Assembly (NCBI GenBank): GCA_018062815.1
Contig: JAGORM010000002.1
Location: forward strand, 11,211-75,210
Direction of reading: 5' to 3'
Origin: Candidatus Levyibacteriota bacterium
Lineage (GTDB): Bacteria > Patescibacteriota > Microgenomatia > Levybacterales > GWA1-39-11
DNA length: 64,000 bases
Part shown: piece by piece, positions 1 to 64,000 of the stretch
Layout: every line of letters begins with the position of its first letter
Position numbering within the stretch: position 1 is the first letter of the stretch
Program-made: the position numbers and the translations under genes
Notes under the pieces: generated by a model
Database searches by the model: none
What the model was told of the DNA's origin: nothing
What the model saw: only the letters and a program-made list of their open reading frames with translations

Positions 1-2148
1 GTGCCTGAAAATCCAACAACTGTTTCAGCAAACCCTTCAGGTTATACTGCAACAAATAGTTTTGCATTCTCATGGAGCGGGGCAACTGATAGCGCTTCAA
101 CAGTTTATGACTACTGTTATAAAACATCCTTAAGTGGTAGTGAAACTTGTGGTGTAACTGATACATCCGTATCTGGTGTGACAGCGGGGGGGACGGGTGC
201 ATCTACGTTTTACGTACGATCAAGGGATCTTGCAGGGAATAAGGCCGCAACATATTCAAGCGTATCTTATTATTACAGCGCAACAGCGCCTAGTGCACCT
301 CAAGACCTTGAAGTATCACCTGAAACAAATACTGTAAATCAATTCTCATTCTCATGGAATCCTCCCTCAACATATTTTGGCTCACAATCATCCCTGCGTT
401 ATTATTACTCTATAAACGCGCTTCCTACTGCTCAAAATGTAAATGTGTTGGGGTTGTCTGTTACTAATCTTGCAACAGATGCATATGCTACCGTTCCGGG
501 TGCAAATGTAATGTATGTGGTTGCCAAAGATGAAGCAGGAAATATTGATTACAATAATTATGCATCTGTAACATTTACCGCTGATACATCAGCCCCGGGT
601 ATTCCAAAAAAAGTAGACATAGCAGACATTTCCGTTAAGACTTTATCCGCTTGGAAACTCGCGGTTTCCTGGGAGGCACCTGATGCCAGTGGTTCAGGAG
701 TATCAAGTTATAAAGTCTATAGCTCAACAACCACAGGTGCCAGTTGTACCACTGATTTTTCAAATTTCTCATACTTAGCATCAACAACCGGCCGTTCATA
801 TGTGGATACAGATATTACTCAAAATGATCATTATTACTGTGTAAAAGCTTGTGATTCCACTAACAATTGTTCTGCAGTTTCATCAACTGTTACTAAATAT
901 CCAACAGGTAAATATGAGGCAGCTGCAGAATTAACTGCAAGTCCTTCAGCTACCGTTAAGACAAAGTCGGCGATAATCACATGGGGTACAAGCAGAACAA
1001 GTAATTCTTTTGTAAAGTATGGTACTAGCTCAGGAGATTATGGGACAGAAGTTGGATCGTCAACTCAGGTTACGGCGCATTCTATAAGTTTACTTAATTT
1101 AGCACCTGGAACAACTTACTACTATAAAGTTCTCTGGACAGATGAAGATGGGAATATAGGCTCATCAACAGAGCAAAGCATTACTACTGAACCCGCACCA
1201 TTAGTAGGATCAGTTAAGGTTGCGAACATAAGTATAAACTCTGCAAATGTATCCTTTTCTGTGTCAAATGCGACAAGCGTTACAGTGCAATATGGACTTA
1301 CCACAAATTACGGAGCGTCAGATACAATTACAACTTCAAAGACAGAAACAACCCAGATTGTAGCACTTGAGAATCTTGAGGAGGGGACAGAGTATCATGT
1401 GCAAATTGTCGCAGAAGATGAGGAGGGAAATACATTTGCAGGAAATGATTATACTTTTGAAACCCTACCTGTTCCTAAGATTACGGCGTTTAAGTTACAA
1501 CAAGTGGCGGGTGAAGCAACTGCAACCTTGCGATTACTTTGGACATCTAACTCGTTAATATCAACAGTAGTAACTTATTACCCGGCAAATAATCCTGTGG
1601 CTACAAAAGATTCTATTAACTTAGTGTTGTCACGTAATCACCAAGTTATTTTAAATAATTTGCTGGACGATACGGATTATACGATTGTCATAAAAGGAAA
1701 AGATAGTGCGGGAAATGAGGCAGAGTATCCTCCTCAGGCTGTTAAAACAGCCGCAGATCTCCGTCCTCCTGGGATTGAAAATATGAATGTAGAGACAACT
1801 ATATTAGGGGTTGGTGACCAGGCAAAAGCACAGGTTGTTGCAACATGGGATACCGATGAGCCTGCCTCTACGCAAATAGAGTATGCGGAAGGAACAGGTA
1901 CTAGTTATAACTTAAGTACCCAAGAGGACACAAATAAGACCATGAATCACTCAGTTACAATTACGGGACTTTCTCCATCTAGAATTTACCATCTGCGTGC
2001 AGTGGGTAAAGATAAAGCAGCAAATGTAGGAAATTCATTTGACACAGTAATTGTTACTCCTAAGAGCACAAAGGATGCGCTAAGCTTAGTAATTGATAAC
2101 CTAGCAAAAACATTCGGATTCTTAAAGGGTGTTAACAGTGGGAAATAA
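1..2148 (+). CDS. Large cell-surface protein with tandem fibronectin-III / purple-acid-phosphatase-N-like beta-sandwich repeats (5' end truncated by window edge)
   Basis: Frame-1 ORF open from nt 1 to TAA 2146-2148. Repeated ~90-100 aa modules with FN3-like signatures (SAPSAPQDLEVSP..FSFSWNPP; TKSAIITWGTSRTSNSFVKYGTS..TTYYYKV; ANVSFSVSNATSVTVQYGLTTNYG..TEYHVQIVAED; QVVATWDTDEPASTQIEYAEG..RIYHLRAVGKD). Confidence 0.7.
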   Translation: MPENPTTVSANPSGYTATNSFAFSWSGATDSASTVYDYCYKTSLSGSETCGVTDTSVSGVTAGGTGASTFYVRSRDLAGNKAATYSSVSYYYSATAPSAPQDLEVSPETNTVNQFSFSWNPPSTYFGSQSSLRYYYSINALPTAQNVNVLGLSVTNLATDAYATVPGANVMYVVAKDEAGNIDYNNYASVTFTADTSAPGIPKKVDIADISVKTLSAWKLAVSWEAPDASGSGVSSYKVYSSTTTGASCTTDFSNFSYLASTTGRSYVDTDITQNDHYYCVKACDSTNNCSAVSSTVTKYPTGKYEAAAELTASPSATVKTKSAIITWGTSRTSNSFVKYGTSSGDYGTEVGSSTQVTAHSISLLNLAPGTTYYYKVLWTDEDGNIGSSTEQSITTEPAPLVGSVKVANISINSANVSFSVSNATSVTVQYGLTTNYGASDTITTSKTETTQIVALENLEEGTEYHVQIVAEDEEGNTFAGNDYTFETLPVPKITAFKLQQVAGEATATLRLLWTSNSLISTVVTYYPANNPVATKDSINLVLSRNHQVILNNLLDDTDYTIVIKGKDSAGNEAEYPPQAVKTAADLRPPGIENMNVETTILGVGDQAKAQVVATWDTDEPASTQIEYAEGTGTSYNLSTQEDTNKTMNHSVTITGLSPSRIYHLRAVGKDKAANVGNSFDTVIVTPKSTKDALSLVIDNLAKTFGFLKGVNSGK

Positions 2149-2149
2149 T

Positions 2150-3091
2150 ATGGATGAAAAAAGTCAAAAACAAATAGGGGGGAATTTATTAAAAACGGTT
2201 GATTTGAAAAAGTCATTTTACATTGGCTTGCCTAATGAAGTAGAGATTTTAAAGGGGATAAATTTAGAAATTGAAAAAGGAGATTTTGTTATCATTTTTG
2301 GTCCATCTGGATGTGGAAAATCAACATTATTGCATACGCTTTTGGGGCTTGAGCCTCCTACGGGTGGTAGTGTAGTGGTTGAAGGAGATGATTTTTATGG
2401 TTCCACTGAGGATAAACGGGCAACTTACAGAAGACATCATGTAGGAATTATTTACCAACAGCCATTATGGATTGCTGCACTAAATATAGCAGAAAATGTA
2501 CAGTTTACATTAAAGCTGTTAAATTATGATGATGAAAAAATTACAAAACGTTCAGATGAAGTTCTTTCTATGGTAGGCATGACAGAATGGAAAGATTACC
2601 GGCCGCAGGAGTTATCATCAGGACAGCAGCAGAAGGTGTCATTGGCTCGTGCCCTATCAATAGATCCCGTACTGATAGTTGCGGATGAACCTACTGGAAA
2701 TTTGGATACAATTTCAGGTCAGCAATTGATTGAGCATTTTATGGAATTTAATAGGAAAGGGATCACCATTATTATGGTTACGCATGACTTGGAGTATTTG
2801 AAATATGGAAATAAGATTATACACATGATTGACGGGATAGTAGTAGAGCAGTATGTAGGAAAACCAGGGCAAGGTTTTAACAAGGAAATAATGGGTAAAA
2901 AATCAGAGTCAAAGACGGGTGATTCAGGTGTTAATGTTCGTGATCCAAAATTCCTTGCATCTCTGAAGGGAACTCATGATGGAAAGATAATGCAGTATGT
3001 AACGCATGTAGATGCGCCTAAAGATGCACCTGATTTACCTCCGAAGTTAGTTAATAAAGATACAACAGATGGTAAATTAAATAAAAAATAA
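2150..3091 (+). CDS. ABC transporter ATP-binding protein (FtsE/LolD/MacB-type) with ~80-aa C-terminal extension
   Basis: Walker A GPSGCGKSTLL, ABC signature LSSGQQQKVSLARAL, Walker B LIVADEPTGNLD, H-loop MVTHD. ATG at 2150 lies 2 nt after the upstream stop; the track start at 2129 would overlap the upstream gene by 20 nt. Confidence 0.85.
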   Translation: MDEKSQKQIGGNLLKTVDLKKSFYIGLPNEVEILKGINLEIEKGDFVIIFGPSGCGKSTLLHTLLGLEPPTGGSVVVEGDDFYGSTEDKRATYRRHHVGIIYQQPLWIAALNIAENVQFTLKLLNYDDEKITKRSDEVLSMVGMTEWKDYRPQELSSGQQQKVSLARALSIDPVLIVADEPTGNLDTISGQQLIEHFMEFNRKGITIIMVTHDLEYLKYGNKIIHMIDGIVVEQYVGKPGQGFNKEIMGKKSESKTGDSGVNVRDPKFLASLKGTHDGKIMQYVTHVDAPKDAPDLPPKLVNKDTTDGKLNKK

Positions 3092-3093
3092 AA

Positions 3094-5283
3094 ATGAAAA
3101 ACATCCTTCCGATTTTTAAAAAAGTTTTATTAGTGATAAGCAAGCCTTCTTTTTGGGTGCATTTACCTAAGAACAGTATTATCTTTATAAAGAAAGCAAG
3201 TGTAACAAGTGTAATATTTGCAAGTTTTTTCCTTCTGCTTAATGTCTGCTTCGTAGAGGTGATATGTAAATATCTGGAATCACTTCCTGTTGTAGGAAGA
3301 ATATTTAAAAAAACAAATATGTTATGGGTAAAATCTTTTGGAAGATATATCCCGAGACTTGTAAGAGGGCTTGAGAAAATGAGGACATATGAAGTACAGC
3401 GTTCTTATCTTATTTTTCTCGCATTTGAAAACTTGCGTGTAAGAAAAAGCAGATCTCTTATCACAGTTGCGGGTATGTCATTTGGAGTAGGTGTAATTGT
3501 CCTGCTTTTATCTTTAGGATATGGAATAGAGCGTTTAGTTGTAAACAAGGTCGCAAGTCTTCAGGACTTACAGGTGGTTGATATTTCAACGGGAGGAAAT
3601 ACAGCAGTAAAATTAACCCAGGACGCAATGAGGAAGTTTCAGAAATTCGGAAAAGTGACAAATGCCATACCGTTTGTTTCTGTTGTCGGAAGAATAACCT
3701 TTAATAAAGCAACCACTGATGTTTTAGTATATTCCGCACCAAATGAATATTTTAAATTCATAAACGCGAAGATGGTGAAGGGAAAGCTTTTTTCAAATAA
3801 TAAAATTTCTTATGCTCCGCCTGATGGTGAAGTTGCAGGGGTATCAACCCAGTATGAAAAAGCAGAATTTGGGAGCAAAGTGAGTCCAAACACAGTTTTG
3901 TTTAATATAAACCCACAAGAAGCGGCAGTTGTTTGGGAGTCATGTAGTACGGGAGGGAAAATTGTAGGGTATACCGCAAGACTCGAAGGAGGGTATAAGG
4001 GGTATCAGTATTGGGGAAGTGAATATTATCCGCTTGAGGGTGACGCGCGGGCTGGGTATAGTAATACTACCCATGAATATTTAGGTAAATGGATAAAGGG
4101 TGTTGTGCCGTTGTATAACAAAAGCTCAGACGGAGCACTTAGACCAATTTTAGATGACCACGGAGTGCATAAATGGCAGGACGCATGTATTCAAATGAAA
4201 TATGTTCAGGTATTAGATGAGTATATTCTTCGTCAAGTTTTAGGTGCGTCAACAAAATCAGGTTCAGTTTTGGCGGCATCGGATTCAGCTTCCATTACGG
4301 CAGAAGCAGATATTGAAAGCTCACAAGATTCATCTTCTTCTGCTGAAATAGATCAAGTAGACTCTGCGGCATTTATTAGTTCATTTGATTCAAGCGTTGT
4401 TGGAACAAATTCTTCAGGAATAGAATTTGTAGATCTTGCATCTCAGCAGAAAGCAAAGAAAAAAGAAACTGAAACATTAAAGTTTAAGGGAGGGCATAGC
4501 GGTGAGGCTATTGTTTCAACTGGACTCCTTAATTTATTGGGTATTCCGGTTTCAAAAGCGTTAGACAGCACATTTAAATCATCTCTTATTATAGGAAAAA
4601 GTCAGATACCGGAATTATTAGGAAAAGCGCAGAGTGAGGAGAAAGATTACAAAATAGTTGGGGTAATTGATGACTTGGATACTCAATACTTTTATATTCC
4701 ATTATCTGACGTAAAGAATTTAGGTGTTACCAATTTCTCTCAAGCAAAGATTGTAATGTTACTTAAGCAGGAAATGGGGAAGTTCAGAAAACAGGTAGAA
4801 GATTTAGGCTTTAGAACTACAAGCACTGCTGATACCGTTAAGCAGATAGAATCATTATTTGGTAATTTAAGAATTGTCTTAGGTCTTTTGGGAATGGTTG
4901 CGCTAGGCGTTGCGTCACTTGGGATGTTTAATACACTAACCGTTTCCCTTCTTGAGCGTACTCGTGAAATCGGTGGAATGAAAACCATAGGTATGGTGAC
5001 TGATGAAGTTCAGGAGCTATTGCTTTCTGAAGCTATGATTATGGGTCTTTCAGGCGGAGTTGGAGGTCTATTGTTGGGGTTTGTTGCGGGCAAGGTGTTA
5101 TCTGGGGCAGTGAGCATTTTTGCAATAGCGGGTGGTCAAGGCTTTTTGGATCTTACATATGTTCCGCCGTTTCTTATACTTTTTATAATTGTTTCGTCAT
5201 TTTTTGTTGGCCTTATTACAGGATTGTATCCTGCAATGCGTGCTCGCAAGATTTCCGCTCTAAATGCCCTGCGGTATGAATGA
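3094..5283 (+). CDS. ABC transporter permease, FtsX/MacB family with large (~430 aa) extracytoplasmic domain
   Basis: ATG 3 nt after the ATPase stop. N-terminal TM (ITVAGMSFGVGVIVLLLSLGYGI), long extracellular domain with an acidic Ser-rich low-complexity segment, C-terminal FtsX-like 3-TM bundle (LRIVLGLLGMVALGVASLGMFN...GLYPAMRARKISALNALR). Confidence 0.8.
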   Translation: MKNILPIFKKVLLVISKPSFWVHLPKNSIIFIKKASVTSVIFASFFLLLNVCFVEVICKYLESLPVVGRIFKKTNMLWVKSFGRYIPRLVRGLEKMRTYEVQRSYLIFLAFENLRVRKSRSLITVAGMSFGVGVIVLLLSLGYGIERLVVNKVASLQDLQVVDISTGGNTAVKLTQDAMRKFQKFGKVTNAIPFVSVVGRITFNKATTDVLVYSAPNEYFKFINAKMVKGKLFSNNKISYAPPDGEVAGVSTQYEKAEFGSKVSPNTVLFNINPQEAAVVWESCSTGGKIVGYTARLEGGYKGYQYWGSEYYPLEGDARAGYSNTTHEYLGKWIKGVVPLYNKSSDGALRPILDDHGVHKWQDACIQMKYVQVLDEYILRQVLGASTKSGSVLAASDSASITAEADIESSQDSSSSAEIDQVDSAAFISSFDSSVVGTNSSGIEFVDLASQQKAKKKETETLKFKGGHSGEAIVSTGLLNLLGIPVSKALDSTFKSSLIIGKSQIPELLGKAQSEEKDYKIVGVIDDLDTQYFYIPLSDVKNLGVTNFSQAKIVMLLKQEMGKFRKQVEDLGFRTTSTADTVKQIESLFGNLRIVLGLLGMVALGVASLGMFNTLTVSLLERTREIGGMKTIGMVTDEVQELLLSEAMIMGLSGGVGGLLLGFVAGKVLSGAVSIFAIAGGQGFLDLTYVPPFLILFIIVSSFFVGLITGLYPAMRARKISALNALRYE

Positions 5284-5322
5284 TCTCTTGATGAGTTGGC
5301 ATAAATCATATACACTTTTTCT

Positions 5323-6057
5323 ATGCCTAAGAAAAGTCAAGATCAAGAAACACTTTCTTCAACATCCTTTACAAAAGAGTCGCTTGTTGACCTTAAAAAA
5401 GAAGGTAAAAACTATTTCCTTCACTGGTTTGATTATCTTGTAACTAACATAAGAAATAAGGTAATAAAGAGGCCAATTGAATATGTGGTTGTGTTTATTG
5501 TAAGTTTTTTTATTACAATATGCGTTTCAGCAATTATTCTGCTCCTAGTTTTTAATAAAATTGAAATGAGTCTTTCACTTCCTGCGATTCCTTTCTATAA
5601 TTTTGGACAGCTTCAGATAAGTAGGACAAATAGAGGAGATGCAAGATTTGACCCTATGGTTTTATTAAAGTTAATACAAAAAAATAATACAGAGTACTTA
5701 CTAATTGATGTACGTACCGCAAGGGAATATGAAAGCGGACATATTAAAACTGCTGTATCCATACCGTTTTATGGTACAGATTTTGTTTTAGATAATGGTG
5801 AGGTAAAAAATATAAGCGGGGAATTAAAAGAAAAATTTAATGTGCTGGCAAAAAACAAAAAAATTGTGATTCTCTACGGACAAACTTCATATTCCTCATA
5901 CGTTGAAAAAGTAGCACAACATCTTGACGCGAGCAGGGGGAAGGTAAAGGTATTAGGTGTAGGTTGGAATGAGTGGGCACACTTTAAGAATTTATGGATT
6001 TCTGAGGCGGATTGGAATGTTATAAATATACAAGACTTTATTCAAGTAAAAGAATAA
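5323..6057 (+). CDS. Membrane-anchored rhodanese-domain protein
   Basis: N-terminal TM (VVVFIVSFFITICVSAIILLLVF); rhodanese signature LIDVRTAREYESGHIKTAVSIPF. Confidence 0.65.
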   Translation: MPKKSQDQETLSSTSFTKESLVDLKKEGKNYFLHWFDYLVTNIRNKVIKRPIEYVVVFIVSFFITICVSAIILLLVFNKIEMSLSLPAIPFYNFGQLQISRTNRGDARFDPMVLLKLIQKNNTEYLLIDVRTAREYESGHIKTAVSIPFYGTDFVLDNGEVKNISGELKEKFNVLAKNKKIVILYGQTSYSSYVEKVAQHLDASRGKVKVLGVGWNEWAHFKNLWISEADWNVINIQDFIQVKE

Positions 6058-6160
6058 TTAAGTTACTCAATTATCTGGATAGTTATATTTCTGGTTGTAT
6101 GCTTTAAAAACTCTCTTAATCTTTCTATTTTGTGTAAAATCTAGTAGAATTGAAAGTTGC

Positions 6161-6245
6161 GCTGGAGTGGCAGAGTAGTCAATTGCTCGTGACTGTAGAT
6201 CACGCGCCCGTTTGGGCTACGGGGGTGCAAATCCCTCCTCCAGCA
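6161..6245 (+). tRNA. tRNA-Tyr (GTA), class II with long variable arm
   Basis: Acceptor GCTGGAG/CTCCAGC, D-stem GCAG/TTGC, anticodon arm CGTGA-CTGTAGA-TCACG, variable hairpin GCCC-GTTT-GGGC, T-arm GGGGG-TGCAAAT-CCCTC (G at position 55 is unusual). No encoded CCA. Confidence 0.65.
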
Positions 6246-6317
6246 CAAAGAAGTAGTAATAAATCCTGTTCAGGCAGCCATAAACTACTTATCTTTTGAA
6301 ATATTTTTCAATGATTA

Positions 6318-6389
6318 GCCTCGATGGCTCAGTGGTAGAGCGAGATCTTGGTAAGATCTAGGTCGGGGGTCCGATTCCCCCTCGAGGCT
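6318..6389 (+). tRNA. tRNA-Thr (GGT)
   Basis: Acceptor GCCTCGA/TCGAGGC, D-arm GCTC-AGTGGTA-GAGC, anticodon arm AGATC-TTGGTAA-GATCT, T-arm GGGGG-TCCGATT-CCCCC, discriminator T. No encoded CCA. Confidence 0.75.
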
Positions 6390-6403
6390 CAAAACAAGTC
6401 TCA

Positions 6404-6432
6404 TTGTATTTTGAGCGTAATTTTTGTATAAT
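6404..6432 (+). promoter_or_regulatory. Candidate sigma-70-type promoter for rpmG (-35 TTGTAT 6404-6409, 17-nt spacer, extended -10 TG-TATAAT 6425-6432)
   Basis: Read directly from sequence; AAGGGAA Shine-Dalgarno-like element ~12 nt before the ATG at 6462. Confidence 0.4.
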
Positions 6433-6461
6433 TATATTTCTCAAGGGAACAAAATAAACAT

Positions 6462-6641
6462 ATGGCAAAGAAAAAAACAGGCGCAGTACTAAAATTAGGA
6501 TTAGTTTGTACAGTGTGTAGAACGCGTGGTTATATAACGTCCAGAAATAAATTAAATACACCTGAAAAGCTGAAATTGAAAAAGTACTGTAGAAAATGCA
6601 TGAAAGTTCAGGAGCATAAGGAAGTAGATAAACTAAAGTAA
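6462..6641 (+). CDS. rpmG: 50S ribosomal protein L33
   Basis: 59-aa ORF not in the supplied track (<60 aa): MAKKKTGAVLKLGLVCTVCRTRGYITSRNKLNTPEKLKLKKYCRKCMKVQEHKEVDKLK. It has the L33 CxxC...CxxC zinc-ribbon pattern and the conserved NTPxKLxLKKYC core. Confidence 0.85.
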   Translation: MAKKKTGAVLKLGLVCTVCRTRGYITSRNKLNTPEKLKLKKYCRKCMKVQEHKEVDKLK

Positions 6642-6647
6642 TATGCA

Positions 6648-6690
6648 AACTTCCTTGCATGGCTCGCTTTGCTCACCCCTAAAGGAAGTT
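6648..6690. terminator. Stem-loop between convergent rpmG and the 553-aa gene (9-bp stem AACTTCCTT/AAGGAAGTT, 25-nt loop), possible bidirectional terminator
   Basis: Inverted repeat read from sequence; followed by a T-rich stretch. The large loop makes it a weak call. Confidence 0.3.
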
Positions 6691-6751
6691 GATAAGTTAA
6701 AATAGATTTTAACTTGCGCTTCACTTCGTAAATCTAAAGTAAAATAGATTT

Positions 6752-8413
6752 TTAAATGTGTTTACCGTTTCTTTTATTGTTCTTCATTTGTTCGTATGCC
6801 TCTATGATAATTGATATATCAGATCTCCCAAACATATAGAACCCTAATTCTTTAAAATTATTTAAAAGTGTTGTGGTATCTTGTTCTGTCGGTCGTTTTT
6901 CTAATTGTGCATGTATTCTATATGTAAGAGAGGATATAGCTCTGAGATTAGTGGTAGATGGTTCTGGTAGATCAGATATGAATGAAGACATAATGCGTAG
7001 TGTATCTGGTCGACTGAAGAGGGCTTCTCCTGCGTTGTTTACTGCTCGAAAAGCATCAATAAATAGTTTTTTAGTGGTAAAAATATTTTCTATTTTTTCA
7101 GTTTTTATTTTAAGGTTTTTTAATTCTTCTTGAGTGTCGAGAAGAGAGTTTGTATTCTCAACAAGTTGTATCTGAGCTTGGATTTCATTTTCTGATCTAT
7201 AAAGGTCTTTATCGTTTGTTTCAGTTCTTGAGATATTTTCTGTTCGTGGCAAAGAATCAATAAGCCTATATGCCTTTGTAATAGTATTTAATTCTCTTCC
7301 AAGCGCTTCTTTTTCTTCAATAGAAAGTTGTACTATATATGGTTTTTTAGCAAAATTTATCAATACTGAAAGTGAGCGAGTGTCTAGGGGAGTTTTTTGT
7401 TTAAAACCATTATAAAGATTAGTGAGGTTAGTTAGGACTTCACGGGTTTTTTGATAGTTATTTTCTCCAAGCAATCTTAAGTAAGTTCTAAGGGGTGATT
7501 TAATCATGCCATGCTTGTATAGGTTATTAATTCGGTTCAGTTTTACAGGATCTCCAAGTTGACTATATATTTTTTGCCATTCTAGCATGAGATCATTTTG
7601 ATTAATTTCTCCGCGTTTTTTCTCAGATGCCTGAATTATCTTCAGTTTTTCAGCGTTTTTAGGGTTTGCGGATTTAATATGTTGTGCAATTATCCGTGCA
7701 TCCTTTATATTTGTAATAGCTATTGATGCCAGATTTCCATTCGGGTAGAGGAGTTGATAGGGACGTTCTATTCCTGCTTGCATTAATGTATCTTGAATTA
7801 TGGAACCAATTGATCGGTTTTCTACCAGGAATCGGATTTCATGTTTATCCATAATTGCTCTACCATCAAAAATGCCCGATAAAAAATCCCATATAAACTC
7901 AGGAGATTGAGTCCATGAATATTTTTGAGAAAATGTTTCAGCAAATCTTTCCCTTGACAAGTCACCTAAGCGGTTTACGGCAACACTATTTGAAAAAAGT
8001 ATAACATTTTTTTGTTTTACATCTTTTTCTTGAGATTCGCCTTGGGGATTTTTATCAAATATATGTTTGCCTATGGATGTAAATTTCTCTCTCGTTTCAG
8101 GATTTTTTTCACCTTTTATAAATCTACTTCCAGAATCTACATATGATGCACCACCTGTGTATCCAATGAACCATGCAAGCTCTGAAGATGGTGGAAAAGG
8201 GATAGTTTTGAATTTTTCTTCTGATATTGCTCTTATTCTGCCCAACTTTGTTTTTCCTAATAAGACCTCAACATACGTTGGGGAGTAACCAGTTTTAGCG
8301 CTTAGTTCAGCAAGAGATGCTAGAGATGGTATTTTGCCTTCTGCGTGCAGCCGAGCATTTTCTAGCACATGTGATTCAAAAGCATTTCTTTTTTCTTGCA
8401 AATGTTCTTTCAT
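6752..8413 (-). CDS. Hypothetical 553-aa protein: N-terminal HTH-like segment, two degenerate LAGLIDADG-like motifs, long C-terminal coiled-coil
   Basis: HTH-like LASLAELSAKTGYSPTYVEVLLGK; motif-like segments LAWFIGYTGGASYVDSG (~aa 80) and WDFLSGIFDGRAIMDKHE (~aa 178), ~100 aa apart as in double-motif LAGLIDADG folds; C-terminal half strongly heptad/charged. Confidence 0.55.
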   Translation of the reverse strand: MKEHLQEKRNAFESHVLENARLHAEGKIPSLASLAELSAKTGYSPTYVEVLLGKTKLGRIRAISEEKFKTIPFPPSSELAWFIGYTGGASYVDSGSRFIKGEKNPETREKFTSIGKHIFDKNPQGESQEKDVKQKNVILFSNSVAVNRLGDLSRERFAETFSQKYSWTQSPEFIWDFLSGIFDGRAIMDKHEIRFLVENRSIGSIIQDTLMQAGIERPYQLLYPNGNLASIAITNIKDARIIAQHIKSANPKNAEKLKIIQASEKKRGEINQNDLMLEWQKIYSQLGDPVKLNRINNLYKHGMIKSPLRTYLRLLGENNYQKTREVLTNLTNLYNGFKQKTPLDTRSLSVLINFAKKPYIVQLSIEEKEALGRELNTITKAYRLIDSLPRTENISRTETNDKDLYRSENEIQAQIQLVENTNSLLDTQEELKNLKIKTEKIENIFTTKKLFIDAFRAVNNAGEALFSRPDTLRIMSSFISDLPEPSTTNLRAISSLTYRIHAQLEKRPTEQDTTTLLNNFKELGFYMFGRSDISIIIEAYEQMKNNKRNGKHI

Positions 8414-8461
8414 GAAAAATAGTATATGAAAATGTTAACCTGTAGTGCTGGTTTAGAGTGT

Positions 8462-9049
8462 TTATTTTAAATTTTTCTCTATATACTTAAATTCTTGCTG
8501 CATTCGGTATTCATCTCTTGGGTCTGTTAATCTAGCCAGAAGATAAACATCTTTTACTCCTTGCATAAATGCATGTGAGTTGTTTTTCTTACCCCCTGTG
8601 TTTTCATATATGGATTCTGCATCCTGTAGGTATCCTTTGAGAATTGGTTGTTCACAGTCAAATGGGTGTGGATCTATAAATAATTTGTCTACAAGAAACC
8701 TATTCCTTGAAGATCCGGTTATAAAATGTAGAGCAGTATCAGTTGCTGATACATAGAGTACATCATGCATGAAAAGAAACCCTGACAGGTATGAGATCGT
8801 TTCACTCTCTTTCCCTTTTGTTGTAAGAGTGGTGAGAGTTTTAGAAAGTACCTCAAGTGTCTTGTCGCCCATTTGCGCACGCTTCTGAGCATCATTTAAT
8901 TGAGTGTGTAAGTACGTTAAGGGGTTTTGTTCCAAGTTCTGCATGGGTAGTGCAAAATTTACTTCAGACAGTGTAGGTATGCCACTGGGTAGCCGTGGCT
9001 TTGTATATTGTTCATGGCCAATTTCTTGTTTCATGAAGTGAATATACAC
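8462..9049 (-). CDS. Hypothetical protein (195 aa), co-directional partner of the 553-aa protein
   Basis: ORF only; 48-nt gap to the upstream gene; no recognisable motifs. Confidence 0.5.
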   Translation of the reverse strand: MYIHFMKQEIGHEQYTKPRLPSGIPTLSEVNFALPMQNLEQNPLTYLHTQLNDAQKRAQMGDKTLEVLSKTLTTLTTKGKESETISYLSGFLFMHDVLYVSATDTALHFITGSSRNRFLVDKLFIDPHPFDCEQPILKGYLQDAESIYENTGGKKNNSHAFMQGVKDVYLLARLTDPRDEYRMQQEFKYIEKNLK

Positions 9050-9070
9050 CTTATAGTATTTTTTGTCAAA

Positions 9071-9736
9071 TCAAAGAAATATGAGTGCAAGAAGAGCCAT
9101 TGAGAGACCAAGTACGGCTCCCCCAATAACATCAGTTGTCCAGTGTTCACCTAATGACACTCGGGATACAAGCATAAGAATAACTATTCCCCAAAAAAAT
9201 CCATATGTTCCTAGTTTAATGAAAGTAGAAAGTTTCAATTTGTATATTAAGAATGAAAAAACAAATGCCAAAAATACTATTCTTAGAGAATGCCCTGAGG
9301 GATATGACGCATCTGTGAAGACATGTAAGCCGGGAAAATCAGTAAAATGGGATCGCAAAAACATTCTTGGCGGTCCGGGTTGTTCCAGGATATTTTTTCC
9401 AATAAGTTCAATTACGTGTGCGAATATAAACAAACCCAAAGGAATAACTGCCCATATCTTTTTTTTAAAAATGCCGTAAAGCATCAGAACTATAAGCAGT
9501 ATACTTCCTGTAAATTCAAATCTTCCCGCAACTGAGAGAAATGAGAAAAAGTCATCAAGCCGCAGTGGTATTTTTGCTTGGAGTTTAACTGTAGTATCAA
9601 AGTCAAAAGACCTAAGCATATCTGCCCGCACTGCTAGAGTAAATGCGAAAAACAAAAACAAAAAAAATAGTCCAAGGAGCAAGAACACAAGATTTTGTTT
9701 TGTAAAAAATTTTGTTAGAAAAGTTTTTTTTGCCAC
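9071..9736 (-). CDS. PAP2-family phosphatase (undecaprenyl-diphosphate/phosphatidate phosphatase-like), polytopic membrane protein
   Basis: PAP2 motifs PSGHS and SRVSLGEHWTTDVIGG; 5-6 predicted TM helices. Confidence 0.75.
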   Translation of the reverse strand: MAKKTFLTKFFTKQNLVFLLLGLFFLFLFFAFTLAVRADMLRSFDFDTTVKLQAKIPLRLDDFFSFLSVAGRFEFTGSILLIVLMLYGIFKKKIWAVIPLGLFIFAHVIELIGKNILEQPGPPRMFLRSHFTDFPGLHVFTDASYPSGHSLRIVFLAFVFSFLIYKLKLSTFIKLGTYGFFWGIVILMLVSRVSLGEHWTTDVIGGAVLGLSMALLALIFL

Positions 9737-9817
9737 AGTTAATGTTACAAGAAAGTAAGCCTAAGATCAAATAAAATTCTTATCCGGAAATTAAGGATTT
9801 TTACTTTTTAGAATTGA

Positions 9818-11545
9818 TTAATTTATTAAGTAAGTTTTACAGAATGAAGAATCAGATAGATTCTCAACTCCAAAGTCAGATATTTTTAAATTTTGTATGT
9901 ATGTTCCAAGTTCTACATTTCGGCAAATTTTATCGCGGTATATAAGATATAACCCTCCGCTGTCTTTTAGTTGCGGTAACAGAATGGGAGTTGAGGTTTT
10001 CAGTTTTATCCCGCAATTTACGTCAATAATAATAATGCCTTTATGACTTTTCCCGGGTGTTTTTCCGGGGCAATTTGAGAAAGTTAAATTATTTATGGTA
10101 AATTTTTTAATTTTTAGTGAATTTTTAATATTTGGGAGCGTATCTTTATTTATTGCGTTTCCATAGAATAGATATTTTTGAAATGAGTCATATGGTGCGT
10201 TGGTGTAGATTGTAACATTATCATTTTGTTGAGCTCGGTTTGCATATGAAGATAAAATTCTTAGCTTAAAGTCAAAATGACCTTGCAACGGGAATTGAAA
10301 AAGATACAATTGCATAAAATTTAAACTTAGAACGGTATAAAGAGAAATAATTATGAAAATTGCTATTTTTTTGTATTTTATGCGGTCAGTGATGAATGTT
10401 ATACCAAACGCTATGCCTATAAATGCGAAAGGAAAAAAAAGTGATATATGAGGAGTAAAATTTCTGACATCATATCCCTGTAATAATTGGGGAAGAAGGG
10501 ATAACAATGTAAGAACACTTAAAAAGATAAAAACTTTTTTTTGTTTGAAAAATAGAAAAATCATACCTAGAAAAAGAAAGGGTAGATCGGAAACAAAAAA
10601 GATGCCATGCCTGGGGACAGAAAAAAATTGATCTCCGGATGAGAAAAGATAGTTAAATGATAACGTATTTAAGAATTTTTCAATAATAATTTTTATATAA
10701 AGGACTGGTTTATTTTCAAAAAAAGTAAGAAGCGGGTTTGCTATTGAGAGTCTTCTTGTATGATCTACTTGTTGGGCTAAGTTTGGAGAAAATGGAGTAA
10801 ATAAATCTGCAGATCTATTATCTTGATTAGTAAGAAAAATTGATGCTGCATAAAAAAGCGTAAATAAAACAGAAAAAATAAGAATACAAATATAATACTT
10901 TTTACTTTTTTTATATTCCTCAGACGTATATACATACCAGATAGTCGTAAAGATAAACGGCAGGAAAAAAACTTTTGTTCCTATATATGAATAAAAAGCA
11001 AGCATCAGCAAGGGTATTACAAGGAGTGTTTTTGCCCCTTTTGCGTATAGCAATAATAGAAGTGATGCAAGAAAGAAAAAAAGTGCAGGGACTAATTCAT
11101 AAGATGTTCTTCCTATGTATACTTCCCAAGGATTTATTGCCATAAGAAATGAAGCAAAAAGTGCGGTTTTAGTTCCCAAAAGTTTTTTAGTAATAAAGAA
11201 GATCAGTGGGATACAGCCAATACTTAATAGCGCGTAAATTATCCTTGCTTGTAAAAGTGAAAATGCAAACGGGGAAACAGCAAGAGATATGAAGTAAGAC
11301 AGCTCTGCTTGGACTGTTCCAGGAGGATACTTAAATAAAAGTGCCATAAGCGGATTCCATGTGTTAGTGAAATCATACCCTGATAGAAAAACCGATTTTG
11401 CAGTAAGAAAATATGTCAGTTCGTCTCCTCCTATGGCATTGGGTACAAACTGCAGATATAAAATGCGGAAAAAAGCTCCTATTAAAGTGATAAGAATAAG
11501 TAGAAAATAAGATTCTTTAAACAATGCCACTGTTTTTTTAGTCAC
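9818..11545 (-). CDS. GT-C fold glycosyltransferase, family 39 (ArnT/PMT-like)
   Basis: ~12 TM helices; first-loop motif AIGGDELTYF resembling the DE motif of PMT_2/ArnT enzymes; large C-terminal soluble domain. Confidence 0.7.
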   Translation of the reverse strand: MTKKTVALFKESYFLLILITLIGAFFRILYLQFVPNAIGGDELTYFLTAKSVFLSGYDFTNTWNPLMALLFKYPPGTVQAELSYFISLAVSPFAFSLLQARIIYALLSIGCIPLIFFITKKLLGTKTALFASFLMAINPWEVYIGRTSYELVPALFFFLASLLLLLYAKGAKTLLVIPLLMLAFYSYIGTKVFFLPFIFTTIWYVYTSEEYKKSKKYYICILIFSVLFTLFYAASIFLTNQDNRSADLFTPFSPNLAQQVDHTRRLSIANPLLTFFENKPVLYIKIIIEKFLNTLSFNYLFSSGDQFFSVPRHGIFFVSDLPFLFLGMIFLFFKQKKVFIFLSVLTLLSLLPQLLQGYDVRNFTPHISLFFPFAFIGIAFGITFITDRIKYKKIAIFIIISLYTVLSLNFMQLYLFQFPLQGHFDFKLRILSSYANRAQQNDNVTIYTNAPYDSFQKYLFYGNAINKDTLPNIKNSLKIKKFTINNLTFSNCPGKTPGKSHKGIIIIDVNCGIKLKTSTPILLPQLKDSGGLYLIYRDKICRNVELGTYIQNLKISDFGVENLSDSSFCKTYLIN

Positions 11546-11588
11546 ACTTCATATTACAAGAAAGATTGAGTGTGCGCAAAGACTATTT

Positions 11589-11867
11589 TTATCCTGCCTT
11601 TCTAAAGTGCCTGCCGGATTTTCCGCGGTTGGGATGTTTTCGGATGTGTTTAATTATTGCAATATCCTCTTTGTCTAAACTCCTTCCGTTCATGCCCAAT
11701 CTTTTTACGATTTTTGAGATCATAGCTTTTGATACTCCTTCTTCCTTTGCCAATCCTGAAACTGCCCCGTGTATAGTTTGGTATTTGGGAAGCGTTTTAT
11801 CTATTCCTATGATTTCATTCTCTCCCTGTGTGCCCAAAGATTCTACCCCCATATTTTTATTATGCAA
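11589..11867 (-). CDS. Small Fis/NtrC-type helix-turn-helix protein
   Basis: HTH GAVSGLAKEEGVSKAMISKIVKRLGMN resembles the Fis C-terminal HTH; sits between rnhB and the GT39 gene on the same strand. The antisense track ORF 11566-11892 has junk-like composition. Confidence 0.5.
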   Translation of the reverse strand: MHNKNMGVESLGTQGENEIIGIDKTLPKYQTIHGAVSGLAKEEGVSKAMISKIVKRLGMNGRSLDKEDIAIIKHIRKHPNRGKSGRHFRKAG

Positions 11868-11877
11868 AATTTTTGAT

Positions 11878-12519
11878 TTAAATGTGTCTTGAAATAAAAT
11901 CCGTTCGGTGGTGAGGGCATGGTCCGTATTCTTTTAGTTTTTCTCTATGAAGCTTTGTGCCATAGCCTTTATTTTTTTGAAATTCATAATGAGGAAATTC
12001 CTGTGCCAAGTCTTCCATGAATGAATCTCTTTTCACTTTTGCAAAAATACTTGCGAGTGAAATAGAAATAGATACTGTGTCTCCGTGTATTATGTTTTTT
12101 TGTTTTTCAGTTTTTACTTCCGGTATTGAAAATGCATCAGTAAGAAAAAAAATATTATTTGTAGCATTTTCAGATTTTGCTTTTTTTGCAATATTTTCAA
12201 ATCCCATTTTATTTGCAAATCCAACTCCTTTCTCATTTATTATGTGAGGTGAGATAAATTCTAGATAAGAGTCGGATATATATTCTTGAGTAATTTTTAA
12301 TATCAATTCTCTTTTTTTCTTTGTGAGCAGTTTTGAGTCGTTAATCCCAAGCTTTAATATCCATTCCTTGTCACGGGAGGAAAGATTTGAGTGAAGGATT
12401 ATTCCGCCTACAACAAGAGGACCAGCAAAACTTCCGCGTCCTACTTCATCTATCCCGCAAACTAGAAAGTTATCTTTCCATAGTTCTTCCTCAAAACGCA
12501 AATGTGGATAGGATTTCAT
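11878..12519 (-). CDS. rnhB: Ribonuclease HII
   Basis: GIDEVGRGSFAGPLVVGGIIL active-site region. Start set at MKSYPHLRF (ATG, complement of CAT at 12517-12519) rather than the track's 12618. Confidence 0.85.
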   Translation of the reverse strand: MKSYPHLRFEEELWKDNFLVCGIDEVGRGSFAGPLVVGGIILHSNLSSRDKEWILKLGINDSKLLTKKKRELILKITQEYISDSYLEFISPHIINEKGVGFANKMGFENIAKKAKSENATNNIFFLTDAFSIPEVKTEKQKNIIHGDTVSISISLASIFAKVKRDSFMEDLAQEFPHYEFQKNKGYGTKLHREKLKEYGPCPHHRTDFISRHI

Positions 12520-12552
12520 AAAACCAGTATAGCATGTGAAAAAAGAGAACTG

Positions 12553-13320
12553 ATGGGGTATAATCATTTTTACAATATGGAATTTGAAAGCGGTGCTTCG
12601 GACTTTTTTAGAATGCATATAGGAGAAAAAGCAAATACAAATATAAGGGGTTTATATATAGAGAGTAATAGAAGAATAAATGAATCATCTCCCATAACTT
12701 ATCTTGCAGGAAGATTTATGGAAGCCTCAAGAGAGGGTCTTCTTCGCGCTGATGCAGAGCTTCAAAAAAATAGATTTGGACTGCCTACACGCGATGATGC
12801 TCAAAAGTTGTATGAATATGATTTTCCTGACTATTTAGCACTTTTTTTCTGCTCAACAATCATCGAAGCAGATTCATATAGACAAACAGGAATTTTTTCC
12901 ACAAATTCTCTTTTGACACGTTTTAATTATTCAATATCAGGAACGGCTATGGCTAAGCTTGATTTGCAGGAGAATATTTATATAAAACCTGGAAGAGAAG
13001 ACCATAAACATTTCAAAGATGAATGGGAGAAAGATCCCACATACACTGAGATTATGCTTAATTTTTCCTCTATGCCTGAAGAATTTAAAGATTATATGAA
13101 TACAAAAAAAAATTTAAAAGAAAGCATGCAAATACTTGCAAATACTCATTGGCGGCAATTGGCTTACGCTTATCTATTGTTTGAAAAAAGCGAGAGCAGT
13201 AAAAAAGAATCTACGAGTTACACTCTTGATACAGAAGATGATTTAAAATGGGCTGGATTTTCGGAAAATTCTATTAAAAAACTTCTCATAATAAAGGAAA
13301 AATATAGGAAAAAAGACTGA
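12553..13320 (+). CDS. Hypothetical protein
   Basis: ORF; start moved to M18 (MGYNHF) so it does not overlap the rnhB start; no motifs recognised. Confidence 0.45.
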   Translation: MGYNHFYNMEFESGASDFFRMHIGEKANTNIRGLYIESNRRINESSPITYLAGRFMEASREGLLRADAELQKNRFGLPTRDDAQKLYEYDFPDYLALFFCSTIIEADSYRQTGIFSTNSLLTRFNYSISGTAMAKLDLQENIYIKPGREDHKHFKDEWEKDPTYTEIMLNFSSMPEEFKDYMNTKKNLKESMQILANTHWRQLAYAYLLFEKSESSKKESTSYTLDTEDDLKWAGFSENSIKKLLIIKEKYRKKD

Positions 13321-13427
13321 TACTTATAATTTTTATATTTACGAGCTATAAAAAACGCCTATGTTTTGAGGAGCGCTTTATTGCCTCTGACTATTTCTAA
13401 TGGTATGATTAAGCAAGGAATTTATTT

Positions 13428-14198
13428 ATGTTAACTTTAGTTTTACTTTTAGTGCCTACATTGGCAGTTATTTCAGCACTGTATTTATACCAACACACTG
13501 GAAAAAAGGAGATATTAAAATTTGATTTGGTTCAGTTTGCCTACGCATTTGTTATTGCGCCAATCATATATGTGTGGCTAAAAAGTTTCTTGTTTACACT
13601 TTTAGTGAGGGAATTAAATCTTCAATTATCAGTAACGGATATTTTTATCGCAGATACAGTATATACAATCATATTTTTGTATTTTTTTGCGTTTATTATT
13701 ATACATTCGCTTACAAAAAGTTTTTCATTAAAGCGCTCTCGTGATCCGTTTTATGACATCTTTCAGATGTCAGAATTTTTTCATATGATAACGTCTCATG
13801 TGGTTTTTTATGTGGGTGGGGCTATTCTTTTTACTCTTCTTTCAACGATAAACATTTTCTTTCCGGTCACGTCAGCTACAAATAATATCTTGTTCTATAT
13901 ATCCCTTTTCCTGGGTCTTGCTTTAGGATTTATTGTATATGTCGGTTTACTTTTAACTGATGATGATTTTGAAGAAAAATATCCTCGGTTTGAGATGTTT
14001 ATAGAATTGTTTTTTGGTGCGTTTTTTATATTAGACGTAGGACTTTATTTTTATTTCAGGCCAGAATTTGATTTGGGACGTGTGATGTATTGGGTTTCTC
14101 TGATGGCTTTTGCCGGATTTATTGCAAGCTCCCTTTTGATTGAGCGCTCTCAAAAATTAGTAGCCATATTGAAAAGACTCCATTATAAAAAGAAGTAA
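13428..14198 (+). CDS. Polytopic membrane protein, unknown function
   Basis: 6-7 hydrophobic helices across 256 aa. Confidence 0.55.
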   Translation: MLTLVLLLVPTLAVISALYLYQHTGKKEILKFDLVQFAYAFVIAPIIYVWLKSFLFTLLVRELNLQLSVTDIFIADTVYTIIFLYFFAFIIIHSLTKSFSLKRSRDPFYDIFQMSEFFHMITSHVVFYVGGAILFTLLSTINIFFPVTSATNNILFYISLFLGLALGFIVYVGLLLTDDDFEEKYPRFEMFIELFFGAFFILDVGLYFYFRPEFDLGRVMYWVSLMAFAGFIASSLLIERSQKLVAILKRLHYKKK

Positions 14199-14209
14199 GG
14201 AAGGATAAT

Positions 14210-14683
14210 TTAGTCAACCCGTGTTAGGGTGAATGGTAGAGTTTCAGGTATGGGATTTCCGTCACCATCAAGCTGTCTAATCTGGTTTTTATTGAGTATT
14301 TCATAAAGAGTTTTAGGTCCTCCAACCTTGGGATTTAGGACATACATCTCTTTCTCGGGATTATTTTTTAAGCTTTTAATAATCCATGTTCCCTGTTCGG
14401 TGATGCTTGTGTCTTTTCCTTCATATTCCATATGGAGCGTGTATTTAGGTGGAGTGTTGTATATAGTAAGTTGAGTTTTTATTCCTGTGCAGTCTGCGCA
14501 TAATGTAGTTCCTGAGTATGTTACTGTTTGAGAAACTACTGCATGATTGCTGTCCTGTGTTTTTTTTACAATAACAAAAAATAATAGACAAGAGGTAAAG
14601 AAAAGCAGGAGCAAAAGTGATAGGCGGGTCAAATCATGCTTATTTTTGTAAAGTTTTTTGTGAGGAGTCTTCTTTTTGGGCAT
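14210..14683 (-). CDS. NlpE N-terminal-domain-like (copper-resistance lipoprotein-like) membrane-anchored protein
   Basis: N-terminal TM; TYSGTTLCADCTGIKTQLTIY matches the NlpE_N CxDCxGI core; EQGTW downstream. Confidence 0.5.
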   Translation of the reverse strand: MPKKKTPHKKLYKNKHDLTRLSLLLLLFFTSCLLFFVIVKKTQDSNHAVVSQTVTYSGTTLCADCTGIKTQLTIYNTPPKYTLHMEYEGKDTSITEQGTWIIKSLKNNPEKEMYVLNPKVGGPKTLYEILNKNQIRQLDGDGNPIPETLPFTLTRVD

Positions 14684-14736
14684 AAATTAAACATAAAGTA
14701 TTTTACAAAATTTGTCAAACAGTTTATTATAGTAAC

Positions 14737-17112
14737 ATGCACCGATTCATCTTCAAAAAATTTGATACCACAAATGATTTTGTAAAAAGACACAAGAAAA
14801 CGGTCTTAATAATTCTTTCGGGTTTCATTTTTGTGGTCATTGTAGTGTTGATTAGCACTCTTTTTATAACAAAAAACTCAATTCATTCAAAAATTCCTGT
14901 AATTCCAACTCCAGTTGCGCTTCAAAATGAAGTTATGGATTATGCTTCAAATTTAAAGTTTAAAAAATACACGTCTCCTGAAAAAATAATCAAAGAGAAC
15001 CCGCTTTATACATATGAACTGAAAGACTCTTTTGCTCGGGAGGATGTTAAAAAAATTGCTGAAAACTTTTCTCTTTTAGATATCGCCTCAGAAGAGGGAT
15101 CGTATGTAACATACAGCGAGACGAAAGACATTAAAAAACTCGGTACATTTACTATGAACAAGGATAACGGATTTTTTACTTATCAGGCGTATAGTTTTCT
15201 TCCGGCTAGTTCATCCAATCCAAAAGACGCAGCAGTTTCGCTGATTAAGAAGCTTGGTTTTTCAGACGGAGACATAACATGCCCCATAACGTATCAACAG
15301 AAAGATGCCCCTGACATAACTTTTGTTGAGTGTCATAGAGATTGGAGTAGGCTCACTGCGCCTCTCTTTACACTTCCTGGAATTATAAATCATGGAGGAA
15401 ACTTCTCACTATCTACAATGGGTGGAGTAGGCATGGTAGATTCAGATGGTCCACTTGATCCAAATATAATAAACGTTTCTACTGGGCAGAATGGGAAAGC
15501 AAGACCAAATGATTTTAACTCTATAACTGTTGGTATTACTAAAAATGGGGCAATATATTCAGTATATTCAAGGATGAGGTTTATAACCGGTAAATCTCAA
15601 ATCGTTAAAAATTCATTGAAGACATATGAAGAAGCATTTTCAGAGATTACAAAAAATCCTACCTATTCATTTTCTATGCCAATTGGCGTTGGAATTGCTG
15701 ATTTTAGGAAGGTATATAAAAATGATGAGGCTGTGGCATTAGAAGCTCAATCTCATGAGTTAGGTATGGCGTACTTGGAATACATAAAAGGAAAACAAAA
15801 AGTGTATGAACCCTTTTATCTTTTATATGGGAGTGCTGAAATTACCTCCGGATATACAATTAAATATGTACAGGCGATCCCAGCAAGTAAATTATCTACT
15901 GCAAGAATTGCTCAGGAATCAACAAACTCACTTCAACTAAGAACATTTAAGCCACTTAATCCTACTCCTACAGTGGGAAGTAGTACCCCACAAAATCCAA
16001 TACCGGGCACACCAATTGAATCAGGGGGTGAAAATTGTCGGACAGGTCCAACGGAAGTAAACAATCATACAGGTGCTTATCCGTTGGTTATTCCGGGATA
16101 CGGAACAATGGTGGTTACCATAGAGGACTTTGGACATCCTTCAAATTTATGGATTTCTTCAATTGATCCGATTGATCCAGGAGTAGATACCACTGTTGTA
16201 GCGGCCAGGAACGCCTTTTTCACGTTTATAGGATATTATTTTGCCTCAGAATACCAAAAAGGGAAAACAGACACCTCTAAAACCGTAAAAGGATCAGGCG
16301 GAATTAAGAAATATTTGCAAGCTGGGGGTAGAATAGGCTCATTACCTTTTGATCAAAACGAATTGATTGCGGCAGTAGATTCCCCGCCCATGCTTAAACC
16401 ATCATTAACAAAAGTTATAAAGTCATTTGAGAAACACGCACTATCTGTTGATAATGGTAATGTCCTTCCTGACGTAGAATATACTGTGCCTGTAGCGTTT
16501 GATTCTTTGTTTTTCTTTGAGAGAAGGCGTGGCGGTAGCGGTCAATGCTATTTAACCGGCGCATCCGGTCCTTCACCTGTAATATTTATGTACTCTGATA
16601 CTCCTGTATCTGCTGAAATTATAAATAATTCGCAAATTACTTATGTTGAGCCAGGACTGGAGAACAAAAAGTGGAACGTGTTATTTGCAAAAGACGGAAT
16701 AACTCAGGCAAATGGGCATAAAAGAAGTTACTTGTATTATGAGTTTGATCGTGGAGTTAATTTTACTAACACAAATATGGGTTATTCTATAAAACGGGAA
16801 GATACATCTGACATTATAAATAAGATAGCAGATGAGCTAAAGCTTACTTCAAAAGAGGCTAGATACTTACATATTGAATTTGAAAAAGCCCTTTCAGACA
16901 TTAAGAGCTCTACTTATATTATGGTCATCTTGGCAGATAAAGATGAAGTTAATAAAAATCTTCCGTTAAAAATCCCTGTGGGAATAAATACCTACAGGTA
17001 CCATTTTCTGTTGTCTGGAACTGATGTAAAAATGCAACTTAATAATCCTAAACTTTCTGAAATAAAAAGAGACGGAGCGGTGCTGATAGAATTAGGGGCA
17101 TCACCAAAATAA
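14737..17112 (+). CDS. Large (791 aa) membrane-anchored extracytoplasmic protein, unknown function
   Basis: N-terminal TM (VLIILSGFIFVVIVVLISTLFI); otherwise no recognised motifs. Confidence 0.6.
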   Translation: MHRFIFKKFDTTNDFVKRHKKTVLIILSGFIFVVIVVLISTLFITKNSIHSKIPVIPTPVALQNEVMDYASNLKFKKYTSPEKIIKENPLYTYELKDSFAREDVKKIAENFSLLDIASEEGSYVTYSETKDIKKLGTFTMNKDNGFFTYQAYSFLPASSSNPKDAAVSLIKKLGFSDGDITCPITYQQKDAPDITFVECHRDWSRLTAPLFTLPGIINHGGNFSLSTMGGVGMVDSDGPLDPNIINVSTGQNGKARPNDFNSITVGITKNGAIYSVYSRMRFITGKSQIVKNSLKTYEEAFSEITKNPTYSFSMPIGVGIADFRKVYKNDEAVALEAQSHELGMAYLEYIKGKQKVYEPFYLLYGSAEITSGYTIKYVQAIPASKLSTARIAQESTNSLQLRTFKPLNPTPTVGSSTPQNPIPGTPIESGGENCRTGPTEVNNHTGAYPLVIPGYGTMVVTIEDFGHPSNLWISSIDPIDPGVDTTVVAARNAFFTFIGYYFASEYQKGKTDTSKTVKGSGGIKKYLQAGGRIGSLPFDQNELIAAVDSPPMLKPSLTKVIKSFEKHALSVDNGNVLPDVEYTVPVAFDSLFFFERRRGGSGQCYLTGASGPSPVIFMYSDTPVSAEIINNSQITYVEPGLENKKWNVLFAKDGITQANGHKRSYLYYEFDRGVNFTNTNMGYSIKREDTSDIINKIADELKLTSKEARYLHIEFEKALSDIKSSTYIMVILADKDEVNKNLPLKIPVGINTYRYHFLLSGTDVKMQLNNPKLSEIKRDGAVLIELGASPK

Positions 17113-17120
17113 ATATAACC

Positions 17121-18083
17121 TTAAGGAAGAAAAACAGGAGATAGCTCATCAACCGTAGATTCATAAATTTTCTCAATATTTCCCCCGCTAGTATCCATGA
17201 GAAAAATATCATAGTTTCCGCCATTATCATTTATAAATATAATTTTTTTCCCTGTGGTGTTGTATGATGGATCATCACTATTTCCGGGAAGAAAAGTAAG
17301 TCTTGTTTTGTTTACCCCGTTTTGTTGCATAGTGTATATGCTGTCCTTGCTGTCCGCTTTATCTCTTGAGACATATACAAGGTCATATGACCGTGGGTTT
17401 ACTGAGGGATACCAATCAGGTACAGAATTTCGGCTAAGTCGTGATAAATTATCTCCGTTTTTATCAATCATAAAAATGTCGTCAGTCAAGTGGTCATCTG
17501 TTTTTCTTTGTACAAATATTATATTTCCGTCAAGATTTTCAACAGGATCCCATTCTTCAGTATCCTCCATTTTGGGTGTTATATTTTTTACTTCCGATCC
17601 GTCTTCATTCATTATAAATATATCTCCTTTTTGGTCGTCTTTGGTTGATTTAAAGAGTATATTTTTACCGTCTTTTGTGTAGCTCGGATCATAGTCATCA
17701 GAAATGTTATGGGTAAGTTGTCGTATCTCACCCGTTGTAAGAGTCATGCGGTAGATTTCATTATCTCCATCTCTGTCAGAATAGAAAACAATATATTTAC
17801 CGTCTGATGAAGGTTGAGGATTCATATCCTGTGCTGCGTTGTGCGTAAGATTAAGTACATGTTTGGATAGCAGATCCATAAGATAGATATCATTATTTCC
17901 TGTCATATTTGACACAAAAAGAATACGTTCAGTTGGCGGTAACGGACTTATGAGTACATCATCAGTATTTGTCTTCTCCAGAATTTTTTCAGGATTTTCT
18001 CGCTCTATCATAGATACAGATAAGATAAAAAGCAGCACGCCTGTTATAAGGAAAAGCGTGAAAAGCACGACCTCTTTTTTCAT
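17121..18083 (-). CDS. TolB-like PD40/WD40-like beta-propeller protein, membrane anchored
   Basis: N-terminal TM; repeated PD40-like units (PQPSSDGKYIVFYSDRDGDNEIY; PSYTKDGKNILFKS; PSYNTTGKKIIFIN). Confidence 0.7.
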   Translation of the reverse strand: MKKEVVLFTLFLITGVLLFILSVSMIERENPEKILEKTNTDDVLISPLPPTERILFVSNMTGNNDIYLMDLLSKHVLNLTHNAAQDMNPQPSSDGKYIVFYSDRDGDNEIYRMTLTTGEIRQLTHNISDDYDPSYTKDGKNILFKSTKDDQKGDIFIMNEDGSEVKNITPKMEDTEEWDPVENLDGNIIFVQRKTDDHLTDDIFMIDKNGDNLSRLSRNSVPDWYPSVNPRSYDLVYVSRDKADSKDSIYTMQQNGVNKTRLTFLPGNSDDPSYNTTGKKIIFINDNGGNYDIFLMDTSGGNIEKIYESTVDELSPVFLP

Positions 18084-18252
18084 AAGCGTATATTATAGGG
18101 CTAGAAAGCCCATAAGTCCAATTACTTATCTCAATATTTCTTGAATCGTGGCTAATAGTCTTTTATTGGGCTATAATCCAAAACAGCTAAGTGTAGGTTA
18201 AATGCATTGCTTTTTGTACCGCAGGGAAGAATGCATATTTAGTGCGCGGGCT

Positions 18253-18993
18253 TTAGAAATCACCAAGGGATTGTAGGATGTCAGCTGCTACATTTGGGCT
18301 GAGAAGCTGTTCAGGGTGAGCATCATACGGTTTATAAGCATCTGGATTTTTCTGTATTACGCCTTTGGCAAAGTGTTTATAATGTTGAATTTGCGACTGC
18401 ATGTCCTTGCGTTCCCGTTCTAGGCAGGGGGATAAAACAGCTGCCAAAAGATCGCGGGGCCATAGTTTTGGATGGGTAATTAGATGTGTACCAGTTGGGT
18501 CAAGCTGAAAAGATTTTTCTATTTGTCTTATTTCTCCTGATGTGAGCGGTGTATCTGGGTAGTCAGCATGAATAAAGGGAAGCTCAGCAGAATAAGTTCC
18601 TGCTACATCATTATTATATCTTGCAGTAAACTTGTATAAAGAAAAAGTTGCCTCATTTCTGGTTTCATAGAGTGAAAGCGCTAGATTTCCCAGTAGAACT
18701 GCCCCTTTATCAGCGTTATAACTTTCATTGTTAGTATTGCTCAGCATAGAATCCTTTGGTGCAATATATTCTAGGGCGCGTTTTTCTTGATTTTCTCCGA
18801 GTCTTCCAGTTTGAAGTCCTCTGGCTCCAGCATCTTTCCATTCATGAGCAAATACTTCAAGTTGAGAAAGAGACTGTGCATGAAGTTCAAATTCCTCACG
18901 TTGCCGCATTTCAAGTGAGGCTGCCAAAGAAGATTTATCTGTATTCATTCTAAGATATCCGCGGATTCTACTGTCTCTTTCTAATTTTTGCAT
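18253..18993 (-). CDS. Hypothetical cytoplasmic protein (246 aa)
   Basis: ORF only. Confidence 0.5.
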   Translation of the reverse strand: MQKLERDSRIRGYLRMNTDKSSLAASLEMRQREEFELHAQSLSQLEVFAHEWKDAGARGLQTGRLGENQEKRALEYIAPKDSMLSNTNNESYNADKGAVLLGNLALSLYETRNEATFSLYKFTARYNNDVAGTYSAELPFIHADYPDTPLTSGEIRQIEKSFQLDPTGTHLITHPKLWPRDLLAAVLSPCLERERKDMQSQIQHYKHFAKGVIQKNPDAYKPYDAHPEQLLSPNVAADILQSLGDF

Positions 18994-19180
18994 GATAAAA
19001 AATAACCCTTGAGTATCTTCACGGATTACTTTGATTTTTTACTGTAAACATATTTTACGTCAGAGATAAGTCTGTTACAGTGATCTATCTCACATCTGGG
19101 GATTTTTAGATGTACGGTTGATTTAAGTTGAGTACTGATTAAAAAAACTTGCTTAAGTTTATTAACTTTAATGAGAAGTG

Positions 19181-19798
19181 TTACTTTAGTAATTTTATCG
19201 ATGATAAGACTTTATTAACCTCGTTCTGATATCCGTTCTGTTTAGGGTCGCTCACAGCATAAGTAATTACTACTGCATAGTTAGACTTATCATCTTTTTG
19301 AAGAGCTAAATTTTTTGAAGTTCCAAGCCCTCTTAAAGCATAACTAAAACCTGGATATTCGTTTTGTATTATTGATTTTTTTGGCTCTACGACTTCTGAT
19401 GTTCCGTCTGCTGTGGATTCCTTTATGCGTGAGTTTACCCAATTTTCCAATGTCTCTCCCTGTAGGTCAATAGTTTCAAACACTATGAGGACACCATCAG
19501 ACATTTCACTTTGGGGTCTTTGAGTTACCCCTCTTTTATATATCCGAATATGCTTAATGTCTTGAGTGTCTAGTGTATAGTCATTAGGATAAAGAATGGA
19601 GAAAATACCCTTTTCATCTAAATAACTGCTTCCGCTAGCTCCCAAATCAATTTGAGATGGCTCGTTCGGGGGAGCAAGGGGAGAAGGTGTTGTGGTTTGT
19701 TGGGAAGTAGACGTTTTTTCTAGTATATTGGAGAAAATCAACCAACATGCAACTCCAATAAGTACTAGTGATAAAATGCCTAACGGTATCAGCTTCAT
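19181..19798 (-). CDS. Secreted/anchored small protein, paralog family member 1 (FSxxYPxxY...SSIKLLK)
   Basis: N-terminal signal-anchor MKLIPLGILSLVLIGVACWLIF (start set at second ATG; track start 19816). Shares motif and C-terminus with the genes at 20011, 20776 and 62628. Confidence 0.6.
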   Translation of the reverse strand: MKLIPLGILSLVLIGVACWLIFSNILEKTSTSQQTTTPSPLAPPNEPSQIDLGASGSSYLDEKGIFSILYPNDYTLDTQDIKHIRIYKRGVTQRPQSEMSDGVLIVFETIDLQGETLENWVNSRIKESTADGTSEVVEPKKSIIQNEYPGFSYALRGLGTSKNLALQKDDKSNYAVVITYAVSDPKQNGYQNEVNKVLSSIKLLK

Positions 19799-20010
19799 GT
19801 GTAGGTATTGTAGCAAACTAATATGAGAATGAGGTAAGAAATTATGTTAAGTGAGTTATGGAGGAGTATCGTTTAAATAGCTCAAAGCTTGTTTGTCTTA
19901 AGCATTAGAGTGAGAAATCTCGAAGATATTTGGTCTTTAACATACAAATATCCATAAAGATGAATAATGTTCGTAGTATATTTCAGAGATTTTTATAACC
20001 TAATGTTGAC

Positions 20011-20676
20011 TTAGTTTGTGAGTTTGAAGCTTGAAATAATTTCTGCAATGGTTTCTTTTGAGGCGTTATAGTCACTTAAAGAAGCTTGCATGCTACCTGA
20101 TGGATAGTCAGTCCCATATAGAATGTTATACTCACCTACTGCAAAATCAACATACGCGCCTCTGTTATTTAAAATAATTTCAGTTTCGTCAATATCTTTG
20201 CCATCAACATTAACTGTTATTTTATTAGTTATAGTACTATTTTCTCCACCAAACCCATATGGAAATTGACCTTTAGAGATAGTAATAGAAACAGTTTTGT
20301 TAGGATTCATTAATTGTACTGTTTCTAAGAATTCGCTTGGTCCGGTTTGTATCCAATCAGCGGGGTACATAAAGGTGTAATTTGCCCCGTTATATGTTTT
20401 CCAATTATTTTTTTGATTTGTAGAAATTGTAGGATTAGGCGTTGGGGTCGTAACAGTAGATGTTGGTTGGAGAGTAGGAGAGGGGGTGATTACTTGTTGG
20501 GGTTGAGTATTATTTTTTTGTGTACCTAAAAAATACGCTCCACCACCTACGATAAGCAATAAGACTATTACGCCTAAAATGATAATAAATTTACCCCTAT
20601 GACTGTTATCAGGGTGTTGTAGGGTTTGATTTGGTGTTTCGGCAGGATTTGTTGGCTGATTAGTAGTATTTTCCAT
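20011..20676 (-). CDS. Secreted/anchored small protein, paralog family member 2
   Basis: TM anchor (FIIILGVIVLLLIVGGGAYFLG), Pro/Thr linker, NWKTYNGANYTFMYPADW motif, C-terminus IISSFKLTN. Confidence 0.65.
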   Translation of the reverse strand: MENTTNQPTNPAETPNQTLQHPDNSHRGKFIIILGVIVLLLIVGGGAYFLGTQKNNTQPQQVITPSPTLQPTSTVTTPTPNPTISTNQKNNWKTYNGANYTFMYPADWIQTGPSEFLETVQLMNPNKTVSITISKGQFPYGFGGENSTITNKITVNVDGKDIDETEIILNNRGAYVDFAVGEYNILYGTDYPSGSMQASLSDYNASKETIAEIISSFKLTN

Positions 20677-20775
20677 ATGAGGTTATTGTTTCAAAATAGA
20701 CAGAGGAAAGCAAGAATCAGATAATATTTCATCCATGATTTGCGGGAGCTAGCAAACTTTGTAGGAACACATGAC

Positions 20776-21363
20776 TTATTTAGCAAACTTGAAGGTTGAG
20801 AGAAGATTATTAAAAGTACTGACGGCATTTTTATTTTTAGTTTCTGTTTCTTCCCAATCAGCATAAATGAGACTGAATTCGTAGTATAACCCGTCTTTTG
20901 AAAATCTTACAACTTCAATAGCCGATTGTATGCCACTAGGAATTGACCATCTTGTTGCTTGTGACCCGCTTACTGTGTATGGATATACTTTTATAGTCTC
21001 TGAGTTACCTAAGTTGATTGGATCATTGGTATAATCTTGTTCAAGGATACTTAAATATATACGCGGCAGAGTAGATTCGCCCTTTTTGACAGGACTATAT
21101 AAAATGACTCCACGACTTTTAGATTTTTCGCTTAACCTCCAATCCTCCGGATAAAAAAAACTAAACCCTAGTTTTTGGTCCATAAATAAGTTTTTTTTAG
21201 GTTGTTTGAATGTAGATGTGAGTTTAAGAGTAGGCGTAGTTTTATTTGAAAAACCCGTTACTTTCACATCTTTTTTTTGTTCTGATGGTTTAATCAAAAA
21301 AGCAATAAACAGTATCAGGATTAGGATGAAGCACGCAATAATTATTTTGTAATAAGTCTTCAT
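20776..21363 (-). CDS. Secreted/anchored small protein, paralog family member 3
   Basis: TM anchor (IIIACFILILILFIAFLI), LGFSFFYPEDW motif, C-terminus LLSTFKFAK. Confidence 0.65.
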   Translation of the reverse strand: MKTYYKIIIACFILILILFIAFLIKPSEQKKDVKVTGFSNKTTPTLKLTSTFKQPKKNLFMDQKLGFSFFYPEDWRLSEKSKSRGVILYSPVKKGESTLPRIYLSILEQDYTNDPINLGNSETIKVYPYTVSGSQATRWSIPSGIQSAIEVVRFSKDGLYYEFSLIYADWEETETKNKNAVSTFNNLLSTFKFAK

Positions 21364-21472
21364 GTTAACTGTGAGAAAAATTTTAACATGGGCAGTTTAA
21401 CACAAACAAGGCTAATAGTAAACTATAAGATTATTTTTTTTGGGGGCAAGCATACATTGTAAGAACACACTG

Positions 21473-22324
21473 TTATGCTTTAATACTTCTTTTATGAAGT
21501 GCATTTTTTATACGTAGATTAAGTTCTTGTGTAAGAGTGGGATTGTCAAAATCACGGTCTACAATTGTATCAATTCCATCTGTGCCAACTTCCAGTACAA
21601 GTAATTTTCCGTCCTTAGATTTAATAAGGTCAACAACCCCAAAAGCGCTAAAGAGTTGAACTGCTTCTAATGCTTTTCTGGAAACATCCATAGCTTCCTC
21701 TGTTGGCTGCTCAAGCGGAAAATATCTTGCTCCTACAGCGTGTGCGACTAAATCTTTGGGTTTTACCCCATCTGGGAGCTTGCGAACATTCCATGCAAAA
21801 ATCTCTCCGTCAACACAGTAAGTTCTATAAACCTCTGGATTTTCATGTCTTACGAATTCCTGGACAATAAACGGTTTTTGCCAATCAAGGTGAGTGAAAT
21901 ACCCCTCAGCATCTAGCTTAACCATTTTCTCACTGTCCACTATGGTGTGTCCTCGCGTTGCCAAGCCTGTTGGGTACTTCAATATCCACTCTTTTTCTGA
22001 ATGTTGTTTTAAAAAATCTTCAGTTTGGGGAGTATCTTTTACCAGATGCGTTTCAGGGGTAGGCACACCATTTTTATTAAATAAATGCGCTTGGATTCGC
22101 TTGTCCCCAGCTGCAATTATCCCAAAATAAGGGATAAATAGTTCATATTTTTTTATTTTTTTGAAACTTTGACGCCCGTCCTCTAAGTAAAGGGGGTAGT
22201 GAACTGCGTTTGCATCAAAAGTCTCAGAAACAGAACCATTCCAATTTCTTGCATTCTCATTTGCTAGTTGTCCGAACCAGGTTTCTCCAACCTTTCCCTG
22301 ATTAACTATTTTTATTTCTTTCAT
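21473..22324 (-). CDS. ATP-grasp family ligase (RimK/GshB-like fold)
   Basis: ATP-grasp signatures: DKRIQAHLFNKNGVPTPET, WILKYPTGLATRGHTIV, FIVQEFVRHENPEVYRTYCVDGEIFAWNVRK, LLVLEVGTDG. Confidence 0.65.
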   Translation of the reverse strand: MKEIKIVNQGKVGETWFGQLANENARNWNGSVSETFDANAVHYPLYLEDGRQSFKKIKKYELFIPYFGIIAAGDKRIQAHLFNKNGVPTPETHLVKDTPQTEDFLKQHSEKEWILKYPTGLATRGHTIVDSEKMVKLDAEGYFTHLDWQKPFIVQEFVRHENPEVYRTYCVDGEIFAWNVRKLPDGVKPKDLVAHAVGARYFPLEQPTEEAMDVSRKALEAVQLFSAFGVVDLIKSKDGKLLVLEVGTDGIDTIVDRDFDNPTLTQELNLRIKNALHKRSIKA

Positions 22325-22437
22325 GAATTAGAGGAGATTATAGGAGGTTCTAGCCAAAATTCAGAAGTTAGATTCGAGTGCTAAAGCTAAACGAGGTTAA
22401 AAGCGATGCAGGCGCTGGTAAACTTCGTTGGAACGTA

Positions 22438-22959
22438 TTATTTTAATAAACCTCTGTTGTTTTCGTAAAAAACCCTCGTATTTTGTTCTATTTGATATTG
22501 TTCAGGTGTGAAAAGTTTAGCTTCGGCAATTTTGTCTGCATTAAAAACAAAATTCATATGCACTGCTTGATAATCAGGGTGGCTCCAGGGATTTTTGCCC
22601 ATTCTTGCTGTCCTAATTCCCCAAGGAAACTCCTTTGGCATTGGCCATTTTTTCCTAATAAGTTTAAGTGTCCTGAAAACATCAGAGCTGTTAACAACCA
22701 ACTGAAGTGCATATAGATCAAGTATTGGTATAGACTTACGCAATGGATTTTCTATCTTTTCAAGTAGCCTATCAGTAGATTTAATTCTCGCGTCGGATTG
22801 CAACACCTCAATTTCGCTCGAAGTTAGATGTGCTAGCATTTCGCTGTGAAGACCTTTTATCACTGCTAATTCGTGAGAGAGATCTCTGTCATTAGCATAG
22901 GCTGCCGTTACCTCGGGTTGCTCTAGTAAAGTCTGAGGACCTGAATATGTTTCTTTCAT
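22438..22959 (-). CDS. RelA/SpoT-domain (GTP pyrophosphokinase-like) small nucleotidyltransferase
   Basis: Matches synthetase-domain landmarks: ARIKSTDRLLEKI (cf. GRVKSxxSxxEKL), IPILDLYALQLVV (cf. DLxGxRII), SSDVFRTLKLIRKKW (cf. DDCYxxLxxI), GKNPWSHPDYQAVHMNFVF (cf. PKxNGYQSLHTxV). The canonical G of DxxG is replaced. Confidence 0.5.
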   Translation of the reverse strand: MKETYSGPQTLLEQPEVTAAYANDRDLSHELAVIKGLHSEMLAHLTSSEIEVLQSDARIKSTDRLLEKIENPLRKSIPILDLYALQLVVNSSDVFRTLKLIRKKWPMPKEFPWGIRTARMGKNPWSHPDYQAVHMNFVFNADKIAEAKLFTPEQYQIEQNTRVFYENNRGLLK

Positions 22960-23009
22960 GCGGTCATTCTATCAAAAAAGAGACCGTTAATCAAACTATA
23001 GGATTTTTG

Positions 23010-23080
23010 CAGGGCCGCAGAGATTCGAACTCTGAAAAGCGGTTTTGGAGACCGCTGTGATACCATTTCACCACAGCCCT
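23010..23080 (-). tRNA. tRNA-Trp (CCA)
   Basis: Minus-strand reading AGGGCTG-TG-GTGA-AATGGTA-TCAC-A-GCGGT-CTCCAAA-ACCGC-TTTTC-CAGAG-TTCGAAT-CTCTG-CGGCCCT-G. Anticodon CCA; acceptor has one G-U pair; no encoded 3' CCA. Confidence 0.75.
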
Positions 23081-23250
23081 TCGATTAGCTCAGGGTAAAC
23101 CCTTCTGTAAGCTCAGGGTAAACCCTTCCGTAAAGCTTCCCTCGGAATACTCGGGACAGGCAGGGTAATCCCTAAGGTAGTCTTATTTTACCCGTTCGAT
23201 AAGCTCAGGGCAAGCCCGTACATTCAAGCTCAGGGCGGGTACAGATTAGT
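23081..23250. repeat. Cluster of 4-5 imperfect copies of AAGCTCAGGG(T/C)AA(A/G)CCC(T) arranged as a duplicated ~50-nt unit, in the divergent spacer between tRNA-Trp and the gene at 23337
   Basis: Copies at ~23086, 23110, 23160 (degenerate, GGCAGGGTAATCCCT), 23200 and 23225. Each contains a short AGGG-TAA(A)-CCCT dyad. Confidence 0.6.
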
Positions 23251-23336
23251 TAAAAACAAATAGAGAAGTTTGACCCCTATAGTATTTTAAGGTATAATTG
23301 TGTTTCTATTTGTTAAGATCAAATAGTGCATAATTT

Positions 23337-24104
23337 ATGGCATTAAATCACGAATCGCATGAAGTTTTTGAACAATACGGTATTTCTGAAGATACACTTT
23401 ATCCAAGGGTAAAGTTGTTAACATCGTCTATAAACTCAACTAAAATTGATCCAATAATGATTGCCATAAATCTTCAAAAAAAAGTTTATGGGGAGACTCC
23501 TGACATAAATATAAGCAAAATTAATCGTTTTACTACAGCAATTTCTAGGCGCGGAATTGATGAAGATGTTCTTGTGGAGACATTTGGGAATAAAGAGGCA
23601 GGAGCGGAGTATGTGAAAAGTAAACTACCATCAGGATTTATGGTGGAAGTGTTTACAGGAGGAGCTTGGAATATAAAAGTTGCAGCTAAAACAGATAAAG
23701 ATTCAGAAAGAAAATTTAATCAGTTGCAGCATTTTGACTCGACAGGTGAAGAAGGTATAAATCAATTGAGTGAGACATGGCCTGTTCTTACAATAACAAA
23801 TGACGGAAAACTTGAATTGTCTTCAAAGGATGCATTTACTATGCGTATAAGTAAATCAGAAGCATCAGTATCAGAACCAAAATGGGAAAAAAAGAGTATA
23901 TTTTTCTCCGCTTATGACATTTATCCCTCTCTTGTTCCTAATGACAGTATAGAAGTTGAAGTCGGAGTACTTATAAGAAATTTTGATGTTCAAGAGATGA
24001 TAGCAAGATTTGGAGAAGGCATTAGACAAAGACAGTTAACACTAGAAGACTTAAGCAGCTACGTTAAGCCTTATATATTACTACATGAACAAAGCAAGGT
24101 ATAA
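23337..24104 (+). CDS. Hypothetical protein (255 aa)
   Basis: ORF immediately upstream of era (stop/start overlap region); no motifs recognised. Confidence 0.5.
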   Translation: MALNHESHEVFEQYGISEDTLYPRVKLLTSSINSTKIDPIMIAINLQKKVYGETPDINISKINRFTTAISRRGIDEDVLVETFGNKEAGAEYVKSKLPSGFMVEVFTGGAWNIKVAAKTDKDSERKFNQLQHFDSTGEEGINQLSETWPVLTITNDGKLELSSKDAFTMRISKSEASVSEPKWEKKSIFFSAYDIYPSLVPNDSIEVEVGVLIRNFDVQEMIARFGEGIRQRQLTLEDLSSYVKPYILLHEQSKV

Positions 24105-24136
24105 TGATAACTGATCATAAAAAGGATAAAAACAAT

Positions 24137-24982
24137 ATGAAAGTAGGAACAGTTGCACTAATCGGAAGACCAAATGTTGGTAAAAGCACACTTGTAAATA
24201 ACCTGGTGGGGCAAAAGGTGGCAATAACAAGCCCCAAGCCTCAGACTACTAAGTTTCCAATATTTGCCGTATATGAAGATGAGCGCGGACAAATAGTGTT
24301 TGTAGATACTCCTGGGATTTTTGCGAAGGCAAAGTTAGCTCAGGGAAAAGAAGCAAACAAAGAATCTGAAAAAATCTTAAAAGAAGAGGTTCAAGCAGTT
24401 TTATATATTGTTGATAAATCACGTGAGCGAGGCTTAGAGGAGAATAGAGTATTAGGTATGGTAAGAAAACTAACAGCTCCTAAAATCATGGTCTACAATA
24501 AGTCAGATATAACAGAACCTGATTTCACCGCCCAGTATAAATTTATGGAAGAGGAATTTGATGCAGTAATACATGTCTCCGCACTCAAGAATCTTCATCT
24601 ACCTATATTGCTTACAAAAATATTTGAGTTCATGCCGGAAGGGGAAAAATATATAGATCGTGCGTCTATGCCTATTGCTGCGCTTAACATGGATTCAAAC
24701 CTCTATATGGAGGAGGTCATTCGGGAAAAGGCATATTTGAAGCTTAGGCGTGAACTTCCTTATATGGTTAGAATTGTAATAGATGAAGTGAGACATAGAA
24801 CAAATGGATCTATGTATATAAAGTCACGCGTTTTAGTTCCGGACACGCATTATAAGAAGATGGTAATTGGCGCGGGAGGTCGTATGATTAAGGAAATAGG
24901 GCTTATGAGCAGAAAAGAATTTGAGGTTGCGACCGGAAAAAAGGTATTTTTAGATTTAACGGTGGAGGTAGGAAAAATATAG
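24137..24982 (+). CDS. era: GTPase Era
   Basis: G1 GRPNVGKSTL, G3 DTPGI, G4 NKSD; C-terminal KH domain (VIGAGGRMIKEIG). Start set at MKVGTVALIG preceded by AAGGAT (track start 24104). Confidence 0.85.
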   Translation: MKVGTVALIGRPNVGKSTLVNNLVGQKVAITSPKPQTTKFPIFAVYEDERGQIVFVDTPGIFAKAKLAQGKEANKESEKILKEEVQAVLYIVDKSRERGLEENRVLGMVRKLTAPKIMVYNKSDITEPDFTAQYKFMEEEFDAVIHVSALKNLHLPILLTKIFEFMPEGEKYIDRASMPIAALNMDSNLYMEEVIREKAYLKLRRELPYMVRIVIDEVRHRTNGSMYIKSRVLVPDTHYKKMVIGAGGRMIKEIGLMSRKEFEVATGKKVFLDLTVEVGKI

Positions 24983-24985
24983 CAT

Positions 24986-25519
24986 ATGAAAGAAATAGCT
25001 TCTCCTGTGGAGCAGATTATAAAAAGGGATGCATTTGTAAATCCACATAGTCCATTTAATCCTTTTTATACTTTCGGGGAGGTTCCCCATAGGAGTAATT
25101 TTATACCTGCTGTTATTAGCACATTTGGTTACTCCAGAGGTTTTACTGACGCTCAGGCAGCGTGCTTCCAGTTTTTAGAAGAATACTCAGGTTTTTGCTA
25201 TAAGCAGTCAATTGAGAATTATTTAGTTGCAGGAGGTTTTAGCGTGTTACGTCAAGAAGAGCAGGTTTTAGTAGTTAAAACTGTAAGGGGGGTAAAAGGT
25301 ACGCGTGGACACAAAACTGAACTAACACAAGCCAGGTCAGAAGAAATCGGGGAAGGGTTTGACAGGTATTTAATACGCGTAATGGAAGAAAAGAATCCAT
25401 ATTTGCAAATGATTACAGAGGGTAAAAGATTGGAGCCATATGCTTTTTTAGGCAAGCTGAAAGGGTATGTTACTCAGGAGGAATACGAGCGTCTAAATGA
25501 CACAATAATTCTTGAGTAA
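24986..25519 (+). CDS. Hypothetical protein (177 aa)
   Basis: ORF 3 nt after era stop. Confidence 0.5.
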   Translation: MKEIASPVEQIIKRDAFVNPHSPFNPFYTFGEVPHRSNFIPAVISTFGYSRGFTDAQAACFQFLEEYSGFCYKQSIENYLVAGGFSVLRQEEQVLVVKTVRGVKGTRGHKTELTQARSEEIGEGFDRYLIRVMEEKNPYLQMITEGKRLEPYAFLGKLKGYVTQEEYERLNDTIILE

Positions 25520-25566
25520 ATTCCTACTTGATTTTGTGTCTTACTATCCCGTATATTTAATACCTG

Positions 25567-26046
25567 ATGCAAGATGACACAAACCTTATAAAATCTGTAG
25601 ATGAAGACGCAGTTGAAGGTGAAGTAGTAGAAAACGCTTCATTTTCAGATTCGCAATCTGTGTCAGATAATGCCGCGACAGTATCCCTGAGCCTTGAGAG
25701 TCTTATAAAGGGTCATTTAAATACACTTACTAAACTTAAAAATCAGGTCGCTGAACAAATGGATATGTTAAACAATGTTTTAGAAAATGACCCTACATAT
25801 AAACAACACTCAGAAGATGCAAAAAAAGCGACCAAAGTAAAAACCGCTACAAAATCAGAGATTATGAAACGTCCTGATGTTATGCAGGTTAACAATAAAA
25901 TTAAGGCAGCCCGTGAGGAACAAAAAGAACAACAGCAGACACTTTCAGAGCTTCTTGCTGAATATCAAAGAACCACAGGACTTGATTCCATTGAGACAGA
26001 AGAAGGCAAAATTAGAAAAATAATTACAACAGCACGCCTTGGATAA
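25567..26046 (+). CDS. Hypothetical acidic coiled-coil protein (159 aa)
   Basis: ORF; strongly acidic N-terminus, heptad-like C-terminus. Confidence 0.5.
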   Translation: MQDDTNLIKSVDEDAVEGEVVENASFSDSQSVSDNAATVSLSLESLIKGHLNTLTKLKNQVAEQMDMLNNVLENDPTYKQHSEDAKKATKVKTATKSEIMKRPDVMQVNNKIKAAREEQKEQQQTLSELLAEYQRTTGLDSIETEEGKIRKIITTARLG

Positions 26047-26115
26047 TTAATTTCTTTACCTCTTTCTTACACTCCCGCACTTGATACTTATTATTTACTG
26101 CCGTATACTTTATCT

Positions 26116-26385
26116 ATGAGCTTACAGGAAGTTTTTTATATAGTAGGATTGGTATATATGAGTTTGGGTATAGTGCTTCTTATAGCGCTTGTAATTGTAG
26201 CTTTTTACATAAAGGGGAGAATTGACGCGATTCATAAAACATTTGATCAAAAATTGCACATAATTGAAAAGCTTACTTCTCGTCCTGCTGAGTCTGCGGC
26301 TGATTTTGGAGCAAGTCTTGCTGAGGCTGCCATTGATCGGGTAAGGTCAGCATTTGAAGGAAACAAAAAAAAGAAATCTTCTTGA
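26116..26385 (+). CDS. Small single-pass membrane protein (89 aa)
   Basis: One TM (VGLVYMSLGIVLLIALVIVAFYI) followed by a basic tail. Confidence 0.45.
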   Translation: MSLQEVFYIVGLVYMSLGIVLLIALVIVAFYIKGRIDAIHKTFDQKLHIIEKLTSRPAESAADFGASLAEAAIDRVRSAFEGNKKKKSS

Positions 26386-26427
26386 AGGAATCGGATTAAT
26401 TTTTATAAAAAGATCTTCTGTAGTTAA

Positions 26428-26715
26428 TTACTCATTCAAAAAATCAAGATTTGCATCATGATTTTTAAATTGTTTTTCTTCCCCACAACCGTTGCACTTA
26501 CCCATTGAAGTTTCTCCGTTTGGTTCATCAATTCTCCATCTGTGAGCATGTTTCACAGAGGTAAGTTGAGAGAGTTTTGTGTTTTTTTCCTGGTTTTCTT
26601 GCTTACCCTTGGTTTTATACAAAAGCGTATCCATTTTTTTCCATGGACGATTATTAGGCTCTATTGGAGTTGTTTTTTGTTTATGATTAGATTTTTCTGC
26701 AGACATAAAGCGCAT
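26428..26715 (-). CDS. Small zinc-ribbon-like protein
   Basis: C-terminal CNGCGEEKQF...H motif; the antisense track ORF 26542-26808 is Phe/Cys-rich junk. Confidence 0.4.
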   Translation of the reverse strand: MRFMSAEKSNHKQKTTPIEPNNRPWKKMDTLLYKTKGKQENQEKNTKLSQLTSVKHAHRWRIDEPNGETSMGKCNGCGEEKQFKNHDANLDFLNE

Positions 26716-26770
26716 TATAAGATGAATTTAGCTGAATTTCAACACGACATGGATAGGTTTTGTATTCTGT

Positions 26771-27448
26771 TTATTGCAGAGTTATATGAAGTCTTGCCTG
26801 ATCAATAGTTGCCGGAGAGTTTAGCTGTGTTTGAATTTGAATCTGATAAAGTTTGTTTCCAGCGGGAAGGCTCAACGGGCCGGATATAAGTAATTGTGGA
26901 GATCCTCCCTGGGTTGTAACTTGAGAATTTGGGATAACATTTCCATCTGTCGCATCATACAGTTGAACAGATGCAATCCCATTGCTTGTGATAGACACTT
27001 CTAAAACTACGCTTGCAACATTTGAGTAGTTGCTAATGTTCATATATGCTTGTAAGGCAGACAGTGTTGAAAAGCTGCCTTGAGACGCGCCTGTCGCAGC
27101 TCCAAAAGGCACAAAATACTCATTTGACCCTGAAGATATTTGCTGAGTGGTTGTATTTGTAACGTTTTGTGTTAGCTTAAGTGATGAGGTTGCAGTTTTT
27201 ATAGCAGCAAGACAGGTATTAGGACACACGTCTGTTGTGCCTAGTTGTTGAAAGGGTGTGGTTTGTGTTCCATTTTGTGCCGTATTGTTTGTGCCCGCTG
27301 TTGTAGTCCCACCTACTGTGATATTTTGAACAATTTGGCGTGGTTTCCCAAAAAAGGTGAAGTAATTAAGTATTAATACATTTAAAAAAAGAATACCTAC
27401 TAATATATAAATTAAATTTTCCCAAGCTGTATAAAAAAAATTTCTCAC
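26771..27448 (-). CDS. Secreted Thr/Asn/Gln-rich protein with N-terminal anchor (possible surface/adhesin-like)
   Basis: N-terminal hydrophobic segment, then low-complexity T/N/Q-rich sequence. Confidence 0.5.
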   Translation of the reverse strand: MRNFFYTAWENLIYILVGILFLNVLILNYFTFFGKPRQIVQNITVGGTTTAGTNNTAQNGTQTTPFQQLGTTDVCPNTCLAAIKTATSSLKLTQNVTNTTTQQISSGSNEYFVPFGAATGASQGSFSTLSALQAYMNISNYSNVASVVLEVSITSNGIASVQLYDATDGNVIPNSQVTTQGGSPQLLISGPLSLPAGNKLYQIQIQTQLNSPATIDQARLHITLQ

Positions 27449-27632
27449 ACACTAATCATAACTGGAATATTCATCTTCTTCAATATCAGAATGTTATATC
27501 TGCATGCATAGATATAATTTTAAAATTTGCTATAATCTTTTTTTATTCTTGCAGGTGAGTACCAGTATTATTTAGAGAATAAGGCGAAGTATTCCAAAAG
27601 TTACATGCGGGGAAAAATATCCTGGGCGTTTT

Positions 27633-28337
27633 TTGGGAACATTAATTATGACAAACCACGAATTATTAAAGAATCATAAAGCATATCCGCTTCCCAGGTT
27701 AGATTTTGGGGTTTTAGATAATTTGTATGGATTTCCAGCTAAAAACTTAATAATTCGTTCTAAAAAAGAATTTACGTATGAACAGTTTCAACGGGCAAAA
27801 GGTTTACTCACTGAATTGAATCAGGACTATGGCATAGCAACACCCCTTCTGAGAATTTCCTCCCCACCAACAGACGGAAGACAAATGGTAGTTGTTCAAA
27901 AAATTCAGGGCATACTTCTTGCTGACACAGTTTTACAGGGGAATAATTTTCTGGCATCTATTAATGGTCTTTGTGGCGGACTTATGAGGTATGCACAGGA
28001 TAAATTTGAAAATGGCGGAGAATATTTATTGGATATGCAGTTAAAGCAGTTTATGTGGGGGAGAAGAAGAACAGACAAGGAGGATAAGCCTTATTTTGTA
28101 GACTTAGATCCCAGAATTGGAGTTTATAATCCTGAACGACCAGGAGACAAAATACACTTTATACAAGCGTTACCTGTAGACATAGCAGAGATGATATTAT
28201 CTTTTGAGTCTAAGTATGGAAAGGGGAGTATTTCCGCAAGAAAAGATTTTCAAATATTTACATCTAAAATACTGCAGGACAAAAATACAAGGAATTTTGT
28301 AGCAAACCATTTGCCCATATATTCAAAATTTACCTAA
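27633..28337 (+). CDS. Hypothetical protein (234 aa)
   Basis: ORF; no confident motif. Confidence 0.5.
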   Translation: MGTLIMTNHELLKNHKAYPLPRLDFGVLDNLYGFPAKNLIIRSKKEFTYEQFQRAKGLLTELNQDYGIATPLLRISSPPTDGRQMVVVQKIQGILLADTVLQGNNFLASINGLCGGLMRYAQDKFENGGEYLLDMQLKQFMWGRRRTDKEDKPYFVDLDPRIGVYNPERPGDKIHFIQALPVDIAEMILSFESKYGKGSISARKDFQIFTSKILQDKNTRNFVANHLPIYSKFT

Positions 28338-28388
28338 CAGTGTTTAATAAAAGGAATTTACTCTCGGATTCTGTTATAATATGTGTAA

Positions 28389-28416
28389 CCCCCAAATGTG
28401 TTGGGGGATTTTTTAA
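28389..28416 (+). terminator. Intrinsic-terminator-like hairpin CCCCCAA-ATGTG-TTGGGGG followed by ATTTTTTAATT, ending 3 nt before the bipA ATG
   Basis: Perfect 7-bp GC-rich stem and T-run read from sequence; a TATAAT at 28375-28380 sits just upstream, so this could also be a 5' leader/attenuator hairpin. Confidence 0.55.
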
Positions 28417-28418
28417 TT

Positions 28419-30248
28419 ATGAATATCAGAAATGTTGCCATTATCGCGCACGTTGACCACGGAAAAACCACATTAGTGGATTGTTTATTGCGTCAAGCAA
28501 AGACTCATTTGGGGAAAGAGTTTGATGATACATCCCATCTTATCATGGATTCAAATGAGCTGGAAAAAGAGCGCGGAATTACCATTTTTTCAAAAAATGC
28601 TTCTGTTGCATGGAAAGATAATGCCGGCGAGGAATATAAAATAAATATTATAGATACTCCAGGGCACGCCGATTTTGGCGGAGAAGTGGAGCGAGTACTT
28701 ACTATGGCTGACGGATGCCTACTTTTAATTGACGCAAAAGAAGGTCCTATGCCTCAAACACGCTTTGTGCTAAAGCAGGCGTTAAAGATGAAGCACAAGA
28801 TAATAGTGGTTATAAATAAAATTGATAAACCAGATGCAAGAATCAATCACGTTATTAATAAGACATTTGACTTATTCATAGAATTAGGTGCAGATGATGC
28901 AACAGCGGAATTCCCAATAGTATATGCATCAGCTAAAAACGGACTTGCTGGGCTTGAGCCAGTTCTTTCAGACATGAAAGATATCACCCCTGTTTTTGAC
29001 GCGATTTTAAAAGAGATCCCTGAACCTAAAGTAGATCCAGATTCACATCTTCAAATGCTTGTTACAACCATTGGGGCAGATTCCCACAAGGGAAGAATTG
29101 CGATTGGGCGCATACTAAACGGAAAGATCACTGCAAATCAGGAAGTTATGCACATTAATCGTGAAGGTGCACAAAAGAAAGTTCGTCTTACATCTTTAAT
29201 GACTTTTGAAGGGTTGGGGAAAATTGATGCCTCCTCAGCTCAGGCAGGTGATATAGTAGCTGTTACGGGTATTTTGGATGTGAACATTGGGGAAACTATA
29301 GCTGATGTTGATAATCCAATTGCGCTTCCTGTTTTAAAGATTGAAGAACCCACTGTCCGTATGACATTTGCAGTAAACGGTTCTCCATTTGCAGGTAAAG
29401 AAGGAGAATTTAAAACATCCCGTCAAATAGAGGAGAGGTTGTATAAAGAGCTTGAGACAGATATGGCGCTTCGGGTAGAGCAAAACCCAACAGGTGGGTG
29501 GATAGTATCGGGTCGTGGAGAGCTTCATTTAGCAATATTTATTGAACGACTTAGGCGTGAAGGATATGAATTTCAGGTTTCACGTCCTCAGGTAATAAAT
29601 AAGACAATTGATGGGAAAAAGATGACTCCCTACGAACAGGTTTTTATAGAAGTACCTGAAGAGACATCTGGGTCAGTTATGCAAAAAATGGGAATAAGAC
29701 ACGGACAAATGGTTGAAATGAATATAGATAACGGAATTGTTATGTATGAATTTATTATGGCTACAAAAGACCTTTTTGGATACAGGTCTGAATTTTTAAC
29801 TGACACTCGGGGATTGGGTATTATCAACACAATATTTTTAGATTACAAAGAGGACAAAGGGGACACAATCCCGCGTGAACGTGGATCATTAGTAGCCTTT
29901 GAATCAGGCCCTACAACTCATTACGGCTTAGTAAATGCACAAGATAGAGGTACTCTATTTATTGCAGCAGCAACCCCAGTTTATAAAGGGCAAGTTATAG
30001 GACAGAACTCAAGACCGGAGGACATGAGAATAAACGTGTGCAAGATTAAACAACAATCAAATATGCGCTCTAAAGGAGAGGGAGTTTCTGCTCATGCTGA
30101 TACTCCTAAGACTATGAGTTTGGAAGATGCATTGGAATATATTGATGACACAGAGCTTGTAGAGGTTACTCCTCAAAACATAAGAATTCGTAAGAAGATT
30201 TTGGACGAAAATGAAGAGCGCAGAATGCGCGCGCAAGGGAAAATATAG
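28419..30248 (+). CDS. typA: Translational GTPase BipA/TypA
   Basis: IAIIAHVDHGKTTLVD, DTPGHADFGGEVER, NKIDK; ~609 aa with the BipA-type C-terminal domain. Start at MNIRNVAII. Confidence 0.9.
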   Translation: MNIRNVAIIAHVDHGKTTLVDCLLRQAKTHLGKEFDDTSHLIMDSNELEKERGITIFSKNASVAWKDNAGEEYKINIIDTPGHADFGGEVERVLTMADGCLLLIDAKEGPMPQTRFVLKQALKMKHKIIVVINKIDKPDARINHVINKTFDLFIELGADDATAEFPIVYASAKNGLAGLEPVLSDMKDITPVFDAILKEIPEPKVDPDSHLQMLVTTIGADSHKGRIAIGRILNGKITANQEVMHINREGAQKKVRLTSLMTFEGLGKIDASSAQAGDIVAVTGILDVNIGETIADVDNPIALPVLKIEEPTVRMTFAVNGSPFAGKEGEFKTSRQIEERLYKELETDMALRVEQNPTGGWIVSGRGELHLAIFIERLRREGYEFQVSRPQVINKTIDGKKMTPYEQVFIEVPEETSGSVMQKMGIRHGQMVEMNIDNGIVMYEFIMATKDLFGYRSEFLTDTRGLGIINTIFLDYKEDKGDTIPRERGSLVAFESGPTTHYGLVNAQDRGTLFIAAATPVYKGQVIGQNSRPEDMRINVCKIKQQSNMRSKGEGVSAHADTPKTMSLEDALEYIDDTELVEVTPQNIRIRKKILDENEERRMRAQGKI

Positions 30249-30251
30249 AAT

Positions 30252-30869
30252 ATGCCACCGTTCCCTGAGTCCTTACATATAAATATTCCACAATTTCAGT
30301 TACGTTCATTTGATAGTATTACTCCAACCCAAAAAAAGGAAATAGAATTAATTTATAAAAAATCATACGGAAGTGTGGGTTTTTGGATAGGAGATTTAAC
30401 CTATGCCGAACTTACCTTGCCTACCACAACTGATGTGGCTACTGTAAGTATAGAAGACAAAATAGCAGCCTGTACAAATCTCAATGGAAAACGTGCGGGT
30501 ATTATTGCTGTAAATCCTGAATTCAGAAATAACGGCCTTGTAGCTACCATTTTTAACGGTTTGTCATCAGTGCGCCCAGGGGCTTGGATTTCTATTTCTA
30601 CAGAGGAATCTGCAAGAGGCATGCTTGCATCTGCAACCGCAAGAGACGTTCCGCTAAAACCTGTATGTAGCCAGGAAGAAATTATAAAATTATTTGAAGA
30701 TACAAAGCAAATTAGGCTACCTAAGGATTATATGTTTAAGGAAATAGAAGATGAATTTTTAACAAAAAGACTTCAGCGAAAAGGTATTAATCAGGAGACT
30801 TTTACTATAGTCTCAAAAACTAACTCTCTTCATAAGCCCTCATATTGGCAATTTGTCTTCCAAACATAG
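30252..30869 (+). CDS. Hypothetical protein, possible GNAT-like acetyltransferase
   Basis: AGIIAVNPEFRNNGLVATIF weakly resembles GNAT motif A; otherwise unassigned. Confidence 0.4.
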   Translation: MPPFPESLHINIPQFQLRSFDSITPTQKKEIELIYKKSYGSVGFWIGDLTYAELTLPTTTDVATVSIEDKIAACTNLNGKRAGIIAVNPEFRNNGLVATIFNGLSSVRPGAWISISTEESARGMLASATARDVPLKPVCSQEEIIKLFEDTKQIRLPKDYMFKEIEDEFLTKRLQRKGINQETFTIVSKTNSLHKPSYWQFVFQT

Positions 30870-30883
30870 TGCTAACTATTCCA

Positions 30884-31650
30884 ACCCCAATGAGGTCGAA
30901 CCTCAATTAGCTTGAAAAAAATTTCACATTGGAATATTCTATATGAATGCCGGCACGAAATATTGTTAAAAGTTATGTGGCTGGTGGATATTATCATATC
31001 TATAATCGTGGGGTTGAAAGAAGGGATATATTCCTTGACAAACAAGACTGTGTAGTTTTTCAAAGATATCTAAAGCTTTATTTGGCAAAGCCTTCTGAGG
31101 TTGCAAATATAGATGTTCCAAGAATTCAAATATTTCTTCAAAATAATTTACATGATGAGCTAGATCTTCTTGCTTTTTCTTTGATGCCTAATCATATACA
31201 TCTCCAAGTCCGGCAGGTTCATGAGGATTCGATTTCTAAACTTATGAAAAGATTAATAACGAGTTATGTAATGTATTTTAATAGAAAATATAAGCGTGTG
31301 GGTCCACTTTTCCAAAATAGATATAAAGCAGCTTTGATAGAAGGTGATTCATACCTACTGCATCTTTCAAGATATATTCATTTAAATCCAACAAAAATTA
31401 ATAATAATAAAATTGATTTCAATGATTTTTGTTCACTTCCATACTATCTGGGAGAAAAAGAGTCTAGTTGGCTCAAATACTCTGAAATATTGAGTTATTT
31501 TAATGGATATAAACGAAAAGATAAAGGAAAAACTTATAAGGATTTTGTAATTTCATATAGTACTCCAGCGGAAAAAATATTAGGAAATATGGTAATTGAA
31601 GATGATGTGACTTAAATTCGTGCCCAATTGAGGTTCGACCTCAGGGTCAA
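30884..31650 (+). mobile_element. REP-RAYT unit: REP-associated tyrosine transposase gene flanked by palindromic REP-like hairpins in mirror orientation
   Basis: Left flank CCCCAA-TGAGGTCGAACCTCA-ATTAG (hairpin 30891-30905). Right flank CCCAAT-TGAGGTTCGACCTCA-GGGTCAATT (hairpin 31629-31643), the exact reverse complement including the loop CGA/TCG. Together they bracket a single HuH-Y1 transposase ORF. Confidence 0.75.
30947..31615 (+). CDS. REP-associated tyrosine transposase (RAYT; IS200/IS605-like Y1 HuH transposase)
   Basis: N-terminal YHIYNRGVERRDIF, HuH motif LMPNHIHLQV, catalytic Tyr motif LSRYIHLNP; 222 aa. Confidence 0.8.
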   Translation: MPARNIVKSYVAGGYYHIYNRGVERRDIFLDKQDCVVFQRYLKLYLAKPSEVANIDVPRIQIFLQNNLHDELDLLAFSLMPNHIHLQVRQVHEDSISKLMKRLITSYVMYFNRKYKRVGPLFQNRYKAALIEGDSYLLHLSRYIHLNPTKINNNKIDFNDFCSLPYYLGEKESSWLKYSEILSYFNGYKRKDKGKTYKDFVISYSTPAEKILGNMVIEDDVT

Positions 31651-31675
31651 TTATAAAAAACAACAGAAAATAATA

Positions 31676-31771
31676 CAAAAATCCCTCATCTTTACGATGA
31701 GGGATAATTGTATTCTGTCATCCTGAAGCTGATTCAGGATCTAAAAGATTCCGAAGCGACTTCGGAATGAC
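31676..31771 (-). terminator. Triple stem-loop array plus U-tract terminating the RRM-protein gene
   Basis: Hairpins ATCCCTCATC-TTTAC-GATGAGGGAT (31681-31705), ATCCTGAA-GCTGA-TTCAGGAT (31720-31740) and ATTCCGAAG-CGA-CTTCGGAAT (31748-31768). On the minus strand the last hairpin is followed by TTTTGTATTATTTTCTGTTGTTTTTT. Confidence 0.55.
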
Positions 31772-31776
31772 AAAAA

Positions 31777-32124
31777 TTAACGGTCGTGACCGTATCCTCC
31801 ACGGTTTCCACCGCGGTCTCCGCCTCCTCTGAAGTCACGGCCACCGCCGTTTCCTCCAAAATCGCGTCTAGGTCTATCCTCTTTTGGACGTGCAACTGAA
31901 ACTACAATATTGCGTCCGCTAAAGTCTGCACCGTTAGCTTTTTCGATGGCAGCCTGTGCTGCAGCATCATCTTCCATTTCAACAAATCCAAAACCTTTAG
32001 ATCTGCCGGAGAATTTATCCATGATTATGTCAGCGGATAAAACGGTTCCGTACTGGGCAAAGTGATCCTGAAGTAATTGATTTGTTGTATTATATGGAAG
32101 GTTTCCAACATATAATTTTGTCAT
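31777..32124 (-). CDS. RRM-type RNA-binding protein with Gly/Arg-rich (RGG) C-terminal tail
   Basis: RNP-2 KLYVGNL, RNP-1 KGFGFVEM; C-terminal RPRRDFGGNGGGRDFRGGGDRGGNRGGYGHDR. Confidence 0.85.
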   Translation of the reverse strand: MTKLYVGNLPYNTTNQLLQDHFAQYGTVLSADIIMDKFSGRSKGFGFVEMEDDAAAQAAIEKANGADFSGRNIVVSVARPKEDRPRRDFGGNGGGRDFRGGGDRGGNRGGYGHDR

Positions 32125-32263
32125 AGTATTTATTCACCACCTTTCTTTATGGAGATTATATCTGTAATAAAAATTCGTGCGTACATGAAAATAAATTGCT
32201 CGTGGAAAGGAAGAATCGCGAAGATAAACTACGGTCGCCTTACACAACTTGCACTTCATATGG

Positions 32264-32292
32264 AGTATACCATATAGAGATAAAAAGGGCAA
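32264..32292 (-). promoter_or_regulatory. Candidate promoter of the RRM-protein gene (minus strand -35 TTGCCC, 17-nt spacer, -10 TATACT), implying a ~130-nt 5' leader
   Basis: Read from the reverse complement; GAAAGGTGG Shine-Dalgarno 8 nt before the ATG. Confidence 0.35.
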
Positions 32293-32309
32293 ATAAGTAG
32301 CTGTAAACA

Positions 32310-34613
32310 TTATTCTTCAACAAAGCTGACCTCTATGGCCGTAAACCCTTTCCTGATGATTTTTTCAAATACAGGAGCCTTGGGTTTTATTGAAGGTTGA
32401 GAACTGTATTTTTTAATATAAAAAACAATATTTTTATAGGTATCAGGGTGAGGAGTAAAAGATATTGGTAGAATCTGTTTAGACAGTTCATCTGAATAGA
32501 AAGAAACAAAAAGATAAGGGCTTTTTATCTTTGCGGTAGAGGATACTAGATCCAATATTTCTTTTTTATTTAATCCTATGGAAAGACCAAAGCTTTTAAG
32601 TGTTTCCTCAAGCATATTGCCAGGAATGAGAACTCCATGTGTAGGTTTTTGGATGGTACGCAGTGCAGGAAGATAGTCAAATTCAAAACCTGATAAGACC
32701 TTGTCATCAACTAAAAAATCGCCGTTAGTAAGTAGCTTTGCGTTTAGTCCTTTTTCCGGAAGAACAGATGCGTTAATCGGATATATGGGTGTGCCAAATC
32801 TAATTGTGACATTTTTCCCTTGTTGCCCGTAAAGATAGAGCGGGCTATCATAGCATGCGTCTCCGGTGCCATTTGCTACCAAATTATTTGAAGAAGACCT
32901 TGTTGAGCTTGTGCTAAGCAGCCCGGCACGCTCCAAACACTCATAGCATATATTTGCTGAATCGTATGCTTCCTGAAGGCAAGTTCCATAGGCTGCAGTC
33001 ATTGGGTCAGGAGGTTTAGTTGAATCTCCAGTGAAATGGTAATTGCACCCCGCAATAGCCTCGTCCATGCAGAAGTTTCCCGTTCCTGTTTGTGGGGCCA
33101 GGGTTGGCTGTGGATTAGGCGGGAGTTCTGATTGTCTATCTTCACGTATAGGACCGAGTTTAGGCTCAATAACTATTGCTTGAAGGGATAGTGCATAGTT
33201 TTTCTCATTAAGCTCGGCAATTCTGTTTTTTGAAACCTGGGAGCCAAGCAAATTTTCTTTGGTAAATCCTAAGATTTGAAAGTAGGAGGGTACACTCAAT
33301 GGGAATATTTTTATGTTATTTGTTTTTTTATCATAAAAATAAAGTTTTTCGGCAAGCAGGGTATAATCTGCTCCCAAATTATTTATATAAGTGTTTGTCG
33401 GTGTTTTCCGTGTGATAAATGTTTGAGTGCTGTCTGTTCCTTCAATTACATACGCCTTATCGTCTAGTGCGACGGGAGCTACCATTTTGCTTACGTCTAT
33501 TTTTTTTGAGGTTTTAGTTGCAAGGTCAAACAAATATCTACCTGTTTTTTCTTGTTGAGTGGAAATTTTTTTATATATTATATTTCCTGAAAGAGAATCC
33601 CATTGTGCGTCAGTAATACTATCTGGTGCCACATTTAAAAGTCTTATTTTTTCTCTTGTTGCAGTGTCAAGGACATCTAATGTGTTTGTTGAGAGAATAA
33701 CTTTTCTGTATGCTCCTACAGCTTCAGCTCCGTTTCCGATTGACCCGTCATAGCCTGCGAACACAAAATATCTTCCGTCTTTAGACATTTCCGGTTGTGT
33801 TCCATATGTTCCGTTTTCCAAAGATTGAATTGGAGTTTTTACTTCTCCATTAATGGATGAGTAGCTCATGCCGTAAGCCATTCCCACTCCGGAGTTAGGG
33901 AGAAATGTATCAGTAAACACCTCACCATTATTTGTAACTCCCACAGGGTAGTGAACGGGAGATGTTGTAGAGGAAGTCTCACTGTATAAAAGATACTGCT
34001 TATTGTTTGTCGTATCCACTGAATAAACCCTGGACTCTCCACCAATTAGTTGCGATGCGTTTGGAAGAGGTTTAACTGCCCATATTGCAAGATATTTTCC
34101 GTTCGGCGATATTCTGTAGTCATCAATCCCAAAACCGTCTGAAATCGTAAAAAGAGTCACTTCCTTTTTCTGTGTAGTATCATTTTTGACAATTTGCGTT
34201 CCATAATCCCAGGAATTTGTATTTGCAATATAAGATATGACTGAAGGTGTTAGTATCCTTATGTGTTTTATGTTTTTAGGTAGTTCTGTGAGTATTTTTT
34301 CTTTTTGTTGCGTCAGATCAATAAGTCCAACTGAGACTCCGCTTGTACTTCTAAAGGCATAGACGATTGAATTTGGTGATTTTTCCTTTGTCTGACTATT
34401 TTTTACCGTTAAAGATTTTTTAATCGCCTCATTCTTTCTAGATTCCGTATTTTTTTCAACCGTAACTGAAACTATATTAATTATACCTAACAATATGACT
34501 ATGAGAATAGCTGCGGAAAATATAATAAATAATTTCTTGTGCCTATTTAGTAGGTTGGATTGATTATTTAATAGTGATGGATCTGGTGCTAATTGTTGTT
34601 GAGATTCATCCAT
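32310..34613 (-). CDS. Large (767 aa) membrane-anchored extracytoplasmic protein with PD40-like beta-propeller repeats and a Cys-rich module
   Basis: N-terminal TM (LFIIFSAAILIVILLGIINIV); PD40-like ISPNGKYLAIWA and MSKDGRYFVFAG; Cys cluster (CMDEAIAGCNYHF...CLQEAYDSANICYECLERAG...ACYDSP). Confidence 0.6.
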   Translation of the reverse strand: MDESQQQLAPDPSLLNNQSNLLNRHKKLFIIFSAAILIVILLGIINIVSVTVEKNTESRKNEAIKKSLTVKNSQTKEKSPNSIVYAFRSTSGVSVGLIDLTQQKEKILTELPKNIKHIRILTPSVISYIANTNSWDYGTQIVKNDTTQKKEVTLFTISDGFGIDDYRISPNGKYLAIWAVKPLPNASQLIGGESRVYSVDTTNNKQYLLYSETSSTTSPVHYPVGVTNNGEVFTDTFLPNSGVGMAYGMSYSSINGEVKTPIQSLENGTYGTQPEMSKDGRYFVFAGYDGSIGNGAEAVGAYRKVILSTNTLDVLDTATREKIRLLNVAPDSITDAQWDSLSGNIIYKKISTQQEKTGRYLFDLATKTSKKIDVSKMVAPVALDDKAYVIEGTDSTQTFITRKTPTNTYINNLGADYTLLAEKLYFYDKKTNNIKIFPLSVPSYFQILGFTKENLLGSQVSKNRIAELNEKNYALSLQAIVIEPKLGPIREDRQSELPPNPQPTLAPQTGTGNFCMDEAIAGCNYHFTGDSTKPPDPMTAAYGTCLQEAYDSANICYECLERAGLLSTSSTRSSSNNLVANGTGDACYDSPLYLYGQQGKNVTIRFGTPIYPINASVLPEKGLNAKLLTNGDFLVDDKVLSGFEFDYLPALRTIQKPTHGVLIPGNMLEETLKSFGLSIGLNKKEILDLVSSTAKIKSPYLFVSFYSDELSKQILPISFTPHPDTYKNIVFYIKKYSSQPSIKPKAPVFEKIIRKGFTAIEVSFVEE

Positions 34614-34661
34614 ATAAAGTTCTTCCTTCAGAGTACCAAAGAAGCATAGGATGCGTCAAGT

Positions 34662-35441
34662 TCACATATCAGTTTTACCGTTCAGAATAAATGTATTAAT
34701 GACGTCACATATTCCATCCTCAGTTACTGAAGGAGCTATGTAGTCTGCAATTGTTTTTAATTCTGGAATAGCGTTTCCCATGGCAACTTTCAGTCCTGAT
34801 GCCATTAGAAGCGGGAAGTCATTATACCCGTCGCCTACACCTATTACTTCTTCACGCTTTATGTTTAGCTTTTCACACACTGAAACTATTCCATGAAGTT
34901 TTGTTGCTCTAGCATGTGTGATATTGAAGCCAAAATGATTAGGTTTTTTATGCTTTGATTTGTGAAGCGTAAGGTCAGTCATGTGAGAGAAAAGAGAGAA
35001 AAGTTTTGTTATTTTTTCGTCCGTATAATCTTCTAATGCATAAATCATATAGGCTTTCTGAAAGGTGTCGGAGTTGTTAAATGGACCACTATCAGATGCG
35101 CCTTCGTACATATCACTCTTAAGATAAAAAGGCACATTCTCTTGTCTTAAGATTTGGACTATTTCTTTTGCAGACGCATAGGTAATTGGTTCTTCATAAA
35201 TGGCCTTTTTTGTTTTTATATCTATAACAACTGCCCCACCATTTGTTACAGCATAAGAAGTGCCAGGTAGAGCATTTAAAATTGGTTCAATTGCATTGTA
35301 TGCTCGTCCAGTGACAAGACACACTGCCAGTTTTTTTTGAGCCTCTAAGAGAGAGGAGATAACATTTTTTGAGGGAAACGATTCGTATTGATAGGGGATA
35401 AGTGTTCCGTCCACATCAACCATGAGAGCCTTATACTTCAT
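34662..35441 (-). CDS. HAD-superfamily hydrolase, Cof-type (subfamily IIB) sugar phosphatase
   Basis: Motif I MVDVDGTLI, motif IV GVGDGYNDFPLL; 259 aa. Confidence 0.8.
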   Translation of the reverse strand: MKYKALMVDVDGTLIPYQYESFPSKNVISSLLEAQKKLAVCLVTGRAYNAIEPILNALPGTSYAVTNGGAVVIDIKTKKAIYEEPITYASAKEIVQILRQENVPFYLKSDMYEGASDSGPFNNSDTFQKAYMIYALEDYTDEKITKLFSLFSHMTDLTLHKSKHKKPNHFGFNITHARATKLHGIVSVCEKLNIKREEVIGVGDGYNDFPLLMASGLKVAMGNAIPELKTIADYIAPSVTEDGICDVINTFILNGKTDM

Positions 35442-35499
35442 AAAAAATTATAGCACAAAACATTGACATATTGCGCATATTTTTGTAGTCTTATTATGT

Positions 35500-36264
35500 A
35501 TGGAAAATAAACCTCAACCAGCAGTTAAAAAGCCCAATTTTTTCAAGGGCATAAATAGAGTTGCAAAGGCTATGGGGATTGAGAAAGTTTCCGAGTCTAA
35601 TCCTACTACAGTGCAAAACCTACCCTCATTAACGCCTCAGGTAATTACTAGTGTTGAACAAATAAAACCTGTTGTAGAACAGCCTTCAGAAGGGAATACG
35701 CTTGCACCTGAGCAAAGTGCAGCACAGGATAATATGGGAATGACTCAGGGAACGGGTGAATCTGATACAACTCAGATAACGCCTCCGGTAGTTTCACCTC
35801 CAGAGATGCCCTCAGACGTGATTTCGGAAACCATTATTGTTCCAAGGTCTGAAGCAGTGCCATCCACAATTACTGTAGATAGCAAGAAAGATGAAATAGA
35901 GCCTAAAACAAGGATTGTGCCGGATATTTCCATGCCAAGCATGTCTCAAGAATCGCATCAAATGACTGAACAGGAAAATTCTTTGGTAGAATCATTAAGC
36001 GGTTCTCTTGAGGCACTTGTTTTAGAGACTGATTCTGGCAGTTACATAAATCCTGATGGTTCTATAGATAGCTTAAAGGTAAATTCAGCAGTAATAAAGT
36101 ACGCACAAAACCCAGAAAATATAGATAGAATAAAAGCAGTAGATCCAGTTTCAGGTACTTTTTTGCAAAACTTAGCTGACAGAGGGTTATTGCAGAATAA
36201 TAACGTGGTAGCCTCCGGTCTTAAAGTAATTTCTATAAGAAAAAACACTGATAAAGCTGCTTAA
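35500..36264 (+). CDS. Hypothetical low-complexity (Pro/Ser/Thr/Glu-rich) protein
   Basis: ORF; largely disordered-looking composition. Confidence 0.45.
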   Translation: MENKPQPAVKKPNFFKGINRVAKAMGIEKVSESNPTTVQNLPSLTPQVITSVEQIKPVVEQPSEGNTLAPEQSAAQDNMGMTQGTGESDTTQITPPVVSPPEMPSDVISETIIVPRSEAVPSTITVDSKKDEIEPKTRIVPDISMPSMSQESHQMTEQENSLVESLSGSLEALVLETDSGSYINPDGSIDSLKVNSAVIKYAQNPENIDRIKAVDPVSGTFLQNLADRGLLQNNNVVASGLKVISIRKNTDKAA

Positions 36265-36319
36265 GAAATTCTTTTCATATACTTGATACTTCTTTTTTGA
36301 TCCATCATACTAAAGCTAT

Positions 36320-37198
36320 ATGTCAGATTTTAAATTTATAGAGATTCCTAATGGGAATCAGTGGGTAGTAAGCGCGCCAAAGCGTGCAAAAAGACCTGTA
36401 AGTAAGAAAAAAACCGGATGTGTTTTTTGCCCAAAAGAAGATCCAAATGATATTGAAATCGAGAAGTATAGAATTGGTGGGGAAAAGGGTGACCCTCATT
36501 GGAAAATACGGATTATACAAAATAAATTTCCCTTCACCCCAATTCATGATGTTGTAATTCTCACTCCGGAGCATGTAAAACACCTTTCGGATGTTAGCGT
36601 GGAACAGGTGAGATTAGGTATAGAAGCATATGTAAATAGGTACAATACATATAAGAAAGATGGAAGTGTGACAATATTTGGGAATGCAGGCCCTGGATCC
36701 GGTGAATCTATAGGGCATCCTCATGCCCAAATCGCGGTAACTCCCTCAGAGGTCTCACTTACTGTTCCAAGGCTGGAGAAAGAACTTTCCTACAGGGGCG
36801 AGCATTTTGTGGTAGGAGAGTTTGAGATAATATGTCCGCCATATTCACAATGGCCTGATGAGGTTTGGGTTATCCCACAGGAACGGGGAAAAGTTTTTGG
36901 TGAGGTAACATATAAAGAAATTGAAAGCCTATCATATATTTGGCATAGACTAATTAAAATATTTGAAATTAGGCATGGGCATAAATTTCCTCATAATTTT
37001 TACATATACCCATTTTCAGACTGGTATTTAAGAATTATTCCCCGTGTAAAAATTCCCGGTGGATTTGAGTTGGCAACCGGGGTTTTTGTAAATACTCAAG
37101 ATCCTCATGAAACGATGAGCTTTATAAAAGAACATTTTGCTGAAGCTGAAGAAGATCATATTAAAAAACACAGAGCAAGATACCGAAAAGGCGTATAG
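36320..37198 (+). CDS. Galactose-1-phosphate uridylyltransferase-like HIT-family nucleotidyltransferase
   Basis: Zn-site CVFCP, PHWKIRIIQNKFPF, HIT-like GHPHAQI; short (292 aa) relative to E. coli GalT. Confidence 0.65.
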   Translation: MSDFKFIEIPNGNQWVVSAPKRAKRPVSKKKTGCVFCPKEDPNDIEIEKYRIGGEKGDPHWKIRIIQNKFPFTPIHDVVILTPEHVKHLSDVSVEQVRLGIEAYVNRYNTYKKDGSVTIFGNAGPGSGESIGHPHAQIAVTPSEVSLTVPRLEKELSYRGEHFVVGEFEIICPPYSQWPDEVWVIPQERGKVFGEVTYKEIESLSYIWHRLIKIFEIRHGHKFPHNFYIYPFSDWYLRIIPRVKIPGGFELATGVFVNTQDPHETMSFIKEHFAEAEEDHIKKHRARYRKGV

Positions 37199-37355
37199 GT
37201 TTACCGCAGTTAGCCTCCATCTATAATTGACTAATTCTATTTATGATGATGATTCTTGTGAAGAGAAGGTCTTGGAAGTTTTGAGATTGTTAATGAGAGG
37301 CTTGATAAATAATATACTTTTTGGTTTTCCAATCTGGTATAATTATTTTTTCCTG

Positions 37356-38138
37356 ATGAATAAAAATCTTGTTATTATATCTGATTACGGAATAGGTGAC
37401 CCCGCCTTTGTAGAGGTTTCTATACGTTTAAAGTCGTATTTGCCTGATTTGGCCATTTTTCCAATTGCAGCACCTGCGTTCTCAACAGTAAACACCGGTT
37501 TTTGGATTTCACAAATTGCCTTAGCTCAAAACGTGCGTGATACCTACATCTTTTCTAATACAGCACCCAGGAAAGAAGACAAAAGGGCACAAAAAAATAA
37601 TCGTGGAGAAAAGCTAATGTATGCAAGGCTAAAAAATGGGTTTGAAATTATTGCTGTAAATTCAGGATTTTGTTTTGCTTTTGTTAGGGATGACATAAAA
37701 GAGTTTAGAGAGGTTAAGGTGTCAAATGAAGGCTCACAATTCAGATCAAGAGATAATTATCCACAAAAGGTATCAGAAATGATTTCTGGAAAATATGAGG
37801 AATTTTTAGGAGAAGAAGTTCCAATTTATTCAATTCCTGAAATACCAAAGTGCAATGTTGCATCAATTGACGGGTATGGGAATATAAAAACAACAATGCG
37901 TCTTTCAGAGATTAGTTATAAGCCTGGGCAGAAATTATTGATGAAATTAAATGAAACCTCACATTTAGTTACATTTTCTGATGGGGTATTTAATATAGCG
38001 GAAGGTGAAACGGCATTTGCTCCGGGATCATCAGGTTATGATGACCGTTTTATGGAAATATTTGTCCGTGGTGGTAGTGCATATGCGCAATTTAGAAAAC
38101 CCCGTGTAGAACAAGAATTTGAGATAGTTAAGAAATAG
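37356..38138 (+). CDS. SAM hydroxide adenosyltransferase-like (DUF62 / fluorinase-chlorinase family) protein
   Basis: Start set at MNKNLVIISDYGIGDPAFVEV, the family's typical N-terminus (track ORF starts 43 codons earlier at 37227). C-terminal ASIDGYGNIKTTM resembles the DxFGNxxTN motif. Confidence 0.55.
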   Translation: MNKNLVIISDYGIGDPAFVEVSIRLKSYLPDLAIFPIAAPAFSTVNTGFWISQIALAQNVRDTYIFSNTAPRKEDKRAQKNNRGEKLMYARLKNGFEIIAVNSGFCFAFVRDDIKEFREVKVSNEGSQFRSRDNYPQKVSEMISGKYEEFLGEEVPIYSIPEIPKCNVASIDGYGNIKTTMRLSEISYKPGQKLLMKLNETSHLVTFSDGVFNIAEGETAFAPGSSGYDDRFMEIFVRGGSAYAQFRKPRVEQEFEIVKK

Positions 38139-38181
38139 AATCTTTTTGAATGAGATAGTAAAATATTTTATTCAACCCCTC

Positions 38182-39054
38182 TTAAGGTGTAGTAGTCGGT
38201 AGTACTATTTGAGGTATGTCTTGGTTTTTCAGTTGTGACTTAGCCTTTAAAAATCCCGATTCTGAAGCATTTGTATTCTTAGGTGTTACGATTATAAGCC
38301 CCTGTATGATCTGACGAGCATCAAGAAGCGCAGTTTTTATATCCTGGATTGCAGTTTGAAGATTTGCTTTTGCGTTTTGAAGAATTATTTTATTGTTAGG
38401 ATAACCTTCTGGAGTGAGTGGGGTAATATTTGTAATAATCGTATTTGCCTGAGCATTTGCGTCTGTAATTTTTAAGTTCATATCTGCAAGTAACGGTTCA
38501 ATTGTGGTAGTATCTACACCATTTTTCTTAGCGCTAGTTATCCTTTCTGATAGTCTGGCTGAAAGCGAGGAAAGTTTTGTTGTTGTTTCAAGTACGCTAT
38601 TTGCACCTGCAAGAAGACGTATTTGTGGGATATAAACAGCATAAACGCGATAAGATGTTACTATAGATTGTATATCTGTCTTAAGAATTGTAGCGTCTGT
38701 ATCTGATTGAATTTTAGTGGACAATGTATTTAGGCTTGTTATTTCAGCTTGAATTGAAGTTGCAAATTTTTCTTTTTGAGCGGGGGTTAAATATTTTAAA
38801 GAGTTTATCTTTGTTAAAAGTTCTGATAATGATTTGATTCGTTTTTGAATTTCAGACAGGGCACGTTGTTGAAGAGTTCCTTGTATATTTTGCTTAATGA
38901 CAGCACTATTGCTTCCAACCCTATTGCCGGTGGGGTATTTAATTTGACTTGGATTGAGCGTCACGCTTTGAGCATGAGCAGTTTTTACCCCCGTGAATAG
39001 AAGTAAAGAGAGAACAATAATTAATAGTGAGCTGTATTTATATGCGTATTTCAT
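38182..39054 (-). CDS. Secreted alpha-helical protein with cleavable signal peptide
   Basis: Signal peptide LLIIVLSLLLFTGVKTAHAQ; helical/coiled composition. Confidence 0.55.
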   Translation of the reverse strand: MKYAYKYSSLLIIVLSLLLFTGVKTAHAQSVTLNPSQIKYPTGNRVGSNSAVIKQNIQGTLQQRALSEIQKRIKSLSELLTKINSLKYLTPAQKEKFATSIQAEITSLNTLSTKIQSDTDATILKTDIQSIVTSYRVYAVYIPQIRLLAGANSVLETTTKLSSLSARLSERITSAKKNGVDTTTIEPLLADMNLKITDANAQANTIITNITPLTPEGYPNNKIILQNAKANLQTAIQDIKTALLDARQIIQGLIIVTPKNTNASESGFLKAKSQLKNQDIPQIVLPTTTP

Positions 39055-39500
39055 TATTGCAAATTTGGTGCCTGTTCAGTAAGTGAATCGTTTATTTGGT
39101 TTAGCTGTGTTTCAAGTTGATTCACATCTTGTGTTACTTCTTGGTTTGTCTGTTCAAGTGCTGCATCACTTGAAGCTGTAGTGGGGGATGGGATTAGGGT
39201 TGGAGTAACAGTCGATTCAACTGTAACTTTTTTTTCTGCTGTTTCTTTTCCCTGAAGCATTACAAAATAAGTTATTCCAAATATAACTACAAGACCTACT
39301 AGTCCTATTAAAACAAAAAATAAGATTTTTGATGATTTATGTTGTGTCTGCATGTTATCCGTTGTGGATGATTGAGGAGGAGTAGGATCGTTGGTAGGAG
39401 GTGTTGTCTGTTGTGGCTCAGGGGCTTGAACAGGAGCAGCAGGCGTAGGTGGTGTCGCATTCTCTACCGGAGTAGTAGTATTCTGGGCAGAATTTTCCAT
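39054..39500 (-). CDS. Pro/Thr-rich single-pass membrane protein
   Basis: PT-rich N-terminus, TM ILFFVLIGLVGLVVIFGITYFVM; start overlaps the stop of the downstream gene (ATGA-type junction at 39054). Confidence 0.5.
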   Translation of the reverse strand: MENSAQNTTTPVENATPPTPAAPVQAPEPQQTTPPTNDPTPPQSSTTDNMQTQHKSSKILFFVLIGLVGLVVIFGITYFVMLQGKETAEKKVTVESTVTPTLIPSPTTASSDAALEQTNQEVTQDVNQLETQLNQINDSLTEQAPNLQ

Positions 39501-39538
39501 ATAGTTTAGAGTACCTTCTTAGCAGGGAATTGTCAAGT

Positions 39539-39982
39539 TTATTTTATATTTCCTGAGTGAATTGTGTTTTTTCTATAAAAATTATTATTTACTATTTTAT
39601 TTGCTATAAGCCCAGTCATAAGCTGCAGCACTTCCTGTCTTGTGAGTTTCCATAAGTTTGTGTTTGATAAATATTCGCCCACTCCCAATGCAGACCTAAC
39701 TTTTCTGATTTTATCTTGATCATAAGACATGACAAGTTGACCGACATCAGTAAGAGTTGTTTGTATGTATTCACTTTCCCAGTTTAGCTGTTCCCATATT
39801 TTTTCACCTATGGAACTTGATGCGAGTGCATTAAAATCCTTTACGGCTATCCCCCAAGTACTTTTTAACTGTTCTCTTTTTCTGGCGTTATTTTTTTCTA
39901 AGTTACTCCCATCATGAGGAAAGGGAATTTTTGTCAACCCAATAAAGGGAGGTTGTTGTGATAAGAACTCAGCTGAGGGCAT
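39539..39982 (-). CDS. Hypothetical protein (147 aa)
   Basis: ORF directly downstream of rplA on the same strand. Confidence 0.45.
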   Translation of the reverse strand: MPSAEFLSQQPPFIGLTKIPFPHDGSNLEKNNARKREQLKSTWGIAVKDFNALASSSIGEKIWEQLNWESEYIQTTLTDVGQLVMSYDQDKIRKVRSALGVGEYLSNTNLWKLTRQEVLQLMTGLIANKIVNNNFYRKNTIHSGNIK

Positions 39983-39991
39983 AATAGATTT

Positions 39992-40822
39992 TTACAGGGA
40001 AATCTTTACCGCGGGTGACATAGTAGACTTAAGAATTACTGAATTGATTTTACTGTTCCCTATAGCGGACAAAACGGTTGTGATATTATCTGCAATTTTT
40101 TTATCTTCAAAAGATAATTTACCCACAGAAAGATGAATGATGGGAGCTGTTGACTCTGTTTTATATCCAATTTGCCCTGCAGAAAGTTTTTCAGCTGCCT
40201 TTTCAGGTTCCGTGCTAATTGTTCCATTCTTGGGATTTGGCATAAGGCCGCGTGGTCCTAGTATTTTTGCTACCTTAGCCAGTTTAGGCATTACTGAAGG
40301 ATGGGCTACAAGAACATCAAAGCTGATTTTCCCTTTTTCTATCTCTGTAATTAATTGATCATCTGCAATTTTTATATTCAGTTTTTTGCCTGTTCCGTGT
40401 GGAAGGACAACTGTTCCTGAAATTCCCTTTTCTCTTGTGTTTATGTGAAGCTCTACGGTTTCATCAAAAGATGAGGCTTTAAACTTTCTTAATTTTTCAA
40501 TTGATCTTGTAATATTTAATGGAGTAGTATCAGTAAGTTTTTTATTTTCTATATGACGCTTAGAGATGACTCTGGCTTTTTTTTCTGCCTTTTCTTTTTT
40601 TTGAGATGTTTCTTTCTCATTCGGGGCAACATCTAGCTGGGCTGAAATTTCTTCTTCGGAAACGCCCACGGTAGTTGTTCTTTCTCCGCCCTTCATTCCT
40701 GCAACATGAGCACTTTTCTTTCCTTCGCGTAAATCTTTTTGTTCACGCTTAGCCTTATTTTTTTCTATTTCCTGCTGCTCTTGTTGTTCATCTCCTATGA
40801 CTTTTATTTTTACTTTTCCCAT
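39992..40822 (-). CDS. rplA: 50S ribosomal protein L1 with ~90-aa Lys/Glu-rich N-terminal extension
   Basis: L1 core GTVVLPHGTGKKLNIKI, FDVLVAHPSVMPKLAKVAKILGPRGLMPNPKNGT; 276 aa versus ~230 typical. Confidence 0.85.
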   Translation of the reverse strand: MGKVKIKVIGDEQQEQQEIEKNKAKREQKDLREGKKSAHVAGMKGGERTTTVGVSEEEISAQLDVAPNEKETSQKKEKAEKKARVISKRHIENKKLTDTTPLNITRSIEKLRKFKASSFDETVELHINTREKGISGTVVLPHGTGKKLNIKIADDQLITEIEKGKISFDVLVAHPSVMPKLAKVAKILGPRGLMPNPKNGTISTEPEKAAEKLSAGQIGYKTESTAPIIHLSVGKLSFEDKKIADNITTVLSAIGNSKINSVILKSTMSPAVKISL

Positions 40823-40866
40823 ATTTAAAAACTTTCTTAGAGTATATCTTTTTTTTGTTTAAGAAA

Positions 40867-41301
40867 TTACACAGCTTCTGCCTCTGTTTCAATTCCCATA
40901 CTTCGCGCAACGCCCTTTACAATTCGTGCACCCATTTTAACATCTTTCGTATTTAAATCATCCATCTTAATGGTTGCAATTTCTTCAGCTTGGGCATTTG
41001 AAAGTTTTCCTGCAACTTCTTTTGAAGGTTTTCCTGATCCCTTTTGAATCTTAAGCGTTTTTTTAATAAGTTCAGCAACAGGTGGCTTTTTTACTATAAA
41101 AGAAAATGTTCTGTCTTCATAAACGGTGATAACTACAGGGAGTACTGTTCCTTTTTGATCTCCGGTTTTATCATTAAACGCTTTCACAAACTCCATAATA
41201 GGAAGTCCGTGAGGACCTAGTGCGGTACCTATAGGAGGTGCAGGGGTTGCCTCTCCACCCTTAACGTTAATCTTTATAAATGTCTTTATTTTTTTTGCCA
41301 T
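40867..41301 (-). CDS. rplK: 50S ribosomal protein L11
   Basis: MAKKIKTFIKINVKGGEATPAPPIGTALGPHGLPIMEFVKAFN. Confidence 0.9.
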   Translation of the reverse strand: MAKKIKTFIKINVKGGEATPAPPIGTALGPHGLPIMEFVKAFNDKTGDQKGTVLPVVITVYEDRTFSFIVKKPPVAELIKKTLKIQKGSGKPSKEVAGKLSNAQAEEIATIKMDDLNTKDVKMGARIVKGVARSMGIETEAEAV

Positions 41302-41325
41302 TTTTCTTTAAAAATACCTTTTATC

Positions 41326-41862
41326 TTATAGTTTCTCCACCTGTAAGAAATCAAATTCTACTGGTGTTTCGCGTTCAAAGATGTTCATTAAGACCTTAAG
41401 CCTTCCCCGTTGTTCATCAATTGATTCTATTGTTCCTAGTTGATCTGAAAATGGTCCATCTATTATCTTTACGGCTTGTCCTACAGAGAATGCAGATTTA
41501 AATACCGGATCTTTCATCTCTACAAATTTAACAATTGCTTCAACTTCATCATCCCGCACTGGAGTTGGTTTATTTTGTGCTCCTACAAAAGAGGTCACAC
41601 CTGCTGTAGTGCGTACTAAGAGCCATGATTCATCATCCAGAACCATTTTTACCATAATGTAACCTGGGAAAATTTTCTCCTTAACGTTTTCTTTCTTTCC
41701 CCCGCGAACCTTGATGGTTTCACGAGTTGGAACGAGGACCTCAAGAATTCTTCCCTCAAATCCCATACTTTGTACACGTTGCATAAGTGTTTTTGCAACT
41801 TTATTTTCGTGTCCAGAATAGGTGTGAACTATATACCAGTGTGCTTTTTTTAATTCTTCCAT
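41326..41862 (-). CDS. nusG: Transcription termination/antitermination factor NusG
   Basis: NGN domain WYIVHTYSGHENKV; KOW-like C-terminus GQAVKIIDGPFSDQLGTIESID. Confidence 0.9.
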   Translation of the reverse strand: MEELKKAHWYIVHTYSGHENKVAKTLMQRVQSMGFEGRILEVLVPTRETIKVRGGKKENVKEKIFPGYIMVKMVLDDESWLLVRTTAGVTSFVGAQNKPTPVRDDEVEAIVKFVEMKDPVFKSAFSVGQAVKIIDGPFSDQLGTIESIDEQRGRLKVLMNIFERETPVEFDFLQVEKL

Positions 41863-41883
41863 ACTTTATATATACCTAAATTA

Positions 41884-42075
41884 TTATTGAATTATCAATT
41901 TTAACAGTTCTGCAAACAAAAAGTCTGCGATACCTAAATATATGCCTACAAATATGCTTATTGCAATAACTACTGCAGTTAGACGCATAATCTCAGTTCT
42001 ACTTGGCCATTCTACCTGCATAAGTTCAGCCTGTACTTGTTTTAAGAACGTGAGCATATAAAACTCAAATCTCAA
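41884..42075 (-). CDS. secE: Preprotein translocase subunit SecE
   Basis: 63 aa, single TM LTAVVIAISIFVGIYLGIADFLF preceded by EWPSRTE, directly upstream of nusG. Confidence 0.8.
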   Translation of the reverse strand: MRFEFYMLTFLKQVQAELMQVEWPSRTEIMRLTAVVIAISIFVGIYLGIADFLFAELLKLIIQ

Positions 42076-42222
42076 ATCGGAAATTTATCTAGCTTGGAAA
42101 CTACAATCTGAGGTTGAGAACTTAATTTTATCACACATTACTTAGCCTTGTAAAGTGTGTATTGTTTTAAGTCCTATTTGATGTTTGACAAATTTTCTGT
42201 AAAAATCTACAATTGCATAACA

Positions 42223-43116
42223 ATGTCAAGAATTAGAAAAGCTGTTATTCCCGCGGCAGGATTTGGAACGCGCTTTCTCCCCCAGACAAAAGCAATGCCC
42301 AAGGAAATGCTACCTATAGTAGATAAGCCCATCATCCAGTACATAGTTGAAGAATTGGTGAATGCGGGTATTACAGATATTATTTTAGTAACAGGTTATC
42401 ACAAGCGTACAATAGAGGATCACTTTGATGCGGCAAATCTGGATCTTATTGAAAATTTAAGAATGGGAGGGGAGAAAAAACGCCCGCTTCTTGAGGAAAT
42501 AGAAAAAATCTCCGGTATGGCAAATTTTATTTACGTACGGCAAAAAGGTCCTTATGGGAATGGAACGCCCCTTATGAATGTGCGTCATATTGTAGGGAAT
42601 GAACCATTTATCTATGCATTTTCAGATGATTTTATCCACGCAGCTCCTAAATCCCGCTTTCAACAGTTAGTTGAGCTATATGATGAGTTTGGATGTTCTA
42701 TTTTGTCATCAATTAGGGCAGAAAAAGAAGTAGACTATGATAGATATGGCTTTGCCGGCGGAGAAGAGATTCGACCAGGAGTAATTTCTGCAAAGGTAAT
42801 AATTGAAAAACCAGGGAAAGATGCTGCCCCTTCAGACTTAGCAAATGTTAGTTCAACCGTACTGTCTCCTGAAATTTTTAACTACTTAGATCGTGCATCT
42901 GAAAACTTAAAGGATGGAGATGAGCTATATTATAATGATGCCCTCAAGCTCATGATTGAAGATGGTAGAAAGGTAATAGCTGCCGAAATTGCTGGCGGAA
43001 AGTACTATGATACGGGAAATAAATTAGAATACATGAAAACAGTTGTAGAATTTGCCCTTGAGCACCCTGAGATTAATGGGAAATTCCGTGAGTTCCTAAA
43101 AGGTCTTGACCTCTAA
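42223..43116 (+). CDS. galU: UTP-glucose-1-phosphate uridylyltransferase
   Basis: KAVIPAAGFGTRFLPQTKAMPKEMLPIVDKPIIQYIVEE. Start at MSRIRKAV (track start 42157 adds 22 poorly conserved residues). Confidence 0.85.
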   Translation: MSRIRKAVIPAAGFGTRFLPQTKAMPKEMLPIVDKPIIQYIVEELVNAGITDIILVTGYHKRTIEDHFDAANLDLIENLRMGGEKKRPLLEEIEKISGMANFIYVRQKGPYGNGTPLMNVRHIVGNEPFIYAFSDDFIHAAPKSRFQQLVELYDEFGCSILSSIRAEKEVDYDRYGFAGGEEIRPGVISAKVIIEKPGKDAAPSDLANVSSTVLSPEIFNYLDRASENLKDGDELYYNDALKLMIEDGRKVIAAEIAGGKYYDTGNKLEYMKTVVEFALEHPEINGKFREFLKGLDL

Positions 43117-43183
43117 TAGTTTTAAAAACCTTAACAATTCCTTCTATATTACCTTCTGAATTATCGTGCTGTATAATAAGTTT

Positions 43184-44881
43184 ATGAGTGCACAAAAAGA
43201 TATTTTATTTGCCTTGTCAGAATTAATAGAGCAATTACATGAAAAGACAGAAGTGGTGCTTGATATACCAGAGGACTACATAAATGGAGATTATTCATCA
43301 AGCATAGCCTTAAAGCTTTCAAAGAAAATGGGTAAGCCTCCCCGGGAAATTGCAGAGGAGATAAAACAAAAAATGGAAAAATACCATGTTGAATCTCTTG
43401 AGAGAGTTGAAGTGGCAGGTCCTGGCTTTATTAATTTCTACCTTTCAAAAAGTTATTTGATCTCCGGTTTAAATTTAATTAGGGAGCAAAAAGATAAATT
43501 TGGGGAATCTAACACGCTTCAAGAAAAGAAAATAATGGTTGAGTTTACCGATCCTAACCCGCTCAAAGAATTTCACATAGGGCATTTATATAGTAATGCA
43601 GTAGGGGAGAGTGTATCCCGTCTTTTAGAGTCTCAGGGCGCAGAGGTTGTACGCGCTTGTTATCAAGGAGACGTAGGAATGCATGTGGCAAAAGCTCTTT
43701 TTGGCATTATGAGTTTTGGGCTTAAAATAGATGAGATGCAAGGCGAGTCTCTTCCTGCGAAGGCAAAATTCTTAGGGGAAGCATATGCGTTGGGTGCTAA
43801 AAAATATGAAGAAAGCGATGAAATAAAAAAAGAGATAGGGGAATTAAATAAAAAAATATATAATCATGATCCTGAAGTATATCCTTTATATGAACAGGCA
43901 AAAGAATGGAGCCTTTTGTATTTTGAGCAGATGTATGAGAGGTTGGGAACAAAATATAAAGAATATTATTTTGAGTCAAAAGTGGGAGAAGAAGGTGTAA
44001 AAATTGTTAAAGAAAACTTGGGGACTGTGTTTGAGGAGGATAACGGTGCAATAATCTTTTCAAAGGAAAAATCCAATCTTCATACGCGTGTATTTATAAA
44101 TTCACAAGGTCTCCCTACATATGAAGCAAAAGAACTAGGATTGGCTCCTATAAAATATGAAGATTTTCCCTATGACCAGTCAATTATTATTACAGGAAAT
44201 GAAATAAATGAATATTTTAAGGTGCTTCTTGCAGCGCTTTCTCTGATAAGACCTGATCTTGCTGAAAAAACTATACATATTTCTCATGGTATGGTGCGGC
44301 TTCCAAGCGGAAAGATGTCCAGTAGGACCGGAGACGTTATAACAGGTGAATGGTTGCTTAATGAGACTAAGAGTAAATTAAAAACTGCGCATTCAGAAAT
44401 GAGCGAAGATGTTTCAGAGAAGCTTACCATTGGGGCAGTAAAGTACGCACTCTTAAAAGTTGGGATCGGATCTGATATTACATTTTCATTTGAGGAATCA
44501 ATTAACCTTCATGGAAATTCTGGCCCATATATTCAATATTCTTATGCCAGAACGCAAAATGTTTTAGATAAATTTGAAAAAAGTGAATATGGGCTAACTT
44601 CTCCTGATTCACTTATGAAAGAAGAGCAGGAGGTACTAAAAAAAATGATTCATTTTCCGGAAATCGTCATGAATGCAGCAGCTTCATTTTCTCCGAGCAT
44701 ACTTTGCACATACTTATATGACTTGTCTCAATTGTTTAATGCGTTCTATGAAAAACATAGGGTATACCAAGAAGACGATCTCACGGTTAAAAATTTTAGG
44801 CGCGCGCTTACTGAGTCAACAGGATATGTGCTAGGGAATGGCTTGCATTTATTGGGCATTTTATCACCATCTAAAATATAA
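43184..44881 (+). CDS. argS: Arginine-tRNA ligase
   Basis: N-terminal GPGFINFYL, class-I HIGH motif (HIGHLYSNAVGES), KMSSR-like GKMSSRTG; ~565 aa. ATG at 43184 sits 6 nt after a TATAAT box (43172-43177); the track's GTG at 43166 is an alternative start. Confidence 0.85.
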   Translation: MSAQKDILFALSELIEQLHEKTEVVLDIPEDYINGDYSSSIALKLSKKMGKPPREIAEEIKQKMEKYHVESLERVEVAGPGFINFYLSKSYLISGLNLIREQKDKFGESNTLQEKKIMVEFTDPNPLKEFHIGHLYSNAVGESVSRLLESQGAEVVRACYQGDVGMHVAKALFGIMSFGLKIDEMQGESLPAKAKFLGEAYALGAKKYEESDEIKKEIGELNKKIYNHDPEVYPLYEQAKEWSLLYFEQMYERLGTKYKEYYFESKVGEEGVKIVKENLGTVFEEDNGAIIFSKEKSNLHTRVFINSQGLPTYEAKELGLAPIKYEDFPYDQSIIITGNEINEYFKVLLAALSLIRPDLAEKTIHISHGMVRLPSGKMSSRTGDVITGEWLLNETKSKLKTAHSEMSEDVSEKLTIGAVKYALLKVGIGSDITFSFEESINLHGNSGPYIQYSYARTQNVLDKFEKSEYGLTSPDSLMKEEQEVLKKMIHFPEIVMNAAASFSPSILCTYLYDLSQLFNAFYEKHRVYQEDDLTVKNFRRALTESTGYVLGNGLHLLGILSPSKI

Positions 44882-44887
44882 GTCAGA

Positions 44888-45286
44888 TTATTCAGGCTTG
44901 TGCTTCCTGGGGTATTTTAGATATTTTCTATATTCCTCGTAGGTATAAATCTCTTTTCCGAGCATTCTAAGTGACATAAGACATGCATTCCTGTATATCT
45001 TATTCGCAGATCGGGGGTTGTACCCTGCCTCCGCAAATTTAGACTGTATTTCGTCTGTGTTTTTCTGCAAATCCGAATATGCCTCCCGCATGTCAATATG
45101 ATCCCAGGGTGTATTTGGTTCTTCTGTGGCTTTATATTCTTTTAATCCTAAGTATATTTTTTTTGCTAACGTGACTTGAAGCTCAAGCGGAAGTCGTCCT
45201 TTGAGTGTTTTATTTTGTACAACTTCTACGGAAACTTGAAGTATAGTATTTATTTCTGAATTGTCTTTTCTTTCAGGGTTAGCCAC
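44888..45286 (-). CDS. Hypothetical protein (132 aa)
   Basis: ORF convergent with argS. Confidence 0.45.
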   Translation of the reverse strand: MANPERKDNSEINTILQVSVEVVQNKTLKGRLPLELQVTLAKKIYLGLKEYKATEEPNTPWDHIDMREAYSDLQKNTDEIQSKFAEAGYNPRSANKIYRNACLMSLRMLGKEIYTYEEYRKYLKYPRKHKPE

Positions 45287-45374
45287 GTTTGAACTATATC
45301 ATCTTATAATAAATCTTGCAACACATTGAAAGATACGAGGCTATATGAGATAATGTGAGCCTTCACGTAAATTT

Positions 45375-46646
45375 ATGAACTATACAAAACACATTCTATC
45401 TAATGGTTTACAAGTAATTTTGGTACCGATTCAAGAAGTTGAGTCGGCTACAACTTTGGTGCTCGTTGGCGCGGGTTCTAGGTATGAAAACAAGAAAAAT
45501 AGCGGAATTTCACATTTTCTTGAACATATGGCATTTAAGGGTACTAAAAATAGACCAACTGCTCGTGAAATTTCCTCAGTGATAGATGGGATAGGTGCAG
45601 AAAGTAACGCATTTACAGGCAAAGAGATAACCGGATATTATATTAAATCATCATCAGAGCATGTTGATTTATCTTTGGATATTCTCTCAGATATGTTGGC
45701 AAATCTTTTGCTTGATTCTTCTGAAATTGAAAAGGAAAAAGGGGTAATACTTGAGGAAATAAATTTATATGAAGATACTCCGTCACGTAAAATTGGAGAT
45801 ATTTTTGAGGATTTGCTTTACGGAGATGTTCCCATGGGGTGGGATATTTCAGGAGACAAGAAAGTGATAAAGTCTGTGACACGTGAGGATTTTATGGAAT
45901 ATATGAAAACCTTATATTCCGCAGATAATATGGTAGTCGTAGTTGCAGGAAAATATGATGAGAAAACAATATTGTCAGAAATTGATAAACGTTTTGGTGT
46001 TCTGGAGCAGTTTAAAATTGCAGGATATGAGAGGGTTATAGAGTCACAAGAAGGATCAAAAGTTTTACTTAAACATAAAAAAACAGAACAATCGCATTTT
46101 GCCCTAGGAGTAAGAACTATAGGTATAGAGGCAGATCAGGAGAACTATGTTTTAGGAGTTCTTGCATCAGTTCTGGGTGGTGGAATGAGTTCACGTTTAT
46201 TTCATGAGGTGCGTGAGAAACGTGGGCTTGCTTATTATGTGCGTGCATATTCTGAAAATTATAAAGACGTTGGGTATCTTGCGGCTTTTGCGGGGGTAGA
46301 TAAAAATAGAATAGATGAGGCCATAGAAGTAGTTCGCGATGAATTGTTAAAGATTTGTCAGGATGGAGAGATAACAGAAGAAGAGTTAACAAAGGCAAAA
46401 GAATACATGAAAGGGCATTTTATACTTGATTTAGAAGATACTCGTTCTGTTGCTTCTCATTACTCAACAGACCTGATTTTAAAAGGTAAAATGGAGAATC
46501 CTGATGAGGTTCTAAAACATATAGACGCAGTTACTCTGGATCAGGTGAAACAGGCAGCTTGTAAATATATTAAAAAAGACCGAATGAACTTAGCTATTAT
46601 TGGTGACTTTGAAGATAAATCCCGTTTTGAAAAACTTCTTGTTTAA
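45375..46646 (+). CDS. M16-family (pitrilysin/insulinase-like) zinc peptidase
   Basis: Inverted zinc motif HFLEHMAFKGT; 423 aa with two M16 lobes. Confidence 0.85.
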   Translation: MNYTKHILSNGLQVILVPIQEVESATTLVLVGAGSRYENKKNSGISHFLEHMAFKGTKNRPTAREISSVIDGIGAESNAFTGKEITGYYIKSSSEHVDLSLDILSDMLANLLLDSSEIEKEKGVILEEINLYEDTPSRKIGDIFEDLLYGDVPMGWDISGDKKVIKSVTREDFMEYMKTLYSADNMVVVVAGKYDEKTILSEIDKRFGVLEQFKIAGYERVIESQEGSKVLLKHKKTEQSHFALGVRTIGIEADQENYVLGVLASVLGGGMSSRLFHEVREKRGLAYYVRAYSENYKDVGYLAAFAGVDKNRIDEAIEVVRDELLKICQDGEITEEELTKAKEYMKGHFILDLEDTRSVASHYSTDLILKGKMENPDEVLKHIDAVTLDQVKQAACKYIKKDRMNLAIIGDFEDKSRFEKLLV

Positions 46647-46689
46647 CCTACATTGATTTCAGGACTTTAGATATGGTACTGTAGATTTC

Positions 46690-47598
46690 ATGGATTCATT
46701 AGGGGAAGGTTCTTATGGTAGTTTTAGTACCGAATCGACCGGATACGAATTTAGCTTTATGGCTCGTGAAGTTGAGCTTATGCAGCGTGCAAGTAAAGAT
46801 GTGGCAAAAGGACTAAATTGGACTGAGGGGGGAAGATTTAGTCTAGAGAGGAATAAGATGCGAGCAATAGTAGAGACAGCTACTCTTGAGTTAGAATATC
46901 CACAGCTAACACTCGTTCCTATGTTTCCGTCACTTTATAGATTTCTGAGAACGGAAGAGCTAAATAACGCGCTTACAAGAGGAGGAGAAACTATGTTGGT
47001 AGGGAGTGGTACAACTCTCTATGAATCTCTTGCGATGACTGTGGAGCAACCCTCTCAAGGAAAAGTCGAAGAGGTATTTTCAGAATTTGGTCCAGAGATA
47101 AATTCTTTATTTGCAAGAAGAAAAAATATATCAAACGGAGAGCAGCCTGTAAACAAGGTACCTCTCCTTCCTCATAGAATAGTTGCTTTTGAGCCGGATA
47201 AAAGGCAGACTTCAGGATTTGAACGAGCAAATCAATTTTTTAGTACAGATACAATAATAGAAAATAAACCTGCTAAGGAGAATATTGGCAAATTTTCGCA
47301 TGAATCATTCCAAAATATCATGCTTAATAGATTAGATCCGGCAGTATTTAGTAGCAGTCCAAAATTTTTTGCAGACCTTATGCAGTTGGTAGAGCCAGGT
47401 GGGTCGCTTGTTGTAACAATTGGAACAGGAAATAATCCCGAGGAGCTTACATTGCGCAAAAATTTTCTAGATCAAATAGTCCAAGATTTTCCAAATGCTA
47501 GGATGCGTGAATCGTCTAAGCTTCCGCGTTTTGTAGGCACTGCTAAAAAAATATATGGACCTGAAATGATAGCACACGTGATAGGGAGGAAAAAATGA
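46690..47598 (+). CDS. Hypothetical protein (302 aa), possibly SAM-methyltransferase-like C-terminal region
   Basis: LVEPGGSLVVTIGTG weakly resembles MTase post-II; stop overlaps the next gene's start (ATGA at 47595-47598). Confidence 0.45.
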   Translation: MDSLGEGSYGSFSTESTGYEFSFMAREVELMQRASKDVAKGLNWTEGGRFSLERNKMRAIVETATLELEYPQLTLVPMFPSLYRFLRTEELNNALTRGGETMLVGSGTTLYESLAMTVEQPSQGKVEEVFSEFGPEINSLFARRKNISNGEQPVNKVPLLPHRIVAFEPDKRQTSGFERANQFFSTDTIIENKPAKENIGKFSHESFQNIMLNRLDPAVFSSSPKFFADLMQLVEPGGSLVVTIGTGNNPEELTLRKNFLDQIVQDFPNARMRESSKLPRFVGTAKKIYGPEMIAHVIGRKK

Positions 47599-48347
47599 AA
47601 CTAAAAATAGTAACGCTTAACATTTGGAGAGGAGAGATTTATAAAGAGGCTATTAAATTTCTTATGCAGGAGAATGCAGATATTATTTTTCTTCAAGAGG
47701 TATATGATGGAAAAGATAAAAATCTCCCTATTCCCTATAGACTATATAGCTTTCTCTCTGAAATGTTCCCCCGGCATTTTTCAGTTTTTGGGGCACAGTT
47801 TTGTGATATTACAGAGTATGGAAATATAGAAGAGGGGAATGCGATTTTCTCAAGATTTCCCATAATAAGTTCTAAAAACACTTTTTTTGATGTCCCGTAT
47901 TCAGTATTTAATAACCGTTTAAAAGAGCGATTTGATGATAATCCACAGGCTATTCTCCAGGCAAAGTTGAAATTTGGAGAGGGCATACTGAACACTTTTT
48001 GCGTACATGGGGTTTGGGGGTTTGACGGGAAGGATAATGAAAGAAGATTTACTATGGCGAAAGTAATAAAAAAAGAGACCGCTGGTGTCAATAACACAAT
48101 AATGGCAGGGGATTTTAATTTAGTACATAACACACAAGCTGTGGGGCAAATAGAAGAGAACTTAACAAGCGTATTTAGGAATGAATTAGTCTCAACGTTT
48201 AATATGAAGTATAAAGATAATGGTGGATACGCAACTGCTGCTGTGGATATGGTATTTGTATCTTCAAATATATCAGTACTTTCTAAAAATTGTCCGCAAG
48301 TAGATGTATCTGACCATCTTCCTCTGGTCGCTACACTTGAGTTGTAA
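47595..48347 (+). CDS. Endonuclease/exonuclease/phosphatase (EEP) family protein
   Basis: N-terminal KIVTLNIWRGE...IIFLQEV, catalytic-His region SDHLPLVATLEL. Confidence 0.75.
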   Translation: MKLKIVTLNIWRGEIYKEAIKFLMQENADIIFLQEVYDGKDKNLPIPYRLYSFLSEMFPRHFSVFGAQFCDITEYGNIEEGNAIFSRFPIISSKNTFFDVPYSVFNNRLKERFDDNPQAILQAKLKFGEGILNTFCVHGVWGFDGKDNERRFTMAKVIKKETAGVNNTIMAGDFNLVHNTQAVGQIEENLTSVFRNELVSTFNMKYKDNGGYATAAVDMVFVSSNISVLSKNCPQVDVSDHLPLVATLEL

Positions 48348-48506
48348 GCCTATTTTTAGCGTGATATATTCCTTTATTGTTAAGGGTGTTGAAAAGGAAT
48401 GTTTTAAGGATAAAAGATAAGTACGTTATGGGCTTATAGAGCATGAGTGGGTAGAATTAGTAGAACTTCAAGCTCAGCTACATTAAAAATTTAATAAATG
48501 AGGGGA

Positions 48507-49160
48507 TTATTCTTTTCCGATTATAACGAGTGCATCTCCTGCGCCCGTGTAGTCAGCTGCCGCCGTTCCAATTGTATATGTTGCCCCTAAGTCTTTTTTA
48601 AGAAGTGTTAAGAGGCTAGACTTTCCTGCTTTTACATGTATTTCACTTTGTGCGTAGTCTGATGTGTCAGCGTTTCCTACTGTACCCAATGTATATCCTA
48701 ATTCAGTCAATTCATCTCCTGCCTTTTTGGCAGCCCCTGTTACTCCGCTTCCATTTTGAACTGCTACTGTTATAGTAGCACGGTCTATCCCGGTTGCAGC
48801 ATCTTTTGTTGTGTTTCCGGCTGTCTTTGTGGGTGTTACAGGTGGCAAGGTCGGTGTTATTTTTCCGGTTGGAGAGGGAGTAGTTTCTTCCTCTGGTGTA
48901 GGAGTAGGTAAATCAGTAGGAGTGGGTTCCATTACTTGAGTAGGAGTAGGCGTTGAATCACTATTCATTGTGTCTTCACCTAAAAATTTTACAGCTCCAA
49001 ATGCAATAAGACCTAGAATGATTAAAAGAATGATCAGAAATAAAAGTTTTTTTCCGCGTCGTGAAGAACTAGAAGATGAACTAGATGAAGAAGTTGTTTC
49101 TGTGCTGAAGGGAGATTGTGAAAAAACTGATTCTTCCATGGGTAAAGTGGAGTATAGCAT
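48507..49160 (-). CDS. LytR_C-domain membrane-anchored protein with Ser-rich and Pro/Thr-rich linker
   Basis: poly-Ser run, TM LLFLIILLIILGLIAFGAV, PT-rich linker, C-terminal LytR_C-like ITVAVQNGSGVTGAAKKAGDELTELGYTLGTVGNA. Confidence 0.65.
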   Translation of the reverse strand: MLYSTLPMEESVFSQSPFSTETTSSSSSSSSSSRRGKKLLFLIILLIILGLIAFGAVKFLGEDTMNSDSTPTPTQVMEPTPTDLPTPTPEEETTPSPTGKITPTLPPVTPTKTAGNTTKDAATGIDRATITVAVQNGSGVTGAAKKAGDELTELGYTLGTVGNADTSDYAQSEIHVKAGKSSLLTLLKKDLGATYTIGTAAADYTGAGDALVIIGKE

Positions 49161-49230
49161 AACTTATAAAAAATGCAAGAACAATAACTCCTTTACATGG
49201 GTTAGTGTTTTCAGTACAATATACACATTC

Positions 49231-49695
49231 ATGGAGAAAACAGTAGTATTAGTAAAACCAGACGGAGTACAAAGAGGATTAATCGGTGAGATTATCACAA
49301 GATTTGAAAGAAAGGGCTTACGCTTAGCGGGTCTTAAGATGATTTCTTTAGGAGATGCTATATTGGATGAATGGTATGCTCATCACAAAGACAAATCTTT
49401 CTTTCCTGATCTTAAATCTTATATGATGTCGTATCCGGTCGTAGCCATGCTCTGGGAAGGACTGGATTCTGCCGTTACAGTCAGGAAATTGATTGGAATT
49501 ACTAAAGCCAGAGATGCAGAGCCTGGTACTATCCGTGGAGACTTTGCTATGTCTCAGCAGTACAATCTTATTCACGCCTCTGAATCAGTTGAAGCAGCCA
49601 GGAAAGAGGAAGCGCTTATCTTTACTGAAGATGAAGTATTTCAGTGGGTAAAAGAAGACTATAAGCAAGTATATGCCTCAGAAGAGAAGAAGTAA
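49231..49695 (+). CDS. ndk: Nucleoside diphosphate kinase
   Basis: MEKTVVLVKPDGVQRGLIGEIITRFERKGL...NLIHASES (active-site His). The track's 87-codon 5' extension is antisense to the LytR_C gene and was trimmed. Confidence 0.85.
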   Translation: MEKTVVLVKPDGVQRGLIGEIITRFERKGLRLAGLKMISLGDAILDEWYAHHKDKSFFPDLKSYMMSYPVVAMLWEGLDSAVTVRKLIGITKARDAEPGTIRGDFAMSQQYNLIHASESVEAARKEEALIFTEDEVFQWVKEDYKQVYASEEKK

Positions 49696-49696
49696 G

Positions 49697-50380
49697 TTAA
49701 ATTTTTGATTTTAATTCCTCAAGTTTGACTGTTTGATCCAAATTAAATTCCGCAACTCTAGTTCTTACTAACCTGGTAATATATGCGCCAGTGTGTAGTG
49801 ATTCTCCAATGTCACGGGCAAGACTCCTAATATATACACCAGTTCCGCATTCTACTTTAAGTTCTAGTTTTGGGTAGCTGTAGCTTACAATTTCAATGTT
49901 TTTGATTACGACTAAGCGTTTTTCCATTTTAAAATCCTCCCCCTTTCTTATTCTTTTGTATGCCTCTTTCCCGTTAACCTTGATAGCGGAGTACTGAGAA
50001 GGGGTTTGCAAAATATCCCCGATAAATTTTTTTATACATTCAGTTACTTCTTTCGTGGTTGGTGTAGTTTTGGTGTTCAGTTTATCACCAGTATCTATGC
50101 TTTGTTTATACTCATGAATCGGGCCTTCTTTGTCATCTGTCTCAGAAATATATCCAAGCATGAGTGTTGCAATATACTCCTTATCTCCCTTTACATAAAT
50201 ATCCAATTTCTTTGTGTTTTCACGCCCTACAGCAATTACTAAGACACCTTCAGCTAGGGGATCCAGTGTCCCTCCGTGTCCGACGCGTTTTACTTTTGTA
50301 GCCCTTCGAACGCAATTGACCATGTCATGCGATGTCATTCCTACCGGTTTGTAAATTGAAAATACACCCTGATGAAGCAT
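49697..50380 (-). CDS. truB: tRNA pseudouridine(55) synthase TruB
   Basis: GVFSIYKPVGMTSHD, catalytic GHGGTLDPLAEGVLVIAVG. Start set at MLHQGVF (complement CAT 50378-50380). Confidence 0.8.
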   Translation of the reverse strand: MLHQGVFSIYKPVGMTSHDMVNCVRRATKVKRVGHGGTLDPLAEGVLVIAVGRENTKKLDIYVKGDKEYIATLMLGYISETDDKEGPIHEYKQSIDTGDKLNTKTTPTTKEVTECIKKFIGDILQTPSQYSAIKVNGKEAYKRIRKGEDFKMEKRLVVIKNIEIVSYSYPKLELKVECGTGVYIRSLARDIGESLHTGAYITRLVRTRVAEFNLDQTVKLEELKSKI

Positions 50381-51689
50381 GTGGGTATTGTATAATAATC
50401 CGGTGAATAAACAAAAAATAGGAATATATGCATGGGCAGGACCCGGCACAGTAAGGCTTCTTAATGTCAAATATCACAATCCCAGAATAGATAAGAAAAG
50501 TTTTTTAACTGCTTATGAAAGTAAAAAACTTACGACCATTAAAGAACGTTTTGGGGTGACAGATGCATGGGTGACTTATTCATGGGGGTTTTCTCAGCAG
50601 ACTGAAATGTCTGATTATAGCTTTATAGTTTCACAGCTTAAAAATTTCAAAAAAAATAACATTCGGGCACATGCATATATACAAGGATTTAACCTTGTGA
50701 CTTCTGAATTTAAAGACCAGGATCCATGGTGCAGGGATTTTAAAGGGAGACTTTTGCCATACAGTAAAGGAAGAAGCCTTACCTGTCCCAATAATCCTGT
50801 TGCCTTAAAAATTATTCTAGATAGAGTAAAGAGGGCATGTAGAGAAGATTTTGATGGAATTTTTATAGATAACATATTTTTTGGTCTGCCACCCCTTTTT
50901 GTTTACTCTGACTACATGTCATATTGTGGATGCGTATGTGTATATTGTCAGAGCAAATTTAAAAATAAATATGGATATAACCTTTCTCTAAAGGATAAAA
51001 GAGGGCACGAAGTGCTAGATTATTTAGAGTTTAGGACTGAAAGCACTTATGAGGTATTAAAGATGGCAAAGAGTATAGCGCAAAAAAATAAAAAGCTTTT
51101 TGGGGTAAATTTATATGATCCCGTCTCATATGCTCCTGAAATATATTTTGGATATAGCTTTTCAAAAATTTCTAAATTACTCTCGTACTATCTTATTGAG
51201 AATCTGTCCTTGCCCTCGCAATTAAACCATAATAACTCCTACTATAAAGAATTTATTCAGAACACAAAAAAAGATGTATTTATAGTGTCTTACAGGAAGG
51301 GAATAGGATTGGATAGCGAGTATTCTCAAGGTGACATTAATTCTATTTTTGCAGAAGGAAAAAGCTTGGGATATGCGCCATGTATTAAGACAAGTGAATA
51401 TAAAACACATGGTGAATGGCATTACTTAGATGCAGAAAAGTTTCAACAGCCTGACAGGACAATAAAAATATTTAGAAATATTGTCATAAAGTCTAGAAAG
51501 CTAAAGAAAAGCGGAAAGGTAAATGTTCTTGTGGGACAAGCCTCAAGCTATTTATATACCCCGCTTTCTAATTTATTATGGGATAGTAGAGTTATTTATT
51601 CACTTCTTAACAAGACGCGCGTGTTGCCGCGTATGCTCAAAAAAACAAGGAAGTATGAATTAGAAGGATTTAATAGGCGCAAAAAATAA
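50379..51689 (+). CDS. Hypothetical protein (436 aa), Cys-containing, possibly TIM-barrel glycoside-hydrolase-like
   Basis: ORF; ATG at 50379 overlaps the truB start codon on the opposite strand, so the true start may be downstream. Confidence 0.45.
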   Translation: MWVLYNNPVNKQKIGIYAWAGPGTVRLLNVKYHNPRIDKKSFLTAYESKKLTTIKERFGVTDAWVTYSWGFSQQTEMSDYSFIVSQLKNFKKNNIRAHAYIQGFNLVTSEFKDQDPWCRDFKGRLLPYSKGRSLTCPNNPVALKIILDRVKRACREDFDGIFIDNIFFGLPPLFVYSDYMSYCGCVCVYCQSKFKNKYGYNLSLKDKRGHEVLDYLEFRTESTYEVLKMAKSIAQKNKKLFGVNLYDPVSYAPEIYFGYSFSKISKLLSYYLIENLSLPSQLNHNNSYYKEFIQNTKKDVFIVSYRKGIGLDSEYSQGDINSIFAEGKSLGYAPCIKTSEYKTHGEWHYLDAEKFQQPDRTIKIFRNIVIKSRKLKKSGKVNVLVGQASSYLYTPLSNLLWDSRVIYSLLNKTRVLPRMLKKTRKYELEGFNRRKK

Positions 51690-51751
51690 GATAGGACTGA
51701 GAAATATTATAATATTTAAAGCTGTTGCAGGAGCTGGGTAGCTTATGTAGT

Positions 51752-52552
51752 TTAAGTATTAAACTTGTTTAGCGGTCGCGTTTTTCTAAAAGTTTGATAA
51801 TCAGATAACGCAGCATGAGTTACATCTATAGTAGTGTTTCTTGAAAAAGGCGATTCGATAACAGATATTTGGTTTGGAACATTTTTGACGTGGTATTCAT
51901 ATGGCACTACTAATGCAACTTCCGCGTCTTGTGCAATTTTTAAGGAATGATATTGTTCGGTTTGACCATTCATATCAAACGCAGTAGGACTCTTGAAATA
52001 AATTTCTTCTCCTCTTACGTTTTGAATAAAGGTGTTCATATTCATCAATTGGGTAAGATTTTTTTCTTGTCTATTATAGTTGGTTTTATACTCAAGAAAT
52101 GTATGCGCTATGGGTGGCTGAACTGTATCTATTATTACACCGTCTGGAATTGGGTAGTCACCCATTTTCCTAAAAACTCTCATACATGAATCAGAGTCAA
52201 TAAGATCTTTCTCATTTGGAAGTAGGTTTGAAATCCATGCATTCGTTAACCCTTCAAATGTAACCCCAAGTGCACGTTGAAAAGTACGGGCGTTCCAAGC
52301 TTTTCCTACCCCATTTTCTGCGATAAAGAGTTCTAATATATTTGACAGAGCAGGGGATTGTTTTGCAAGTATATTAAGTTGTGGAAAATCTTCTAGGATG
52401 ATATAGTTATTTTCCCTTATGCCGATGTTTGATGTCGGGCGGGGTTTAGAGTTTATATTTCTCTCGCCTTGCCTTACCTTCCGGTTTGGTTTTTGAATTT
52501 GACTAAGAACAAATTCGTTGCTGTTGTAAAATTCAATATCAATTTTGCCCAC
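51752..52552 (-). CDS. Hypothetical protein (266 aa)
   Basis: ORF only. Confidence 0.5.
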   Translation of the reverse strand: MGKIDIEFYNSNEFVLSQIQKPNRKVRQGERNINSKPRPTSNIGIRENNYIILEDFPQLNILAKQSPALSNILELFIAENGVGKAWNARTFQRALGVTFEGLTNAWISNLLPNEKDLIDSDSCMRVFRKMGDYPIPDGVIIDTVQPPIAHTFLEYKTNYNRQEKNLTQLMNMNTFIQNVRGEEIYFKSPTAFDMNGQTEQYHSLKIAQDAEVALVVPYEYHVKNVPNQISVIESPFSRNTTIDVTHAALSDYQTFRKTRPLNKFNT

Positions 52553-52615
52553 GCGGCTATTATAGGCTTAAATTGTATTAAAGGCAAATATTGTTTGCCT
52601 GCGGAAAATTTTAAG

Positions 52616-52687
52616 TCGGGGATGGCAGATTTGAACTGCCGACCTCACGGTCCCGAACCGTGCGCGCTACCACTGCGCCAATCCCCG
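52616..52687 (-). tRNA. tRNA-Pro (CGG)
   Basis: Minus-strand reading CGGGGAT-TG-GCGC-AGTGGTA-GCGC-G-CACGG-TTCGGGA-CCGTG-AGGTC-GGCAG-TTCAAAT-CTGCC-ATCCCCG-A. G37 as expected for Pro; no encoded CCA. Confidence 0.75.
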
Positions 52688-52785
52688 GCAACAATAAATG
52701 TAGTGTTTTTAGCCTCTCAATTCCCAAATTATACTCTAAAAATGGTAGAATACGAAGTGATTGATATGCTTTTAAAGCTATATCT

Positions 52786-52858
52786 GACTCCGTAGCTCAA
52801 TGGATTGAGCAGTCCCGTCCTAAGGGAAAGATTGCGAGTTCGACTCTCGCCGGGGTCA
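52786..52858 (+). tRNA. tRNA-Arg (CCT)
   Basis: GACTCCG-TA-GCTC-AATGGATT-GAGC-A-GTCCC-GTCCTAA-GGGAA-AGATT-GCGAG-TTCGACT-CTCGC-CGGGGTC-A. One G-U in the acceptor and a G27:A43 mismatch; the 3' trailer reads CACCA, so no directly encoded CCA. TGGTAGAAT -10-like box at 52743-52751. Confidence 0.6.
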
Positions 52859-52924
52859 CACCACTGGTTAGTAATAATTTTGAATAGTAGTAGTACTTCT
52901 AATAATTTTGTATAGTAATTAGTA

Positions 52925-54214
52925 ATGATTGATGCTCCCGAACTTCAAAAACCAACAAAATTAAAACAAAACATTCTAAGAGTACGCGAGGCAAAAGATG
53001 TGGCAAGAGTATTTGAAACTAGAATAGTTGGTCGAACAAGTAATGAATTTAGAGAGATATGTTATAGTGCTGATCTTGTCCTTGGAGGATTGGAAAACGA
53101 ATACGAGCATTTTATAACACAAAAATTCACTGAGCTTGAATCTTATCTAGATACTTCTTACGATAACTTACGCGAACATCACAATGAAGGATTCCGTAAG
53201 TTCCTACTCCAACAGTATCGTACTTATAAAAAAGAACAACCAAGCAGTGTTGATTCTTTAAAAGAAGAAGAAAGTATAAAGGATCTTGCTATCGGATATA
53301 CATTTGACTACATAAGAACACTAACACTTGGTAAGAGAATGGGGATAAGCTCAAAAAACGCACTTATGTTAGCAGAAGTTTCTCATTGGAATACTCCTAA
53401 TGTGCTTATTTCCCTTGCAAAAAAGTTTCCAGATGCAGATCCAAATGTTATTTTTAATGCTGCGGCGCACCGCCCAGCACATCCAGAAGATTTTCTAAGA
53501 GAAGTTCTTGAAGCAATCCCAAGACTTCAAGAGAAGTTTCCTGATATGGATCTCGGAATTATTAAAGGGGCTGCAACTAATTATCGATCAGCTCCCGAAC
53601 AGTATCTCCAAGGTGTGAATGATGCAATCCCAAGACTTCAAGAGAAGTTTCCTGATATAGATCTTGGAACAATTAAAAAAGCGGCTAGTGACTACTCCTC
53701 TGACCCAGAAGAATTTATCCAAGGCGTCATTACCACAGTTTCCAAATTGAGGGAAAAGTTTCCTGAAGCTGATGTTCGCTTGCTTAAAACTGCCGCAAAC
53801 ATGCACCCTCTCGATCCTGAAGGATTTGTTAATAAAGTAACTGAAAGGGTGCAGAGCCTACAAGCAAGCTTTCCAGAGATTGACTTGAGAATCATTAAAA
53901 CTGCTGCAATAAGTTACGGATCGAACCCCGAAGTATTTATCAGGAAAGTCTTGTCTGATATTCCAGACCTGCAATTAAAATTTCCTGATATCCCCCTTTC
54001 TGTTATTAAAGCTGTCGTGATTAGTCACACATCAGATTCCGAAGGTTTCATCAGAAATGTGTCTGAAAAAGCTCCTGGGTTGCAAAAAGAGTTTCCTGAT
54101 TTATCAGCAAGCGTGGTTTATCGTGCTTTAATTGGCTATCGGGATCCGCAGACCTTTCTAAGAGAAGTTCAAAATAGAATTCAAGCCTCATTAAAGCAGC
54201 GGAATCAGGCGTGA
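52925..54214 (+). CDS. Tandem-repeat protein: ~150-aa N-terminal domain plus 7 copies of a ~37-aa helical repeat (consensus xIPxLQEKFPDxDLxxIKxAAxxYxSxPExFIxxV)
   Basis: Repeat units visible in the translation. At DNA level, ATCCCAAGACTTCAAGAGAAGTTTCCTGATAT occurs twice (53515-53546 and 53625-53656). Confidence 0.65.
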   Translation: MIDAPELQKPTKLKQNILRVREAKDVARVFETRIVGRTSNEFREICYSADLVLGGLENEYEHFITQKFTELESYLDTSYDNLREHHNEGFRKFLLQQYRTYKKEQPSSVDSLKEEESIKDLAIGYTFDYIRTLTLGKRMGISSKNALMLAEVSHWNTPNVLISLAKKFPDADPNVIFNAAAHRPAHPEDFLREVLEAIPRLQEKFPDMDLGIIKGAATNYRSAPEQYLQGVNDAIPRLQEKFPDIDLGTIKKAASDYSSDPEEFIQGVITTVSKLREKFPEADVRLLKTAANMHPLDPEGFVNKVTERVQSLQASFPEIDLRIIKTAAISYGSNPEVFIRKVLSDIPDLQLKFPDIPLSVIKAVVISHTSDSEGFIRNVSEKAPGLQKEFPDLSASVVYRALIGYRDPQTFLREVQNRIQASLKQRNQA

Positions 54215-54432
54215 ATTTGGTTCCCCTCCAATTACGAAGGGCAAGAACCTGAAGTATCAGGCAATTTAAAAAAATTTGGGTCAAACCATCAATCTCTGTG
54301 GTGCAGTAGGCAACTTTGATTCTATACAACAGGCAAATTGAGCAATTCCAAATTTATCACCGTCAAAAGGTATAGAAGGATTTTGCGCGCATCATTTTTG
54401 CATTTTAAAAAAAAACAGTATAATCCATTTTT

Positions 54433-55185
54433 ATGAGTAAAGAGCATCGGCTTATCCCAATAGAGGATACATACGGGAGAGTATCTTTATCCGCATTAAC
54501 ACTTCCCCCTTTTATTAAAGGGAAGATTGGAGTGAATCTTGAGAAAACCGAAAAGCTTATGAATATAGGCGGTATACTTCAGGTAAAAGCCGTAAATGCA
54601 GAGAAAAAAGAAAATACAACACCTCAGATTGTCGGTTATGATAGTAATGGAAATGTATACGGTGGTACAGGAAAAAGTAAAGAAGACGCCACCCAGAAGA
54701 AAAAATCTAATATATTGTATGAAACAAAATCATACAGAGATAAGGGACGTACCTGGAGATCAATTCAAGTAGAAGTGAGTAAGGATCAAATATCAGAAGA
54801 TCTAGCAAGTAAGGCCTTACTTCAGTCTCCTGAAGCGTGGGGAAAGGTAATTAATGAAAAAATTAGAGACAGTGTTAAAAACGAGGGGCGCTCATTTTCT
54901 CTTGAGTTAGGCAGAGATATTCGCTCCTATTTTTTTGATTTTGCGAACACTTTTTCTGCTGCAAATATCGTGACAGCCAACATGCAAGGTGAATATTTTA
55001 TAGGTACATCAATATCTGCATTAATGCTTGCAGCAGCAGGATTTAGAATTAGACAAGATGTTCAGAATCCCGGATATCGTGCTGATATTTTTGAATCAAT
55101 ACATCCAGTCCGAGCTTTTTGGGCAACATACCGTGCAAACACTGCATACAGGAATCTTATAGAAGCTATTCCTCAAGATTCCTAA
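54433..55185 (+). CDS. Hypothetical protein (250 aa)
   Basis: ORF; TATAAT box 10 nt upstream of the ATG. Confidence 0.5.
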   Translation: MSKEHRLIPIEDTYGRVSLSALTLPPFIKGKIGVNLEKTEKLMNIGGILQVKAVNAEKKENTTPQIVGYDSNGNVYGGTGKSKEDATQKKKSNILYETKSYRDKGRTWRSIQVEVSKDQISEDLASKALLQSPEAWGKVINEKIRDSVKNEGRSFSLELGRDIRSYFFDFANTFSAANIVTANMQGEYFIGTSISALMLAAAGFRIRQDVQNPGYRADIFESIHPVRAFWATYRANTAYRNLIEAIPQDS

Positions 55186-55224
55186 ACATTGACTTAATAG
55201 TTTTAATTTCATATCATTGTTTTC

Positions 55225-55947
55225 ATGGAGGGTCGGTTGACTAAGAAGGAGCGTAGGGAGCAGAAAAGACTTGATATGACAGATAAAATGGAAGAAAAAC
55301 CTCAGAAAACAAAATTTATAATTATTTTTCTGGTTTGTATTTTGTTTCTGGGATTTGCCGTGTTTGCAATCTATTCAAGCAAGATGTCGCAAAGCAAAAG
55401 AGCAAGCACATCAGTTTCATTTTCACCATCAGGTTGGGTAACGGGAAATAAAAATTCATCAGTTACGGTAACAGAGTTTGGGGATTTTCAGTGTCCGGCA
55501 TGTTCTGCTTATGAGACTACTATGCGCAAAGTAAGAAGCGAATATGGCAATAAAGTAAAAATTGTCTTTAAGCACTTTCCGCTTAGGCAAGCACATCCAA
55601 ATGCGTTTCCTTCAGCAATTGCAGCCGAAGCAGCTGGAAAACAGGGGAAATTTTGGGAATTTCACGATTTATTATATGACAATCAAAACACATGGGCAAA
55701 TCTTCCGAATCCGACCCCGGAGTTTATAAAATATGCAGAAAAATTAAAATTAGATCCTGACTTATTTAAAAAAGAACTTGAAAATGGTGAGCATAGCCAG
55801 GTTATAACAGCTCAGGAAGACGAAGGTATAAAAATAGGAGTAAACGCAACGCCTACGGTATATGTAAATGGTATGTATATGGGGGTTCCAAGCTATGAGG
55901 ATTTAAAGAAAAAAATAGACGATGCACTTCTCGCCTCTAAAAAATGA
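55225..55947 (+). CDS. DsbA-like thiol:disulfide oxidoreductase, membrane anchored
   Basis: TM FIIIFLVCILFLGFAVFAIY; thioredoxin-fold CxxC FGDFQCPACSAYE; 240 aa. Confidence 0.75.
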   Translation: MEGRLTKKERREQKRLDMTDKMEEKPQKTKFIIIFLVCILFLGFAVFAIYSSKMSQSKRASTSVSFSPSGWVTGNKNSSVTVTEFGDFQCPACSAYETTMRKVRSEYGNKVKIVFKHFPLRQAHPNAFPSAIAAEAAGKQGKFWEFHDLLYDNQNTWANLPNPTPEFIKYAEKLKLDPDLFKKELENGEHSQVITAQEDEGIKIGVNATPTVYVNGMYMGVPSYEDLKKKIDDALLASKK

Positions 55948-55948
55948 T

Positions 55949-56506
55949 ATGGATACATCTTTTGCTCCGATCATATCTTTTTTTGCTCTCGGAACGCTCG
56001 CATTAAATATTGGTATTTTTTTAGGGATTGTTGTTCTTTTAGTTGAAAACTTGTCAAATAAGAAATCTATATTCACGCATGCCTCAGAATTTGTGCACAA
56101 AAACTCATTGCTGCTTGCGTTTTTGATAGCTACTATGGCAACACTTTCAAGTCTTTTCCTGTCAGAGATTGTGCTTTTTCCCCCCTGCAAATTGTGTTGG
56201 TATCAGCGTATTTTTATGTATCCTCAGGTAATTATTTTGGGTGTTGGATTATTATTAAATGATAAAATGGCTAAACTTTATGCACTTATTTTAAGCGTTA
56301 TAGGTTTAATGATTGCAGCTTATCATATTTTATTGCAGTTCTTTCCTGGAATTTTTCCTTGCACGGATGAGATAGCAAGCTGTGCTCTCAAGCAATTTGA
56401 CTATTTTGGATACATAACTATTCCTGTTATGTCTGCTTCTGCATTTGCCGCGATAATTGTTATATTAGTTTTTGGCTATCAAAAACACCGCAAGATTTCA
56501 TCTTGA
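55949..56506 (+). CDS. DsbB/BdbC-like disulfide bond formation membrane protein
   Basis: 4 TM; Cys pairs CKLCWYQR (loop 1) and FPCTDEIASC (loop 2). ATG one nt after the dsbA-like stop (track start 55922 overlaps upstream gene). Confidence 0.7.
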   Translation: MDTSFAPIISFFALGTLALNIGIFLGIVVLLVENLSNKKSIFTHASEFVHKNSLLLAFLIATMATLSSLFLSEIVLFPPCKLCWYQRIFMYPQVIILGVGLLLNDKMAKLYALILSVIGLMIAAYHILLQFFPGIFPCTDEIASCALKQFDYFGYITIPVMSASAFAAIIVILVFGYQKHRKISS

Positions 56507-56546
56507 GTAGAAAATCTACTATAATATACCTAGTATCTAAAATGCT

Positions 56547-57266
56547 ATGTCTAAGAAGCAAATTATTAAATTCCTCGTGCTGCGTACTTTAGGAAATTTT
56601 CTGGTTTTGTTTATGATCTTTGGATTTATTGCAACTTTTGGCCCTGCTCTTTTTTATGAAGTAAGATTCAGGATTGAAGAGGCAAGAGGAGTAAAGTATG
56701 AACTGCCAAATACTGAACCTTCCGAGCTTGCAAAAATAATTCAGAAAAGAAAAGCATTACAACAGCCAACCCAAAATTTACTTGGCTCAGTGCTTTCAGA
56801 TAAAAAAGTACAAATTTTAACACCGGTTGATACTAGTTTTTCTGTTGTAATTCCAAAAATTGGCGCAAATGAAAGGGTAACCCCCAATGTAAATCCTGCG
56901 GATGGAGGAGAGTACTTAGAAGTTTTAAAACACACAGTTGCTCATGCTCGCGGGACATCCCTTCCAGGATTAAACGGTACGACTTATCTTTTTGCGCATT
57001 CTGCTGATAATTTTTGGGATGTAGGGCGCTATAATGCAGTCTTTTACTTATTAAAAGACTTGCAGATAGGAGATGATATTTCCGTTTTCTTCAATGATAA
57101 ACGTTACAATTACACAGTATATGATAAAAAAATTGTAGATCCTAGTGAGGTGGGGTATTTGGCTGCAAATATTGGGCAAGGAGAACGCCTTATATTGCAA
57201 ACCTGTTGGCCGCCGGGCACAACGTGGAAGCGGTTACTTATCTTTGCTAAGCCTAAAAACACTTAA
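56547..57266 (+). CDS. Sortase-family transpeptidase
   Basis: N-terminal TM; active-site His region YLFAHSADNFW; catalytic Cys in the TLxTC-type motif LILQTCWPPGT. Confidence 0.7.
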   Translation: MSKKQIIKFLVLRTLGNFLVLFMIFGFIATFGPALFYEVRFRIEEARGVKYELPNTEPSELAKIIQKRKALQQPTQNLLGSVLSDKKVQILTPVDTSFSVVIPKIGANERVTPNVNPADGGEYLEVLKHTVAHARGTSLPGLNGTTYLFAHSADNFWDVGRYNAVFYLLKDLQIGDDISVFFNDKRYNYTVYDKKIVDPSEVGYLAANIGQGERLILQTCWPPGTTWKRLLIFAKPKNT

Positions 57267-57336
57267 TATTAACTGGATTAGGAAAATTCCTACCTCTTGT
57301 TATGACAAATGGTTTGATAACGAGTATAATTATTTT

Positions 57337-59559
57337 ATGAACAATTCAGGAGGAAATTCGCAGGATAAATTAGTTCATCTAATGGTTAGAAATCCTAAAG
57401 ATGATGAGACTCCAATTCAGGCTGCGACACAAATTTTTTCAGGAATTCTTCCTCATTCATTCATCCCGCTTTGGAAACGTATGTATGTTCATCCCTCAGT
57501 CTTTGCTTTTGAATTGTTTCTGATAAATCAGTCGGCATCTTTTTATGTTACCGCACCGCAAGAAAAAGAAACAGTTGTCTCAAGTCTTATTTCATCATCT
57601 TTTCCAAAATCTAATATTGCTAAAACTACTGACCCCATGGTGGAAGTTTTGAAGGCGAAGCATATTGTATATGGACAGATGGTTTTAGATTCCTATTCTT
57701 ATCTGCCTATAAAAACATATGCTGACTTTGAAGACGTAGATCCACTATCTGCGCTTTTAGGTTTTTTAGGCAAGCAAGATGAGAATACTCAAATGGCGGT
57801 TCAAATTTTAGTAACTCCTGCGCTTTTTGATTGGCAACATAAGGCAGTAGACATGGCTGGTCATATGGTTTTAGATGCGCCCGGAGCACCAAATGATCCA
57901 AATGAAAAAGCTCGTTATTCGCAAAATCCCCAAAAACTGCTCATGATGCAAAAAGCGTCTTTTGTAGGCGGTAAAGCAGTGGTACGTTTGGTGGTGGGCA
58001 GTGACAGCGCTGAGAAGGCAAAACACGAGCTGCATAACCTAGCGGGTATTTTTGGTACTTTTTCACAGGGGGAGGGTAATCAATTTGTTTTAAAACGCCC
58101 TAGAATTAGAAAGAAAGTGTTGCTCGCGAGGATAAAAGACAGAAAAACTGGAATTTTTGAACGTCGGAATCAAGTATTAAACGCACAGGAGTTGGCGACT
58201 TTATGGCATCCTCCTGGATTTCTTCTTTCAGGAATAAGAAATGTAGCATGGGGGAAGACACTTCTTGGGGAGCCTCCGGAGAATCTACCCGTTATAACTG
58301 GGATGACTGAAGATGAAAAACAAAAAGTAAACTTTTTTGCAAAGACAGAATATAAAAACAAAGATACAATATTCGGAATAAAAGATGCTGACAGGAGAAA
58401 ACACATCTATGCAATTGGTAAAACCGGTGCGGGTAAATCTACACTAATTGCAAATATGGCTATTGATGATATTCGGAAGGGAAGAGGTGTTGGGATAATA
58501 GATCCTCATGGTGACTTGTCAGAAACAATTTTGGATTATATTCCAAAAAGACGTTTGAATGATGTTGTATATCTGGAACCGTTTGATGTAGAGAGGCCCT
58601 TCTCATTAAATGTGCTTGAAGTCCACAATAGACAGCATAAAGATTTGATTGCATCAGGAATTGTATCTATTTTCCATAAGATTTATGGAGATAGCTGGGG
58701 TCCTCGATTGGAATATATACTGAGGAATGTTATCTTAACACTTTTGGATATAGAGGAGGGAACACTTATAGATGCATTGAGGTTATTGTCAGATAATTCA
58801 TTTAGGGCAAGTGTAGTTCCCCGTCTGAGTGATCCTGTTCTAAGAAATTTTTGGGTAGGTGAATTTGATAAAATGTCTGATAAATTAAGGGCAGAGGCAG
58901 TGTCTCCTATTCAGAATAAGATTGGGCAATTTGTCTCAAGCAGCATGATAAGAAATATCATTGGGAACAAAACGTCAAGCATTAATCTTTCAGAAATTAT
59001 GGATGAGGGGAAAATACTCATTCTAAATTTATCTCAAGGGAAATTGGGAGAAGACAATGCAGCTTTACTGGGCGCTATGATAATTACACAAATCCAACTT
59101 GCCGCAATGAATAGGTCATATGTTAAGGAAGAAGATAGACGGGATTTTTTCCTCTATGTTGATGAGTTTCAAAATTTTGCCACAGAGTCTTTTGCAAAAA
59201 TTTTATCAGAGGCAAGGAAATATAGACTTTCATTAACTCTTGCAAACCAATATGGTGACCAATTGGAAGAGGAAATACAGAGGGCAATTTTTGGTAACGC
59301 AGGAAGTATCATATCATTTGTAGTAGGAGCAAGAGATGCATATATGTTAACTCGGGAATTTGCCGAAGTATATTCTGAAAATGATTTAGTATCCCTTGGG
59401 AAATTTGAAACAGTAGTGAAGTTGTCTATTGACGGAATGACATCCGGGCCATTTCCGGCAGTGACATTACCGCTACCAAGTTTGAAGAATGATAATAGAG
59501 AGGATATTATAAGAAATAGCCGTGAACGTTATGGTAGAAAGCCTTCAAAAAACTTTTAA
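57337..59559 (+). CDS. HerA/VirB4-superfamily (DUF87/AAA_10-like) P-loop ATPase
   Basis: ~360-aa N-terminal domain, Walker A AIGKTGAGKSTL followed by GIIDPHGD (HerA/DUF87-like DPHGEY signature), Walker B FLYVDEFQNF, then ARKYRLSLTLANQ (RK/Q sensor region typical of the FtsK-HerA-VirB4 clade). Start set at MNNSGGNS (ATG 57337); the track start 57145 overlaps the sortase gene. Confidence 0.7.
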   Translation: MNNSGGNSQDKLVHLMVRNPKDDETPIQAATQIFSGILPHSFIPLWKRMYVHPSVFAFELFLINQSASFYVTAPQEKETVVSSLISSSFPKSNIAKTTDPMVEVLKAKHIVYGQMVLDSYSYLPIKTYADFEDVDPLSALLGFLGKQDENTQMAVQILVTPALFDWQHKAVDMAGHMVLDAPGAPNDPNEKARYSQNPQKLLMMQKASFVGGKAVVRLVVGSDSAEKAKHELHNLAGIFGTFSQGEGNQFVLKRPRIRKKVLLARIKDRKTGIFERRNQVLNAQELATLWHPPGFLLSGIRNVAWGKTLLGEPPENLPVITGMTEDEKQKVNFFAKTEYKNKDTIFGIKDADRRKHIYAIGKTGAGKSTLIANMAIDDIRKGRGVGIIDPHGDLSETILDYIPKRRLNDVVYLEPFDVERPFSLNVLEVHNRQHKDLIASGIVSIFHKIYGDSWGPRLEYILRNVILTLLDIEEGTLIDALRLLSDNSFRASVVPRLSDPVLRNFWVGEFDKMSDKLRAEAVSPIQNKIGQFVSSSMIRNIIGNKTSSINLSEIMDEGKILILNLSQGKLGEDNAALLGAMIITQIQLAAMNRSYVKEEDRRDFFLYVDEFQNFATESFAKILSEARKYRLSLTLANQYGDQLEEEIQRAIFGNAGSIISFVVGARDAYMLTREFAEVYSENDLVSLGKFETVVKLSIDGMTSGPFPAVTLPLPSLKNDNREDIIRNSRERYGRKPSKNF

Positions 59560-59598
59560 ACCTGTGCTTTCTAATTTTAGCCTTAACCTTTTGTTATA

Positions 59599-60375
59599 GT
59601 GTATAATGCCAATATGGTGAAACACCTTATTCCATTGTTGTGTGTAATGCTTCTATGTATTCTTTTTGTTGTTTTTTCATCTACCATTTCAAAACCCATA
59701 GATTTTTTAGTTAATACTTTGTCTTTTCCGCGTATGGTACTGCATAGTTCAGTATATGCTCAGGGTAAGCTGACAAGAGAAGACACTCTACTAATTGAAA
59801 ATAAAAAGTTGAGTGAAGAGTTGGTAAAAATGGAGTCATTAAAAAAGGATAATGATGCGCTTCGTTCACAATTCCAAGAAACCACCTATCTCTCAACAAA
59901 TCTGCTTCCCGCAAAAGTTGTAGGTTTCACTGGGGCATTGAATAATCCAAACGCGCTTATTTTGGATCAGGGAGAAAAAAATCATGTAAAGTCTGGGATG
60001 GCAGTTATAGTTGGCGTAAATTTAGTTGGTAAAATTGGAAAAACTACAAGTTGGAGTTCGGAATTGATCTTGCCCGTGAGTAAAAAATTTTCCACTCTGG
60101 GAGTTTCCGCATCACACAATAGCCCTGGAATTGTAAAGGGTGAAGAAGACTTTATAATGTTTGAGAATGTTGTTATCACAGATTCTATATCAAAAAACGA
60201 AATGGTAATAACAAAAGGGGAGAAAAGTTTAGGCGGTATAGGTATTCCACCGGATTTAATAATAGGAAAGATCATGCTTGTAAATAAATCGGAAACACAA
60301 CCATTTCAGAACGCACAAATAAAAAGCTTAATAGATTTTAAAAAATTAACAACAGTTTTTATAATTACAAAGTAG
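59599..60375 (+). CDS. mreC: Rod shape-determining protein MreC
   Basis: N-terminal TM, coiled-coil (LIENKKLSEELVKMESLKKDNDALRSQF), beta-domain GMAVIVGVNLVGKIGKTT and C-terminal SLGGIGIPPDLIIGKI, matching the MreC pattern. Confidence 0.7.
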   Translation: MYNANMVKHLIPLLCVMLLCILFVVFSSTISKPIDFLVNTLSFPRMVLHSSVYAQGKLTREDTLLIENKKLSEELVKMESLKKDNDALRSQFQETTYLSTNLLPAKVVGFTGALNNPNALILDQGEKNHVKSGMAVIVGVNLVGKIGKTTSWSSELILPVSKKFSTLGVSASHNSPGIVKGEEDFIMFENVVITDSISKNEMVITKGEKSLGGIGIPPDLIIGKIMLVNKSETQPFQNAQIKSLIDFKKLTTVFIITK

Positions 60376-60379
60376 CAGT

Positions 60380-60817
60380 ATGATTTTCCAAATATTATTT
60401 ATTTTTCTTCTTACAGTTGCATTATTGGTAGAAATTTCAATAATTCCTTTCCCTTTTGTTTTTATGTTTTCCGTATTGTATTTTTTCTATTCAAGAAAGT
60501 TAATTACTATTTTTATAATTTTATTTTTTTCAATGTTATTGGATAGGGCACAATTACATACACTAGGTGTAAGTTCTTTTTTCTTTTTCTTTTTCTTTTG
60601 TATTGTTACAGTACTAGAGAAATCGTTTTCTATCAAGGCGACTTCTTTATTTGCAGCATTTGCGGTACTAATAAGTGTTGAGATTTATAGAAATTATGTA
60701 GGCTATCCTTTTTTGCCGGCTTTTGAAGTACTGCTAATTCTATTTCTTGTAGCACTTATCATGCTTGAACGTTTCATTAATAAGAAAGAGGGGTCGTTAT
60801 ATGACAAAGAAATATAA
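60380..60817 (+). CDS. mreD: Rod shape-determining protein MreD (polytopic membrane protein)
   Basis: 145 aa, 4-5 TM helices, positioned between mreC and the PBP2 gene. Confidence 0.55.
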   Translation: MIFQILFIFLLTVALLVEISIIPFPFVFMFSVLYFFYSRKLITIFIILFFSMLLDRAQLHTLGVSSFFFFFFFCIVTVLEKSFSIKATSLFAAFAVLISVEIYRNYVGYPFLPAFEVLLILFLVALIMLERFINKKEGSLYDKEI

Positions 60818-62588
60818 AACTGGAATAGCTTTTTCTGATTTTGTAACACAAGAGCGGTCTATGTTTTCCTCAGGGAAAAAGACTTCTTCTGTTTTTCACC
60901 CTTCGGAGTTGTTGCTAATGATACCTGCATTTTTACTAATTTGCCTTTTTCTGATCCTTTTTTTAAGGCTTTTTTACGTTCAGGTAGTGCAAGGGGCTTA
61001 TTATTCAAGCCTATCCGATCAAAATAGAACGAGAACAATAACTATACCAGCAGCAAGAGGCATAATTTTTGATAGGTTTAACCGTCCTCTTGTTCGGAAT
61101 GTTCCCATATTTGAGATATTTGAAAACAAAAAAGCAAAATTAATCGAAAAAGATCAAGCCTTACAATTAATAAGTCAGGGAAAAGACGTGAAGGATACAA
61201 TTACGCGCGAATATTTATACAGTAGTAATTTTGCAAACATTTTAGGATACACTGGGCAGATTTCTGAAGAAGAACTTAATAGCGCAGAATATAAGAATTA
61301 CGTCATAACAGATTTTGTAGGTAAAATGGGACTTGAAGATGAATATGAAAAAATTCTTCATGGTGAAAATGGGCGCGAGTTGTATGAAGTAAATGCAGCA
61401 GGTGAAAAAAGTAGATTTCTTGGGAGACAGGAGCCTATTTCAGGAGGAAATATTACGTCTACGTTGGATATAGATATTCAGTTGGCAGCTGCAAACGCGA
61501 TGAAAAGTGTTAGTAAAGGCGCGGTTGTTGTATCAAGTCCCAAAGATGGTGGAATATTAGCTATGTATACAAAGCCTACATTTGACAGTAATATATTTAC
61601 TCATTCAAAAGAATATCAAGCAGAAGGGGATTATAAGGATGTAATGTCCATTCTTTCAGATACTGAGAATCAACCATTATTAGACAGGGCAATTGGAGGA
61701 GTATATCCTCCTGGTTCAACGTTTAAACTTGTTACTGCTGTCGCAGCTCTGTCATCAGGCGCCATAAAAGCAGACACAAAAATTGAGGATACAGGGGTTT
61801 TAAAAGTTGGGAGTTTTTCTTTTGGAAATTGGTATTTCTTGCAGCACGGAAGAAAGGATGGGTTTGTAGATGTAGTTGCCGCTATAAAACGTTCAAATGA
61901 CATATTTTTCTACAAAGCAGCGGATGAAACAGGAGTTGATACGCTTAGTCGTTGGGCAATGCAGTTTGGATTAGGAAATCCCCTGGGAATAGATCTTCCG
62001 GGTGAAGTAGCCGGTACGGTTCCGACTCGTGAATGGAAAGATAGAGTTATCTCCGAGCAGTGGTATTTAGGGGATACCTTTAATTACGGCATAGGACAGG
62101 GATACTTATTGACAACTCCATTACAGATTAACTTTATGACTACAGTTTTTGCAAATGGGGGAGTCTTGTATAAGCCGCATATAATACAAGGAACAGAAAA
62201 AAAATTACGGGAAAATTTGGTAAAAAAAGAATATCTTAATTTAGTATTGCAGGGAATGAAAGAGAGTTGTGAGGAGGGTGGAGTAGCCTGGCCATTTTTT
62301 GATTTTAAGGTTAAAAATGATACGTTGAAAATAGATAATACAAATTATGTACAGGATGCATCAGGGAGCAGTAAAATGGTGCGGGTTAAAGTGGGGTGTA
62401 AGACAGGTACTGCGGAAACTGGAGGAAAAGAAACAAAGCCGCATGCCTGGATTACGGTGATTGCCCCCTTCTATAATCCGGAAGTGGTAGTGACTGTTTT
62501 AGTAGAAAATGGAGGGGAGGGGTCTAGTGTTGCGGGACCAGTTGCTCGTGATATTTTAAAAGTATATTTTGAGAAGAAAAAGAATTAA
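60801..62588 (+). CDS. mrdA: Penicillin-binding protein 2 (peptidoglycan D,D-transpeptidase MrdA)
   Basis: N-terminal anchor plus dimerisation-domain pattern RLFYVQVVQGAYYSSLSDQNRTRTITIPAARGIIFDRFNRPL; transpeptidase SxxK (STFKL), SxN (SND), KTG (KTGTA). Start at MTKKYKTG (track start 60765). Confidence 0.85.
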   Translation: MTKKYKTGIAFSDFVTQERSMFSSGKKTSSVFHPSELLLMIPAFLLICLFLILFLRLFYVQVVQGAYYSSLSDQNRTRTITIPAARGIIFDRFNRPLVRNVPIFEIFENKKAKLIEKDQALQLISQGKDVKDTITREYLYSSNFANILGYTGQISEEELNSAEYKNYVITDFVGKMGLEDEYEKILHGENGRELYEVNAAGEKSRFLGRQEPISGGNITSTLDIDIQLAAANAMKSVSKGAVVVSSPKDGGILAMYTKPTFDSNIFTHSKEYQAEGDYKDVMSILSDTENQPLLDRAIGGVYPPGSTFKLVTAVAALSSGAIKADTKIEDTGVLKVGSFSFGNWYFLQHGRKDGFVDVVAAIKRSNDIFFYKAADETGVDTLSRWAMQFGLGNPLGIDLPGEVAGTVPTREWKDRVISEQWYLGDTFNYGIGQGYLLTTPLQINFMTTVFANGGVLYKPHIIQGTEKKLRENLVKKEYLNLVLQGMKESCEEGGVAWPFFDFKVKNDTLKIDNTNYVQDASGSSKMVRVKVGCKTGTAETGGKETKPHAWITVIAPFYNPEVVVTVLVENGGEGSSVAGPVARDILKVYFEKKKN

Positions 62589-62627
62589 TATTTTACTAAA
62601 ACAGATATCTATTATCCCCATCCGTAT

Positions 62628-63290
62628 TTAATTTTTAAATTTGAAACTTGAGAGGATATCCTCTAATTCTTTACCTTTATTATTCCTCCCAATAAATACA
62701 AAGTAGTATATTTTTCCTTTATGTACTGTATAGGCGACTGATATATGTCCGGAAATGCCTGTTGCAGTACCAGTAGTATTTGCGCTATAAAGTAAGCCTT
62801 TTTGTCCTCCCAGTATTATTTCTTTTTTTATTACACCCGCAGAAGGGGCAAACTCTAATTCTGCTGGTCCTCCTTGTTTATCTATTATTTCTTGGAATGC
62901 TTTTAAATCAGGAATTTCTTCATATCTTCGTACGCTAACTGTTAATTCTTCTCCGCTTAATACCTGAGAAGATGAATCGGTAGATCTTTCATTGGGTACT
63001 GAGAGTCTATAGTCAGGCGATCTGAGTTGAAAGTTTGCAATAATATTTTCCTGCAAAGTTGTGTTTACTGGGATGTATGTTAGGTTTTTGGGGTAGGAAA
63101 AGGAAAAATTTGATGATGAGTTATAAGTTTTCCAGTTTTCTTTTTTGGGATTAAGTATTTCATTGGTGGAGTTATTGCCTGTTTTATTAAAGACAAAAAT
63201 TACAAATAAAATCACAGCCAAAAAAATAAGACAGAACAAGCTTATATAAATTACTTTGTGTGATATTTGCATGTTTTTATTGTAGCACAT
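62628..63290 (-). CDS. Secreted/anchored small protein, paralog family member 4
   Basis: TM anchor IYISLFCLIFLAVILFVIFVF; ENWKTYNSSSNFSFSYPKNL motif (compare NWKTYNGANYTFMYPADW in member 2); C-terminus ILSSFKFKN. Confidence 0.65.
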   Translation of the reverse strand: MCYNKNMQISHKVIYISLFCLIFLAVILFVIFVFNKTGNNSTNEILNPKKENWKTYNSSSNFSFSYPKNLTYIPVNTTLQENIIANFQLRSPDYRLSVPNERSTDSSSQVLSGEELTVSVRRYEEIPDLKAFQEIIDKQGGPAELEFAPSAGVIKKEIILGGQKGLLYSANTTGTATGISGHISVAYTVHKGKIYYFVFIGRNNKGKELEDILSSFKFKN

Positions 63291-63384
63291 GCTTTAAGGG
63301 CAAAGTTATTTCTTATCTATTTTTTTGATTTTTTGTGCAAGGCAATTGAAAAAGAATTCATAAAAAGGTAATAATTAAAATACA

Positions 63385-64000
63385 ATGAGTGAATCACAGG
63401 CAGCATTTGCAATATCTCTTTGTGATGGGATAGGACCTAAGACATTTTATAAATTAATAAAATATTTTGGGTCGGCTGATAAGATATGGGAAAATTTAAA
63501 TTCCTTTAACTATAAAAATGTTGGAATGGGAAAAAGTGTTTTTCAGAAATTTGAAAGTCATAAAAACTCCTTTGATCTACCTTTTTATCTTAATAAATTA
63601 GAAAAAGCAAAGGTTGTTGTTGTGGCAATTACAGATGTCTCTTATCCCGATTCTCTAAAAAAGCTCGAGGCTCCGCCAATTGTTCTCTATTGTAAGGGGA
63701 ATTTGGATCTTTTAAATACAGCATCAGCGTTGGGAGTTGTAGGCGCTCGTAAGATCACATCATATGGGAAAGAGGTGACTCAGAAAATAGTTTCTGAATT
63801 GGTTGCACAAGACATTGTAATAGTATCAGGACTGGCGTTTGGGGTAGATGCTGTTTCGCATGTTACAACACTTTCAGAAATGGGAAAGACCATTGCGGTT
63901 CTGGGGTGTGGAGTTGACTGTTGTACTCCTTTGGAGAATCAAGGAGTCTATGAGGAGATTTTAGATAAAGAAGGTTTAATTCTCTCAGAGTATTTTTTGG
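63385..64000 (+). CDS. dprA: DNA processing protein DprA (Smf), 3' end truncated by window edge
   Basis: MSESQAAFAISLCDGIGPKTFYKLIKYFG; Rossmann-like core LGVVGARKITSYGKEVTQKIVSELVAQDIVIVSGLAFGVDAVSH. The ORF runs off the window end, so it is not in the track. Confidence 0.8.
   Translation, partial: MSESQAAFAISLCDGIGPKTFYKLIKYFGSADKIWENLNSFNYKNVGMGKSVFQKFESHKNSFDLPFYLNKLEKAKVVVVAITDVSYPDSLKKLEAPPIVLYCKGNLDLLNTASALGVVGARKITSYGKEVTQKIVSELVAQDIVIVSGLAFGVDAVSHVTTLSEMGKTIAVLGCGVDCCTPLENQGVYEEILDKEGLILSEYFL

Follow-up and report, generated by a model that had tools for sequence, protein, structure and literature searches.

The question raised by this locus is what a 553-aa hypothetical protein of a Candidatus Levybacteria bacterium, here called X, does with a scaffold that resembles a LAGLIDADG homing endonuclease without its catalytic residues. 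X is present as a single copy within the window (the whole 64-kb stretch of DNA that was analysed), and its neighbours there are housekeeping genes. A first-pass annotation, made from the sequence alone, had described X and a 195-aa ORF on the same minus strand as a two-gene unit next to a tRNA-Tyr/tRNA-Thr/rpmG cluster, and had taken X for a domesticated or inactivated LAGLIDADG scaffold fused to a structural coiled-coil. Both ORFs and the adjoining cluster are present (Table 1), and the shorter ORF (here the orphan gene) likely starts at the later ATG used by NCBI.

Table 1 Features of the X locus (positions are those of the window)
Feature	Position	Strand	Remarks
Gene X, 553 aa	6752..8413	-	ORF list; NCBI MBP6913200.1, 'hypothetical protein KBC00_01165', Candidatus Levybacteria bacterium
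X N-terminal four-helix domain, aa 1-70	8204..8413	-	Likely HTH at aa 30-56 (nt 8246-8326)
X LAGLIDADG domain 1, aa 76-150	7964..8188	-	Motif helix LAWFIGYTGGASY = aa 79-91 (nt 8141-8179); catalytic position Ala89
X LAGLIDADG domain 2, aa 171-248	7670..7903	-	Motif helix LSGIFDGRAIM = aa 178-188 (nt 7850-7882); catalytic position Arg185
X HNH_repeat-like helical unit, aa 270-326	7436..7606	-	PF18780, 'homing endonuclease associated repeat'
X clade-specific C-terminal extension, aa 341-553	6755..7393	-	Predicted all-helical
Orphan gene KBC00_01170 (195-aa ORF)	8462..9049	-	Probably 190 aa from ATG at 9034; between PAP2 and X
Promoter-like site TTGACA-17-TATATT	9041..9069	-	11/12 consensus match; 7 nt upstream of the orphan's ATG 9034
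PAP2-family phosphatase gene	9071..9736	-	Pfam PAP2, E 2.7e-15
tRNA-Tyr, tRNA-Thr, rpmG (L33)	6161..6641	+	Convergent with X; context only

Collection of the X family

Direct searches with X against Pfam, NCBIfam, PHROG, PADLOC, and the PDB returned nothing significant, and the window proteins, searched directly, gave a single hint, to GyrA_w_intein (E 0.003). A word-indexed homolog search with X recovered only four to six relatives, even when a profile was used. One relative (P0004, 35% identical to X) has only residues 1-345 in common with it. An exhaustive profile search with these residues collected the family, as 226 cluster representatives, with E < 1e-10 for 178. The majority have a length of 330-460 aa, so in most cases the N-terminal module occurs by itself.

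A genome scan with a tighter alignment recovered two Levybacteria MAGs only. No copy of X was found in a scan of viral contigs, and a viral structure library searched with the X fold gave generic LAGLIDADG and intein matches only. An apparent serine-recombinase-X fusion (P0009) was treated as a probable assembly chimera, based upon its 1.1-kb contig and its match to P0003 over the common part. In a neighbor-joining tree (calculated with no support values), the window clade formed a separate branch and tandem copies from elsewhere grouped by locus. Literature searches found no description of the family.

Fold and catalytic positions of the LAGLIDADG core

X residues 1-346 were modelled by AlphaFold2, using the family alignment, at a pLDDT of 93.7 and a pTM of 0.83. 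In the model, four helices (2-69) precede the two LAGLIDADG domains and further helices (251-339) follow them. Domain 1 was predicted as helix 77-86, strands 91-93 and 97-102, helix 105-119, strands 124-130 and 133-141, and helix 143-149; domain 2 was predicted as helix 174-185, strands 186-188 and 193-196, helix 200-212, strands 219-222 and 228-233, and helix 236-245. Fold searches with this model matched LAGLIDADG enzymes and WhiA.

X itself has no Pfam match. LAGLIDADG_3 was matched by 40 of the 58 aligned family members (best E 2e-15), at positions that map via the alignment to X residues 78-142 and 174-246, where the first-pass annotation had recognised its two LAGLIDADG-like segments. 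By sequence models, X can therefore be placed in the LAGLIDADG superfamily only by transitive homology. When the family profile was compared with the PDB, PI-PkoII (E 8.6e-5) and the TliVMA intein (E 1.9e-4) were matched across both motifs, with columns 89 and 185 facing the catalytic Asp/Glu of these two proteins and column 185 aligning to their GDG Asp. Structure prediction, fold searches and Pfam LAGLIDADG profiles were among the checks that the first-pass annotation had itself proposed, and together they bear out its central inference.

The catalytic columns were read from 152 representatives aligned to the family profile. The motif 1 column (Ala89 in X) is occupied by G, A, S, R, or K and the motif 2 column (Arg185 in X) by R (79 sequences), K (30), or residues such as S, G, and V, with D or E in 0/152 at both. 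A conserved Lys was sought in both beta1-beta2 loops across the family and none was found. Judged from these alignments, the scaffold of X would be inactivated, with both of its metal-binding acids replaced as had first been noticed. D or E at motif 2 position 6 (D/E183) is kept in 146/152 sequences.

Buried positions of the strands are conserved hydrophobics, and the exposed ones that alternate with them are hypervariable, at 3.3-3.9 bits, with many R/K/S/T/N/Y residues, a pattern that would be expected of a diversified DNA-specificity surface. The four beta-hairpins of X carry a net charge of only 0 to +1, below the family means of +0.6 to +1.5, so the saddle of X may bind DNA weakly.

X was also compared with the intein and archaeal-intron endonucleases of the LAGLIDADG_3 type (PI-PfuI, PI-PkoII, TliVMA intein, I-Tsp061I, and I-DmoI). 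Unlike these, X lacks the catalytic Asp/Glu in both of its motifs and has no conserved active-site Lys. Pfam showed no Hint/splicing domain in it, neither an intron nor an intein is its host, and the gene stands free in conserved synteny. An Rfam scan of the 64-kb window detected no intron and no family besides the tRNAs. The earlier opinion that X is neither a standard homing endonuclease nor a standard intein thus holds.

Other parts of X

The N-terminal HTH-like segment proposed in the first-pass annotation coincides with two AlphaFold2 helices (34-41 and 45-54). Its support in sequence is sub-threshold throughout: searches with an early profile and with a dedicated 35-sequence profile gave AsnC (E 0.05), Ner (E 0.09), and numerous HTH regulators (E 0.3-1). 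Nearly all of the sub-threshold matches were to HTH proteins (AsnC, Ner, GntR-type, LacI, MarA, and ArsR), with aa 25-57 as the aligned stretch. Taken with the model, these matches suggest that aa 30-56 are likely an HTH.

Behind the LAGLIDADG core, PF18780 (HNH_repeat) was matched by 32/58 family members at E ≤ 0.01 (best E 1.8e-12), at positions equivalent to X aa 270-326. Ten members were scanned singly and two exceeded the 26-bit cut-off of PF18780 (P0072 at 27.3 and P0120 at 28.8); X itself scores below the Pfam threshold. The unit had been overlooked in the first-pass annotation. AlphaFold2 placed helices at 272-286, 292-300, 308-316, and 320-339 in this region, and aa 249-340, the part of the conserved core that includes the unit, are more basic than any other region of X (net charge +9, pI 9.9). 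No established function of PF18780 was found in the literature. In the X family the repeat differs from PF18780 in being a single copy joined to an inactive LAGLIDADG core.

The remainder of X had been read as about 250 aa of structural coiled-coil, and this reading was not supported. Residues 249-340 are part of the conserved core, and residues 335-553 were predicted as eight helices, one of them of roughly 45 residues, at a pLDDT of only 45 (44.8). A heptad test, itself crude, found no 28-residue window in X with at least 6/8 LIVM at a/d positions. X has the C-terminal extension (aa 341-553) in common only with P0005 and P0013, and it is absent from P0004. Within it the repeat G..[LM]F..[RQ].D occurs twice, at aa 462 and 524. 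The dN/dS of the extension is 0.24-0.30.

Selection and gene neighbourhood

The X ORF is conserved in relatives and is intact at 553 aa in five genomes. Against four orthologs, dN/dS was 0.18-0.34 for X, with each of four X regions alone below 0.37, and 0.16-0.26 for the orphan gene. This purifying selection indicates that both are real genes.

Homologs of the orphan gene form three clusters only, 73-100% identical and all annotated as 'hypothetical protein' of Levybacteria. As the first-pass annotation had found no motif in it, so Pfam, NCBIfam, PHROG, PADLOC, and the PDB gave no match. The gene lies between PAP2 and X only in two loci (L002 and L003) in which X is at least 85% identical, and it is absent from L001, L008, and L028. 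In contrast, PAP2 is directly upstream of X in L001 (P0004), L008 (P0005), and L028/L029 (P0013, ~25% identical in the core), so the conserved pairing is PAP2-X and the orphan gene is a recent insertion. The supposed two-gene unit, confined to the closest relatives, is therefore not supported. L001 and L028/L029 also have RNase HII farther upstream, and rpmG holds the same position in L001 as in the window; X orthologs at 25-44% identity keep this synteny. A 190-aa gene beyond rpmG in L001 was considered as a relocated orphan gene and rejected (E 0.046). The promoter-like site is the best in the region by consensus match only, and the count of such sites is not above shuffled expectation.

These data make it extremely improbable that X is a functionless gene, left over from a free-standing homing endonuclease and now in decay. 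Lost catalytic residues and the lack of functional annotation anywhere are what such a remnant would display. Selection on an intact ORF and synteny at 25-44% identity contradict it, as does a family of 226 clusters that shares specific non-catalytic motifs.

Y-X loci outside the window

Loci of distant members and one metagenome were scanned, and profile searches were performed over all of their ORFs. In 17/17 independent distant loci with upstream DNA, a gene encoding a protein of ~700 aa, here called Y, is immediately upstream of X on the same strand. After Y come either one X gene, two X genes, or a fusion of two or three X modules. The Y proteins are 31-43% identical between loci, and all named X and Y proteins are annotated as 'hypothetical protein'. 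This strict partnership, along with the lineage and architecture of the X family, appears to be new.

Apart from the sigma/GerE part of one fusion, Y has no Pfam match, and none was obtained from PADLOC. Against the PDB, it showed weak similarity to free serine kinase only (E 0.0014-0.025). Free serine kinase has a ParB/Srx-type fold, and as a lead, such a fold would fit the invariant DGxTR motif that Y carries.

The settings of Y-X are varied. At L014-16, where Y is fused to sigma-70 regions 2-4 and a GerE HTH, the pair is surrounded by T4SS pilin, TrwB-like, and serine-recombinase genes in a conjugative-element-like region. Three further loci are chromosomal: L021 lies inside the dcw cluster (MraW, FtsI-type PBP, Mur ligases, and MurA) of a Levybacteria MAG, L024 adjoins MetRS and TatD with a PBP nearby, and L013 is found among glycosyltransferases and PMT_2. 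Neither the 64-kb window nor any of the orthologous loci searched contained a Y homolog. Given that the window clade is without Y, unlike every other family member, functional inferences from Y-X may not transfer to it. Derivation of the C-terminal extension from Y was also considered and rejected, as hhalign gave only a 27-column motif at 4.7% probability.

The Y-X modules bear on whether X is part of a nuclease or mobile system, acting either through a non-canonical site (e.g., D/E183) or as the targeting subunit for a nuclease such as Y. The near-invariance of D/E at motif 2 position 6, the DGxTR motif of Y with its faint resemblance to free serine kinase, and the occurrence of the modules at varied genomic sites, one of them conjugative-element-like, would agree with this. 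However, the family as a whole lacks the two canonical metal ligands and has no conserved catalytic Lys. In the window clade, Y is also missing from the 64 kb, and X has held a fixed chromosomal position across deep divergence, and neither a PADLOC or PHROG match nor a viral copy was found. We regard a nuclease role as improbable.

About equally improbable is that X is an RNA-binding, maturase-like factor that acts in trans on group I introns of CPR rRNA and tRNA genes. LAGLIDADG proteins have become maturases on repeated occasions, after which the nuclease function can be lost (PMC3384342), and CPR genomes are described as rich in rRNA and tRNA introns (PMC11270868, PMC13011429). The tRNA genes beside X would fit this as well. 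X is not intron-encoded, however, and the Rfam scan of the window surrounding it showed no intron. Its added domains are of DNA-binding types (HTH and HNH_repeat), and the other members are in operons with Y, beside cell-wall or glycosyltransferase genes and not RNA genes.

Comparison with WhiA

To our knowledge, WhiA is the textbook and nearly the sole bacterial case in which domestication of a homing endonuclease gave rise to a host regulator that binds DNA. In this transcription factor, too, the acidic positions have changed, to Arg and Gly (PMC3384342), and the loss of catalytic acids is the likeness that X bears, by its sequence, to WhiA/DUF199. Structures of WhiA are available (3hyi, 3hyj, and 8dy9), of which 8dy9 shows it in an RNAP-sigma promoter complex.

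The differences are several. The Pfam models WhiA_N, LAGLIDADG_WhiA, and HTH_WhiA had no match in X or in the 58 family members. In WhiA the HTH is C-terminal, after the LAGLIDADG core, whereas the HTH-like domain of X is N-terminal (aa 1-70). X adds an HNH_repeat-like unit and, in the window clade, the 210-aa tail. In sequence the X family is closest to LAGLIDADG_3 of the intein/archaeal type, and its gene neighbourhood is PAP2/rpmG or, elsewhere, Y-X. WhiA spans Gram-positive bacteria, whereas the range of the X family is so far Levybacteria. Among the features by which membership in WhiA was judged, X thus shares only one, the loss of catalytic acids. With its LAGLIDADG_3 sequence, opposite domain order, and extra HNH_repeat, this argues for an independent domestication and against X being a WhiA. 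The X family looks like a second such event in bacteria after WhiA.

The comparison also brings up the rival reading that the LAGLIDADG core of X is a protein-protein platform for a sigma factor, RNA polymerase, or Y, with DNA contacted only via the HTH and HNH_repeat. For WhiA, it was suggested on surface charge that the LAGLIDADG domain may have ceded DNA binding to the HTH (PMC3384342), and the RNAP-sigma complex would accord with a platform role. In the X family, the nearly neutral hairpins of X, the Y-sigma factor fusion in one lineage, and the tandem and fused copies, which suggest X-X contacts, point the same way. The exposed strand residues are nevertheless hypervariable and on average basic across the family, which is more like a diversifying DNA-specificity surface than like a protein interface under conservation, and R/K at the former active site would suit phosphate contact. 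We therefore consider a platform role unlikely, while giving it some weight.

Proposed function

X is probably a non-catalytic DNA-binding protein on a domesticated homing-endonuclease scaffold, kept as a host gene and with a putative role in transcriptional regulation or DNA organisation, like WhiA. This agrees with the first-pass annotation, in which a domesticated or inactivated LAGLIDADG scaffold, possibly DNA-binding or segregation-like, was proposed; of these roles DNA binding is the most plausible. A domesticated, inactive LAGLIDADG protein acting as a DNA-binding host protein is of a known kind. Within its family the copy in the window is atypical, being solitary.

From N- to C-terminus, the predicted order of parts is the HTH-like domain, the complete double-LAGLIDADG saddle, a basic HNH_repeat-like unit of three to four helices and, in the window clade, the 210-aa helical tail. 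The beta-sheet saddle would still read a long DNA site, with the polar or basic, hypervariable outward residues of its strands as putative specificity residues. Arg/Lys at the former active site may touch the phosphate backbone instead of holding metal, and the HTH and HNH_repeat units may add further contacts with DNA or a partner. X would thereby bind DNA without cutting it. Given that the window clade is solitary, vertically inherited, and co-located with PAP2, a lipid phosphatase gene, control of envelope genes is a reasonable guess.

A broader and rather doubtful scheme would join X and Y in a CPR-specific module for DNA targeting and transcription. X would read the long site and Y, possibly a ParB/Srx-like NTP-binding protein and fused to sigma-70 in one lineage, would link it to RNA polymerase. 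The X of the window would then be a solitary derivative, in which the 210-aa tail replaces Y and which has been rewired to envelope genes (PAP2 and PMT_2).

If X is indeed a domesticated DNA-binding protein, it would stand beside WhiA as a second, independent case, drawn from a different LAGLIDADG lineage (the intein/archaeal-type LAGLIDADG_3) and built with another architecture. The family offers a rich set of natural variants with diversified exposed saddle residues, and LAGLIDADG scaffolds that recognise long DNA sites but do not cut them have practical appeal as programmable DNA-binding modules. The Y-X pairing and the fusion of Y to sigma-70 provide testable handles on function. The family belongs to the CPR, where hardly any regulators are understood and the majority of genes are still "hypothetical".

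A conserved upstream gene and its sigma-70 fusion

In 17 out of 17 distant loci (L007, L009-L011, L013, L014-L016, L017-L022, L024, L026 and L027), a conserved gene of roughly 700 aa (gene Y) was located directly upstream of members of the dead-LAGLIDADG family, to which the 553-aa inactivated LAGLIDADG gene of the window (gene X) belongs. Y proteins were annotated as "hypothetical protein" throughout, returned no Pfam match and shared an invariant DGxTR motif; their sole PDB similarity, to free serine kinase, was weak. A short motif near the Y C-terminus, G....HPD[IV]VR, resembles the one carried in both copies by the clade-specific tail of X (G..[LM]F..[RQ].D...I...[FY]), with an hhalign probability of just 4.7%.

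In L014-L016, the N-terminal ~400 aa of Y were joined to sigma-70 regions 2, 3 and 4 and a GerE/LuxR HTH (1048 aa in L014), and two tandem dead-LAGLIDADG family genes followed the fusion gene. The surroundings were conjugative-element-like, with a TrbC pilin, a TrwB-like protein, DUF2958 and a serine recombinase.

Coordinates of features (window positions unless a locus is named)
Feature	Location	Strand	Remarks
Gene X	6752-8413	-	
C-terminal tail of X	6755-7393		motif copies at aa 462-485 and 524-547
Promoter-like site of 195-aa partner ORF	9041-9069	-	
92-aa protein gene	11589-11867	-	RpiR-type HTH_6, E 8e-6
Y examples	L013:7835-9964; L021:5777-7921		
Y-sigma-70 fusion gene	L014:1073-4219		counterparts in L015, L016
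Internal tandem duplications	P0006; P0007; P0021; L009:726-2933; L021:7953-10130; L022:2879-4585		

Local neighborhood in the window

In the candidate promoter of the orphan partner of X, just 7 nt separate the end of a -10-like hexamer from the ATG at 9034. Should the promoter be genuine, its transcript would thus have little or no leader. The small HTH_6 gene, placed between the RNase HII and PMT_2 genes, has conserved 87-aa counterparts in two loci orthologous to that of X, L002 and L003, but no gene call was made for it in L001. Its product is a candidate further local regulator.

Duplication and probable recombination

The HTH-LAGLIDADG-HNH_repeat module was tandemly duplicated inside many family members, which contained 2-5 matched stretches per protein and reached 987 aa. 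Where separate copies stood side by side, they tended to be more closely related to each other than to any other member, a pattern suggestive of local duplication, or gene conversion, on repeated occasions. Separately, a 263-aa protein on a 1146-nt JGI contig (P0009) combined an N-terminal serine-recombinase "Recombinase"/zinc-ribbon with a stretch matching residues 66-170 of the X relative P0003; it is probably an assembly chimera, though it could be a genuine rearrangement.

An X ortholog, 85% identical to X and identical to that of L002, was also carried by a MAG labelled "uncultured Gammaproteobacteria bacterium" (L005, CAYMYC010000003.1). The orphan partner gene was located upstream of it, in the same arrangement as in the Levybacteria loci, and the label is probably wrong.

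Gene X was compared with its counterparts in L002, L003, L005 and L006, and divergence within the gene was mosaic. Against L006, dS was 0.02-0.04 in the first 250 codons and 0.64 in the last 213, whereas against L002 the pattern was the opposite (0.67-1.05 versus 0.17). This mosaic points to recombination within gene X between Levybacteria strains.

Follow-up and report, generated by a model that had tools for sequence, protein, structure and literature searches.

The window, a 64,000-nucleotide stretch of DNA from an uncultured Candidatus Levyibacteriota bacterium, carries three consecutive minus-strand genes, designated A, B and C, downstream of a tRNA-Trp gene (Table 1). Open reading frames were found where the initial annotation had placed the trio; the size range that it gave, 205–221 aa, holds for A and B, but not for the shorter C. 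The spacers at this locus are 212, 99 and 109 bp. The frame of gene A has a possible formal start at TTG 19816 (19181–19816); the orthologues and a 100% identical 205-aa database protein indicate that the true start is ATG 19798.

Table 1. Features at the tRNA-Trp locus and the remote fourth member of the family.
Feature	Position	Strand	Description
Gene A	19181–19798	minus	205 aa; PsbP/Mog1-fold domain
Gene B	20011–20676	minus	221 aa; PsbP-like domain
Gene C	20776–21363	minus	195 aa; PsbP_2-like domain
ATP-grasp gene	21473–22324	minus	within the 2.26-kb block
RelA/SpoT-like gene	22438–22959	minus	within the 2.26-kb block
Indel block	20746–23006	minus	2.26 kb: RelA/SpoT-like, ATP-grasp, gene C
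tRNA-Trp (CCA)	23009–23080	minus	conserved anchor upstream of the trio
Fourth family member	62628–63290	minus	220 aa; ENWKTYNSSSNFSFSYPKNL ... ILSSFKFKN; PsbP_2 E 4.3e-5

Anchor, linker and domain

Each of the three proteins consists of one N-terminal transmembrane (TM) helix, a polar linker and a domain of about 140 aa, which begins with (W)KTY..FSFxYPxDW and finishes with LSxFKF. Exactly one strongly hydrophobic 19-aa segment is present in each, near the N-terminus (A 3–21, B 30–48, C 6–24; mean Kyte–Doolittle value 2.6–3.25); the hydrophobic segment measures 19–23 residues per protein and is helical in the models of A and B. In the model of A, the TM helix spans residues 4–27 (nt 19718–19789) and is followed by a disordered linker (28–55) and a PsbP/Mog1-fold domain (56–205, nt 19184–19633). 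Protein B has a polar 28-aa N-terminal tail, a TM helix at 30–48 (nt 20533–20589), a Pro/Thr/Gln linker and a PsbP-like domain at about residues 92–221 (nt 20014–20403). In C, the TM segment at 6–24 (nt 21292–21348) precedes a Lys/Thr-rich linker and a PsbP_2-like domain at about residues 58–195 (nt 20779–21192).

The common layout of signal anchor, linker and domain, proposed in the initial annotation, is borne out by the hydrophobicity profile and a motif check, and the YPxD[WY] motif and C-terminal SS[IF]K[LF] tails read as quoted there. The linker, described as variable and built of Pro, Thr and Gln, has this character in A and B (P/T/S/Q/N fraction 0.68 and 0.82), but not in C, where it is Lys-rich rather than Pro/Thr-rich (0.44). 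A six-frame scan of ORFs of at least 80 aa found only five matches to the strict motif, A, B and C among them; the other two, at 10447 and 37314, are membrane-type hydrophobic sequences.

Basic residues lie ahead of the TM segment in A and B, and the flanks in C are ambiguous. An uncleaved anchor with N-in/C-out topology would fit the hydrophobic length and the flanking charges, the two features by which anchor and cleaved signal, or N-in and N-out, were weighed. Two other proteins of the window, one DsbA-like and one LytR_C, have the same anchor-plus-linker N-terminus; proteins of these two kinds act outside the cytoplasm. Other export classes were ruled out by the absence of their motifs, namely type IV pilins (G/FTLxE prepilin motif), sortase substrates (LPXTG) and lipoproteins (lipobox). 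No Cys stands in a lipobox context in A, B or C: A and C have a single Cys each, located within the TM segment, and B contains no Cys.

Homology and fold of the domains

Pairwise identity among A, B and C is 17–22%, and direct BLASTP (A–B, E 0.27; A–C, E 0.002 over 18 aa; B–C, E 5e-5, mainly over the TM segment and linker) is too weak to serve as proof of homology. The proteins might, then, share nothing but a generic export N-terminus and a short motif arisen by chance, with unrelated domains. The TM-plus-linker part is indeed generic, since the family HMMs also match DsbA-like and LytR_C proteins through it; the hits of full-length HMMs or hhalign at 39054–39500, 48507–49160 (LytR_C) and 55225–55947 (DsbA-like) are false positives of this origin. 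Because full-length scores were inflated in this way, the test was rerun on the domains alone with shuffled controls. With the TM segment and linker removed, the C-family profile scored A at 24.6, B at 27.2 and the fourth copy at 27.2 bits, whereas 200 shuffles of each reached no more than 6.9–9.8 bits. Domain-only hhalign gave 96% over 129 columns for C–A and 98% over 46 columns for C–B, and the C and A families aligned at 97% over 139 columns, the whole domain. Alignments of B with A or C by hhalign cover the N-terminal part alone, a point on the side of unrelated domains, and direct A–B similarity is not significant in BLASTP or domain-only hhalign. The homology is thus real but remote, and is connected through the C family. 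The domain-only scores, the full-domain C–A alignment and the retrieval of PsbP by separate models of A and B have already largely refuted the reading as unrelated domains, which is extremely improbable. The family seen in the initial annotation is upheld, and the HMM search for more copies that it proposed yielded the fourth member, 41 kb away from the trio.

A common domain of PsbP/Mog1 type is supported, for A and B by their predicted structures and for C by its family link. The AlphaFold2 model of A has a pLDDT of 87.5 (above 95 in the domain) and an element order of β5–α–β4–α. The hallmarks of the Mog1/PsbP superfamily were found: an α–β–α sandwich with a central antiparallel sheet, an N-terminal β-hairpin and a C-terminal helix packed on the sheet. 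In this model, the WKTY and FSFxYP segments form strands 1 and 2 of the N-terminal hairpin, and the LSSxKL tail is predicted to complete the C-terminal helix and to form a final short strand, rather than to act as a sorting signal. Foldseek searches with the model retrieved BT_1490, PsbP, CyanoP, Apa and SciW (E 6e-6 to 1e-3) and DcrB (E 1.5e-3). The model of B lacks the first flanking helix, and its domain blocks are mostly at pLDDT 78–96, with dips to about 65 in a low-confidence stretch; all of its top 15 Foldseek matches are PsbP or CyanoP.

Subthreshold Pfam PsbP and PsbP_2 matches recur in 13 of the 47 family A members, 10 of the 13 family B members and 20 of the 23 relatives of C. The best recurrent profile is PF18933 (PsbP_2, bacterial PsbP-like), which has the YPxxW start and STFKF-type end in common with these proteins and to which the same 20 relatives of C match, at best with E 6e-13. 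The gathering cut-off of 27 bits is missed by B (14.2 bits), C (18.4 bits, E 0.0024) and the fourth copy (24.1 bits), and A has no match. Full-domain alignment to PsbP_2 was obtained for B (residues 78–218 to profile positions 30–183 of 184) and C (7–138 to 1–133); A is linked to this type over the full domain through the C-family profile alignment only. With their own scores under 27 bits and relatives of C reaching E 6e-13, the three proteins belong to PsbP_2 by transitive homology only. The resemblance to PsbP/Mog1 domains, offered at the outset as speculation, is thereby backed by the predicted structures of A and B and by recurrent Pfam matches in all three families. Searching PDB sequences with profiles produced no significant match (best PsbP-type matches E 0.3–0.7), and PADLOC and PHROGs had no meaningful matches for A, B, C or the ATP-grasp/RelA–SpoT pair. 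Two subthreshold NCBIfam hits, T7SS_Rv3446c (27 bits against a cut-off of 47.6) and PSII_PsbP, were put down to the composition of anchor and linker and were set aside.

Known proteins of this fold differ from the trio in several respects. PsbP and CyanoP (PF01789), lumenal extrinsic subunits of photosystem II, are 8–14% identical to these proteins and are soluble or lipid-anchored, whereas a TM helix would tether A, B and C. The cut-offs for PsbP proper (PF01789, 23.5 bits; NF040946, 60 bits) are missed by B (17 and 15 bits) and C (15.9 and 12.3 bits), and A gives nothing. None of the window ORFs examined is a photosystem gene; the relatives bear the names Levybacteria, Woesebacteria, Gottesmanbacteria or Microgenomates, and Microgenomates are a non-photosynthetic group. 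The mycobacterial proteins LpqN, MTC28 and Apa, from another phylum, have a PsbP-like fold and are secreted or lipoproteins, in contrast to the predicted TM anchoring of A, B and C without a lipobox or cleaved signal; a significant sequence relation is lacking. DUF1795 proteins (DcrB, the Eag chaperones SciW and PA0094, Tsi3, TplEi) act as chaperones in the cytosol, as lipoproteins in the periplasm or as immunity proteins linked to the type VI secretion system (T6SS), and differ from A, B and C, which have a predicted TM anchor of their own. The DUF1795 profile matches neither the three proteins nor their families, and T6SS genes, PAAR and Rhs effectors are absent from the ORFs examined near the trio and from related loci. 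Two structural-genomics proteins, BT_1490 (3hlz), which carries a second domain, and the Jonesia protein 3lyd, show 8–13% identity; neither has a known function, so they add no mechanism.

History of the tRNA-Trp locus

Gene A is a conserved single-copy gene; in many Microgenomates it lies downstream of tRNA-Trp, at a distance between a few hundred bases and a few kb. Of 20 genome loci, 10 have this tRNA gene upstream of A, the intervening genes being unrelated, and A has no other conserved neighbour. The 2.26-kb block adjoins the 3′ end of tRNA-Trp and is missing in a close relative (L004), where B directly follows the tRNA gene and the B–A pair occurs without C and without the ATP-grasp and RelA/SpoT-like genes, together with two further family copies. 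The B–A pair is common to close relatives only, a B-like gene adjoins A in another genome (L011), and more distant genomes have A alone or B alone. The orthologue of C in a third relative (L001; 77% aa identity) is alone at a different locus without the ATP-grasp/RelA–SpoT pair, with a second family copy 1.5 kb away. Gene C arrived or survives as part of the indel block. A functional tie to the ATP-grasp/RelA–SpoT pair, directly downstream of which the initial annotation placed the array, is not supported, since the pair is absent beside B–A in L004 and beside C in L001. At the distal junction of the block, only about 6–8 nt (cc[ct]gcaaa) resemble the 3′ end of tRNA-Trp, which is not convincing as an att-like copy. 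A scan of viral contigs with C found no relatives, and a scan of metagenome contigs found one weak locus.

Judging by their divergence, A, B and C appear not to be recent tandem duplicates, but old, very divergent relatives with separate orthologue sets. The space between tRNA-Trp and A is a variable slot starting at the tRNA 3′ end. In this lineage it is filled by B, and in this strain only, the RelA/SpoT-like gene, the ATP-grasp gene and C are placed as a block between tRNA-Trp and B. The adjacency of the three genes would then be historical, produced by local gene flux and not by duplication. The rival reading, close to that of the initial annotation, is a lineage-specific tandem expansion, in which recent local duplication gave surface proteins that diversify for host interaction. 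In its favour, the three genes lie side by side on one strand with a shared architecture, clusters of members also occur in L004, L011 and L001, and the dN/dS values of A (0.18), B (0.26) and C (0.41) exceed those of the most constrained flanking genes (Era 0.01, a 256-aa ORF 0.03, a 159-aa ORF 0.05, PD40 0.07), although other flanking ORFs reach 0.14–0.32. The values of A, B and C indicate purifying selection. An expansion of this kind is very unlikely in view of the low identity among the three, the presence of each orthologous lineage alone at other loci and the position of C in an indel block. Fast diversification is likewise not supported: among 47 orthologues of family A, the domain, though not the TM segment and linker, is highly conserved across Microgenomates, a poor fit to a fast-diversifying host-interaction protein.

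A bolder version of gene flux makes the stretch downstream of tRNA-Trp a hot spot for cassette exchange, at which distant lineages of Microgenomates would trade single PsbP-like envelope modules, along with further small genes. A 635-bp segment with C, from 16 bp before the start to 31 bp past the stop, has 85.5% DNA identity between this genome and one in which the RNase HII protein is 45% identical, and in both, tRNA-Trp lies 1.6–2.4 kb upstream of C. The RelA/SpoT-like gene of the slot shares 78% identity with one from a genome where Era identity is 56%, and dS for B and A (0.18–0.33) is below that of most flanks (0.8–1.2). This suggestion is tentative and on balance unlikely; if true, PsbP-like modules would form an exchangeable surface repertoire.

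Putative role in the cell envelope

Proteins A, B and C and the fourth copy are probably distant single-pass modules of the PsbP/Mog1 fold, tethered for binding, whose adjacency is historical. In this layout, a short N-terminus would stay in the cytoplasm, and a single TM anchor followed by a flexible polar stalk would carry one domain of PsbP_2 type outside it. To our knowledge, all members of this fold class that have been characterised are binding modules without enzymatic activity. By analogy with them, these proteins are most likely non-catalytic binding or adaptor modules tethered in the cell envelope, each perhaps with a partner of its own: a protein, a lipid or a wall component. Entirely different sets of conserved residues in the three families speak for different partners. 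Literature searches on PF18933, on PsbP in CPR/Patescibacteria and on PsbP-like lipoproteins turned up nothing on the function of this family.

Instead of acting separately, the three proteins might cooperate in a hetero-oligomeric envelope complex encoded by one transcription unit downstream of tRNA-Trp. Several relatives (P0082, P0085, P0087, P0093 and P0100) fuse two to six PsbP-like modules per chain, a Rosetta-stone hint in this direction; B and A remain neighbours in L004, as do a B-like gene and A in L011, and a terminator scan found no terminator-like site in 18900–23400. Such a complex is improbable, however, given that A and B are solitary in other genomes and C stands alone in L001, that the genes are 99–212 bp apart and that a promoter scan of the same region was uninformative, at background level (18 sites against 14.1 expected). 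The partners might also be lipids throughout; the proteins would then resemble LpqN of mycobacteria and carry lipids or glycolipids used in envelope biogenesis, instead of being adaptors that bind proteins. Lipid synthesis pathways are known to be lacking in CPR bacteria, which would suit a carrier; the sequence link to Lpp-LpqN (PF10738) is negligible, with a match in one distant relative (E 0.058), and PsbP and CyanoP score equal to or above LpqN, so a carrier role seems rather doubtful.

As putative tethered binding modules, A, B and C are divergent members of an ordinary envelope protein family of known type, and no new mechanism is revealed, as the domain family is already in Pfam. The genomes of CPR/Patescibacteria are full of small exported proteins without annotation, and for the recurrent WKTY...YPxDW...STFKF class, hypothetical proteins gain a fold, a putative location and a testable, putative role in envelope binding. 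Compared with PF18933, family A stands apart as a well-conserved subfamily of Microgenomates that has an invariant motif of its own, RIYKRGxTQRPQSEMSDG, and provides a conserved single-copy Microgenomates marker adjoining tRNA-Trp. Its many invariant charged residues include D77, R85, K88, Q96, E98 and D184, D101, G102 and P185 are invariant as well, and the charged positions could equally mark a small-molecule site or even a catalytic one.

Gene trio and predicted export

Three consecutive minus-strand genes, A, B and C, are present in the ORF list as had been noticed from the sequence. The spacers in the array are 212, 99 and 109 bp, and the GC content of the window is 32–41% (2-kb windows). 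The orthologues, and a database protein of 205 aa with 100% identity, place the start of A at an ATG. The named relatives are assigned to Microgenomates, Levybacteria, Woesebacteria or Gottesmanbacteria, groups of the CPR/Patescibacteria. One more family member, located far from the trio, may be the 'fourth paralog' alluded to in the initial annotation.

Features of the window discussed in the text
Feature	Position	Strand	Length	Remarks
ORF	14737–17112	plus	791 aa	N-terminal TM segment, no Pfam match; missing in L004, where PD40 and NlpE-like genes adjoin
Gene A	19181–19816 if TTG start; start placed at ATG 19798	minus	205 aa	
Gene B	20011–20676	minus	221 aa	
Segment shared with L001	20745–21379		635 bp	Contains C; L001 7985–8619
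Block missing in L004	20746–23006		2.26 kb	RelA/SpoT-like gene, ATP-grasp gene and C; exact breakpoint at the tRNA-Trp 3′ end
Gene C	20776–21363	minus	195 aa	Slightly outside the 205–221 aa initially reported
ATP-grasp gene	21473–22324	minus		Upstream of array; RimK, E 1.3e-6
RelA/SpoT-like (RSH-like) gene	22438–22959	minus	173 aa	Upstream of array; E 4e-4, subthreshold
tRNA-Trp(CCA)	23009–23080			Beyond the RelA/SpoT-like gene
Hairpin-like repeats	23087–23235		23-nt tandem unit	CCCTGAGC-N-CGAA(G/C)GGG, just upstream of tRNA-Trp
LytR_C protein	48507–49160			
DsbA-like thioredoxin	55225–55947			
Fourth family member	62628–63290	minus	220 aa	ENWKTYNSSSNFSFSYPKNL ... ILSSFKFKN; PsbP_2, E 4.3e-5; 41 kb from the trio

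A single strongly hydrophobic segment is present in each protein (residues 3–21 in A, 30–48 in B and 6–24 in C), and none of the three contains a lipobox. In the AlphaFold models of A and B, this segment is a helix (4–27 and 30–48, respectively) followed by a disordered stretch. The P/T/S/Q/N fraction of the linker is 0.68 in A, 0.82 in B and 0.44 in C, the linker of which is Lys-rich. HMMs built from full-length alignments also match a DsbA-like thioredoxin and a LytR_C protein of the window, via the anchor and linker alone. This N-terminal design is not family-specific, and the cross-matches are a caveat for similarity statistics. Since DsbA-like and LytR_C proteins act outside the cytoplasm, they also provide indirect support for an extracytoplasmic location of A, B and C.

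Remote homology and PsbP-like fold

The identities among A, B and C in a MAFFT alignment are 17–22%. Pairwise BLASTP was weak, with E-values of 0.27 for A–B, 0.002 for A–C (over 18 residues) and 5e-5 for B–C, the latter mostly in the anchor and linker. Homologue searches yielded 66 relatives of A, 12 of B (seven orthologues and five distant proteins) and two of C; an exhaustive phmmer search with C against 1.84 billion representatives yielded no more than 27 at E ≤ 1e-3, mostly as end-to-end matches. Profile–profile comparison aligned family C with family A over the entire domain (97% probability, 139 columns), while the C–B (99%) and A–B (96%) matches covered the N-terminal part only. When anchors and linkers were removed, the family C HMM scored 24.6 bits for A and 27.2 bits for both B and the fourth window protein, far over the maxima of 6.9–9.8 bits for 200 shuffles of each; direct A–B similarity was not significant in the domain-only test. 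A, B and C are, on these scores, genuine but remote homologues, connected via the more typical C family, and the shared architecture and motifs of the initial annotation were correctly recognised.

The Pfam matches of the window proteins are subthreshold: PsbP (0.0062) and PsbP_2 (PF18933; 0.044) for B, PsbP_2 (0.0024) for C and none for A. Among their homologues, PsbP is matched by 13 of the 47 family A members, PsbP_2 by 10 of the 13 members of the B alignment and by 20 of the 23 relatives of C (best 6e-13), ten of which also match PsbP (best 2.3e-8). Several relatives of C (P0082, P0085, P0087, P0093 and P0100) are fusions with 2–6 tandem PsbP-like modules per polypeptide, each beginning with WKTY..YP..W and ending with FKF. 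PDB sequence searches, NCBIfam, PADLOC and PHROGs added nothing significant.

The model of A, built from a 47-sequence alignment, has a mean pLDDT of 87.5, mostly above 95 in the domain, and comprises five strands, a helix, four strands, a helix and a short strand. Its Foldseek matches in the PDB include BT_1490, PsbP of several plants and algae, CyanoP, Mtb Apa and SciW (E 6e-6 to 1e-3) and, more weakly, DcrB (1.5e-3), Tsi3 and MTC28. The B model, built from 13 sequences, is without the first flanking helix; its mean pLDDT is only 68 because of the tail and linker, with domain blocks mostly at 78–96 and dips to about 65. PsbP or CyanoP accounts for all 15 of its top 15 matches. Both models and the recurrent PsbP/PsbP_2 matches among relatives thus bear out the earlier speculation about a PsbP/Mog1 fold. 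In the model of A, the conserved ends are those of the structural domain, not sorting signals, since 'WKTY' corresponds to strand 1 (56–60), 'FSxxYP' to strand 2 (66–71) and the 'LSSIKL' tail to the end of the last helix (190–199) and the terminal strand (202–203).

With their divergent sequences and sub-threshold scores, A, B and C are CPR representatives of a Pfam family that already exists but is uncharacterised. The only paper found mentioning PF18933 says no more than that such genes occur together with an uncharacterised family of hydrolases (PMC11878206); a literature search found no paper tying PsbP-like domains to CPR biology. The assignment helps annotation but has modest general interest; only the variable slot beside tRNA-Trp and the possible exchange of cassettes are mildly unusual.

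Possible binding role

All three genes are under purifying selection (dN/dS 0.18–0.41). In family A, the domain is highly conserved, while sequence varies freely in the anchor and linker. Most of the invariant residues, among them D77, R85, K88, Q96, E98 and D184, carry a charge or are polar; the conserved positions are not the same in families A, B and C.

Characterised members of the PsbP/Mog1 fold class are binding proteins, not enzymes: the targets are photosystem II for PsbP, Ran for Mog1, effector TM helices for the Eag chaperones and its effector for Tsi3, while the PDB title of LpqN calls it a lipid binding protein of envelope biogenesis. By analogy, A, B and C are proposed, at slightly better than even chances, to be non-catalytic modules tethered to the membrane outside the cytoplasm, with binding or adaptor roles towards different partners. 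The main alternatives are a lipid-carrier role and a hetero-oligomeric complex of the three proteins, to which the relatives with 2–6 modules fused in one chain lend some support. Nothing was found that ties A, B and C functionally to the ATP-grasp/RSH-like pair.

The tRNA-Trp slot and signs of exchange

The close relative represented by L004–L006 has 83–89% DNA identity in the flanks and the gene order Era, 251-aa gene, tRNA-Trp, B, A, without C, the ATP-grasp gene or the RSH-like gene. Neither an integrase nor a convincing att-type repeat was found for the block missing there. Between A and a 248-aa gene (7072–9394), L004 carries a PIN-domain toxin–antitoxin pair together with two additional PsbP-like genes of the family (252 and 231 aa); these are absent from the window, with the junction near 19108–19140. 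The C orthologue in L001–L003 (77% aa identity) is solitary in another neighbourhood. In more distant genomes, A is solitary in L007 (59% identical) and B in L009 (64%), where B again directly follows tRNA-Trp.

tRNA-Trp(CCA) lies 0.1–3.7 kb upstream of A in 10 of 20 Microgenomates genome loci with an A orthologue, as well as in the window and L004. The loci bearing on this arrangement are L004, L009, L011, L012, L015–L020, L024, L029 and the window (23009–23080 to 19181). The intervening genes are unrelated and vary between genomes (RibD_C, glyoxalase, YunG, CBM96, C39-like), and A has no other conserved neighbour across the loci examined. A, a conserved single-copy gene, therefore forms an anchor pair with the nearby tRNA-Trp, and a (hyper)variable slot separates the two. 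Many GTDB-representative MAG records among L011–L031 with family A genes are titled 'uncultured Gammaproteobacteria bacterium'; these titles look unreliable, the gene content and relatives being Microgenomates-like.

The 'array' of the window consists of A, of B as an older slot occupant, and of a strain-specific block carrying C. A recent tandem duplication is made very unlikely by the 17–22% identity, the solitary orthologues and the position of C in that block. The lineage-specific tandem expansion beside an ATP-grasp/RelA-SpoT pair, as initially envisaged, is not borne out, the pair and C being absent from L004 and C solitary in L001–L003.

The C-containing segment is the only one shared with L001 (85.5% DNA identity, dS 0.29), RNase HII of the two genomes being only 45% identical in protein sequence; C lies downstream of tRNA-Trp in both. 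C may thus have been exchanged horizontally as a single-gene cassette. Against L004, dS is 0.18 and 0.33 for B and A, respectively (19140–20746), lower than for Era, PD40, NlpE-like and other flanking genes (0.8–1.2), and 0.26–0.44 for two genes beyond Era, a mosaic suggestive of recent recombination patches. The RSH-like protein shares 78% identity with its counterpart in L029 (949–1470), also in the tRNA-Trp slot, at 56% identity for Era and 42% for the tblastn match to A; either mobility or unusual conservation of the RSH-like protein would account for this. Beside the L029 gene, an APH-type kinase and an MBL-fold protein take the place of an ATP-grasp; the ATP-grasp/RSH partnership is not conserved. 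Taken from single pairwise comparisons, these sequence data suggest recombination or horizontal exchange in the tRNA-Trp region.

Within the short hairpin-like repeats upstream of tRNA-Trp, TRF detects two copies of the 23-nt unit, and additional degenerate ones are visible by eye. They recur in the same place in relatives, some of them distant (L004 ~5270–5410, L001 5478, L029 3500 and 904).

Follow-up and report, generated by a model that had tools for sequence, protein, structure and literature searches.

A 601-bp cassette with a RelA/SpoT-synthetase-like gene behind tRNA-Trp, beside an ATP-grasp ligase gene, in a Candidatus Levyibacteriota genome

This locus raised the question of whether an ATP-grasp ligase gene and a RelA/SpoT-like (RSH-like) gene that lie one behind the other downstream of a tRNA gene work together, and of what the RSH-like gene encodes. 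A preliminary description of this 64,000-nucleotide stretch of a Candidatus Levyibacteriota genome (the window) had treated the two genes as a compact functional or toxin-immunity unit and had called their position after the tRNA notable. All three features were recovered on the minus strand. The tRNA-Trp gene (anticodon CCA; 23009–23080) was identified by ARAGORN and matched Rfam RF00005 tRNA with 63 bits at 23010–23080, the 173-aa RSH-like gene (22438–22959) begins with an ATG 49 nt past the tRNA end, and the 283-aa ATP-grasp gene (21473–22324) lies 113 nt beyond the 173-aa ORF.

The window was compared with its nearest syntenic relative (L008; Era 97% identical, flanking genes shared at 82–98% identity). 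Exactly 601 bp (22407–23007) are missing in L008, both flanks match base-for-base, and the empty site reads ...GGCCCTGCA|TCGCTTTTAACC. The window and L008 represent the occupied and the empty allele of one site; the junction falls on the 3' end of the tRNA, and a direct CCTGCA repeat lies at 23008–23013 and 22407–22412. The core GCCCTGCA (23008–23015, minus strand), which spans the final bases of the acceptor stem, the discriminator and the next 2 nt, reappears as CCTGCA at the opposite end of the inserted segment. The leader of the ATP-grasp gene (22325–22406, minus strand) is collinear with the spacer between the tRNA and the ATP-grasp gene of L008 and is therefore the original flank of the tRNA. 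Hence, from a three-way DNA alignment and the boundary sequences, the 173-aa gene is the sole gene of a 601-bp minus-strand cassette whose insertion point is precisely the 3' end of the tRNA. Within this cassette there is no space for a further gene, and no second, antisense or overlapping conserved ORF (a hidden antitoxin) was found. The tRNA 3' end as integration site accounts for the notable position after the tRNA, and this adjacency is no evidence for a functional link between enzyme and tRNA. Exact identity between the cassette motif and the tRNA end covers 6–8 nt; this is short, and deletion between short repeats could give single empty-site comparisons.

Both ends of the cassette carry distinctive sequences on the minus strand. 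At the left end, a box search and a promoter scan identified the box CCTATAGTTTG (22966–23001), which overlaps a promoter-like site (TTGATT, 17 nt, TG-n-TAGAAT) and was also found upstream of RSH-like genes in L001, L007, L020, L022 and L097; the CTATAG box at the promoter is palindromic and conserved. At the right end, the motif ATAATACGTTCCAACGAAGTTTACCAGCGCCTGCA (22407–22441; nhmmer E = 3.2e-5, the best match in the whole window) begins within the stop codon of the 173-aa gene, and its ~35 nt resembled the T-arm and acceptor 3' strand of the tRNA in a comparison with tRNA 3' halves. Six right-end motifs folded as single-stranded DNA gave no consistent structure (z-scores −1.7 to +1.1), for which reason an attC-like hairpin was rejected; a terminator was likewise rejected in a promoter/terminator scan. 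Directly upstream of the tRNA lie ~23-nt repeat units (TTTACCCTGAGC...CGAAGGG; 23081–23260, minus strand), which TRF placed at 23087–23133 and which form a longer array in L008. Each of these units ends in a sequence resembling the 5' start of tRNA-Trp.

The RSH cassette with the same two ends was found first or second behind tRNA-Trp and, in L022, at a tRNA-less position. Gene order behind the anchor was tRNA, RSH and ATP-grasp in the window; tRNA, RSH, a 176-aa gene and a methyltransferase in L007; tRNA, Lactamase_B_3 with an APH-like gene, RSH and three genes in L001/L017; and a NUDIX cassette, RSH and a 455-aa gene in L022, where both junctions end ...CCCTGCA. In related CPR genomes, the stacks behind tRNA-Trp include cassettes of unrelated cargo that close with the same right-end motif; the cargo comprised a 293-aa gene and a DUF6364 gene at the tRNA-Trp site of L009, RpiB, cupin plus cation efflux, and cytidine deaminase in L084, and a DUF7736 gene in L091. 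In the window, L001, L007, L009, L022, L084 and L091, the core (G)CC(C)TGCA was found at the end of the tRNA and of each cassette. A model of the right-end motif built from 10 ends yielded three further copies, all of them immediately behind a stop codon (E = 2e-6 to 1e-3), and its two best matches in the 64-kb window both lie within the tRNA-Trp array; the motif was absent from the family members L018, L020, L024, L096 and L097. The RSH proteins of the window and L001 share 79% identity, the Era proteins 61% over the 155 residues covered by L001, and this greater conservation of the RSH protein points to horizontal spread. One RSH relative lies within a row of genes for threonine biosynthesis.

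Further along the array of the window, a 195-aa ORF (20776–21363) that is missing from L008 is followed directly by a degenerate right-end motif (20742–20771), which ranks second among the nhmmer matches of the window (E = 0.65 over all 64 kb, 0.031 over the region); gene and motif together (20742–21363, minus strand) are probably a third cassette of the array. Another candidate degenerate motif, CAGTGTGTTCTTACAATGTATGCTTGCCCCCA (21441–21472, minus strand), was recognised by eye only after the stop codon of the ATP-grasp gene and was not detected by nhmmer, its counterpart in L008/L009 was weak (nhmmer E = 6.2), and a box search placed a TTATAGTTTA box (21419–21428) after it. The ATP-grasp gene itself may be an older cassette of the array.

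Wider searches added two arrays. An exact query with the window-type tRNA-Trp 3' half gave 0 matches in JGI metagenomes, and a degenerate query gave 24 loci, mostly from other phyla, where secE follows the tRNA. No RSH or ATP-grasp gene occurred in any of the 24, and L084 and L091 showed arrays. The 46 single matches of a 16-mer from the right-end motif in viral contigs equalled the chance expectation for a collection of that size. The sequence TATAGTTT in L018 overlaps the stop codon of the upstream gene and is probably coincidental, and the match of the post-tRNA sequence of L074 and L094 to the start of the third cassette of L001 (37 nt, 86%) was too short to carry much weight.

What the cassette encodes was less evident from its single sequence than from its family. 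The 173-aa protein matched Pfam RelA_SpoT (PF04607) with 21.1 bits (E = 4e-4), below the gathering score of 27, phmmer found no match among PDB sequences, and a single-sequence search returned only 4 close clusters. An exhaustive profile search gave 66 representatives of the family (a word-index search with a 63-sequence profile gave only 7 proteins). PF04607 was matched by 51 of the 63 aligned members (best E = 6.8e-9) and by precomputed annotation of the close homologues P0127 and P0128, and the family profile matched Rel, RelP and RelQ chains with E = 5e-6 to 2.5e-4. Judged from this family profile and from its fold, which is that of a synthetase (nucleotidyltransferase-type), the assignment to RelA/SpoT made in the preliminary description is correct and significant at the family level, although the single sequence is insufficient for it. 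The 173 aa form one domain, closed by the final helix of the synthetase fold, and neither a hydrolase domain nor a C-terminal extension was found in the protein, as expected of the stand-alone, synthetase-only enzyme that had been described.

The counterparts proposed earlier for RVKS, DxxGxRII and NGYQSLH are present as ARIKS (R58, K60), DLYALQ (D81) and PDYQAVH (Y130, H134). Residues R58, K60, K68, D81, Y130, H134, E146 and R162 are conserved; the first seven of these align with the RelSeq motifs and recur in 45–62 of 63 members (D81 and E146 in 62, R58 and K60 in 61, K68 in 59, Y130 in 56). The R/K/K residues that bind the ATP phosphates, the Mg-binding Asp, the acceptor Tyr/His and the catalytic Glu are all among them. 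Within DLYALQ, G is replaced by A at 84 and R by Q at 86, and the exceptions of the window subclade are G84 to A, R86 to Q and Q148 to K, with K148 accompanying the loss of the DxxGxR Arg in 9 of 10 such cases. The lost Gly of DxxG noted previously is real (A84) but not unusual, as RelSeq also lacks it, reading DLIAIR in the alignment with the family profile; by this alignment, the true deviation is R86 to Q. A dN/dS of 0.08–0.12 for the RSH-like gene indicates that purifying selection on the protein is strong.

The order RxKxxxxxxxK, DxxGxR, YxxxH, ExQ is shared with RelQ and RelP (B. subtilis YjbM/YwaC, S. aureus RelP) and with the Rel synthetase domain, and the single domain lacking a hydrolase is shared with the RelQ/RelP small alarmone synthetases (SASs). 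Unlike RelQ, RelP and Rel, to which it is 12–20% identical, the protein scores below the Pfam gathering score, its family has its own WPxPxxFPWG insert, its subclade combines R86 to Q with Q148 to K, its gene sits on a mobile cassette, and all family members with an organism name are from CPR bacteria (Levybacteria, Roizmanbacteria, Parcubacteria). No relatives were found in phage and plasmid collections; a narrow RSH alignment gave no locus in viral contigs and one in genomes, from the same organism as L001. Overall, the comparison of sequences and predicted fold indicates that the protein is a genuine but divergent single-domain enzyme of the RelA/SpoT-synthetase fold, whose likeliest role is that of an accessory small alarmone synthetase.

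The whole is probably best explained by a mobile RSH cassette at tRNA-Trp that carries an accessory alarmone synthetase and has an unrelated ATP-grasp neighbour. The cargo would be an active minimal pyrophosphokinase of the RSH-synthetase fold, moving the beta,gamma-pyrophosphate of ATP onto the 3'-OH of an acceptor. The acceptor would most likely be a purine nucleotide, giving an alarmone of the (p)ppGpp or (pp)pApp type, and the gene would act as an accessory small alarmone synthetase with its own promoter and without a dedicated antitoxin.

One alternative, which we regard as unlikely, is that the gene encodes a lone toxSAS-like toxin, either a tRNA 3'-CCA pyrophosphokinase or a (pp)pApp toxin, carried as a transcriptionally checked cargo of one gene that serves defence or addiction and stabilises the array. 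A mobile, sporadic and self-promoted gene would fit such cargo, the conserved palindromic CTATAG box could be its operator, and an accessory, horizontally spread gene is what the toxSASs (FaRel, FaRel2, PhRel, PhRel2) and CapRel are. Structural similarity to CapRel, Tas1 and SaSAS was also seen; however, the structurally closest proteins were the housekeeping Rel, RelQ and RelP, the preference for Rel/RelQ over toxSAS being small. Weak PDC-S33 matches in a few distant family members (E ~3e-3) span the generic RSH domain only, and the window protein itself had no PADLOC match. toxSAS modules are defined by a conserved, often overlapping bicistronic operon with a cognate antitoxin gene (PMC7229694), whereas the window RSH gene has no conserved adjacent antitoxin; unlike CapRel, the protein also has no fused C-terminal antitoxin (pseudo-zinc-finger) domain and, as a single domain, no autoinhibitory one. 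The relative within the threonine-biosynthesis gene row likewise speaks against a toxin.

That no mobile cassette exists has little probability. The order tRNA, RSH, ATP-grasp would then be ancestral, relatives would have undergone short-repeat deletions or rearrangement, and the right-end motif would be a transcript-end or processing signal. An identity with the tRNA end of merely 6–8 nt, the failure to find a recombinase and the start of the motif at the stop codon, which would suit a signal for a 3' end, are compatible with this. An ancestral order does not account for a ~600-bp unit that has the same ends at the first or second tRNA-Trp position and at the tRNA-less position of L022, for the different cargo held by the identical site in L009, or for an RSH protein conserved more than Era between lineages. 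The motif, moreover, has no consistent fold, is not a terminator and is limited to the tRNA-Trp array within the window.

A role of the RSH-like protein as a pseudoenzyme without catalytic activity, or as a regulator that binds nucleotides, is very improbable. The changes R86 to Q in DxxGxR and Q148 to K in ExQ, together with a Pfam score under the threshold, could be read in this way, but the protein retains the Mg-binding Asp and the catalytic Glu as well as the acceptor-stacking Tyr and the R/K/K residues that bind the triphosphate, it is under strong purifying selection, and the exchange of R86/Q148 for Q86/K148 looks like a compensated swap.

The neighbouring 283-aa protein is a RimK/LysX/ArgX-type ATP-grasp ligase, in agreement with the earlier assignment. 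It matched Pfam RimK (PF08443) with 28.6 bits at a gathering score of 21, and PF02655 with 23.2 bits at a cut-off of 23.2; its AF2 model (pLDDT 93.8) has the three-domain ATP-grasp fold, and its best fold matches, all with TM of about 0.7, were ArgX, LysX and RimK (TM 0.66–0.74) and Ddl. With 50.5 bits it lies far under the cut-off of 143.4 for the NCBIfam RimK family alpha-L-glutamate ligase (TIGR00768), a score too low to assign a substrate, and no sequence-level match was found in the PDB. The usual metal motif of the ATP-grasp family is E-x-N; unlike the known RimK/LysX/ArgX ligases, the window protein reads LEVGTDG at this position, and no LysW, RpsF or other conserved partner was found near its relatives in L012, L014 and L015. 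Its family is uncharacterised, with members in several phyla, and the protein probably acts as an independent carboxylate-amine ligase of the RimK/LysX type.

Whether the two genes form a pair was decided by their neighbourhoods. L008 has the ATP-grasp gene directly after tRNA-Trp and no RSH gene. The RSH relatives of L001/L017 (79%) and L007 (74%) are also located behind tRNA-Trp, among different neighbours that include no ATP-grasp gene, the distant RSH relatives of L018, L020, L022, L024, L096 and L097 have no ATP-grasp neighbour either, and across the 8–9 other RSH contexts there were 0 ATP-grasp neighbours and no neighbour common to the contexts. Conversely, the ATP-grasp relatives of other phyla (L012, L014, L015) have no RSH neighbour, and the pair was found in the window genome only. 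Because the promoter/terminator scan found no terminator-like site between the genes, read-through co-transcription is possible. Judged from these gene contexts, the RSH and ATP-grasp genes are not a functional unit and do not appear to work together; they are neighbours because both sit in a variable stretch anchored at the tRNA-Trp 3' end. The preliminary description had named, jointly, two findings on distribution that would speak against a pair, of which the first, that the genes are never adjacent in relatives, was obtained, and the second, that the RSH gene is a ubiquitous housekeeping SAS, was not, its distribution being sporadic and accessory. Co-directional genes with no terminator-like site between them would fit a toxSAS-type toxin with the ATP-grasp protein as its antitoxin or immunity partner, or a two-step nucleotide or peptide ligation pathway. 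This reading is barely credible and, on co-occurrence, largely refuted, since the genes are separated by a 113-nt gap that contains the cassette junction, nine RSH contexts lack the ATP-grasp gene, three ATP-grasp contexts lack the RSH gene, and toxSAS modules are conserved bicistronic operons (PMC7229694). Such a pair, if true, would have been a new antitoxin class, a reading that the gene-neighbourhood evidence removes.

How a mobile RSH cassette would move can be outlined from its ends. Neither a recombinase nor a long Rel enzyme was found among the 30 ORFs scanned in the window, no recombinase appeared in the gene tables of the array-bearing loci, and the cassette, with its one 173-aa gene, encodes no integrase. 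The 255-aa gene divergent from the tRNA (23337–24104), a positional candidate for an integrase, had no domain match and no homologue in the fetched part of L001, so it is not conserved with the array there. Since no recombinase was found, we can only infer the mechanism of movement. The cassettes would be moved by a site-specific recombinase encoded elsewhere, which would join the cassette motif with the tRNA end, new cassettes entering next to the tRNA, and the junction of a circular cassette would read ...TTTACCAGCGCCTGCA|AAAATCCTATAGTTTG.

Known elements share parts of this scheme. CIMEs are cis-mobilizable, integrase-less derivatives of integrative elements that target tRNA genes. Like tRNA-targeting elements such as tandem islands that carry partial tRNA repeats (Islander-type islands, tycheposon arrays), the cassettes integrate at a tRNA 3' end and lie between this end and a displaced tRNA-like copy; elements at tRNA ends stack successively, newer ones next to the tRNA (PMC4383910; bioRxiv 10.1101/2020.12.28.424599). 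Unlike these elements, the units of the array are tiny, at 0.4–2.5 kb with one to three genes, none of which encodes an integrase, their exact identity with the tRNA is 6–8 nt rather than about 40 nt, and their motif is conserved among cassettes, not copied from the tRNA. With integron cassettes they share an array of small, mostly single-gene units with miscellaneous accessory cargo, a conserved recombination-type end site starting from the stop codon and a short core common to the primary site. Unlike in integrons, no intI lies beside the primary site (30 window ORFs and the gene tables of array loci), this site is a tRNA 3' end, the ~35-nt end motif has no attC-like hairpin, and some cassettes carry their own promoter. 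We tentatively raise the possibility of an undescribed, integron-like form of gene capture in Levybacteria and related CPR bacteria, in which 0.4–2.5 kb cassettes with tRNA-mimic ends, some with their own promoter, enter a tRNA-Trp site by means of a recombinase encoded elsewhere and recurrently carry an antitoxin-less, CPR-specific RSH cargo that is exchanged between lineages.

Little is known about mobile elements and the mechanisms behind gene flux in CPR bacteria, and the locus provides evidence for a shuffling of individual genes, as tiny cassettes, at a tRNA end in their genomes. Should the cassette system prove real, the right-end motif and the core would be a signature searchable across CPR metagenomes, which could map the CPR accessory gene pool and find the recombinase. 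The divergent family of minimal RelA/SpoT-type enzymes, with its named members all from CPR genomes, bears on whether alarmone signalling takes place in these reduced, host-dependent bacteria, and how.

The tRNA-Trp(CCA) gene (23009-23080; Rfam tRNA, 63 bits), the 173-aa RelA/SpoT-like (RSH) ORF (22438-22959; ATG 49 nt past the tRNA end) and the 283-aa ATP-grasp ORF (21473-22324; 113 nt beyond the RSH ORF) were all located on the minus strand, in agreement with the preliminary description, and both proteins were annotated as hypothetical in public exact matches. The remaining window had the appearance of an unremarkable CPR chromosome, with genes for Era, RNase HII, ribosomal protein L1, TruB, ArgRS, MreC and a PBP. 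Compared to the nearest syntenic relative (locus L008; Era 97%, PD40 protein 89%, ATP-grasp 84%), in which the RSH gene was absent and the ATP-grasp gene lay 83 nt behind tRNA-Trp, a three-way DNA alignment revealed a clean extra block of 601 bp in the window (22407-23007, minus strand), with both flanks base-for-base collinear. This block, here called the cassette, began directly behind the tRNA's ...GGCCCTGCA and finished with ...CCAGCGCCTGCA, CCTGCA being a direct repeat at both junctions. At the left end, the box CCTATAGTTTG overlapped a promoter-like site (TTGATT, 17 nt, TG-n-TAGAAT), and the final 35 nt (ATAATACGTTCCAACGAAGTTTACCAGCGCCTGCA), which began inside the stop codon, were similar to the T-arm and acceptor 3' strand of tRNA-Trp. 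The window and L008 represent occupied and empty alleles, with the tRNA end and a short direct repeat as the junction. Deletion between short repeats could be the source of any single empty-site comparison; across loci, one cassette was found in differing positions, with conserved ends and with differing cargo at one site.

Right ends of this kind recurred behind tRNA-Trp in other genomes: three in L007, three in L001/L017, which come from one organism (following Lactamase_B_3 with APH, RSH, and a block of three genes), two in L009, one in L091 and two or three in L084 (RpiB; cupin and cation efflux; cytidine deaminase). A motif model built from ten ends recovered three more copies (E = 2e-6 to 1e-3), each directly past a stop codon; one new copy lay directly 3' of a 43%-identical RSH-like gene in L022, where the upstream junction read ...CCCTGCA followed by ATAACCTATAG... 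The two top matches in the 64-kb window both fell inside the array stretch, the best after the RSH gene (E = 3.2e-5) and the second right behind a 195-aa ORF (20776-21363) located two genes on from RSH, with E = 0.65 over the whole window and 0.031 over the region. The motif was absent from several RSH family members. Past the ATP-grasp gene the resemblance to a right end was by eye only (GTGTTCTTACAATGTATGCTTGCCCCCA, then a TTATAGTTTA box) and its counterpart in L008/L009 was weak (E = 6.2), so the ATP-grasp gene may plausibly represent an older cassette too.

A box CCTATAGTT(T/G)G with the palindromic core CTATAG was present in the window at 22992-23001 and 21419-21428 (minus strand) and elsewhere in L001 (~5958), L007 (~574), L020 (~2375), L022 (~743), L097 (~680), L009 (~301) and L091 (~128). 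It sat on the -35 region about 40-50 nt ahead of RSH-like ATGs, was kept down to about 35% RSH protein identity and turned up again where a few unrelated cassettes have their left end. Its possible roles are that of an operator or of the attachment site's other arm. In L020 (2293-2416), a 36%-identical RSH-like gene followed tRNA-Val(CAC) by 48 nt, nearly the spacing behind the window's tRNA-Trp, with the same upstream box and without the right-end motif; a ~30-nt stretch (AATAAGCAAAGCTTGAT...) upstream of this tRNA-Val was copied again after the gene. Immediately upstream of tRNA-Trp, tandem units of ~23 nt (GGGTTTACCCTGAGC...CGAA), each finishing like the tRNA 5' start, were observed in the window (23081-23260, minus strand) and in L008 (5605-5851). 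Several partial tRNA 5' copies took their place in L001 (3830-4120 and 6538-6586), where the right end of the RSH cassette was interrupted by one CCCTGAGC unit copy. These units and 5' copies may be 5'-side recombination scars or a small mobile repeat.

The preliminary description had proposed that the RSH and ATP-grasp genes form a toxin-immunity or pathway pair. This was unsupported, as L008 lacked the RSH gene and the RSH contexts lacked the ATP-grasp gene: the order was tRNA-Trp, RSH, a 176-aa gene and a methyltransferase in L007 (RSH 74%), and tRNA-Trp, Lactamase_B_3 plus an APH-like gene, RSH and three genes of unknown function in L001/L017 (RSH 79%). Distant RSH relatives lay after tRNA-Val (L020), beside a NUDIX gene (L022), within a threonine-biosynthesis gene row (L024) or amid unknown genes (L018, L096 and L097). 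The ATP-grasp gene stood beside the RSH relative in none of these eight contexts, and the adjacency, which had been put forward for a co-occurrence check, was found in no examined relative. In L009-L011, an 84% ATP-grasp relative lay behind tRNA-Trp, a 293-aa gene and a DUF6364 gene. Based on these gene orders, the two genes are unrelated neighbours and no unit. Modules of toxSAS, toxin versions of small alarmone synthetases, are defined by a conserved bicistronic arrangement (PMC7229694); such an arrangement was missing across contexts, so by this definition a toxSAS module made of the RSH and ATP-grasp genes was ruled out. Since no terminator-like site was found between the two genes, read-through from the cassette promoter into the ATP-grasp gene is possible in this genome.

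The ATP-grasp protein scored 28.6 bits against Pfam RimK (cut-off 21) and exactly at the cut-off for ATP-grasp_3; its top NCBIfam match, the RimK family, was far below threshold (50.5 bits vs. 143.4). Its alignment-based AF2 model (pLDDT 93.8) resembled ArgX, LysX, RimK, DcsG and Ddl (TM about 0.6-0.74), and the family profile matched no PDB chain by sequence. The Pfam score and fold match indicate a predicted RimK/LysX-type carboxylate-amine ligase of an uncharacterised subfamily. At least 158 homologues, the two nearest 84% and 54% identical and the others 37-48%, spanned several phyla, including Pedosphaera and Armatimonadota, and in three other-phylum genomes the gene stood alone amid unrelated neighbours. 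In L014 (3019-4000) and L015 (3311-4000), 0.7-1 kb upstream of homologues held no called gene or tRNA. Between the ATP-grasp gene and a conserved 246-aa gene, the small-gene sets differed between the window (18994-21472; 195, 221 and 211 aa) and L008 (6856-9414; 240, 247 and 221 aa), which is a second variable stretch adjoining the array. Translations of these window genes were hydrophobic at the start, as would suit proteins that are secreted or sit in the membrane.

A 255-aa gene divergent from tRNA-Trp (23337-24104, plus strand) had no domain match and was 64% identical to L008, compared with 97% for the adjacent Era, indicating fast evolution. A 429-aa ORF (52925-54214, plus strand), directly behind tRNA-Arg(CCT) (52786-52859; 66 nt gap), gave 59 bits to a eukaryote-type CUE (ubiquitin-binding) model with no single stretch above threshold, and an 804-aa protein (57145-59559, plus strand) adjoining MreC and PBP had TrwB/VirD4-type coupling-protein and HerA-like ATPase signatures. 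L017 (CAZEEU010000004.1), a GTDB representative with a 78% RSH relative, bears the title 'uncultured Gammaproteobacteria bacterium'; given its 99.7% identity to L001, a CPR-like contig, this label is probably wrong.

The neighbour position of the RSH gene is best explained by the placement of its cassette directly behind the tRNA. In the inferred mechanism, a site-specific recombinase encoded elsewhere would recombine the tRNA 3' end and the tRNA-like end of a cassette, each newcomer entering beside the tRNA and pushing older units outward; no recombinase was found among 30 scanned ORFs of the window or in the gene tables of the array loci. Between the window and L001, RSH was 79% identical and Era 61% (over the 155 residues covered by L001), which fits horizontal exchange of the cassette. 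Cassette order (ORF, end motif, core) is like that of integrons, but an adjacent intI is absent and the right-end motif lacks attC-like folding. Integrase-less, att-flanked units are known as CIMEs. The proposed entry follows the same general logic as tRNA-targeting islands (PMC4383910) and stacked elements that bear partial repeats of a tRNA (bioRxiv 10.1101/2020.12.28.424599); compared with these and with CIMEs, however, the units here are tiny, never carry an integrase and share just 6-8 nt of exact tRNA identity.

On its own, the RSH protein scored below the Pfam RelA_SpoT cut-off (21.1 vs. 27 bits), gave no match in a PDB sequence search and had four close clusters in an index of 5.8 billion proteins. 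An exhaustive HMMER search seeded with the four close sequences yielded 66 representatives (E of 1e-3 or better). PF04607 was matched by 51 of 63 aligned members (best E = 6.8e-9), the family profile matched the GTP pyrophosphokinase synthetase domain 9s6k (5e-6), RelSeq 1vj7 (5e-5), RelP and RelQ in the PDB, and the top 34 Foldseek matches of the AF2 model (pLDDT 95.7) were all RSH synthetase domains. Catalytic residues were kept in most of the 63 members (R58 61, K60 61, K68 59, D81 62, Y130 56, H134 45, E146 62, R162 58). Profile, fold and residues together bear out the RelA/SpoT domain call at the family level, and argue for a divergent, stand-alone, synthetase-only RSH protein. The G of DxxG, described as lost, is indeed absent; this is nothing peculiar, as RelSeq too has Ala there (DLIAIR). 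The distinctive change in the window's subclade was R86 to Q; R86 was missing in 9 of 10 family sequences with K148 (Q148 to K) and K148 occurred in 1 of 46 with R86, a co-occurrence that looks like a relocated positive charge. Members named by organism were all CPR (Levybacteria, Roizmanbacteria and Parcubacteria), and no relatives were found in phage and plasmid collections.

The protein would be an active minimal pyrophosphokinase, with ATP as pyrophosphate donor and the 3'-OH of an acceptor as the target. Its site is intact, its nearest structures are Rel, RelQ and RelP, and no context examined had an antitoxin beside the gene; on these grounds we predict, with modest confidence, an accessory small alarmone synthetase producing (p)ppGpp or (pp)pApp. 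A toxSAS-like tRNA or (pp)pApp toxin, held in check through its expression, is unlikely; an inactive protein, beside a dN/dS of 0.08-0.12 (strong purifying selection), is very improbable. Alarmone degradation is within reach of NUDIX enzymes; in L022, a NUDIX hydrolase gene (158-688, minus strand) in the adjoining cassette lay divergent to the RSH-like gene (787-1323, plus strand), a pairing seen only once. A 338-aa Parcubacteria member (L024 5001-6017; ~120-aa N-terminal extension) was flanked by aspartate-semialdehyde dehydrogenase and threonine synthase genes, a hint that some members serve in metabolism or regulation. Other members were extended by 77-184 aa at the N-terminus (HTH in one, GNAT in another) or by ~96 aa at the C-terminus. 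As judged from sequence, the locus itself is a divergent, CPR-restricted gene of the small alarmone synthetase type on a small tRNA-anchored cassette beside an unrelated ATP-grasp ligase.
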